This document shows, piece after piece, positions 1-31,325 of a stretch of 31,325 bases of DNA. Source of the stretch: Chthonomonas calidirosea. Its GTDB lineage: Bacteria > Armatimonadota > Fimbriimonadia > Fimbriimonadales > Fimbriimonadaceae. Within the stretch, counting starts at the first letter, position 1, and each line of letters opens with the position of its first letter. Both the position numbers and the translations under genes were made by a program. Under the pieces are notes generated by a model, which saw nothing but the letters and a program-made list of their open reading frames with translations, searched no databases and was not told the origin of the DNA. Where the stretch lies: assembly GCA_945859975.1 (NCBI GenBank), contig CAMAPH010000034.1, positions 1 to 31,325 on the forward strand, in the 5' to 3' direction.

Positions 1-287
1 AAGGCGGCGTTGAGGAGGTTCTGGAGGCGCGAGGACATGGCGGAGCCGTAGCTGGTACCGCCTTGGACCTTTGGCGTTTTGGCGAGTTCGGCTTCAACTT
101 CGGTCAGGATTTGGTCGGGGTTGAGGCCGATCTTTTTGAGGAGCGGGGAAACCACGCCGTCGCCTTTTGCCAGGAGGGCCGAGATGAGGTGCTCGACGTC
201 GATGGTGGTGTGCTGGAGTCTTTCGGCAACGGATTGCGCCTCCTGCACGGCTTCTTGGGCCTTGAGGGTCAGTTTGTCCAATCGCAT
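1..287 (-). CDS. clpB: ATP-dependent chaperone ClpB, N-terminal part (runs off the window edge)
   Basis: Manual minus-strand translation from ATG at 287: MRLDKLTLKAQEAVQEAQSVAERLQHTTIDVEHLISALL...GVVSPLLKKIG...ELAKTPKVQGG...MSSRLQNLLNAA, a typical ClpB Clp-N repeat. Missing from the ORF track because it is truncated. Confidence 0.88.
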   Translation of the reverse strand, partial: MRLDKLTLKAQEAVQEAQSVAERLQHTTIDVEHLISALLAKGDGVVSPLLKKIGLNPDQILTEVEAELAKTPKVQGGTSYGSAMSSRLQNLLNAA

Positions 288-292
288 GTGGA

Positions 293-313
293 CATTAGTG
301 TAACAGGCTCAAG
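293..313 (-). promoter_or_regulatory. HAIR-like (HspR-type) operator just upstream of clpB
   Basis: Minus strand reads CTTGAGC-N7-ACTAATG versus HAIR consensus CTTGAGT-N7-ACTCAAG (6/7 and 5/7 matches, correct spacer), 5 nt upstream of the clpB ATG. Confidence 0.5.
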
Positions 314-352
314 TGACCTTATTTGGTTGCAGTCAAAGGTTTGGGACCTTTG

Positions 353-1612
353 TCAATAGTCGCCCATGACGAAGTTGAGGAGGTAGAGCATGAATCCGGT
401 TAGGCCGAGCATGGCTGCACCTACGAGGATGACAAAGATGTTGCCAGAGAAGAGGCTGATGATGAAACCCATGCCGGTAAGAAACAGGTTTAGGTACAGA
501 ACCCACTTTGCCCAAATGCCGCAGAACTCGTTTCGGACGAGGAGGCCGATGCACATTCCGACTCGGGCTACCCCAAAGAGACCTGCGACGGCAAAGAAGC
601 CGGGTTCCCACTTCACTTGCGCCCAGGCGACGATGTCCCAAACGGCGGCAAGGCCCCAGATGACGCAGATGATGTTGAACGCAATTTCTTGCCACACGTG
701 GTCCGGGCCGTCTTGGCGGCCGGCGAAGGTGCCTACGGCGCGGTTTTGGAAGTTGCAGTGGGGACAGATTGCGGCGTGGGCCATGATGGGCTGACGGCAG
801 CTCGGGCAAGGCATGGTGGCCAGCGCTTGGGGCGCTTGGTTGCCGGCGTAGACGTGACCAGTAGGGCCGGTTGATACTTGCTGTGGTCGTGCGGCCTGCT
901 GCGGCGAACTTGCCAGGGGGGCGGCGGTGTTGCCGGCGGCGAAGAGTTGCGGACTGGCGCCCATGGGTGGCATTGCGACTTGCGGCTGAATCGGGACGCT
1001 GGAAATTGGAGTCGACGATGCAGGACCGCCGATGGCCTGATACTGCGGATCCATCTTTACTTTGCCAACGAAGGTAACCAGAGGGGGCAAGCTCTTGATC
1101 GACTCATCCAGGCTGGAGAGTTCGCGGACAACCTTTCCTCGCTGACCCGTGCGGTGGAGAAACTGTAGGTAGGCATTTGCCGTGGCCGGGTTTCGCTGAT
1201 CCATTTTGTAGGCGCGGTTCAGGACCTGTTCGGCGTGCTCCTTGTCGTCGGCTTCGCTGGCTTCGCCATCCATTACAAGGGAGGCCACGAGGGCTAGTTT
1301 TGCCGGGACGTGGTTCGTTTTTAGGATGAGCGTGGTGTCGAGCTCACTCACGGCGGCGCGATGATCGCCGGAAAGGCCGAGAAGGTAGCCCAGGGTGTAG
1401 CGGACTTCGGGGTCGGCCGGCTGAATTTTGGCGGCCTTCCGGGCGGACTCGAGGGCTTCGGTGTGATTACCGAGGAGGCCTTGCGATAGGGCATAGCCAC
1501 GCAGCAGGGAAGAGCTGTTTGGCTCCTTGGAAAGCAACTCGCCGTAGATGCGAGCGGCGGTTGAATAGTCGCCGGCTTGATATGCGGCTTCAGCTTCCGG
1601 TTGAGTCACCAT
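353..1612 (-). CDS. TPR repeat protein with Pro/Gln-rich linker, zinc ribbon and C-terminal transmembrane helices
   Basis: N-terminal TPR-like helices (AYQAGDYSTAARIY...GNHTEALESARKAAKIQPADPEVRYTLG), CPSC-x10-CPHC motif, about 4 hydrophobic C-terminal segments. ATG at 1612 preferred over the track's TTG at 1645. Confidence 0.8.
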   Translation of the reverse strand: MVTQPEAEAAYQAGDYSTAARIYGELLSKEPNSSSLLRGYALSQGLLGNHTEALESARKAAKIQPADPEVRYTLGYLLGLSGDHRAAVSELDTTLILKTNHVPAKLALVASLVMDGEASEADDKEHAEQVLNRAYKMDQRNPATANAYLQFLHRTGQRGKVVRELSSLDESIKSLPPLVTFVGKVKMDPQYQAIGGPASSTPISSVPIQPQVAMPPMGASPQLFAAGNTAAPLASSPQQAARPQQVSTGPTGHVYAGNQAPQALATMPCPSCRQPIMAHAAICPHCNFQNRAVGTFAGRQDGPDHVWQEIAFNIICVIWGLAAVWDIVAWAQVKWEPGFFAVAGLFGVARVGMCIGLLVRNEFCGIWAKWVLYLNLFLTGMGFIISLFSGNIFVILVGAAMLGLTGFMLYLLNFVMGDY

Positions 1613-1713
1613 CGAATTACTCAGGATACAACTCGAAGGTTGCAAATGGGTCGATTCTTAACAATGACTTAATCATTGGCATTGAAGTCAGATTGGTTGA
1701 AGGCAGTTTGCGC

Positions 1714-2184
1714 TTAGATTACGGAATGCAGAAGCTGTTGGCTCTTCGCGTCGAGGGCGTTGATATCGCTTAACTCAAAGCGATTTCCGTCTACATCGAT
1801 GAGCATCAGGTGGGTTGGGGAGAGCCACTGGGCGTTTTCTTGGAGGGATTGGGTCACCAGTTCTCGGGTGCCACGTTCGGTCTCCACGGTCCAGTACGTT
1901 GCGCCGAATTCGGTACGAGCCTCTAGGATGGTTTGCACTTGCGCGGTTAAGTAGCGTCGAGCGAGTTCTTCGTTAGCGGCCTTAAGGCTCTCCGGATTGA
2001 GGTCTTCCAGGTTTGGCACGAGGAGGATCTCTTCTCCCTTTCCGTTCATCAAAGAGAGGTACTTCGTTGGGTGACTGAGTGGTGCCGACCAGACTGGCTT
2101 AACGGTTACAAAGGACCGGTCCTCCGCAGTTAGGCGGAGGCGGTCTTTGGGTTCGTGAAAGAGGCGAATGGTTTGCGGAGTCAT
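1714..2184 (-). CDS. DUF1854 family protein
   Basis: Motifs PLSHPTKYLSL, EELARRY, FGATYWTVETERG, LIDVDGNRF match my recollection of DUF1854. It lies downstream of an ABC transporter, as is usual for the family. Confidence 0.8.
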   Translation of the reverse strand: MTPQTIRLFHEPKDRLRLTAEDRSFVTVKPVWSAPLSHPTKYLSLMNGKGEEILLVPNLEDLNPESLKAANEELARRYLTAQVQTILEARTEFGATYWTVETERGTRELVTQSLQENAQWLSPTHLMLIDVDGNRFELSDINALDAKSQQLLHSVI

Positions 2185-2191
2185 GGCTTTC

Positions 2192-2632
2192 TCAGTTCTG
2201 AATGAGTTCTACCCATCGTTCGCCCGAGCTCGAAAGCAGGCGGAGGGCATGGGCACGTAGCCCTTGCTCTAGTCCGCATCTCTCGAAGTCTGGGTCGACG
2301 ATGGGTGCGCCAATCCTTGGCTGGCCAGGGGTGACATCCAGCAGAAGTTCGGCGATCGTTCGATCATTCAGCCGGGCTTCGAGTCGGATGTATGACCCTT
2401 CGGCTCGTTTTACCACGGCGATGCCGAGCATGGCGAGCAGACCTTCGTACGCTCTTTGTGATCTCAGCGCAGCGGCGATGGGCCGTGCACGGAGCGGATA
2501 TGGGATCGCCTGACTTTCGGTCAGGGCAGACGTCAAAGTGGGTTCGGGTTTGTTAAGTGTTTCCGTCAAAATCGTGCGAGTTGGGTTAGAGTTTCGCGCG
2601 ATCGGACCGACGCGCGAGGGGGTTGAATTCAA
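2192..2632 (-). CDS. hypothetical protein, weak GNAT-like C-terminus; start uncertain
   Basis: Open frame fills the gap between the ABC gene and DUF1854 on the same strand and ends 7 nt before the DUF1854 start. IVDPDFERCGLEQGL resembles GNAT motif A. The N-terminal ~30 aa may not be coding. Confidence 0.4.
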   Translation of the reverse strand: MNSTPSRVGPIARNSNPTRTILTETLNKPEPTLTSALTESQAIPYPLRARPIAAALRSQRAYEGLLAMLGIAVVKRAEGSYIRLEARLNDRTIAELLLDVTPGQPRIGAPIVDPDFERCGLEQGLRAHALRLLSSSGERWVELIQN

Positions 2633-2792
2633 TTTTCATTAACTTGATCATTTTGTTCACCTCGGGTTCTTGCTTCAGAACCGCTTGCGTCGTTAGGCTT
2701 CGTAGCCAGTTTGCAGTCAATTGGCAACACTGCCTGACTTCTGACGATGAGATAACACCGCGAGTTGGCCCTAGACCAGGGCCAAAGTCGTA

Positions 2793-4979
2793 CTACACAC
2801 TTCCGAGCCCAATGATCTCATTGATCGCGGTTTGAGTTTCCACCAACGTGTAAAACGCGCCCTTCTTTTCCATCAACTCTTCGTGGGTTCCGATCTCGGC
2901 GATCTCGCCGCGGTCTAACACGATAAGTCGGTTAGCGTTTCGCAGCGTGGAAAGTCGGTGAGCGATCGCGAAGGTTGTCCGTCCCTTGATGAGGCGACCA
3001 ATAGCTTCTTGAATCTGCTTTTCGGTTTCCACGTCGACCGAAGAAGTGGCTTCATCGAGGATGAGGATGCGCGGATTGTGAAGGATTGCACGGGCGATGG
3101 AAACTCGCTGACGTTCGCCGCCGGAGAGCTTGGCTCCCCGTTCTCCGACCATGCTGTCATAGCCATCCGGCTTGGCCAGAATGAAGTTGTGCGCATTGGC
3201 GGCGCGGGCGGCTTCGATGATTTCGTCGAGGGATGCACCCGGTTTGCCGTAGGCGATGTTCTCAGAGATGGAGCCATTGAACAGGAACGGTTCTTGCAGA
3301 ACGATTCCTATTTGGCGGCGCAGGTCTTGCAGTGAAATGTCGCGATAGTCGATGCCGTCGATTCTGATGATGCCCGCATCGGGTTCGTAGAAGCGACAGA
3401 TGAGGTTGATGGTCGTGGACTTTCCAGCGCCGGACTTTCCGACGAGGCCGATCATTTCGCCGGCTTCAGCGGTGAAGTCGATTCCTTTTAGAACCGGGTT
3501 CGATTTGTCGTAGCCAAAACGGACGTTTTCGAACTTGACCTGACCACTGATGTCCATCTTCTTACCGAGGTCGCCGTAGTTTTCGGCTTCGGTGTCGATG
3601 ATTTCGAAGATTCGGTCGGCACCGGCCATCGCACGGCTGAACCACTGGTTGATGGCGGAGAACCACATGAGCGGTCCGTACACCAACTGCAGGAAGGCGT
3701 TGATACGCCAGAACTCACCGAGGGTGAGTTGGCGATCATAGACCATGTACCCGCCGACGGTCCAGCAGATGAGTCCGCCCAGGGCGGTGAAGAAGGTCAT
3801 GGCGCCGAAGATCGTGTGCCAGCGAGTATCGGCCTGAACACCGGCATCGCGGAGTTCGTAGTTTCGATCTCGGAACTTGCTGTACTCCTTGTCTTCGTTC
3901 GCAAAGGCCTTGACGACGCGGATGCCGTGGAGCGATTCGTTGAGGTGGGTATGGAAGCGGGCCCACTTTTGGCCGACACGGTGGAACATCTGGGACATCG
4001 GCTTCCAGAAGAAGGCACCGATTCCGAGGATGACCGGCACGGGGGCAAGGATGCAGGCGGCCAGGAAGGCATTTGTCCAGAAGAGGAAGCCCATGATCCC
4101 GATGAGGGTGAGGCCGTTAAGGAGCAGGTAGGGAACGCCTTCTACAAGGAAGCCCCAAACGCGGTCGGTATCGCTGGTGACGCGCGAGGCGATGGCTCCG
4201 ACTTGCTTTTTATCGAAGAAGCTGAGCTGCAAGAACTCAATCGAGCGGTACACCGCGGCTCGCAAGTCGGCGGCGATGGAGCCAGCGAGGAAGCTAATGG
4301 TTCGGCCGTTGAGAATCTGAAGGCCAGAGTTCACGACGAGAACGCCGAGCCAGGCGCCCATCAGCTGCCAAAGCATCGGAAGCTCTTCGTGCTTTTGCAA
4401 CACGCGGTCGATCAACTGCCCTTGAATCATTGGAGGGAGCAAGTTGAGGATGGTGGTGAGCAGCGAAATTAAGGTGAGAAGGAGCGCTTGCTTCGTGTAC
4501 GGGTGGAGGAACTTTCCGATGCGGAGCATCGTTCGCCCTCGGTTTACGCATGCAGGGCAGACTCCGTCCTTCTCGGGAAGCAGGCGATTGCACTTGGCGC
4601 AACGAAGGCGTTCTTGTTTGAGGTTGATGGAGAGCGGTTCGCCCTTCGCCAATTGCTCGATACCGCGGGCGGCTTCGCTGAACTTGGCCGCGACGGTGAG
4701 GGAGTATGAGATGATGGGGAGGATTTCGCCGGTCTTTGTGGTGACCTCAAGGCGACCGCCGCCGACGAGGGGCTCGTTGCGGGCACTCTTAATATCGGCG
4801 ATGGGAATTTGGAACGAGACCGCGCCGCTGGTTTCTAGGACGCGAACTTGGGTGGCATCGACGATGAGGGTCCGGCTGCCGAAGCGGCCGTTTTCGGCAA
4901 AGTCTCCGATGAGCTCGATGAGGGTTTCTGAACTTGCGAGGGGGGCATCCCCGGTGCGCAGTGCGGGCGCGGTATCCAT
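2793..4979 (-). CDS. ABC exporter, fused permease + ATPase, with N-terminal extension and Zn ribbon
   Basis: Walker A GKSGAGKS, signature LSGGERQR, Walker B ILILDEATS, H-loop IAHRLST, TM domain, plus ~145-aa N-terminal extension with CAKC-x10-CPAC. Confidence 0.93.
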   Translation of the reverse strand: MDTAPALRTGDAPLASSETLIELIGDFAENGRFGSRTLIVDATQVRVLETSGAVSFQIPIADIKSARNEPLVGGGRLEVTTKTGEILPIISYSLTVAAKFSEAARGIEQLAKGEPLSINLKQERLRCAKCNRLLPEKDGVCPACVNRGRTMLRIGKFLHPYTKQALLLTLISLLTTILNLLPPMIQGQLIDRVLQKHEELPMLWQLMGAWLGVLVVNSGLQILNGRTISFLAGSIAADLRAAVYRSIEFLQLSFFDKKQVGAIASRVTSDTDRVWGFLVEGVPYLLLNGLTLIGIMGFLFWTNAFLAACILAPVPVILGIGAFFWKPMSQMFHRVGQKWARFHTHLNESLHGIRVVKAFANEDKEYSKFRDRNYELRDAGVQADTRWHTIFGAMTFFTALGGLICWTVGGYMVYDRQLTLGEFWRINAFLQLVYGPLMWFSAINQWFSRAMAGADRIFEIIDTEAENYGDLGKKMDISGQVKFENVRFGYDKSNPVLKGIDFTAEAGEMIGLVGKSGAGKSTTINLICRFYEPDAGIIRIDGIDYRDISLQDLRRQIGIVLQEPFLFNGSISENIAYGKPGASLDEIIEAARAANAHNFILAKPDGYDSMVGERGAKLSGGERQRVSIARAILHNPRILILDEATSSVDVETEKQIQEAIGRLIKGRTTFAIAHRLSTLRNANRLIVLDRGEIAEIGTHEELMEKKGAFYTLVETQTAINEIIGLGSV

Positions 4980-5139
4980 TTATGGGCTCCTAACTGGGAA
5001 GTGAAGACGGCAAAAGGAGACGATTCGAGCGTCAAAATTCGTGGCCCCGGCTGGCAACGCTCGGAGTGATGTATACCGTCTCAAAAGGTGGTTGTCAATG
5101 TCTTGGTGGCCGGTAGGATGTTGTAACGTAAGGGACAAG

Positions 5140-5976
5140 ATGAAACCGAACGAAATTGCCTTTGTCGCCTTGCCGATCGAAGCCGCCGAGGCAGACGGAG
5201 TGCGGATTCGCCGCAGCATTGGTAGCGAGCGGCTGATCATGCTTGACCCTTTTCTATTGCTGGATCACCTCACGGTTCCGGCGGGTGAGGGCTCCGAGTC
5301 AGTCGGGTTTCCACGTCACCCACACCGCGGAATTGAGACGTTAACGATTGTTCTGCGCGGGCAAGTGAACCACCGAGACTCGATTGGCAACGACGATACG
5401 ATTTCGGCAGGAGACGTGCAGTGGATGACGGCGGGTGCGGGCATCTGGCATTCCGAGATGCTCGTTGGGCATGCGGATGGGAATGATTCGATCCAGCTTT
5501 GGTTCAATTTGCCAGCGAGCGGGAAGTTTGTTTCGCCCGGTTATCTTGCGAAGTCGGCGGACTCAATTCCGGTCGTGAACATTCCGGGTGGATCGGTTCG
5601 CGTAGTTGCCGGGGAATACGCGGGAGTTTTTGGCGCGCTAGACGGGATCGCGGTGCATCCTTTGGTCTTGCATATTCACCTTAGCCCTGGTGCAAGCGTT
5701 TCGATTCCGATCCCGGCGGGCTATTCCGGCGGCGCCTATGCGGCGCGGGGAAGTTTTGGTTCGGGCGATCGAGTCTTGGAAGCAGCTCAGCTCGGGGTTT
5801 TGGGTTCAGCGGATGAAGTAGAAGTTCGAGCTTTGGAAAGTTCTGTCGATGTCGTCTTGTTTGCGGCGAAGCCGCTCAATGAGCCGGTGATGCAGTACCG
5901 GTCAGTTGTTTTGAACACGGCGGATCAGATGGCGGAGGCGGTCGACCAGATTGCGGCGGGGACTTTTCCGGATTAG
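5140..5976 (+). CDS. pirin family protein (bicupin)
   Basis: DPFLLLDH, GFPRHPHRGIET, HRDSIGN, VQWMTAGAGIWHSEM, QLWFNLP are pirin metal-binding motifs. ATG 5140 chosen as start. Confidence 0.93.
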   Translation: MKPNEIAFVALPIEAAEADGVRIRRSIGSERLIMLDPFLLLDHLTVPAGEGSESVGFPRHPHRGIETLTIVLRGQVNHRDSIGNDDTISAGDVQWMTAGAGIWHSEMLVGHADGNDSIQLWFNLPASGKFVSPGYLAKSADSIPVVNIPGGSVRVVAGEYAGVFGALDGIAVHPLVLHIHLSPGASVSIPIPAGYSGGAYAARGSFGSGDRVLEAAQLGVLGSADEVEVRALESSVDVVLFAAKPLNEPVMQYRSVVLNTADQMAEAVDQIAAGTFPD

Positions 5977-6053
5977 GGTTCCCAACATTTGGGGCCAGGT
6001 CAACATTCGTTGTACACTCCTTGGCACGGTGCTATTTGGGCATGGTGGCGAGA

Positions 6054-6338
6054 ATGAAAGCGCAAGAATTGCTTCAGCATGAGGTCAGGAAGGTTGACAC
6101 GTCGGGTCGATTGAGCCTTGGGCGAGACAAGGTGGGTGAACAATACGATGTGGACGAAGCGTCGGACGGGACGATAACGCTGACCCCGGTGGCGGTGATT
6201 CCGAAGCGTGAACTATGGTTGCATCAGAATCTGGATGCGAAAGCGAGCGTGCTACAAGGACTCGCTGATTCGGCCGCGGGTCGCAGTGAGGACGGAGGCG
6301 ACTTCGCCCAGTATCTGGACGAATCCGACGAGGGCTAG
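6054..6338 (+). CDS. putative type II antitoxin (AbrB/MazE-like fold)
   Basis: VDTSGRLSLG...DGTITLTP swapped-hairpin pattern, acidic C-terminus, 5 nt upstream of a RelE-like gene. Confidence 0.65.
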   Translation: MKAQELLQHEVRKVDTSGRLSLGRDKVGEQYDVDEASDGTITLTPVAVIPKRELWLHQNLDAKASVLQGLADSAAGRSEDGGDFAQYLDESDEG

Positions 6339-6343
6339 TTGGA

Positions 6344-6646
6344 ATGCCGTTCAAGATCAAACTTACGGACACCGCTAAGAAGCAATTAAAAGCACTTGAG
6401 GAAGGCGAGGATTCTAAAGATCTCGTTAAGCTGAAAAAGGTCCGGAAGTGTCTGGGATACCTTCAGACGAATCCCAAGCATCCAAGCCTTGAAACTCACG
6501 AGTACCGTTCGATTTCTGGAGAGCGGGGTGAGAAGGTTTGGGAAGCCTACGTCGAGAACAGAACTTCAGCGGCGTGGCGAGTGTTTTGGCACTACGGACC
6601 GGAGCAAGGCGAGATTACGATCATTGCGATTACGCCGCACCCATGA
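6344..6646 (+). CDS. putative type II toxin, RelE/ParE superfamily
   Basis: 100 aa; F-x-I-x-L-T-x-x-A-x-x-Q-L start, NPKHPSLETH, WEAYV, WRVFWHY...ITIIAITPHP. Confidence 0.72.
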   Translation: MPFKIKLTDTAKKQLKALEEGEDSKDLVKLKKVRKCLGYLQTNPKHPSLETHEYRSISGERGEKVWEAYVENRTSAAWRVFWHYGPEQGEITIIAITPHP

Positions 6647-6651
6647 AGGAA

Positions 6652-6680
6652 GGCCCTGACCTTTGGTCACGGTCAGGGCC
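6652..6680. terminator. hairpin between convergent toxin and fasciclin genes (probable terminator)
   Basis: Perfect 10-bp stem GGCCCTGACC / GGTCAGGGCC with 9-nt loop; only a weak pyrimidine tail on the minus strand. Confidence 0.55.
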
Positions 6681-6690
6681 ATCGAGGTTA

Positions 6691-7614
6691 TCAGTGAGGC
6701 ATCAGGACAGCGTCGATCACGTGGATCACGCCGTTGCTGGCAAGAACGTCCGTGGCGATGATCCGGCTGTTGTTCACCCGGAGGGTGCCTTTGTTTCGGA
6801 TTCTAACGGTCTTGCCATTGACGGTCTTTACATGGGCACCGTCTTGGAGTCGAAGCACGTTTGCGGCGAGGACTTCGGTGGGCAGAACGTGATAGGTGAG
6901 AATGCTGGTGAGGGTGTCTCGATTTTGAGGCTTGAGCAGGTCAGAGACCGTGTGACCGAGCTTTGCAAAGGCTTCATCGGTCGGGGCAAAGACGGTGAAT
7001 GGACCATCGCCCATCAGCGTTTTGGCTAAGCCAGCGGCTTCCACCGCCTTGATGAGGGTTTTGAATTGACCGGCACCTTGCGCGACTTCGACGAGATTGC
7101 TGCTTTCTCGTGCTTCCGTATCTGGAGCTTCGTTGAGTTTCGGCAGATTTGGAGGAAGAAGAACGGCATCAATGACGTGGATGACGCCGTTATCAGTGAG
7201 GATGTCTCGAGTAACGATGCGGGCGTTTCCGATCTTTGAACCGCGCTTCTCAAAGTTCAGGCTCGCGCCGTTGAGGGTGTCGAAACTCGTTTTGGATTTG
7301 ACTCGATCGAGGTTTGCGCCGAGGACTTCCTTTGGCAAAACGTGGAAGGTGAGAATCTGGGTCAGCGCGCTTTTGTTGTTTGGCTGGATGAGCTTTTCAA
7401 GCGTGCCCTTTGGAAGCGCGGCGAAAGCGGCGTCAGTTGGAGCGAAGACGGTGAGGTTAGTACCTTTGCGGAGGCTGGATTCCAACCCGGCCTTCTGGAC
7501 GGCGGCGACAAGGGTTTTGAAGTTTCCGGCTTTAACGGCGGTATCGACGATGTCTGCAGCATTTGCACTAGCAACGGTTGCTCCGAGAAGAATGAGGGTT
7601 TGTAGAGTTTTCAT
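6691..7614 (-). CDS. secreted fasciclin (FAS1) protein, two domains
   Basis: Signal peptide MKTLQTLILLGATVASANA; two copies of FKTL..A...TVFAPTD.AF...ILT.HVLP...NGVIHVIDAVL. Confidence 0.93.
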   Translation of the reverse strand: MKTLQTLILLGATVASANAADIVDTAVKAGNFKTLVAAVQKAGLESSLRKGTNLTVFAPTDAAFAALPKGTLEKLIQPNNKSALTQILTFHVLPKEVLGANLDRVKSKTSFDTLNGASLNFEKRGSKIGNARIVTRDILTDNGVIHVIDAVLLPPNLPKLNEAPDTEARESSNLVEVAQGAGQFKTLIKAVEAAGLAKTLMGDGPFTVFAPTDEAFAKLGHTVSDLLKPQNRDTLTSILTYHVLPTEVLAANVLRLQDGAHVKTVNGKTVRIRNKGTLRVNNSRIIATDVLASNGVIHVIDAVLMPH

Positions 7615-7712
7615 CTGAGTTTCGCCACCCTCATGGCGGTGGCGAAACATCATACGGAACTGATGGGTTGTGATGTTCCCATCAGTGCATTTTGTTTTTG
7701 GATCGAAGTCTT

Positions 7713-9671
7713 CTAGCCGCCAAAGGCCTTCTTTGCTTCATCAAGGGTGACTTTGCCGTCGTTGTTTGCATCGGCGGCCCTTACTTGATCCCACATGGAT
7801 CCAGCTTCGGACGCGGTTACGAAACCGTCGCTGTTTCGGTCGAGTCGTCCGAAGGTCGCTTCGACGACGTTCGCAACCCCTTGTCGGCGGCGAGCGCCGA
7901 TACCGGGTGTATCACCGCCCGGCGTTGCGCCTGGGACGATGTACTCGACGTAGCCCAGATGCATTTCTTCGTAGGTTTGGTCTCCCCATCGGACCCGTTT
8001 GGTTGGGTCTGGGTTCGCCGGGTTCTTGTCGCTGTTGTCGAACCAAACGCTGAACTCGATCTTCTGTCCCTTTTCAAGCTTCTTCCACTTTGCGTACTCG
8101 TAGCTCAACTGCCAGTTGAAGTCGTATCGCGGAACGTCCAGCAGGGTCTCCCGTTTCCCGTCCGGAGAGACGACATCGTAGCGACAGGCTTTGCCGCGGA
8201 CGTGCATATGGGGCAGGAAGGAAAGGACTTCGACATCCGATGGCACGGTGACGGTGGCAACTTCTTTGTGGTTGTCGGCTCCGGGCGGGATGTTGATGAA
8301 AACGTTTGAAACGCCCGCGGTTCGCACTTCGTGTTTCGGCGGAGTTTCGCTGTAGATGAATCCAATCTTAGACTGGTCGGTCGTGGCTTCTCCGTTTGGC
8401 GTGTAGTGAATTTGGAATCTCAGGTCGGAGTTAGCCGGGATTTGTTTGGCTAGACCGTCTGGATACATGATCGAGCTGTTGCCCGGTACGTAAATGGCGA
8501 AGTAGCCGTTTAGTCCTTCAATATTTTCCGCCGATCGCCCGCCGCCACGCTGTCCTTTCGGCACGACAAACACAAGAATGTGATGTACGACTTGACGTGC
8601 GGTCGGGATGATTTCGATACCCTTCACCCATCGGTCTTTCGTGGAGTTCAACGGGACGATGACGTTTTGATACTCCATGAAGCCGTCGGCTTTGATCGCG
8701 ATGGGTGCGGGGAGTTGATAGATTTCGTCGGGCTTGCCGATTTGCCAGTCGGAGTTGAAGGTGACCGGCGCGGGAGCTTCTTTGGCATCACCCAGCGGGG
8801 TTTTTGAATCAATCCAGGTGAGCAGGTCGCGCTTGTCGGCTTCGGACAGACTACGGTCGTTTTTCCACTTGCTCGGTTTGGCGTCGGCGGCAAACCACGG
8901 TGGCATTTGCTTATTGTTCACGACGAACTTGATCATCGCGGCGCGGTCTTTCACCTTGCTGAAGCTGTCGAGGGTGAAAGGTCCTACTCCGCCAGGCCGG
9001 TGGCAGGGAAGGCAGTTGTCTTGAATGATGCGCGAGATGCGGTTGTGGTAGGTGACGGGCTTTTGGATGGGGGCGACGTCGGAGAGGTCGAGCACACAGC
9101 CCGGAGCCGGCGTTTTGGTGACAGCCGGGGCGGCACCTTTAAGGCCGGCATCAATTGCGCGAGCGAGGAAGTTGTTGCCAGGCTTGGATTTGCTGTAGGT
9201 GACGCCATATTGGTCGTCGACCGCGCCTCGATAGATGACCTTTCGCTCAGAGTTTAGGAGGAACACTTCGGTGGTTGTGGTCGCGCCGAGAGTCTTTGCG
9301 ATTTCCTTCGTCTTGTCGTGAACGTAAGACCCTTTGAGTCCGAGGCGGGTTTTGGCGGCACGCATGTCGGAGGTCGGCTCGCTGTCGGTTGGGTTGACAT
9401 AAACGAACTGAACGCCTCGGGCCGCGTAGGTTTTTTCAAGGGCGGCGAGGGTTGGGCCGTAGCGCTTTGCGACCGGGCAGGTGGTACCAGTGAGGGCGAC
9501 GACGGTGAGCTTCCCGGTTCCGATCGAGACCGCCTTCCCGTCGATTGTGGTCCGGTTGATGACCGGAAGGGCCGTCGTGGTGGCTTCTGCGTTGGCGGGG
9601 CGGGTGGCGTAGAAAACCCCGATGGCGGGGAGGATCGCCGCGCAGGGCAGCACATACCGGAACGAACTCAT
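7713..9671 (-). CDS. exported redoxin + CxxCH + copper type II monooxygenase-like + EF-hand protein
   Basis: Signal-like N-terminus; redoxin domain (TCPVA, YRGAVDDQY, PGC); CLPCH; VHHIL, QIHY, PHMH, EEMH (PHM/DBH-type Cu ligand pattern); DRNSDGFVT and DANNDGKVT EF-hand loops. Confidence 0.82.
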   Translation of the reverse strand: MSSFRYVLPCAAILPAIGVFYATRPANAEATTTALPVINRTTIDGKAVSIGTGKLTVVALTGTTCPVAKRYGPTLAALEKTYAARGVQFVYVNPTDSEPTSDMRAAKTRLGLKGSYVHDKTKEIAKTLGATTTTEVFLLNSERKVIYRGAVDDQYGVTYSKSKPGNNFLARAIDAGLKGAAPAVTKTPAPGCVLDLSDVAPIQKPVTYHNRISRIIQDNCLPCHRPGGVGPFTLDSFSKVKDRAAMIKFVVNNKQMPPWFAADAKPSKWKNDRSLSEADKRDLLTWIDSKTPLGDAKEAPAPVTFNSDWQIGKPDEIYQLPAPIAIKADGFMEYQNVIVPLNSTKDRWVKGIEIIPTARQVVHHILVFVVPKGQRGGGRSAENIEGLNGYFAIYVPGNSSIMYPDGLAKQIPANSDLRFQIHYTPNGEATTDQSKIGFIYSETPPKHEVRTAGVSNVFINIPPGADNHKEVATVTVPSDVEVLSFLPHMHVRGKACRYDVVSPDGKRETLLDVPRYDFNWQLSYEYAKWKKLEKGQKIEFSVWFDNSDKNPANPDPTKRVRWGDQTYEEMHLGYVEYIVPGATPGGDTPGIGARRRQGVANVVEATFGRLDRNSDGFVTASEAGSMWDQVRAADANNDGKVTLDEAKKAFGG

Positions 9672-9867
9672 GCCCAACAGATTAACATAGGCGCCTCGCG
9701 GCGTGGCGCGATGGTCCTAGGGTCTTCCACCTCGGTTCCCTTGAATGTCTTTATATTTTCTTAACAATACGTGTTAATTCGGCACAGGTATGAAAATGCT
9801 CGCACCTTAAACGTTGCTTAACAATCGTTAGCCTAGAATGGCTCGTATTCACTCTTTGAGAGGATTT

Positions 9868-10725
9868 ATGAAGCGAGCATTTACTCTGATTGAACTTTTG
9901 GTGGTCATCGCGATTATCGCGATCCTAGCGGCAATTTTGTTCCCGGTGTTTGCCCAAGCGAAGCTGGCGGGTAAGAAAGCAGTTGACCTCAGCAACACGC
10001 GCCAGCTTGGAACGGCGACGATGCTTTATCTTGGCGACTACGACGACAACTATCCGCAGAGCTTGTACGCAACGAACGGAATCATCGCTAGCCCATCTTG
10101 CCAGGTGTACGTGCTCGGTAGCATGGCGAACCAGCCAATCTTCACGCTTTACGATGCCCTCATTCCGTACATGAAGAACGTCGACATTTTGCAGAGCAAA
10201 GTCGATGCACCCGGTGAGGACTGGAATGCGATGCTGGCGCGATTGGCGCCGCTTGGACTTTCGGTTCGTTCAACGGGCGCTTACCGTTACTCCAGCTTCG
10301 GACCCAACTTTGCCGTCTTCCAGGATCCAGGCGTGGGTTCGCTTTGCGATGGCGTGTTCAACCAGGCGGACATGCAGGATCCGGTTGGAACGACCGTGTT
10401 CTTCCACTCGAAGTATTACGATTTCACGGCTTCAGCAACCCCGCCGAAGACCGAGTTCTATCGACCTGGAACCTACTGCAACCAGATGTACCAGCGAGCT
10501 CGCATGGGCGCCTTTGAGTGGATGAACTTCCACGGCAACTTCAAGGGCAACGATGGAATCACCGTTAACTACGGCGACGGCCACGCGAAGTGGATTCGAG
10601 GTGATGGCAACCTTCCAGGTCGCTCGACTTCGGACTGCGATTTCTATCCAGATCGAAATGACTGCCAGACCTACACGCTGCCATGTGACTTGAGCGGCGT
10701 TCCTGGCGGAAAGGCCAACACTTGA
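9868..10725 (+). CDS. prepilin-type N-terminal cleavage/methylation domain protein with H-X-DG C-terminal motif (DUF1559-like)
   Basis: MKRAFTLIELLVVIAIIAILAAILFPVFAQAK; C-terminal H...VNYGDGHAKW; GAGAGGA RBS before ATG 9868. Confidence 0.9.
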   Translation: MKRAFTLIELLVVIAIIAILAAILFPVFAQAKLAGKKAVDLSNTRQLGTATMLYLGDYDDNYPQSLYATNGIIASPSCQVYVLGSMANQPIFTLYDALIPYMKNVDILQSKVDAPGEDWNAMLARLAPLGLSVRSTGAYRYSSFGPNFAVFQDPGVGSLCDGVFNQADMQDPVGTTVFFHSKYYDFTASATPPKTEFYRPGTYCNQMYQRARMGAFEWMNFHGNFKGNDGITVNYGDGHAKWIRGDGNLPGRSTSDCDFYPDRNDCQTYTLPCDLSGVPGGKANT

Positions 10726-10746
10726 TCATTCTTTGATTTGGTTCGG

Positions 10747-10781
10747 AAAGGGCATCTCTTCGGTTGAAGAGGTGCCCTTTT
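10747..10781 (+). terminator. rho-independent terminator
   Basis: AAAGGGCATCTCTTC-GGTT-GAAGAGGTGCCCTTT stem (one G-U pair) ending in a T run, about 20 nt after the prepilin gene stop. Confidence 0.75.
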
Positions 10782-10798
10782 CGTTGTAAGCTCGGCTT

Positions 10799-11668
10799 AT
10801 GAAGACGTTCGGCATCCTTGCCCTATCGTTACTGGTCACCACGGCATATTCACAGGACTTTGTCCGCAAGTCTGATGTGGTTTATATGAAGCAAGACGGG
10901 GCGGCTTTCACGATGGACGTCTTTCGGCCGGCGAAGCAGAACGGGATTGCCGTGATCTTTATGGTCAGCGGAGGCTGGGTTTCTAACCATAACAGCATCA
11001 ACACCGAGCTGGCAAAGCAATGCACAGACAGAGGCTTCACCGTCTTTCAGGTTGTCCACGGAGCGCAGCCGAGATATAAGGTGCCGGAGATTGTGAAGCA
11101 GGTTCAGCGCGCGGTTCGGTTTGTTCGCTCGCACGCCTCGGAGTACGGCGTTAACCCGAACAAGCTGGCGATTACGGGAGGAAGTGCCGGCGGGCATCTG
11201 TCGCTGATGATTGCGAGTTTGGCGAGCCCTGGCAACCCGGGCGGTCCAGATCCGGTTGAGCGGGAATCGGCTTCGGTGAACTCGGTTGGAGTGTTCTATC
11301 CACCAACGGACTTCACAAATTATGGAAAAGCGGGATTCTTCGCGTTTGATAATCCTCTACTTATGGCGACCTACGGGCGCGCCTTTTTGGACGATCCTAA
11401 GACAGCTCCTAAGGAGAAGATGGTTGAAGTTGGCAAAAGTATGTCGCCGCTGGCATTCATGACGGCTTCTATGCCTCCAACATTCTTAGTCCATGGCGAT
11501 GCCGACCTGTTAGTGCCTATCCAACAGTCAGAAATAACGATCAAGAAGCTCAAGGAGCTTGGCGTTAAGTGCGAACTGGTGACGGTTCCCGGAAAGGGAC
11601 ACGGCTGGGCCGGAATCGAAGTTCAAGTCGGGCAGATTCTGGACTGGTTTGAGAAGACGTTAAAGTGA
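10799..11668 (+). CDS. secreted alpha/beta hydrolase (esterase/lipase, BD-FAE-like)
   Basis: Signal peptide, VSGGW oxyanion region, GGSAGG nucleophile elbow, HGDAD...VP and GHG triad motifs. Confidence 0.88.
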   Translation: MKTFGILALSLLVTTAYSQDFVRKSDVVYMKQDGAAFTMDVFRPAKQNGIAVIFMVSGGWVSNHNSINTELAKQCTDRGFTVFQVVHGAQPRYKVPEIVKQVQRAVRFVRSHASEYGVNPNKLAITGGSAGGHLSLMIASLASPGNPGGPDPVERESASVNSVGVFYPPTDFTNYGKAGFFAFDNPLLMATYGRAFLDDPKTAPKEKMVEVGKSMSPLAFMTASMPPTFLVHGDADLLVPIQQSEITIKKLKELGVKCELVTVPGKGHGWAGIEVQVGQILDWFEKTLK

Positions 11669-12370
11669 TTCGTCGGTTCGCCCCGAAAGGATGAACTCGA
11701 CTGCCGCACGGGAATGCAGGAAGGTGCTGTCAAGGAACGGCACCGGCTGCTTTTCTCCTTCAAGAAGGATGGGTATCTCGGTGCAGCCCATGATCACGCC
11801 TTCGGCGCCATCGGCGATGCCCCGATTGATGATCTCGCGGTAGGACTGTCGAGTAGCGATGCGGAACAGGCCCTTGCCCATCTCTTCAAAAATGGTTCGA
11901 TGAATCAGCTCACGATCGGAAGCGTTCGGGATGAAAACTTCGATGCCGTGATTCTCCAAAAACTCACGGCAGAAGCCGTCTTCCATCGTGGGGCGCGTTC
12001 CTAACAGGAGAAGTCGCTTGAGGCCCAGACGTTCGGCTTCTTGGGCTACGGCAAGGCGGAGGTCGATGATCGGCACATTGAGCTGCGGTTGAAGCTCTTC
12101 CACATATCGGTGCATCGAATTGGCGCAAATAATGATAGCTTCGGCGCCCGCTGATTCAACTTTTCTGCAGCCTTCAAGGATGAGATCAAAAGTAGCAGCC
12201 GCATCATTGGCGATGTTGTTGCGCTGAAGATCTCCGAAATTTAGCGACCAGAGGACGATGTTGGCGGCTTCGACTCCGCCAGCCCGCTCATTCACCAGGC
12301 TGTTAACGTGGCGATAATACTCCACGGTCGAAACCCAACTTGCTCCTCCAACCATCCCTAGTAGTCGCAT
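11660..12370 (-). CDS. aspartate/glutamate racemase family protein
   Basis: LLGMVGGASWVST.EYY, CANSMH, LLGTRPTME, GCTEIP: the two-cysteine racemase pattern. Confidence 0.92.
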   Translation of the reverse strand: MRLLGMVGGASWVSTVEYYRHVNSLVNERAGGVEAANIVLWSLNFGDLQRNNIANDAAATFDLILEGCRKVESAGAEAIIICANSMHRYVEELQPQLNVPIIDLRLAVAQEAERLGLKRLLLLGTRPTMEDGFCREFLENHGIEVFIPNASDRELIHRTIFEEMGKGLFRIATRQSYREIINRGIADGAEGVIMGCTEIPILLEGEKQPVPFLDSTFLHSRAAVEFILSGRTDESL

Positions 12371-12561
12371 CGCGATACTTTACCTATGCTCGTGACAAAT
12401 TGCCCAAAGGCTTAACCTAGTTTAGGAAAGAGCCGCGAGTTTCATGTATTTACTAATCGATTGACGAACGTATTACTGTGGAGTAATGTTGCTAAATGAA
12501 GAATTATTTGTGGGTATTGCGAATTGTTTGCCGACTATCGCAGAAGATCTGACAATTGTCG

Positions 12562-15159
12562 TCATTGTTGCGGAAAAATTGTCCTCATGCCTGTTGGTCC
12601 TCGGCGGATCGGAAGGATCGAGCCTCCGCTGATTTCGTGATAAAGCGTCTGGCCGCTCGGACCTGAGTTGGTGACGTTGAAGCTGAGGGTCGTTGTTGTC
12701 CGCGTGACCGGAATTTCGGCGATTCGGTTTCCGGCCATGTCAAGTCGATACACGGTGTAGCGTGCGGGGTTCTGGACGGCGAGAGTTACCGCGGCTGAAC
12801 CGACTCGGACGAGGTGCGGGGTGATGCCCCAACTTTCGATGACGTCTCGATCTGGCCCGGAGTATCGAATGTTCGTGTTCTGAACGTCGGTGAGGAAGGT
12901 GAGCAGGATACGGTTGCTCGTCGGAATCGGCTTTCGGTCGACACTGGTTACCCAAAGCGCTCCGCGATGGCCGGACAGCAGGGCGCTGAGGCCGCCGGCC
13001 GTGACGTTTGAGCCAACCGGGGCGAAGATGCCTTGAGTACGTGGCGTATTGACGGTGAGGGTTCCGGTTTCCGTATCGACTTGGACCGGCTGTGGCGCGG
13101 TTGGGTCGGTGAGGTTGCCGTCGCCTCCGGTAGTCGCGGAGCTGTAAAGCTTGCGGGAGAGGATTTGCCGCCTCATGAGGGCGTTGTAGCCGCCTGCGAC
13201 GCCGCTACCGTTTGGATCAATGCGCAAGACGCCCTCGTCCGTTGCGGAATCTAGGTCTCGGCGGAGGAACAGGGCGATGATCGCGCGCTCGGACGCAAGG
13301 CCGATCGGGTCGGCTTGCATGTCGAAGTAGTCGAAGCGACTGGTGTTTTGGATTCGCGCCGAGTTGTGGCTCCAAGCGAACCGGAACGCGGCATCCCAAT
13401 CTTGGCGGGCCGCGATCGAACCGAGCAGCAGACCGCCCTCGGCGCGGAAGCGGTTTGGCGCGGCGAAGTTGAACTCGGACAAGGTGAACGGCTTGCCATA
13501 AACGCGTGATAGGGCGATGCTTTGGAGACCGGAACCAAGGACCTTGGTCGCCATTCCGCCGTTGTCCCAGCCTCGAGACGGGATCGACCACGCGTTCTCC
13601 AAAAAGTTGGGATGATCCCAGTAGAAGTGGTTATCGACGTAGTCCAGGTTGGAGCGATGGCCGACAAGGACACTTTGGTCGTGCCAGCCGTTGACGTCGG
13701 AGAGAAGGGCTTTTACACCAAGGTTTCTGAGTTCGGTTTTCATCCAGGCATAGGCGTTGGCATGTAGATTTGCGCCGAACCTTGCCCCGGCGTCGGTTTG
13801 ATAGTTCCAGGAGCCGGTGTTTCCGGCATTCTGCCAGGCCGTATCAAAGAGGGCGCGGGAGGTGGCAGAGAGTGACCGGGTGGCGCTGCCCATGTTGTTT
13901 TCGTTCACGGGCACAATCCAGGCGATGGCAGGGTCGTCTTTCCAGCGCAGACCCGTGTAGGGATTGAGCGAGTTGAGCAGGTTTGTCGAGAAGGCTAGCC
14001 AGTTGTTTCGGGCAGTTTGATTGACCAGTTGAAGCGCCTTGAACTCGTCGCCGTCGGTTGCACCGGATAGGACCTCGTTGTTGCGGATTTGGCGGATGGT
14101 GTAGAGGTCAAGCGAGATATAGATGCCGCGCTTTTTCAGCATCGCGACCAGGTAGTTGAGTTGGTCAAGTTTGTCCGGAAAGATGCTCGTGCTTGTGGTT
14201 CCGCCAGACCAGCCGGTGAGTTCCGAGTCGAAATGGTGGAGCCGGACGGCGTTGTAGCCCATGCGGGCGAGGCGGGTGGCGAGCTTTTCCGAATCCTTCT
14301 TGCTCATAAACATGGCAGAGAAGGCGAGGTTGACCCCGTAGAACCGCTGCGGTTGGGGGTTGTTGGGGAAATAGAAGTGGCCATTGCGGGACTCGAGCCA
14401 GCCTTCTGATCCGGCGCGTTTGTAATCTGTGCTGGACCAATCGAGGGCGGAGCCGGGGGTGACATCGAGGGGGAAGGGGAGCTCGGCCCAGTCAGGACCG
14501 GCGGTGATGGTGTATGGCTGTTGGACGGAGAACGTGTAGGGGCGGTTGGTTTTTAGGGTTACGGTGTAGGTTCGGGTTGTGTTGGCATTCCAGGTTCCGC
14601 CGACGGCGTTAAAGCGCCATTCCACGTGAGGCGACCATTGGCGAGAGTCTTGCAGGACGGATGGTCGGCTGGCGTCGCCTTCGATGGTGACCTCTAGATC
14701 CCCTTTGGAGAACTTTACGGTTCTGGCATTGCCTCCGCGGAGAAACGTGGTTCCGCCGAAGTTGAGCGGGATGGGGAAGTTGGTTCCGTCGACGTTGGCG
14801 ATGCTGCCCGCCCATTTTGGCGTGGGGAAGTTGCCGTAGAGGTGCGCGCTTTCGAGGGCAACGTTTGCGTTTGTGGTGGCTTGGATTTGGAATCGGAGGC
14901 CATCTGCTAGTTCGGTAACGCCGCCGACGACGGTCGCTTCGCCGCCGGACCAAACGGCCTTGGCGGTGGTGGGGTTGCCTTGACCGTTATCGGCGGATTG
15001 AGTGCCGGTGTATTGCCAGCCGGTCCGAAACATTCCGAAGCCGAAAGTCGCGATGTTTTCGCCTTCTTCCGACACGCGGATGCTGGCGGTGCGGTCGAGA
15101 ATGAACTCGAGGGGAGGGGCAAACGGCACCGCGGATGCTAGCAACAGCGACAACATCAT
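12562..15159 (-). CDS. secreted clan GH-A glycoside hydrolase (GH5/GH42-like) with N-terminal beta-sandwich-like region
   Basis: RFYGVNL, GYNAVRLHHFD, NPYTGLRWKDDPAIAW...NEN (acid/base), DNHFYWDHP, KPFTLSEFN (nucleophile); AGGAG RBS. Confidence 0.75.
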   Translation of the reverse strand: MMLSLLLASAVPFAPPLEFILDRTASIRVSEEGENIATFGFGMFRTGWQYTGTQSADNGQGNPTTAKAVWSGGEATVVGGVTELADGLRFQIQATTNANVALESAHLYGNFPTPKWAGSIANVDGTNFPIPLNFGGTTFLRGGNARTVKFSKGDLEVTIEGDASRPSVLQDSRQWSPHVEWRFNAVGGTWNANTTRTYTVTLKTNRPYTFSVQQPYTITAGPDWAELPFPLDVTPGSALDWSSTDYKRAGSEGWLESRNGHFYFPNNPQPQRFYGVNLAFSAMFMSKKDSEKLATRLARMGYNAVRLHHFDSELTGWSGGTTSTSIFPDKLDQLNYLVAMLKKRGIYISLDLYTIRQIRNNEVLSGATDGDEFKALQLVNQTARNNWLAFSTNLLNSLNPYTGLRWKDDPAIAWIVPVNENNMGSATRSLSATSRALFDTAWQNAGNTGSWNYQTDAGARFGANLHANAYAWMKTELRNLGVKALLSDVNGWHDQSVLVGHRSNLDYVDNHFYWDHPNFLENAWSIPSRGWDNGGMATKVLGSGLQSIALSRVYGKPFTLSEFNFAAPNRFRAEGGLLLGSIAARQDWDAAFRFAWSHNSARIQNTSRFDYFDMQADPIGLASERAIIALFLRRDLDSATDEGVLRIDPNGSGVAGGYNALMRRQILSRKLYSSATTGGDGNLTDPTAPQPVQVDTETGTLTVNTPRTQGIFAPVGSNVTAGGLSALLSGHRGALWVTSVDRKPIPTSNRILLTFLTDVQNTNIRYSGPDRDVIESWGITPHLVRVGSAAVTLAVQNPARYTVYRLDMAGNRIAEIPVTRTTTTLSFNVTNSGPSGQTLYHEISGGSILPIRRGPTGMRTIFPQQ

Positions 15160-15198
15160 GCTCCTAGTATAGGTTCGGTGGGGCGAACCGGCTAGGGG

Positions 15199-16122
15199 TT
15201 ATTTGCGGTAGGTCGGGAGATCGGAGAGGTTGACAACTCGGGGGTCGTTGTAGACCTTTTTGATCCATTCCGGGGTGTTGCCTTTCTTCGGGTCCTCGAT
15301 CATGTAGGCCCAGGTTAGGAAGTACAGCCAGGGGCGGGCGGTGAAGTTTTCCGGGTCCGGCAGTTTGCCTTCTTCGCCGAGGCCGAAGAGTTTGCCGCGG
15401 CCGCCGAAGAGGGTTTGGTAGTCGGTCCAAGAGGACTTGTCTTCGTAGTCCCAAACAATGAGGTCGACGACGTCGTCTCCGGGGTACCAGTTGCCCTTTT
15501 GGCTGCCGTAGCTGGTCCAGGTCCAGATGAGGTTGTTCAGCTTATGTCGGTTGACGAAGCGGTCGTACATCAGCCGGTAGAGCTTTGTGCAGGCGGCTTC
15601 GCCCGACTTTCCCCACCAGAACCACTTGCCTTCGGCTTCGTGGAGAGGGCGCCAGATGATGGGGACTTTGGCTTGTTGCAGGATTTTGAGCTTGTTCGCT
15701 ACGAGGTCAAGGTCGCGGATTAGGTTTTTGTAGCTCTGGCTTTCCGGGTTTGCGAGCGCTTGGTCGAGTTTGAACTTGTCGGTATAGAAGTCGCCATCGG
15801 CGTTGGGCGAGATCCAGTGCCATTGGAAGGTGGCGATTCCGCCGCGGCCGTTTACCCAGCGGATGGCTTTTTCGGCGTCGCGATTTCCGTTTTGTGATGG
15901 GCACACACCGTTGAAGTCGTAGCCCATGATGGCGGGTTCTTTTCCGCCGGTGGTGGTTTTGATGAACTCCAGATATTTGTCGTCGCACTGGCCGGAGAGC
16001 ATTTTCTTGCCGTAAACCGAGTCGAGGTAGGACTTGAGGGCGACGGTTTCTGGAGTGGACGCCTTGTTGACCAGGGTCGGCGCGGTGAGGAAGGTTGTCG
16101 CGGCGAGGAGGGTGGTGAGCAT
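15199..16122 (-). CDS. GH26 beta-mannanase-like glycoside hydrolase
   Basis: IWRPLHEAEGKWFWWG, HKLNNLIW, WYPGDDVVD, GLGEEG, YFLTW are GH26 motifs; signal-like N-terminus from ATG 16122. Confidence 0.88.
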   Translation of the reverse strand: MLTTLLAATTFLTAPTLVNKASTPETVALKSYLDSVYGKKMLSGQCDDKYLEFIKTTTGGKEPAIMGYDFNGVCPSQNGNRDAEKAIRWVNGRGGIATFQWHWISPNADGDFYTDKFKLDQALANPESQSYKNLIRDLDLVANKLKILQQAKVPIIWRPLHEAEGKWFWWGKSGEAACTKLYRLMYDRFVNRHKLNNLIWTWTSYGSQKGNWYPGDDVVDLIVWDYEDKSSWTDYQTLFGGRGKLFGLGEEGKLPDPENFTARPWLYFLTWAYMIEDPKKGNTPEWIKKVYNDPRVVNLSDLPTYRK

Positions 16123-16188
16123 GGCGTTTTTGGCCGGGGCCACGGGATATATATCACAAACTCCACGGAAAGGAATATATTACACACC

Positions 16189-16590
16189 ATGGCTGAACAT
16201 ATCACCTTCCCAACTTTGACCCCTTACTTGGTTGTCCGCGACGCGCGGGCAGCGATCGCGTTTTATGAGCAGGCGCTCGGCGCGATTACGATCGAAGTGA
16301 TGGAAACGCCGGAAGGCAAGGTAATGAACGCCCAGCTCAAGATCGGCGATTCGATGCTGATGCTGAACGACGAGTTTCCGGATTACGGCTCCTTTGGCCC
16401 CAAGGAAGGCGAGATGGTTCCGGTGACGATTCACATTTCCTGCACGGACATCGATAACCAGTTCCAGCGGGCGGTTGACGCGGGCGGGGTGGTGACGATG
16501 CCGCTGGAGAACCAGTTCTGGGGAGATCGGTACGGGCAGTTCCGATGTCCGTTTGGGCACAACTGGTCGATGGGTCAGCCGATCGGTTAG
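16189..16590 (+). CDS. VOC/glyoxalase family protein (PhnB-like)
   Basis: LTPYLVV.DA.AAI.FY..ALGA, AQLKIGDS.LML.DEFP, QFWGDRYG...PFGHNW. Confidence 0.92.
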   Translation: MAEHITFPTLTPYLVVRDARAAIAFYEQALGAITIEVMETPEGKVMNAQLKIGDSMLMLNDEFPDYGSFGPKEGEMVPVTIHISCTDIDNQFQRAVDAGGVVTMPLENQFWGDRYGQFRCPFGHNWSMGQPIG

Positions 16591-17043
16591 GCGGCGCTTC
16601 GGTGCGGGTTTGTTTGAGGTTGGGGTGGAATTAATTAACGTTCCCCCCCAGCCAGATTAATTAATTACGCGGCGTTTTAGGTTCGGATCGGGAGATTGGG
16701 GCTGGCGAGAAATCTTAGCTTTTTGACCTCTCGCCAATGAGGAGGAACGCAAATTTTAGGTTTGGACACGGGAGGAACGTGATGCTCACACTTCTAAAGG
16801 AAGGTGCGGACGGAAATGTCAACCATCGATTTTCATGGTTCCCAACGCAGCAGGTTCATTGTTTTGAGATGGCGTTGCCCCTAAGCTGACTTTAGCGAGA
16901 AGGTGAAAAACATGCCGATGTCGGTTGCCTTGGACCGGAAACACAAAATTTCCTGAAATTTTCAAAAATATACAAACTCTTAACATACTTTTCGACCTAA
17001 CCTGTCTTATACTTCCTCTAGGCGAGAGCCGATTGGGGCAGAT

Positions 17044-18558
17044 TTGAACAACATCGCAAAATTGGCGGTTGCAGTTTTCGGGTGGACGCTTTTGAGCGCC
17101 GCGCACGCTCAGCATCCATGGAATGCCGGTTTCACAAATTCGGCGGTGGTGACGATAGCTGGCATCGAACGGAAGTCTTCCGCAGCGTATGGTTCGCTTG
17201 GGGACACCGGCGGGCACACGTACACGGTTCAAACAAGAGCGACGCCTGGCGGTTGGATTTCAGATCGACCAAACGATCCGGAGCCACACGTCACCGGCCA
17301 AGGGACGCCTAATGTTTGGGTGCACACAGGCAACTTTTACTTCTATAAGGGGGAGAACGGAGCTTATTCAAATCCGGTTTGGGGTCAGTCACCAGCAGAT
17401 ACCAACCATCGTTCGGATTTAGGACTTCCAGGGAGTGGAAATCCAATTGTGGACGACCGAAATATCGAGTTTGAACACTTTTATTCCCCGGACGACACGC
17501 TGCAAGTGAATGACGACCTTGCGGCATACGTGGCTGGCGATGTACTGCCTCGAAAGGTTGAAGAGCGCCGGATCCACATCCCTTCCCCGTTTAGAGGACT
17601 TGAAGATTGGGTTCCGGATTTGGTGAGTATTAGCAGTGGTAGCACCGCTATCCCTTCCATTTCAAAAGAAATAACTGCCGTAACAGACTATTTCCCGCAG
17701 ATTCGAAGCGCGGCGAGCACGGCTCTTCCGGCAAGTGAACTTTTCACGCTGGTGGTTTCGAAGCGTAGTTATCATATTTTCGTTCGTTCCTACGATGTCG
17801 GGCATTGGGAGTACCCGGCAATGGGCGACCCATCCTGGGTTGACACTGGCCGCATCTATCTGTTCGAATACAAGCAGGACCACTTTCACGAGAAGTTTCC
17901 GTATCAGATTCGGAAGGATCTGTCCGGAGCGCAGAGCGTGGACTCGCGTCGGACTTACGGGCAACCGGATGTTGCGGGGCAGTTCCCGGCGGTTGACCCC
18001 AATGCGCCAGCGAGAAACATCACGTTCAAAGACTGGATTTACCGGGGTGGACTTTTCGTCGGGCAGATGAATCCGGACAGCAACGACCTTAGCGGCGCAG
18101 CGCGGATTCAGATCTATCCAGGTGAAGGGCCGAACTCGAATACCGAGATCGCAACGCTATCATTGCTGCATTTAGGATCGGCACCAGGCACTTGGCCAGA
18201 GTTTGCGACTTTGACATCCATTGTCGGTTCAAATGACGCGAATCTGAATGTCCCGCTGACTCAGCTCACTTGGGCAAACAAGTGGACCACCATGATTGGA
18301 AGTGCTGAATTGTTGCTCAACGGGGCTACGCCAAACGACGATTACGTTAACTGGCCCGCATCAATCTTGCCCTCGTCACCGAGGATGATTGTCCAGCACA
18401 AGGACGAGGACTTGGACGAGCCGCCAGCTGATTCCGGTTGGCACTACTTCGCTTCCGCAGCGCGCTTAACGGGCGAGACATCTTATCCGTTGATCGACGG
18501 ACATCCTCGGATTTGGTACGTCGACCGACAGACACCAGTGCGGTGGGTGCAGCCTTGA
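17044..18558 (+). CDS. secreted hypothetical protein, possible C-terminal DNRLRE-like domain; first gene of the RHS operon
   Basis: 504-aa ORF with TTG start and signal peptide ending AAHA-Q. C-terminal half has LFVG...ARIQIY...ATLSL...LTW.N...YVNW...YFAS...PRIWY. Confidence 0.7.
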   Translation: MNNIAKLAVAVFGWTLLSAAHAQHPWNAGFTNSAVVTIAGIERKSSAAYGSLGDTGGHTYTVQTRATPGGWISDRPNDPEPHVTGQGTPNVWVHTGNFYFYKGENGAYSNPVWGQSPADTNHRSDLGLPGSGNPIVDDRNIEFEHFYSPDDTLQVNDDLAAYVAGDVLPRKVEERRIHIPSPFRGLEDWVPDLVSISSGSTAIPSISKEITAVTDYFPQIRSAASTALPASELFTLVVSKRSYHIFVRSYDVGHWEYPAMGDPSWVDTGRIYLFEYKQDHFHEKFPYQIRKDLSGAQSVDSRRTYGQPDVAGQFPAVDPNAPARNITFKDWIYRGGLFVGQMNPDSNDLSGAARIQIYPGEGPNSNTEIATLSLLHLGSAPGTWPEFATLTSIVGSNDANLNVPLTQLTWANKWTTMIGSAELLLNGATPNDDYVNWPASILPSSPRMIVQHKDEDLDEPPADSGWHYFASAARLTGETSYPLIDGHPRIWYVDRQTPVRWVQP

Positions 18559-19469
18559 GAAAAGGAATATGGGTTGGCATTGGAGTGGTGGCCGTCGCGG
18601 CGGGTATCAGTTATGTTGCATTCACTCAGAGGAACGCGCGAACGACTGCAGAAACCGGAAGCACTACAACGCAAGTAGCGGCATTTATCAAGGAGAACGA
18701 GAGCAGTTCTAACCCGTCGGTGCAGAACTCCGTCACTAAGGCTCGGATTCAGCTGGCTTATAAGGCGAGTGAGAACAAGGATTTTAAGTTAGCGAGAAAT
18801 ATCCTCGTGACGGCGGCGAAGTCGCATAAGGGGTCGGATGTCATAAATCCTGACTACGGTTCCCTCTCTGACCAAGCTCGGTATCAGGCAGCAGTTTGCC
18901 TTATTGCGGAAGGTAAGAAGGAACAAGCCCAGGCCGAGTTCCGAAAGATTATTAAGGACCATCCGAAAAGTCCGATTGTTCACGCGGCGTTCAAGCGGTT
19001 GGTTCGTTTGAACAATGGTACTGTCGATCCGCAAGACCAGAATCTGTTGGAACGAGCGATCAAAATTCAGGAAGAAACAATAAAATTTGAACTCTCGGTC
19101 TGCGGCCCGAAGTCCATTGCTTACCTACTTCCGTTACTAGGCAAGCCAAAGGTTGACTATCACCAGGTCGCCAAGAAGTGCGGCACAACGAACGATGGAA
19201 CAACCATTGAGGCGATGCGGAAGGCCCTGGCTGACTACGGCATTACTTCTTATGCCTACCGCGTGAGCCGCCAGGATTTGCCGAAAATTCAGCTGCCAGC
19301 AATTTGGCTTAGCGGCCAGCATTACGTGACCTTGAAGTCGATCTCCGGTGATTCGGCGCTCGTTTACGATTCACTCGTCGGAGGTGAGCGGGAAGCCGCT
19401 TTGCCTCCGATCGATGACCTCAATTTTTCCGCAAACGTGATTGTTTTCAAACCAGTTGGTGTACTTTGA
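18555..19469 (+). CDS. membrane-anchored TPR + C39-like cysteine peptidase
   Basis: TTG at 18555 overlaps the upstream TGA. N-terminal TM helix (GIWVGIGVVAVAAGISYVAF), TPR helices (QARYQAAVCL...AQAEFRKIIKDHPKS), then CGPKS (Cys codon 19101), GTT..AM, QHYV (His 19320), VYDS (Asp 19368). No ABC domain. Confidence 0.78.
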   Translation: MRKGIWVGIGVVAVAAGISYVAFTQRNARTTAETGSTTTQVAAFIKENESSSNPSVQNSVTKARIQLAYKASENKDFKLARNILVTAAKSHKGSDVINPDYGSLSDQARYQAAVCLIAEGKKEQAQAEFRKIIKDHPKSPIVHAAFKRLVRLNNGTVDPQDQNLLERAIKIQEETIKFELSVCGPKSIAYLLPLLGKPKVDYHQVAKKCGTTNDGTTIEAMRKALADYGITSYAYRVSRQDLPKIQLPAIWLSGQHYVTLKSISGDSALVYDSLVGGEREAALPPIDDLNFSANVIVFKPVGVL

Positions 19470-22400
19470 AAAAAGCAAGAAAATTCGCCGCCAGTTCAGT
19501 AGTCCGATCAATCGCCGTGATTGCGGTGCTGAACTTGTCGATACCGACGGGAGCCATTGCGACGGTTGGTAAGCCACTTGCCGATAACTGGCGAGAAACT
19601 GAGGCCGCTCGAAAGCAGGCGGAGACCAGGAAGCAGGTTAAAGACGAGGCGGCAAAGGCAAAGAACTCGACTCGGCCTCTGACAGCAACCGAACAGCGCT
19701 CATTCAAGGGAATGAGCGGACGGAATCCTTACTTGGCCGGGCAGAACAAGTGGGACATCGTGCACAAGGGGGTCAATCTGATGACGGGGAACTACACCAT
19801 CTCCGCGACGGATCTATCCTTTGAAGGCGGGTACGGAATTCCGGTTAACGTCACTCGCTCCTACTCGATGCACAGCATGGATGAAGGTCCATTTGGAATG
19901 GGATGGACGCTCTCGGCTGATGTGCGTTCGACCGCCGGTGGCTTGCTGAAATCTGCGGGTGCGCCTGTTCGGTCGGTACCAGTGACGTTCAAAGAGCGTC
20001 CAAGTGCTCAGCTTAACGATCCGAATGCGGTTTCGGCCAACGGGAAAGTTGCGGCTGATCCTCCGGTGGCCGTGATTGCCACGGACGCGGGCGGGCAAGA
20101 AGAAACGATTCAGAAGGATGTTGATGGCGTGTTGTCAACACCGCCATGGGATAAGAACGTCATCGACACCGAGTACGAGTGGGTGACGCTAGGCACGGAT
20201 CGATACCAAGTCGCCCTGCGCAACACGCTAACAACGGCAGATGGCACGGTTTACGTCTACGAGAAGAAGGGCTATTACACCAACGGCACTCGACCTTGGA
20301 ACAACACGTCAGCTACACCCGAAGCAGCGAACGTTCTGAAAGTCACTTCTGCGACCGACCGACAAGGGAACGTTACGACCTATGGCTATGGCACGACGGA
20401 CGTCACGTTCCAAAAGGCAAACGGGCAGGTAACCGAAAAGCCGTTGACGTCGGTTTATATGCCGAATGGCAGGACGTTGCTCTTCAACTGGACCGGAAAT
20501 CGGATTACTCAAGTTTCGGACAAAGAAAGTTTGAGCGATACCGAGTTCAGAACGGTTAATTACGGCTACACCAACGGCAATCTGACCTCCGTCACGACGC
20601 CTGCCGGCTTTACGACTACTTACGGTTACGGAACGTTTAACGGGGTCATCACCTCTATCACCGACTCTCGAGGCTTTACCACAAGCATTTCGGTGGTTGA
20701 TGGCGGATGGGGGCGAATGCCGAGCGGGGTGAGTGTCGATGCCTTATGGGTTGACAAAATCACCTTCCCGAACGGTGCAGAGACGCGCATTTCTGGGTTA
20801 CCGCGGGTCAACGGGGTCAACGTTGTGTCTGAGTGGGTTAAAGGTACCCAGATCCACAAGTTTGGATATGTGGCGAACTACACAACCTTGGACCAAATTC
20901 CCGTGTGTCGAGTTGCGATTCCGCGCGAATTCCACGACGCGGCAGGTGACTACACCGAGAACTTTTACAACCGATTCTCGCAAGATCTCATCTCAAGCAT
21001 TTCTCGGCGCTATGGGATCACGCGGCCCATCAACGATTTGTCTGGAACGCGATTGCTGGACACGAATACCCTCGTACCGTTCGCAGTGAGAACTGATACA
21101 ACGTACAACTTCATGGGGAATCCGCTGACTAAAGTTGTCAGTGAGTACACCGGCAATGCTGCTAGCGGGTCGACGAATCGAACTGTTCAGAAAACGGTCG
21201 AGTACGCGTACTGGGGGCAGGACAAGTACTGGCAGGAGAAAGCGGTTAGAGACGTTGACGCTAATCTGTTTACTTTCAGCGATTACTATTCCTCAACGGC
21301 TGCTGGTGGGTTGAAAGGACAGACGTATCGGGTTTACGATGCAAAGTATGCTCAGTACAACGTATCGTCGAATTCTCTGAGCACTTGGCGGTCCACCATT
21401 CTGCCGACCGATGCATCGAAGTACTCGGCAGAGTTCACTTACGACACTCTAGGCAGATTAACCCTTGTAAAGAAGCTTCAGTCGGCCACGACCAATCCGT
21501 ACACGTACGTTTCAACCTCGACGAACTATGGATCAAACGGCTCGCCTGGTTGGGGACAGCCACAGTCGGTAACGGAAGATTACGGTGGCCCAAACGCACG
21601 CACGACTACGACTTTGGAATATACGGGCTGGGGCAAACCGCGGAAGGTGCAGGATGCTAAGGGCAATGAGTTCTTTACGGATTTTGATCGGGATGGCAGG
21701 GTTCTTTCGGTGCAACAAACGGCGGGCACAGGGTCGCCAAGGGCGCTGTTAGCCTACAGCTACGGCAGTGCCGGTGTTTTGAACGGGATGCCCACTCAGG
21801 TGGTAGACGGTCTTTCCGGTATAGCACAAAGTATCCAGTACTTCCCTTATGCGGGGACAAACGATGGCTCTGATGCCTACTACTATGCTCTCGCGAGTGC
21901 GGGGCAAGTTCAATCGGTAACCCAGACGCGCGGTACAGCGCCTAACCAGGACACTTACACAACGGCATACACCTACACCTTTGCAGGCGACCGAAGGACA
22001 GCAGAATACACCTCCTTCCTCGGCACGAATGCGAAGTGGGAGTACAGCGATTACGTTTCGGTGGGCGATCTCACCAGCCCAAGTCGTGCATTCCAAACGT
22101 TACGCAAGGTTAACCCGGATGACTCGACGGCGGAAGTATTCCACTACGGGTACGACGCTTTGGGACGGCTCTGTAACGCGGCGTTTGCACAAACACCGCA
22201 GCTGACCAATGGGGTTGCGGACTGGAGCAAGCTGCCGTCGATAAGGGCGCGAACTTATAACGAGTTTGACTCTGGCGGTCGACTCGTTCGGACCGAAACT
22301 TATAAAGACACCCTTTCTGGCAGTGGAACGACCTACACCAGCACGCCGATCATCGGCAACGAGTACGGCTACGAGCTGACGGGAGCAAACCGAGGTTTGC

Positions 22401-23695
22401 GAACGAGCTCAAGCAGCAAGATCGGCAACGGAAGCGGTTGGCAGACTGAGTGGACGGAGACTTATGGCTATGAGGCGCAGCGGGACTATCTGACTTCGTT
22501 CTCGACGACAGATGGAGCATCGAGCCCGAACCAGAGTTGGAGCTATGATGCGGCGGGGAACCGGTCGGGGGCGACTTATGACTCGCTGAATCGGATGACG
22601 GCTCGGAGCACGATCAGTTATACGAACGACGTACTCGGTAATCGGACGAGCAGAACCTACAACGGCGTGACCGTCAACTATGCTTGGGACGTGCTCAACC
22701 GGATGACACAGCACACGCTGACGAGCGGTGCGGTCGTTTCCTATGAGTATCGTGCGGATGGGATGAGGACTCGGAAGTTGGCGGTAGGGACCGGGCAGCA
22801 GGAGATTTTGTATTTACATGACGGCCAGAATTCGATTGAGGAGGCTACTTTCTCAAACGGTCCCACTCGAGGTGCGTACACGGAGATCGTTCGGAACGGG
22901 ATTGGGGCGCGAGGGATCGATTATGTGGAGGTCTTTAAGACCGGATCGGCGACTTCGGTACGGTTTCCGGTCTACGATGGCCATGGCAATATGACGGCAT
23001 GTCTGTTGCGTGATGGTGCGGGTGGGTTTACTTTGACCTCTCGCCGGGCGTATGACCCTTGGGGGGCGATGCGGCAATGGGGGACTCATCCCAGCGGATC
23101 TTCGGCTTACCAAGGCGCGCCTTCTTCCCGTTACGTGGGTTCGTTGGGACACCAACAGGATGACGACTCGGGCCTGTACTATATGCGAGCGAGGTACTAC
23201 GAGCCAGGTTCTGGTCGGTTTATCAGCGAGGATCCGGCCAGAGATGGGTTGAATTGGTTTGCTTACTGTAATAACGATCCGGTTCTAAACGTCGATGCGA
23301 CAGGCAAACATTGGGAAAAGATAGTCGACGGGTTTAAGTTTTTGTTTCACGACAAAGGAGGAGGTCATCTTCACATTTATGACAGTAAGGGCGAAGAACT
23401 CTTCTCAAGGCGGCTCAGCGGTGGTGCGTGGCACGGTGACGGCGGAAAGTTTCCTCAGGAAGTGCTTGAGGCACTAATAAAGGCAGTGAAAGCTGGTAAT
23501 AATGGAGCCCTACGCGTAATTCAGAGGTTTGCTAGCGGAGGATACGGAATTGGGAAAAAAGTCCTAAGAGCGCTAAAGGCAGCCGCTGGCATTACAGGAC
23601 TAGTAATCTATGCGTACACTTCAATCGACGCTTATGCCCAGTTTGATCCGGCAGGCTTTGCCGATATCATTGCAACGATAGGAGGCTTCGATTGA
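19466..23695 (+). CDS. RHS/YD-repeat polymorphic toxin (signal-like N-terminus, DUF6531-like domain, RHS core, variable CT)
   Basis: VNLMTGNY...TRSY...GPFGMGW (DUF6531-like), many YD repeats, core DDDSGLYYMRARYYEPGSGRFISEDP...N.FAYC.NDPV..VDATG, then a 128-aa CT from 23309. Confidence 0.93.
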   Translation: MKKARKFAASSVVRSIAVIAVLNLSIPTGAIATVGKPLADNWRETEAARKQAETRKQVKDEAAKAKNSTRPLTATEQRSFKGMSGRNPYLAGQNKWDIVHKGVNLMTGNYTISATDLSFEGGYGIPVNVTRSYSMHSMDEGPFGMGWTLSADVRSTAGGLLKSAGAPVRSVPVTFKERPSAQLNDPNAVSANGKVAADPPVAVIATDAGGQEETIQKDVDGVLSTPPWDKNVIDTEYEWVTLGTDRYQVALRNTLTTADGTVYVYEKKGYYTNGTRPWNNTSATPEAANVLKVTSATDRQGNVTTYGYGTTDVTFQKANGQVTEKPLTSVYMPNGRTLLFNWTGNRITQVSDKESLSDTEFRTVNYGYTNGNLTSVTTPAGFTTTYGYGTFNGVITSITDSRGFTTSISVVDGGWGRMPSGVSVDALWVDKITFPNGAETRISGLPRVNGVNVVSEWVKGTQIHKFGYVANYTTLDQIPVCRVAIPREFHDAAGDYTENFYNRFSQDLISSISRRYGITRPINDLSGTRLLDTNTLVPFAVRTDTTYNFMGNPLTKVVSEYTGNAASGSTNRTVQKTVEYAYWGQDKYWQEKAVRDVDANLFTFSDYYSSTAAGGLKGQTYRVYDAKYAQYNVSSNSLSTWRSTILPTDASKYSAEFTYDTLGRLTLVKKLQSATTNPYTYVSTSTNYGSNGSPGWGQPQSVTEDYGGPNARTTTTLEYTGWGKPRKVQDAKGNEFFTDFDRDGRVLSVQQTAGTGSPRALLAYSYGSAGVLNGMPTQVVDGLSGIAQSIQYFPYAGTNDGSDAYYYALASAGQVQSVTQTRGTAPNQDTYTTAYTYTFAGDRRTAEYTSFLGTNAKWEYSDYVSVGDLTSPSRAFQTLRKVNPDDSTAEVFHYGYDALGRLCNAAFAQTPQLTNGVADWSKLPSIRARTYNEFDSGGRLVRTETYKDTLSGSGTTYTSTPIIGNEYGYELTGANRGLRTSSSSKIGNGSGWQTEWTETYGYEAQRDYLTSFSTTDGASSPNQSWSYDAAGNRSGATYDSLNRMTARSTISYTNDVLGNRTSRTYNGVTVNYAWDVLNRMTQHTLTSGAVVSYEYRADGMRTRKLAVGTGQQEILYLHDGQNSIEEATFSNGPTRGAYTEIVRNGIGARGIDYVEVFKTGSATSVRFPVYDGHGNMTACLLRDGAGGFTLTSRRAYDPWGAMRQWGTHPSGSSAYQGAPSSRYVGSLGHQQDDDSGLYYMRARYYEPGSGRFISEDPARDGLNWFAYCNNDPVLNVDATGKHWEKIVDGFKFLFHDKGGGHLHIYDSKGEELFSRRLSGGAWHGDGGKFPQEVLEALIKAVKAGNNGALRVIQRFASGGYGIGKKVLRALKAAAGITGLVIYAYTSIDAYAQFDPAGFADIIATIGGFD

Positions 23696-24462
23696 AGCCT
23701 GACTATGAAGAGTATATTAGGCAAGCCTATTCGGATGCGGAGATGGTTGCGATCGAGCGGCCTGCAACTGTACGACTCGGCATTCACCTTCCAGATGTGA
23801 CCGCGATTAGCGACGAATTTGGTAAGAAGATTGCGGCAGAAATTCTAAGCGATTGCCCGCCGAGGCGAGCTCGCATCCGCCCATTTCGGGTCATGCGTTG
23901 CGCAATTACGAAAGAGAATTTTCGTAGGACCTACCTTGAATCCTCTTTGCCAATCCCAGATCAAGATAAACTGTACTGGCATAGCACTTTCGATATTTCG
24001 GGATACTCTGATGACAAGCCAGTGCTAGGAGTTTCATATGCGGAGGCCATTACATTTTGTTCCCTTCTTGGCGGTCGTTTGCTTCGAGAAGAAGAATTTG
24101 AGTTTTTGCTCAGGGGGCGTCACCGCTGCAGTTTTCTTGGGCATCAAGCTAGTCGAAGCCTTACTCAAGGGACCGTGAAGGAAATTTTGCCGGAAGTGAT
24201 TCCTGTTGATTCCCCAGATCTAGCATGCAGCTCTCAAGGTGTAAAAGGACTATGGGGAAATGTCCGTGAACTCGTGCAAGGAGCTTATGGTCCGGATTAT
24301 TGGCTCAGAGGCCCTGTCATCAAACCTCTGGGACGTCGGGACAAAATCCTCTATTCGGGCCTGCGAATTGAGATGAATGAGGACTATCTATCCGGAGCGA
24401 TGGTCGGGATGCGCTGCCATAACTTAGAGCCAGCCGGGTTTAGAGTGGCCTTCGACTTGTGA
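23692..24462 (+). CDS. FGE-sulfatase/SUMF1-fold protein in the cognate immunity position
   Basis: PVLGVSYAEAITFC..LGGRL..EEEFE...RG, G.KGLWGNVRE, GFRV motifs; TTG start overlaps the RHS stop. Confidence 0.72.
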   Translation: MKPDYEEYIRQAYSDAEMVAIERPATVRLGIHLPDVTAISDEFGKKIAAEILSDCPPRRARIRPFRVMRCAITKENFRRTYLESSLPIPDQDKLYWHSTFDISGYSDDKPVLGVSYAEAITFCSLLGGRLLREEEFEFLLRGRHRCSFLGHQASRSLTQGTVKEILPEVIPVDSPDLACSSQGVKGLWGNVRELVQGAYGPDYWLRGPVIKPLGRRDKILYSGLRIEMNEDYLSGAMVGMRCHNLEPAGFRVAFDL

Positions 24463-24596
24463 GCAGGCTTGTTAGGACGCTTAATATTTCTAATCGTTAG
24501 GATTCAATTTGCATTAAGTCCGGTGGCGGCATTAAGTTCAGCGGCAAGTGGCCCTTCCTGGCCATTCGGACGACCGTCCGAAATTTGGCTGGTCGC

Positions 24597-24647
24597 GTCC
24601 TCATCCCCAGTCCCCTTCTCCATCGGAATGGAGAAGGGGCTCAAACG
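24597..24647. repeat. REP-like hairpin element, copy 1
   Basis: GTCCTCATCCCC-x3-CCCCTTCTCCAT-CGGA-ATGGAGAAGGGG-CTCAAACG. Perfect 12-bp stem; 24612-24647 is identical to 26631-26666. Confidence 0.85.
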
Positions 24648-24801
24648 ATTTCTGGTGTACGATAATTGCGGAAACATGACGGCATGTTTGTTGCGTGAAG
24701 CGGCGGGGTGGTTAAGCTTGATTTGGCTCCAGGCCGATCACGCCGGGGCGGACGATGCTCTCAGAGCGTCGTCTAACCAGGGAGCGCTGTCCTGGCGATG
24801 A
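24646..24801 (+). pseudogene. decayed RHS core fragment A
   Basis: RFLVYDNCGNMTACLLREAAGWLSL...ASSNQGALSWR versus RHS core RFPVYDGHGNMTACLLRDGAGGFTL...SSAYQGAPSSR. Confidence 0.8.
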
Positions 24802-25139
24802 TGGACTTACTTAATCTGATCGCGGAAATCGGAAGCGAAGCGCCTGAGGGGCAGAAACATTACTTTCGAGCCATCCAATTCGGCGTGCAGATCCTGTTCA
24901 TGATTGGGCTTGGCGGGCTTACGAAAGATGGACGAGTACTTGCCGCACACACTTATTCTTTGATGGTCCTATGGGTTCACGAATCGGGGATTTACTCTGG
25001 ATTTCGTGGAGTGGGGTTGAGTTTTGTGGTTCAAACTCTCCTTGCCGTGGTTTTCGTACAATATTTTAAGTCAAAGCCAAGGACCTGGGACAAGACTGAG
25101 CCTGAGTTGGAAACTGAGCGGACGAGTTCGGCAAATTAA
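24798..25139 (+). CDS. small membrane protein, orphan immunity candidate
   Basis: 113 aa, about 3 hydrophobic segments; ATGA overlap with the stop of remnant A. Confidence 0.55.
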   Translation: MMDLLNLIAEIGSEAPEGQKHYFRAIQFGVQILFMIGLGGLTKDGRVLAAHTYSLMVLWVHESGIYSGFRGVGLSFVVQTLLAVVFVQYFKSKPRTWDKTEPELETERTSSAN

Positions 25140-25197
25140 AATTCCTAAGATCTTCCGCTTGCCTGGCGCGCTGGTTCAGGTTGTGTTCAGTTCGACT

Positions 25198-25533
25198 ATG
25201 ATGAACTCCCGGTACAGCCGTGTGGTTCGGCACTTGAGGAGACAGCCGGACGGCGAACGTCTGAGATTCATCATTCGCTATTGGTACGTGGAGAACGCAT
25301 GGCTTCTGACTTCAACACAGGGATTGGCCGTGCCTGGAGATTCGGGCGCACTGTTACGGCGGATGAAGGGAGGTGAAACCTCCGAGGAAGACATAGCTCT
25401 GGAGTTAAGAGCGCTGGATGCGCCGACTTTCGAGGAAGTTCATCAGAAGATTAAACAATCGGCAATCGCGGAGGCACTGCGGTGGCCAGTGACGCGGGAA
25501 GATATAGCCATGCAATGGCCCGAGCTTCAGTGA
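25198..25533 (+). CDS. hypothetical protein, orphan immunity candidate
   Basis: 111 aa from ATG 25198, co-oriented within the array. No family recognised. Confidence 0.45.
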   Translation: MMNSRYSRVVRHLRRQPDGERLRFIIRYWYVENAWLLTSTQGLAVPGDSGALLRRMKGGETSEEDIALELRALDAPTFEEVHQKIKQSAIAEALRWPVTREDIAMQWPELQ

Positions 25534-25593
25534 GGTGGATACTTAGTGATGCCGTTAGACATTCCGAGAAACTAAGAACGTGTTTACGTAGCT

Positions 25594-26253
25594 ATGAACA
25601 ACCAAGAAGTGATCGTTCTGCCTGGTTGGCACGGCGCCGCCTTGGAGGTCGGGGAAATGCCGTCGCCGTTTGTGGCTTTTCTGCAACTTGTTGAGACGGT
25701 CCAACCGAAAGTACGCGGGCTGATGTTGACTGAGCTGGAGACTCCGGAACTGCGTGGGGTACCTCGAGTGGAGTCAGAAGGCTTACAGATTCTCGAAAAC
25801 ACCCCTTCGGTTTTTGGGCAGACTTGGAGCTTTAACGATGTGCCTTCGATAGTAGCGGGTATAGAGTATATGAGCCCGGTATCTACGACGCCCTTAGCCC
25901 TCTTGTTTGCGCGGCGGTCTACCCGTGATGCTTGGCTAAATGGCCTGTACCGGGACCCACTTACACTCGAGGTTTGTTCGGCTTCTAGCTTTGCAAACTA
26001 CGCCGAGGGTATAGACGGGTGTCTTTTTGCGGTATTTGCCGATGTCTTCGAATATAGTGTCAATACCGCTTTTTTGTGGCACCGAAGCGATTTTGACTTG
26101 ACTGAATTGCCTATTGGCACCTTGCATGCGTCGTCGGCAGACATTGCCAGGAATTGCGTTCTTGGAACAGACTGGTCGCCAGAAGACGGGCAAATTATGC
26201 CGCCAGACTCCTTGGCTGCAAACCTTGAACGTCGGCAGATGATGCGGCGTTAA
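25594..26253 (+). CDS. hypothetical protein, orphan immunity candidate
   Basis: 219-aa ATG-started acidic ORF, co-oriented within the array. Confidence 0.55.
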   Translation: MNNQEVIVLPGWHGAALEVGEMPSPFVAFLQLVETVQPKVRGLMLTELETPELRGVPRVESEGLQILENTPSVFGQTWSFNDVPSIVAGIEYMSPVSTTPLALLFARRSTRDAWLNGLYRDPLTLEVCSASSFANYAEGIDGCLFAVFADVFEYSVNTAFLWHRSDFDLTELPIGTLHASSADIARNCVLGTDWSPEDGQIMPPDSLAANLERRQMMRR

Positions 26254-26306
26254 ACTCGGCTAACCTGAGTTCGAGACGAACAGCAGTTGGGGAGCAGTCT
26301 CTAAAG

Positions 26307-26582
26307 ATGAGCGAGGTCGAGCACATTGAACCATTTCGGACCCGAATATTTGGGCACCTATTGGCTACTGCAGAAGTGTCGTCCGCGGACGGCGAGGAGA
26401 GAATGGACGTCCACGTTATCTATCAAGGCAGGGCGGCCTTCGGGTCGATTTTGCTCCATCATCGGACTGAGCCAGTAAGTGAAGCCGAGTTTGAGCAGAT
26501 GGTCGAGGTGCTCGTTTTAGCGCGTCGGCGGGAATTGCTTAAGTTCCTTGCAAGTTGCCTCGAGGGAGAAGGCCGTCAATGA
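26307..26582 (+). CDS. hypothetical protein, orphan immunity candidate
   Basis: 91-aa acidic ORF with GGGGAG upstream, co-oriented within the array. Confidence 0.5.
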   Translation: MSEVEHIEPFRTRIFGHLLATAEVSSADGEERMDVHVIYQGRAAFGSILLHHRTEPVSEAEFEQMVEVLVLARRRELLKFLASCLEGEGRQ

Positions 26583-26615
26583 CCCGGCGCGACGATGTTG
26601 GTTTCGGCTTGGCGG

Positions 26616-26666
26616 GTCCTCATCCCCCGACCCCTTCTCCATCGGAATGGAGAAGGGGCTCAAACG
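26616..26666. repeat. REP-like hairpin element, copy 2
   Basis: Same 12-bp stem, CGGA loop and flanks as 24597-24647. Confidence 0.85.
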
Positions 26667-26740
26667 GTTTTTCGTGTACGACCGGAGCATGGCGGCATGT
26701 TTGTCGCGTGAAGTTTCGTGCCGGACGGTTTGATTTTGCG
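26665..26740 (+). pseudogene. decayed RHS core fragment B
   Basis: cggtttttcgtgtacga...catggcggcatgtttgtcgcgtgaag matches the core region encoding RFPVYD..GNMTACLLRD, with indels. Confidence 0.7.
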
Positions 26741-26762
26741 GATGCCTTTAGCGCGGGAGTGA

Positions 26763-27335
26763 ATGATGGATTGGGTGCCTAATCCGAGCATCGAGGACCT
26801 GAGAGCCGTTGGTGTCAATGATCCGGGCGATTGGACCCAGGCATGGATTGGTAGGGCGTCCGTTGACGGAGTTCAGTGGGACGATTCGGCTATCGATGAA
26901 ATGCGCGATCTGATCGGCCGTCTTTTGGATCGGTTAGGGCCCGCGCTTTGTTTGCGGGTTGTTGTTTCTGGATTGGATAACGCGCCGGTTGGTGTCCCAA
27001 AAGATTCGGGTGAGGTCTTTTGCGCGGATTGGGTTCAAGATGAATCTGAGCTTTGGTTGCCTAGAAGCGCGGCTTCGGACGTCGGGTATTTCCAAATCTG
27101 CTTTGGTTTAGAACTCCAAGCTATTCGTGATCACCTGGGAACAGCTTCGTGGATTTCAGCAGGTTCAGATTTGGCACAAGCCTGTTCGAACGAAGTGCAA
27201 ACCGGGCGCGTTTTTCGTTTGGGCTCGACTTCGTTAAGAGTGTCTGGAGCGATGGACGGAAGAGGTGGCGAATTTCTGTGTTTTGCGGCATCGGAAAGCG
27301 CTGGCTCTGCTTTTCAATATTGCATCGATGCTTGA
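26763..27335 (+). CDS. hypothetical protein, orphan immunity candidate
   Basis: 190-aa acidic ORF with GGGAG upstream, directly after remnant B. Confidence 0.55.
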   Translation: MMDWVPNPSIEDLRAVGVNDPGDWTQAWIGRASVDGVQWDDSAIDEMRDLIGRLLDRLGPALCLRVVVSGLDNAPVGVPKDSGEVFCADWVQDESELWLPRSAASDVGYFQICFGLELQAIRDHLGTASWISAGSDLAQACSNEVQTGRVFRLGSTSLRVSGAMDGRGGEFLCFAASESAGSAFQYCIDA

Positions 27336-27467
27336 ATTCGTGACTGTTGGTTCCGCTCTCGGCATCGAGTATATAGTGGTCCTTTGGACGGGGCAAAAGT
27401 TTTCCGTTCCATTTCCCATGTACGATGATCACGGAGCATGGCGGCATGTTTGTTGCGTGAAGATTCG
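27334..27467 (+). pseudogene. decayed RHS core fragment C
   Basis: EFVTVGSALGIEYIVVLWTGQKFSVPFPMYDDHG versus core EIVRNGIGARGIDYVEVFKTGSATSVRFPVYDGHG, followed by a frameshifted catggcggcatgtttgttgcgtga. Confidence 0.75.
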
Positions 27468-27499
27468 GGAGCGGTGGGTGCAAGCGGTGGGACGACACG

Positions 27500-27982
27500 A
27501 TGAAGCATAGGATGGAGTTTCGGCCGTTTACGCGAAGATTCCTGGGAATCGTCGGTACAGCTTTCGTTCTGCTAGGCACGACCGCGCTGTTTGCCTTCGT
27601 GCAGATCTTACGTACGCAAACTCCGATAGAGGACCCACTTGGGTACGTGGTTCTGGCGATGTTTGGTGCAGGCGGAACGTACTTCGCCTACCTCGGATTT
27701 TGTTGTTGGAGGCTTGTTCGGGACATGGCATACAAACTTGTTCGGGACGAGAACTCCTTCTCCTTGTTGCTCTTAGATGGCTCGACCCAGCCGCCCGAAA
27801 AGGTTCGACGGACCGGCGTGCATCCGCTGCCTGGGGGCGAGCTTTGGTATTTTCGTGTGGACAGTCGTTGGGTAGTGCTGGATTGTCGACTGGCGAAGCC
27901 GGAAGCCACCGAGATAGCACATGATAATCCTTCGGCCATTTCCTCACTGCAGATAGTGCCTAGGAATCGAGCAAATGATTAA
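27500..27982 (+). CDS. membrane protein (2 TM), orphan immunity candidate
   Basis: 160 aa with two clear hydrophobic helices; follows remnant C. Confidence 0.55.
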   Translation: MKHRMEFRPFTRRFLGIVGTAFVLLGTTALFAFVQILRTQTPIEDPLGYVVLAMFGAGGTYFAYLGFCCWRLVRDMAYKLVRDENSFSLLLLDGSTQPPEKVRRTGVHPLPGGELWYFRVDSRWVVLDCRLAKPEATEIAHDNPSAISSLQIVPRNRAND

Positions 27983-28328
27983 GTTGACCCAGACTGAACG
28001 CATGCGAGTTGTCGGAGGGTTGGTGCTCTTGGTTTGCTGGATCGGCTCGCGGGTTCCTGAAGGCTCAAGCCCGCAGATTGATTCCGTCATGATTGCGTCG
28101 TCAGTAGCGATGTTGGCGTCAACGAGTCCGTCGGTTGGAAATATCCGGAACAAGCTCTTAACAATCACGGCGATCGTGGGTATTGCGGTTTGCCTTGCAA
28201 TATTGATTAAGGAAAACGCGCCGAAGGGTTGGACTCAAATACTGCCGCCGGTCCAGCAAACCGCGTACCTTGTGGGGTGCATGTTGGTATTCGCATGGAA
28301 AGTACGAGAATCAAGTGAGCTCATTTGA
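27975..28328 (+). CDS. small membrane protein, orphan immunity candidate
   Basis: 117 aa, about 4 hydrophobic segments; 8-nt overlap with the previous gene. Confidence 0.55.
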   Translation: MIKLTQTERMRVVGGLVLLVCWIGSRVPEGSSPQIDSVMIASSVAMLASTSPSVGNIRNKLLTITAIVGIAVCLAILIKENAPKGWTQILPPVQQTAYLVGCMLVFAWKVRESSELI

Positions 28329-28371
28329 GTTGGCTTCTTAGAAGGCGTACGGCCGTTGAGGGTAAGTCGAG

Positions 28372-28728
28372 ATGGTAGTTATACAGACTGGTCCTGGTTT
28401 TGAACTTAACAACCAAAAAGCTGCCCGGACATATTTGACTCTAGGTAATTGCGATTCCCTAAGTCAGATGGAGATTGGTTGGGTGGAGTGGTTTGCCGCG
28501 GACTTTGGGAAGCTTCTTCTTGACCAGGTGCGCTTTACCCGTTGCGATTTGACTTCTGCAGACTTTTCTCGTTGTACTTTGAAGGATGTCGTTTTCTTTG
28601 AATGCACGTTGATTGGGGTTCGCTTTCCGGAAGAGACGGGAAGTAACTGGGAATGTCTTGATTGCCATGATTCCCTCAAGACCGTTTCGCCTTGGACGAA
28701 GCCGGTTGGTCCGCCTTGGGGTAGGTAG
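28372..28728 (+). CDS. pentapeptide repeat protein
   Basis: ADFGK LLLDQ VRFTR CDLTS ADFSR CTLKD VVFFE CTLIG VRFPE shows 5-residue periodicity. Confidence 0.7.
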   Translation: MVVIQTGPGFELNNQKAARTYLTLGNCDSLSQMEIGWVEWFAADFGKLLLDQVRFTRCDLTSADFSRCTLKDVVFFECTLIGVRFPEETGSNWECLDCHDSLKTVSPWTKPVGPPWGR

Positions 28729-28942
28729 CTTCGGTTATGAGGTTGCGCAAGCGCGGTGATGGTGAGACTTTGGCTTTGCGTTTCCTCATCCCAGGCTGCT
28801 TTGCTCGGAAGTTCGGGTTTGTTTTTTGGAATTTGGCTCCACAAAGTGATTGCCATTGTCTGACAATGTTTGCGTGGTCGGTGGTTGCAGTTCGCGCGGG
28901 GGTCGCTTTGCTCCGTGGAATTTTTCGGGTCGGTTTGGCGGT

Positions 28943-28990
28943 CCAGGGGTTTTCAACCCCTGGCTACCTTCTTTGACCCCTACCGGGGTC
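28943..28990. repeat. double-hairpin REP-like element (second type)
   Basis: CCAGGGGTT-TTC-AACCCCTGG (9-bp stem), 11-nt spacer, then GACCCC-TACC-GGGGTC (6-bp stem). Confidence 0.6.
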
Positions 28991-29055
28991 GGGGCTGGGA
29001 CGAGTTCGGAGACGATAACTTACAACGCGGGTTCGCGGTTGGTGACTTCGATGGA

Positions 29056-30012
29056 GGAGCGGTGGTTTCTTATGAGTACCGTGCGGATGGGATGCGGACT
29101 CGGAAGTTGGCGGTGGGGACGGGGCAGCACGAGATTTTGTATCTGCACGATGGCCAGAACCCGGTTGAGGAGGCGACTTTCTCGAATGGTCCGACGCGGG
29201 GTGCTTACACGGAGATCGTTCGGAACGGGCTTGGGGCTCGGGGGATTGATTATGTGGAGGTCTTTAAGACTGGATCGGCGACTTCGGTGCGGTTTCCGGT
29301 GTACGATGCTCACGGGAACATGACGGCATGTTTGTTGCGTGATGGTGCGGGTGGGTTTACTTTGACCTCTCGCAGGGCGTACGACCCTTGGGGGGCGATG
29401 CGTCAGTGGGGCACTCATCCGAGCGGGGCTTCGGCTTACCAGGGCGCGCCTTCTAACCGTTATGTAGGTTCGCTGGGACACCAGCAGGATGACGACTCGG
29501 GGCTTTACTACATGCGGGCGAGGTATTACGAGCCAGGGTCGGGACGGTTTATCAGTGAGGATCCGGCAAAACATGATACAAATTGGTTCATTTATGCAGG
29601 AAATCAACCAACTGTTCGTGCTGACGCTAATGGAAAGATCGACGAAGATACTCGGGAATTAGCCGGTGCCTTCATTGCGGCGATGGGCATGGCTGGAATG
29701 ATCACCTCGGTTAGCTTTCCTGATCCTGCGAGGGCATGGAACGATATCGTAGCCGGAACCTTGCTTGGGCGAGGGTTCGTCAAACAAATATTGATGGAGT
29801 ACGGATTCACGATTGATAACGTGAGAAAAGGTTTCTATCCGGTCAAAGAGCTGTTCAATGGTAGAGATTTTCGTACCGCATTTGACACGGTGATAAAGCC
29901 AGTACCGGGTGGTGTAGCTATTCTCGGCGGGTTTGCTGGCCGGATTATTTCGATAGCCTCCTCATATGCCATGCTTCAATATGGTGTAGGTGTATACATG
30001 GGGGTATGGTGA
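29056..30012 (+). pseudogene. orphan RHS core + alternative C-terminal toxin module (5'-truncated, frame intact)
   Basis: 29056-29568 is collinear with 22727-23239 (513 nt, no indels, 164/171 aa identical by manual comparison). After DANGK there is an unrelated hydrophobic 124-aa CT. No convincing start codon. Confidence 0.88.
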
Positions 30013-30015
30013 TTT

Positions 30016-30432
30016 ATGAAGCCTCTTTTCGAACTTAGCCTGATCATGAGCATAGGTGTAATAGTAGTGGCTTGTGCTTTTCTAATCATGTTGAAGAGTG
30101 CAAATAGGCAATCAAATAAAAGAGCGCAAATTTTGGAAGCTATAGAATCAGGCTCTCAGGAATTCAGTTGGAATTCAAGATTTGTTTCTTTGCCTTCACC
30201 TTCGCTAACCACCGCATACCGCGAGGCCAGCTTGAAATTAGTTCAAGAGGACCTGGTGATAATTCGAACAGCAATAGCAGGGGGTGCGGTAATGGATCGC
30301 GAAAAGCGGGGCCGTTTGGAGTCCCTTGAGAGCGCTTATACACAGTACCAGTACTTGTTGGAAAATATGCCATCGGATCCAGCTGCAAACCGGGCATATA
30401 CAGGCATTCGAGTGGCGTTAAACACGCTATGA
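30016..30432 (+). CDS. putative immunity protein of the orphan RHS-CT (N-terminal TM helix)
   Basis: Starts 3 nt after the orphan CT stop; visibly AT-richer, like the CT; LSLIMSIGVIVVACAFLIML hydrophobic segment. Confidence 0.65.
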   Translation: MKPLFELSLIMSIGVIVVACAFLIMLKSANRQSNKRAQILEAIESGSQEFSWNSRFVSLPSPSLTTAYREASLKLVQEDLVIIRTAIAGGAVMDREKRGRLESLESAYTQYQYLLENMPSDPAANRAYTGIRVALNTL

Positions 30433-30728
30433 TAGGGTCAGTCGCTGGTGGACTGCAGTCTAGTTCTGTGACGCACACCCTGGGATCGGCGTTTAAGATG
30501 AAGATGGGAGTCTATGTAACCTAGTTCACCGTCATCTCGACCATCCTGATGTGGCTCGCTCGGCAAAGTCCCGCGAAGCCCGCTGGGACAGTGCAGTTAC
30601 TCGGTTTCTTTGCGATTTTGATTTATCAGCAGTTGTAGTAGAAGGGACCGTAGATGGCCCGCAAGGCAGTCACGACGTTTATCCGCTTCATCTGTTGGTG
30701 ATCTTACATAAGTGATGATCACTTAAGA

Positions 30729-30787
30729 TGGCGGTGGGACGGGGCAGGAGGAGATTTTGTATCTGCACGATGGCCAGAACCCGATTG
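30729..30787 (+). pseudogene. decayed RHS core fragment E
   Basis: tggcggtgggacggggcaggaggagattttgtatctgcacgatggccagaacccgattg nearly matches 29108-29167, with a 1-nt deletion. Confidence 0.8.
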
Positions 30788-30800
30788 TATATGCGGCGCT

Positions 30801-30840
30801 TTGAATGGCTTTGCGTGGCCTTGCGTGGCTTCGTGTGGCT
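30801..30840. repeat. short tandem repeat, 4 x 10 bp
   Basis: TTGAATGGCT / TTGCGTGGCC / TTGCGTGGCT / TCGTGTGGCT. Confidence 0.55.
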
Positions 30841-30900
30841 GGAGAAGCGACTCTCGGGAAGGTTGGATTTTGCCTTGACGAAAACTTCGGCAGTTCGGCT

Positions 30901-30948
30901 CTCTTCCCCCAACCCCCTTCTCTCGCTGGGGGCGAAAGAAGGGGGCTC
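30901..30948. repeat. REP-like hairpin element, divergent copy 3 (possible terminator of the convergent gene)
   Basis: CTCTTCCCCCAA-CCCCCTTCTCTCGC-TGGGG-GCGAAAGAAGGGGG-CTC: 14-bp stem with 1 mismatch, same architecture as copies 1 and 2. Confidence 0.65.
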
Positions 30949-30954
30949 GCGACA

Positions 30955-31325
30955 CTAACGGGCCCTTTCGAAGGAGAGAGTGGTGGTCATCGATTGGTGG
31001 CCGCGGGGTGGGATGGTTTCTAGGGGGGCGGTGACTTCTAGTTCGGCGTAGCGGGGGGAGTTACTGAGGAAGACCTGCTGGGCTTTGCCGTTGTCGGCGT
31101 AGGTTGCTTCGGGGCGGTAGGGGTGGGTTAGGCGGAGCCAGAAGTTGCCGATTTTGGCCCGGAGGTAGCCCGCCTTGGTGGCCATGCCGTACTTTTGGGC
31201 AGTGGCGAAGTTTGGCAAAATGGCGATTTCGTTGGCGTCGCGATAGATGCGAGTCGCGCCTTGGGTGGTCCAGGGATAGGCTTCCCAGCCAGCGGGAAAG
31301 AGGGCCGACGGCTCGTAGGCAAAGC
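30955..31325 (-). CDS. DUF4380-like protein, C-terminal part (starts outside the window)
   Basis: Frame is open to the window edge: ...QKYGMATKAGYL...RPEATYADNG...QVF...YAELEVTAPLETIPP, resembling the DUF4380 C-terminus. Confidence 0.55.
   Translation of the reverse strand, partial: FAYEPSALFPAGWEAYPWTTQGATRIYRDANEIAILPNFATAQKYGMATKAGYLRAKIGNFWLRLTHPYRPEATYADNGKAQQVFLSNSPRYAELEVTAPLETIPPRGHQSMTTTLSFERAR

Follow-up and report, generated by a model that had tools for sequence, protein, structure and literature searches.

The window, that is, the whole stretch of 31,325 nucleotides analyzed here, holds at positions 17044–24462 four abutting genes on the plus strand, in the order g1 (a secreted protein), g2 (a protein with TPR and a C39 peptidase), g3 (a DUF6531-RHS protein), and g4 (an FGE-fold protein), and orphan RHS toxin tips are arrayed 3′ of g4. 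The overlap is 4 nt between g2 and g3 and again 4 nt between g3 and g4; that between g1 and g2 is 120 nt if the longest g2 ORF (18438–19469; 343 aa) is taken, and probably only 16 nt in truth. The likely start of g2 is the GTG at 18543 (gene 18543–19469), because a 79%-identical homolog (L071) starts there and because the short basic stretch and the hydrophobic segment of the family alignment begin there. Four overlapping, co-oriented genes had already been proposed in a sequence-only reading of the window, and ORF coordinates, strand, and domain matches bear this out; so does a reading of the N-termini of g1, g2, and g3, where the signal or anchor segments claimed earlier appear as basic followed by hydrophobic stretches. 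The absences claimed there hold as well: no PAAR, VgrG, Eag, WXG/LXG, or TpsB (CdiB) family was matched among the window ORFs scanned, and the peptidase ORF is devoid of ABC domains. The only ABC transporter of the window (2793–4979, minus strand) is at a distance of 12 kb and contains no C39 domain.

The gene arrangement is far beyond chance because it is syntenic across dozens of loci. Among 35 non-identical loci that encode a g2 homolog (from the genomes of relatives, species-representative genomes, and metagenomes, duplicates removed), an RHS gene lay directly downstream of g2 in 28 of the 28 loci whose downstream DNA is 300 nt or longer, and g1 directly upstream in 32 of the 34 with upstream DNA, which is the co-occurrence that the sequence-only reading had expected gene neighborhoods to reveal. 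All named records carrying the g1–g2–RHS order belong to the Armatimonadota. Strong g2 homologs were present in 11 of 41 relative genomes, ten of which also encoded an RHS protein with a g3-type N-terminus (E ≤ 1e-47), the eleventh being cut by a contig end; among the other 30 genomes, no full RHS protein with this N-terminus was found. Thus, g1, g2, and RHS are a conserved syntenic unit. At 15 loci from more distant families of Armatimonadota, RHS follows g2 in six, RHS fragments precede it in four, and none was seen in five, while g1 was detected at only one. One genome (G006) encodes a second RHS protein with a g3-type N-terminus, and neither g1 nor g2 is beside that copy.

According to its Pfam and NCBIfam matches, g3 (19466–23695) encodes an RHS polymorphic toxin of 1409 aa. 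Behind a signal peptide and a linker comes a leader-like motif, which precedes DUF6531, the RHS shell, and the Rhs-associated core; the protein closes with a variable C-terminal toxin. The Sec signal peptide (residues 1–32; 19466–19561) is predicted from the sequence, in which a basic stretch and a hydrophobic stretch precede an A-x-A end, and from an alignment of 19 N-termini. DUF6531 (residues 102–154; 19769–19927; Pfam PF20148, E 2e-9) marks the beginning of the N-terminal plug region of the RHS shell, and the protein also matches RHS_repeat (E 5e-11). The Rhs-associated core (residues 1196–1280; 23051–23305; Rhs_assc_core TIGR03696, E 7.1e-19) corresponds to the C-terminal aspartyl autoprotease plug and has as its last motif D-x-x-G-K, a variant of D-P-x-G-L; TccC2 (6l7i, E 5.9e-9) and Tse5 (8cp6, E 8.7e-7) align with the C-terminal core. 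DUF6531 starts with K-G-V-x-L-x-T-G-N, which the alignment places at the site of the N-terminal autocleavage signature of T6SS Rhs proteins, a signature described with a required Asp (PMC8636562). Judged by this alignment, the g3 family has lost the signature and carries K-G-V-x-L-x-T-G-N in its place.

In g2, a short basic N-terminus is followed by 19 hydrophobic residues that would form the membrane anchor (∼18567–18623), an arrangement found in 40 of 48 family members, then by TPR (∼18774–18989; Pfam TPR_6/TPR_19) and the C39 cysteine peptidase domain (∼19083–19457; Peptidase_C39 PF03412, E 1.1e-11, above the cut-off). The family, which comprises 212 cluster representatives at E ≤ 1e-30, yielded a profile (48 members) that matches the peptidase domains of PCAT1, LahT, and ComA with E values of 3e-14 to 2e-13 and, in its TPR part, CpoB (E 3e-8). 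The catalytic residues (19101–19370), namely Cys222 (19101–19103), His295 (19320–19322), and Asp311 (19368–19370), numbered along the ORF from 18438, are all invariant in 12 close members; among 48 diverse members, Cys222 and His295 are invariant and Asp311 is at least 90% conserved. By homology, then, g2 is a membrane-anchored relative of the double-glycine leader peptidases with Cys, His, and Asp intact. Unlike PCAT1, LahT, and ComA, with which it shares a homologous peptidase domain and these three residues, g2 is not fused to an ABC transporter, has a single N-terminal anchor segment, and carries TPR; also in contrast to them, its peptidase would face the periplasm, a topology suggested by the short basic N-terminus. 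The C-terminal flank of the anchor is also basic, which weighs against this topology. A stand-alone C39 peptidase without an ABC transporter is also known from the Fap amyloid system, where FapD works in the cell envelope. The match of g2 to the FapD-type NCBIfam (NF058616; E 1.6e-4, 21 bits against a cut-off of 330) is weak and far under the family cut-off, and the combination of TPR with an N-terminal anchor, the operon, and the presumed substrate all differ.

After its signal peptide and ahead of the RHS plug, g3 has a motif resembling a double-glycine leader (residues 69–83; 19670–19714). Its family consensus, L-[ST]-x-x-E-[LMQ]-x-x-[LMF]-x-G-[RK], has a spacing identical to that of L-S-x-x-E-L-x-x-I-x-G-G, so that Leu, Glu, the hydrophobic residues, and Gly are placed as in the double-glycine leaders of PCAT1, LahT, and ComA; unlike those, the motif is internal, behind a Sec signal, in a 150-kDa protein, and mostly ends in Arg or Lys. 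It is conserved in 28 unique close homologs, 25 of which have Gly at −2. The residue at −1, tallied in 38 sequences, was Arg (21), Lys (8), Met (3), Ala (3), Gly (1), Ser (1), or Leu (1); distant RHS members end the motif in G-G (L095) or G-A (L098). A strict leader pattern was matched by 10 of 38 RHS N-termini, compared with a single match in 1,711,558 residues of six-frame ORFs from the genome. None of the curated leader families matched the g3 N-terminus, even at E ≤ 10. An internal double-glycine-leader-like motif in an exported RHS protein is a new observation made here, and we infer from it that the C39 domain may cut g3 after residue 83.

In the predicted g2–g3 complex, this motif docks at the catalytic Cys and His of g2. 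The ipSAE values of three runs were 0.70, 0.70, and 0.74, and the best of three controls reached 0.00; at least 61% of the contacts agreed between runs, and the pLDDT of the partner was at least 67. Among solved complexes, 116 of 157 attain that ipSAE mark, as do 2 of 215 mismatched pairs; this calibration is only approximate for g2–g3, since the alignments were our own. The predicted interface comprises residues 218–223 (with Cys222), 252–258, 272–280, 293–296 (with His295), and 312–313 of g2, and residues 66–72, 74, and 76–85 of the RHS protein. The score may partly echo memory of solved C39–leader complexes and is to be read as likeness to such complexes, not as proof that g2 and g3 bind. 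The earlier proposal that RHS is matured by the C39 peptidase thereby gains two independent supports, the conserved leader-like motif and the controlled docking; that RHS is bound through the TPR, as also proposed, is not what the prediction gives, the confident contacts being confined to the C39 domain.

Alternatively, the C39 domain might hold the leader-like helix of RHS uncut, as a membrane assembly or retention factor or a chaperone for pro-RHS, or it might cut something other than RHS, for instance g1 or the toxin tip. Holding a substrate uncut is what the inactive C39-like domains of RTX transporters do, and the TPR suggests a protein-binding scaffold; the complex prediction provides docking and no chemistry. 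Moreover, characterized C39 peptidases generally want Gly, Ala, or Ser at −1, and the prevalence of Arg and Lys at this position of the RHS motif is unusual among C39 substrates and counts against cleavage. However, pure binding domains of the C39 fold typically lose their catalytic residues, which the g2 family retains to the extent given above, the canonical G-G and G-A of distant members stand at the very site, and a conserved motif of this kind was not noticed in g1. A C39 domain that does not cut RHS is considered unlikely.

The partner gene g1 (17044–18558; 504 aa) is an ORF without a known family: neither Pfam nor NCBIfam assigned one to the window protein or to 22 family members. Its N-terminus, as read from the sequence, has a basic stretch, then a hydrophobic stretch and an AxA-like end, suggesting a signal peptide of approximately residues 1–23, which is followed by a variable, β-rich N-terminal part and a conserved C-terminal domain (residues ∼285–495). 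In the structure model (pLDDT 73.6, pTM 0.74), the conserved domain takes the form of a β sandwich like that of glycan-binding modules. Residues 285–495 of the model matched 8wab_B with Z 14.9 (rmsd 2.9, 163 aligned residues), and the domain matched 7vbo with Z 14.1 (rmsd 2.8, 158 aligned residues), the next unrelated match having a Z of 8.0. The β-sandwich fold shared with these chondroitin sulfate-binding (8wab) and alginate-binding (7vbo) modules is a likeness of predicted fold, with a sequence identity of ∼14%; unlike them, the g1 domain belongs to no sequence family detected with the 22 members and has no glycan-degrading enzyme attached. Such a fold would be compatible with the display or targeting role once proposed for g1.

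At the other end of the module, alignments of g3 homologs end near residue 1281, and behind it lies the variable toxin tip (residues ∼1283–1409; 23312–23692), which has a hydrophobic, Gly/Ala-rich tail. The tip matched no Pfam family and had no homolog among 5.8 billion proteins searched; it was found, identical, only in a near-identical strain (L068–L070). Alternative tips, both in relatives and in orphans, are likewise hydrophobic and Gly/Ala-rich. The g3 tip looks membrane-active. Downstream, an array of orphan cassettes (24469–31325, plus strand) was delineated by tblastn of g3 and a fragment against the genome and by the ORF list. It contains degenerate RHS core-end fragments (24469–24801 and ∼26608–26718), an orphan core end of RHS that bears a new hydrophobic tip (29047–30012; 90% identical to g3 residues ∼1088–1281), and, between the fragments, small ORFs, of which those with membrane segments (24798–25139, 27500–27982, and 30016–30432) are candidates for immunity genes. 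Contig C1 seems to carry the continuation of the array. Comparison with the near-identical strain L068 revealed a different orphan cassette content as well as recombination within the RHS core. The toxin tip and the gene behind it are polymorphic, with orphan tips next to them.

That gene, g4 (23692–24462; 256 aa), starts with TTG, has an AGGAGG (Shine–Dalgarno-like) ∼7 nt upstream, and encodes an FGE-sulfatase domain protein (PF03781, E 2.1e-11) without a signal peptide; its neighbors in the atlas are of the FGE family throughout. It was found only alongside the identical toxin tip (L068–L070) and not in L071, the RHS protein of which is 83% identical but differently tipped. On these grounds, g4 is the probable cognate immunity protein of the g3 tip. 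Tsi3 is a published FGE-like immunity family of T6SS effectors (Lopez et al, 2021 preprint), and in Tse3–Tsi3, as here, a protein of the FGE-sulfatase fold directly follows the toxin and would act by binding rather than catalysis; unlike Tsi3, with which it shares the Pfam domain, g4 is paired with an RHS tip in a bacterium without a T6SS. A cytoplasmic g4, as judged from its sequence, is an odd pairing with a membrane-active-looking tip and weighs against the scheme set out below.

These features also bear on whether the module is interbacterial at all. It could instead be a toxin against eukaryotic grazers or prey, or a device for surface adhesion and kin recognition, in which g1 would bind a eukaryotic or matrix glycan and RHS would be a Tc- or teneurin-like shell. 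The host is a freshwater (lake water) bacterium, with DNA holders in 16 studies, one of which may be the source of the DNA analyzed here; the fold of g1 is like that of chondroitin sulfate- and alginate-binding modules, and no enzymatic family could be identified for the toxin tips. All of this would suit the explanation. Against it stand the polymorphic tip, the co-varying small gene directly after it, the arrays of orphan tips and small ORFs, and the recombination inside the RHS core, which are hallmarks of self/non-self bacterial toxin–immunity systems (Zhang et al, 2012); furthermore, no TcA, TcB, SpvB, or β-propeller family was matched. A non-interbacterial function is judged quite unlikely.

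With respect to export, TssB, TssC, PAAR, and VgrG/Phage_GPD were not found in the genome (101 contigs, 95.8% complete), nor was TssC in any of the 41 relatives, and the earlier reading is supported in this respect, as far as sheath, spike, and PAAR in the genome and TssC in the relatives are concerned. Omp85, LpxC, and three secretins are present, and there is therefore an outer membrane to cross. That a 150-kDa RHS cocoon would have to cross it counts against the scheme. RHS might be delivered by an unrecognized contractile or type II-like machine encoded elsewhere, with g1 and g2 as adaptors and the N-terminal hydrophobic segment of RHS as an anchor and not a cleaved Sec signal. The secretins, the incompleteness of the fragmented assembly, and a lone Hcp-like ORF on contig C8 speak for such a machine, and a route through the outer membrane is required regardless; however, the Hcp-like ORF sits amid Kelch and PEP-CTERM genes with no secretion genes, the T6SS components listed above are missing, and g3 has neither PAAR nor prePAAR. 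Delivery by a machine encoded elsewhere is judged quite unlikely.

The best explanation, which we regard as probable by a modest degree, is that this Armatimonadota module makes an RHS polymorphic toxin that depends on Sec and not on a T6SS and is served by two dedicated accessory genes. Sec would export g1, g2, and g3, and the TPR-C39 peptidase, on the outer face of the cytoplasmic membrane, would bind the amphipathic leader helix of pro-RHS and cut after Gly-(Arg/Lys/Met) at approximately residue 83. This cut would strip the N-terminal pro-region or tether just ahead of the cocoon plug and so stand in for the N-terminal autoproteolysis of T6SS-type Rhs proteins. The mature cocoon would then exit the periplasm and hit competitors, with g1 as a surface-binding partner via its glycan-binding-module-like domain; the C-terminal aspartyl autoprotease would release the small toxin tip, and the producer would be protected by g4.

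This scheme has much in common with T6SS-delivered Rhs1 of P. laumondii and Tse5 of P. aeruginosa, in which, as in g3, the RHS cocoon has an N-terminal plug region of the DUF6531 type and the Rhs-associated core holds a C-terminal aspartyl autoprotease. They, too, have a polymorphic tip followed by an immunity gene, along with orphan tips, and their N-terminal part is parted from the shell just before the plug, as it presumably is in g3. Unlike Rhs1 and Tse5, g3 has no PAAR/prePAAR, no VgrG or Eag neighbor, and no T6SS that could be found, and has a Sec-type signal instead; the N-terminal autocleavage signature is absent, and a trans-acting C39 peptidase would use a leader-like site ∼20 residues upstream of the signature position. 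The WapA-type toxins of Gram-positive bacteria are Sec-dependent and, like g3, combine RHS with a signal peptide and a polymorphic tip and do without a T6SS; the host of the present module differs in having an outer membrane to cross. WapA is not known to have a dedicated C39 peptidase, internal double-glycine-type leader, or g1-like partner, and none was found in a literature search; DUF6531 is mentioned in a paper on S. suis WapA. The gene set points to RHS toxin maturation without a T6SS. Of the earlier claim that the system is undescribed, one part stands, in that the literature search returned no RHS protein that has an internal leader and is paired with a stand-alone TPR-C39 peptidase. 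Two other features have precedents: FGE-type immunity is known, and so are RHS toxins with signal peptides, which Zhang et al (2012) list as a Sec/T2SS class.

The module occupies four abutting genes on the plus strand, which encode the secreted protein g1 (17044-18558, 504 aa), the TPR-C39 peptidase g2 (18438-19469, 343 aa as the longest ORF), the RHS protein g3 (19466-23695, 1409 aa), and the FGE-fold protein g4 (23692-24462, 256 aa). The true start of g2 is probably the GTG codon at 18543 (giving 308 aa), because the 79%-identical homolog at locus L071 starts there, and because the short basic stretch and the hydrophobic segment of the family alignment begin at this point. Taking 18543 as the start, the overlaps g1/g2, g2/g3, and g3/g4 are 16, 4, and 4 nt, respectively (residue numbers of g2 count from 18438). 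By eye, g1 and g3 start with basic residues that lead into a hydrophobic segment with an AxA-like end, and the N-terminus of g2 resembles an uncleaved anchor. The genes 5′ of the module (GH26, glyoxalase, racemase, and others) are unrelated housekeeping genes. The four co-oriented genes described in the sequence-only reading were confirmed by their ORFs and their domain matches. Elsewhere in the window, an 865-aa ORF without a Pfam family (12562-15159, minus strand) adjoins the GH26 glycoside hydrolase gene (15199-16143), and an ABC exporter (ABC_membrane and ABC_tran, 728 aa) followed by a DUF1854 protein is encoded on the minus strand (1714-4979), unlinked to the RHS module. This transporter gene (2793-4979) was considered as the partner of the peptidase and rejected; 12 kb separate the two, the strands are opposite, the genes around the transporter are unrelated, and it is also outside the conserved unit.

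Loci with g2 homologs were gathered from 40 relatives' genomes, species-representative genomes, and metagenome contigs. The searches of relatives' genomes covered the window's own phylum only; the metagenome search was seeded by alignment A1 with a single narrow peptide pattern, and distant loci were surely missed. After removal of 10 duplicates (L048, L049, L053, L056, L058, L059, L061, L069, L070, and L084), there were 35 non-identical loci besides the window; these may include near-duplicates and, coming from related organisms, do not count as independent. At all 28 loci with at least 300 nt of downstream DNA, g2 was followed by an RHS gene on the same strand (in L041 after a gap of 655 nt). 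Of 34 loci with DNA upstream of g2, 32 had a g1 homolog there (recognized by a BLAST match or by a match to a profile built on the C-terminal domain of g1), the exceptions being L044, in which the RHS gene is also frameshifted, and L054. The proposed triad of TPR-C39, RHS, and g1 genes thus co-occurs at nearly all of these loci. Strong g2 matches were present in 11 of 41 relatives, nine of which also have g1. Ten of the 11 encode an RHS with the g3-type N-terminus (E <= 1e-47), and in the eleventh it is interrupted by a contig end. A full g3-type RHS was found in none of the 30 relatives without strong g2, one of which (G024) keeps a 99-aa remnant. Another relative, G006, has a second g3-type RHS without adjoining g1 or g2, which could be served by g2 in trans. 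In relative G028, a genome that looks complete, the g2 profile match (G028:C1:1524388-1525395) reads through one TAG, just past which the ORF at locus L039 (3395-4396) starts; the read-through is probably a mere upstream extension of the match.

With 212 cluster representatives at E <= 1e-30, rising to 485 at E <= 1e-10, the g2 family is sizeable; most of its members have 300-350 aa. In a wider sample of the phylum (301 genomes), some g2 match was present in 82, many over the C39 part only. Inspection of 18 of the better loci showed that the three from close relatives all carry the full triad (L101 being apparently the same locus as L051). Among the 15 from more distant families, RHS follows g2 in six (L086, L087, L092, L095, L098, and L099), RHS C-terminal fragments precede it in four (L089, L090, L091, and L097), and the available DNA of five (L088, L093, L094, L096, and L100) contained no RHS; g1 was detectable in one (L086, E 4e-7). 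The tight g1-g2-RHS triad is, therefore, a feature of a Fimbriimonadales-level clade, and a looser g2-RHS link extends further across Armatimonadota. In the second of these groups, where the TPR-C39 gene comes after arrayed C-terminal pieces of RHS, either the gene order is different or the following RHS has been lost.

Within g2, TPR repeats are followed by a Peptidase_C39 domain (PF03412, E 1.1e-11, 45.2 bits versus a cut-off of 22). A profile of 48 diverse members matched the peptidase domains of PCAT1, LahT, and ComA (E 3e-14 to 2e-13), the LahT match being annotated as "double glycine motif protease domain"; the TPR part of the profile matched periplasmic CpoB (E 3e-8). All 48 members have Cys222 and His295, and at least 90% of them have Asp311; in 12 close members, none of the three residues varies. 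That the C39 peptidase is not fused to an ABC transporter was borne out, since g2 consists of anchor, TPR, and C39 only, with no ABC transmembrane or ATPase domains. In 40 of the 48 members, a very short basic stretch is followed by a hydrophobic 19-mer (median hydrophobic start at residue 5). We infer that this is a signal anchor and that the bulk of g2 is outside the cytoplasm; because the C-terminal flank is basic too, the topology is stated no more firmly than that.

Classical double-glycine leaders have the form L-S-x-x-E-L-x-x-I-x-G-G. The RHS N-termini, when aligned, comprise a signal peptide, a variable charged linker, and, ∼20 residues before DUF6531, a conserved motif with the consensus S/T-R-x-L-[ST]-A-x-E-[MQL]-[RK]-x-[LFM]-[QK]-G-[RK], in which Leu, Glu, two hydrophobic positions, and Gly are spaced as in the classical leader. 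Gly occupies position −2 in 25 of 28 unique sequences. At position −1, 38 sequences have R (21), K (8), M (3), A (3), G (1), S (1), or L (1), two of them after correction by alignment (L035 ends in G-A, L083 in G-R). In distant families, the motif ends in the canonical G-G (L095) or in G-A (L098). A strict leader-like pattern was present in 10 of 38 RHS N-termini versus a single match in 1,711,558 residues of six-frame genome ORFs, and in 121,300 residues of distant loci it matched RHS N-termini only; because the pattern was chosen after the motif had been seen, these counts illustrate the contrast and are not a test. The sole other match in the genome (G000:C22:4066-6276, minus strand; residue 614 of a 736-aa six-frame ORF) is probably due to chance. 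Four RHS N-terminal pieces scanned for curated leader families in NCBIfam (E <= 10) gave only stray matches to xylF and GspM and none to a bacteriocin-leader family, and a sequence search of RHS residues 49-400 against the PDB gave no match. In the distant genome with locus L099, a second RHS gene (L099:5082-6998, plus strand; RHS_repeat E 1e-67) has a motif ending in G-A at ORF residues 21-32, with no hydrophobic signal before it. Situated behind a small TPR-only ORF (L099:4498-5118) and divergent from the g2-RHS pair, it looks like an RHS with a classical N-terminal double-glycine leader.

For complex prediction, g2 residues 85-343 (48-row alignment) were combined with RHS residues 37-111 (27-row alignment). 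The scores of the predicted complex were 0.70, 0.70, and 0.74, compared with 0.00 for the best of three controls. Of 157 solved complexes, 116 had attained the score mark, as had 2 of 215 mismatched pairs; these counts hold only roughly here because our own alignments were fed in. The runs shared at least 61% of contacts, with partner pLDDT of at least 67. On the side of g2, the interface predicted with confidence comprised residues 215, 218-223 (with Cys222), 252-258, 261, 272-278, 280, 291, 293-296 (with His295), 312-313, 328-331, 333, and 340; on the side of RHS, residues 60, 63-64, 66-72, 74, 76-85, and 98, which coincides with the motif. The lowest-error pairs were formed between Leu72, Glu76, Gln77, and Phe80 (the equivalents of leader positions −12, −8, −7, and −4) and g2 residues 256-258. 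C39-leader complexes have already been solved, and because of this the result may partly reflect memory. It shows that the predictor reads the RHS motif as a leader; pairing in the cell is beyond what docking can say. The TPR part (residues 85-214), by which the RHS had been proposed to be bound, made no confident RHS contact in the complex prediction, which is no evidence either way. The earlier interpretation, a Sec-exported RHS matured by a dedicated C39 protease, is thus partly supported and also sharpened, since C39 maturation of the RHS is now backed by the leader-like motif and the docking. Most likely, g2 serves as a dedicated, membrane-anchored protease that cuts pro-RHS at its internal leader.

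The remainder of g3 is that of an RHS protein. It carries RHS repeats (PF05593, E 5e-11; two repeat matches above the cut-off in the genome scan) and DUF6531 (Pfam/NCBIfam scan), and is 38-46% identical to RHS homologs over ∼1,280 residues. The Rhs-associated core (TIGR03696, E 7.1e-19, 68 bits versus a cut-off of 32.5; residues 1196-1280) can be aligned with TccC2 and Tse5. This C-terminal aspartyl autoprotease plug, which precedes the toxin tip, has been kept, its last motif being a D-x-x-G-K variant, and cleavage by it is predicted. According to PMC8636562, autocleavage of Rhs1 from P. laumondii parts the shell from the N-terminal PAAR part at P-V-x-x-x-S/T-G-E and requires the Asp preceding this signature (Asp-Pro-Val-x-x-x-Thr/Ser-Gly-Glu). 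In contrast, the g3 family reads K-G-V-x-L-x-T-G-N at the start of DUF6531 (G66, G72, and N73 are conserved in 27 sequences) and has neither Asp-Pro nor Glu at the equivalent place; the autocleavage signature of T6SS Rhs is absent. Cleavage in trans by g2, ∼20 residues upstream, would replace the lost cis autocleavage, and the model thereby offers a reason for the missing N-terminal signature in the g3 lineage. The genome contains at least three further full RHS genes (1254, 1274, and 1426 aa); the sites are on contigs C3 (∼52.5-56.3 kb), C15 (∼45-49 kb), and C10 (∼30-34 kb) and at the start of C14. The copies from C3 and C15 are closely related paralogs, both of which begin with what resembles a signal peptide. 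These genes are without g1 or g2 homologs and without a leader-like N-terminus, and the identity to g3 (∼28-30%) covers the core only.

The source genome (3.12 Mb in 101 contigs, 95.8% complete), that of an uncultured lake bacterium, encodes Omp85, LpxC, and three secretins; the cell, thus, has an outer membrane. Export of the RHS might instead require a T6SS encoded elsewhere. Searches of this 95.8%-complete genome for TssC (VipB), TssB (VipA), PAAR, and VgrG-type Phage_GPD gave no match, and TssC was found in none of 41 relatives. PAAR/prePAAR, VgrG, and Eag gave no Pfam match on the RHS or on scanned neighbors, in agreement with their reported absence from the window. In all these respects, the lack of PAAR/prePAAR, of a VgrG or Eag neighbor, and of a T6SS found in the genome, g3 differs from T6SS-delivered Rhs. 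It is part of a predicted Sec-dependent RHS toxin module, and the genome that carries it yielded no T6SS. Parts of Tc toxins (a TcA-like translocator, or TcB with SpvB and β-propeller) gave no match among g1-g4 or scanned neighbors, and the TPS and ShlB/POTRA families gave none on scanned window ORFs. A lone Hcp-like ORF (PF05638, E 9e-9; G000:C8:77914-78288, L063:9852-10457, minus strand) is situated near a contig end, where its neighbors are an ORF with Kelch repeats and a DUF642/PEP-CTERM protein, with no secretion genes adjoining. Armatimonadota are a little-studied phylum common in lakes and soils. In named records, relatives of g2 were confined to Armatimonadota MAGs (Fimbriimonadales, Fimbriimonadaceae, or Chthonomonadaceae). 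Near-identical DNA was present in lake and freshwater metagenomes (20 entries from 16 studies, one of which may be the source of the window DNA), and no RNA dataset was among these listed holders.

No Pfam or NCBIfam family was detected in g1 of the window, and 22 members scanned at E <= 0.1 gave stray matches only (fn3 in one, New_glue in two). A word-based search returned only four close full-length homologs; the atlas neighbors, all below 0.9, are leads only. The AlphaFold model (pLDDT 73.6, pTM 0.74, 22-row alignment) is nearly all beta. The conserved C-terminal domain (residues 285-495) resembled two modules, one that binds chondroitin sulfate (8wab, Z 14.9) and one that binds alginate (7vbo, Z 14.1), far ahead of the next match listed (Z 8.0). 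Foldseek gave the C-terminal domain a probability of 1.00 and a TM-score by target of 0.67, with regional pLDDT mostly 80-94. The N-terminal half varies among homologs, with frequent Thr/Ser/Gly-rich linkers and an FN3 domain in one of them. From the predicted fold, it is reasonable to suppose that g1 may bind a surface glycan, of either the producer or the target.

RHS toxins rank with the most common weapons of bacteria, and to our knowledge little is known about their handling outside the T6SS of Gram-negatives and the Sec/WapA route of Gram-positives. We offer, tentatively and as a possibility that we rather doubt, that the module constitutes an unrecognized pathway of RHS-cocoon export and maturation across an outer membrane without a T6SS, made up of Sec, release by TPR-C39, and guidance by g1. 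Pro-RHS would be exported by Sec and held by its N-terminal pro-region. The periplasmic TPR-C39 peptidase, having evolved an unusual Gly-Arg/Lys specificity, would free the RHS at the internal leader, and the g1 partner, by its glycan-binding-module-like domain, would then guide the cocoon to the target-cell surface. In that case, leader peptidase and leader would form a portable module for very large toxins, beyond small bacteriocins. The likelier and narrower model, cleavage of the RHS leader by g2, already provides a concrete and testable third arrangement, with a defined protease (Cys222 of g2), cut (RHS residues ∼82-84), and partner (g1). The double-glycine leader peptidases known to us so far have small peptides as substrates, which ABC transporters export; under the narrower model, their use would be widened to a 150-kDa Sec substrate and a Gly-Arg/Lys site.

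An RHS with a stand-alone TPR-C39 protein, or with an internal double-glycine leader, was undescribed in the full-text literature searched, subscription journals being outside its scope. In the part available, Zhang et al (2012) place signal-peptide RHS toxins under Sec/T2SS and list C39-like domains as toxin domains only. The claim of an undescribed system, thus, stood for the pairing of RHS, TPR-C39, and leader within the literature searched, and did not stand for FGE immunity (Tsi3) or signal-peptide RHS, both of which had already been published.

Alignments with RHS homologs stop near residue 1281. The 127-residue tip that follows (1283-1409) had no Pfam family, no homolog in a search of 5.8 billion proteins, and no further copy in the genome or the examined loci. 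Its final stretch is hydrophobic and rich in Gly and Ala, and the same holds for the alternative tips in relatives and for that of the orphan core end at 29047-30012, which suggests that the tips may be membrane-active toxins. The product of g4, the start of which overlaps the RHS stop, matched FGE-sulfatase (PF03781, E ∼2e-11, 44.4 bits versus a cut-off of 23.3). [quoted passage not shown] It was found only in the near-identical strain (locus L068), which has the identical tip, and was not found in L071, the RHS of which is 83% identical with a different tip.

Orphan RHS core ends, degenerate and intact, are present at 24469-24801, ∼26608-26718, and 29047-30012, with more at the start of contig C1, and small ORFs sit between them; the orphan content differs between the window strain and L068. 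DNA identity between the two is 89-94% from 17000 to ∼20500 and 99-100% from ∼20500 to 24500, and the proteins are 99.2% (RHS), 95.8% (g1), and 91.5% (g2) identical. As the RHS is 99.2% identical despite 89-94% DNA identity, its 5′ third differs mostly at synonymous sites. Such a pattern is consistent with recombination within the RHS core; the 3′ two thirds of the RHS gene, together with g4, look recently exchanged.
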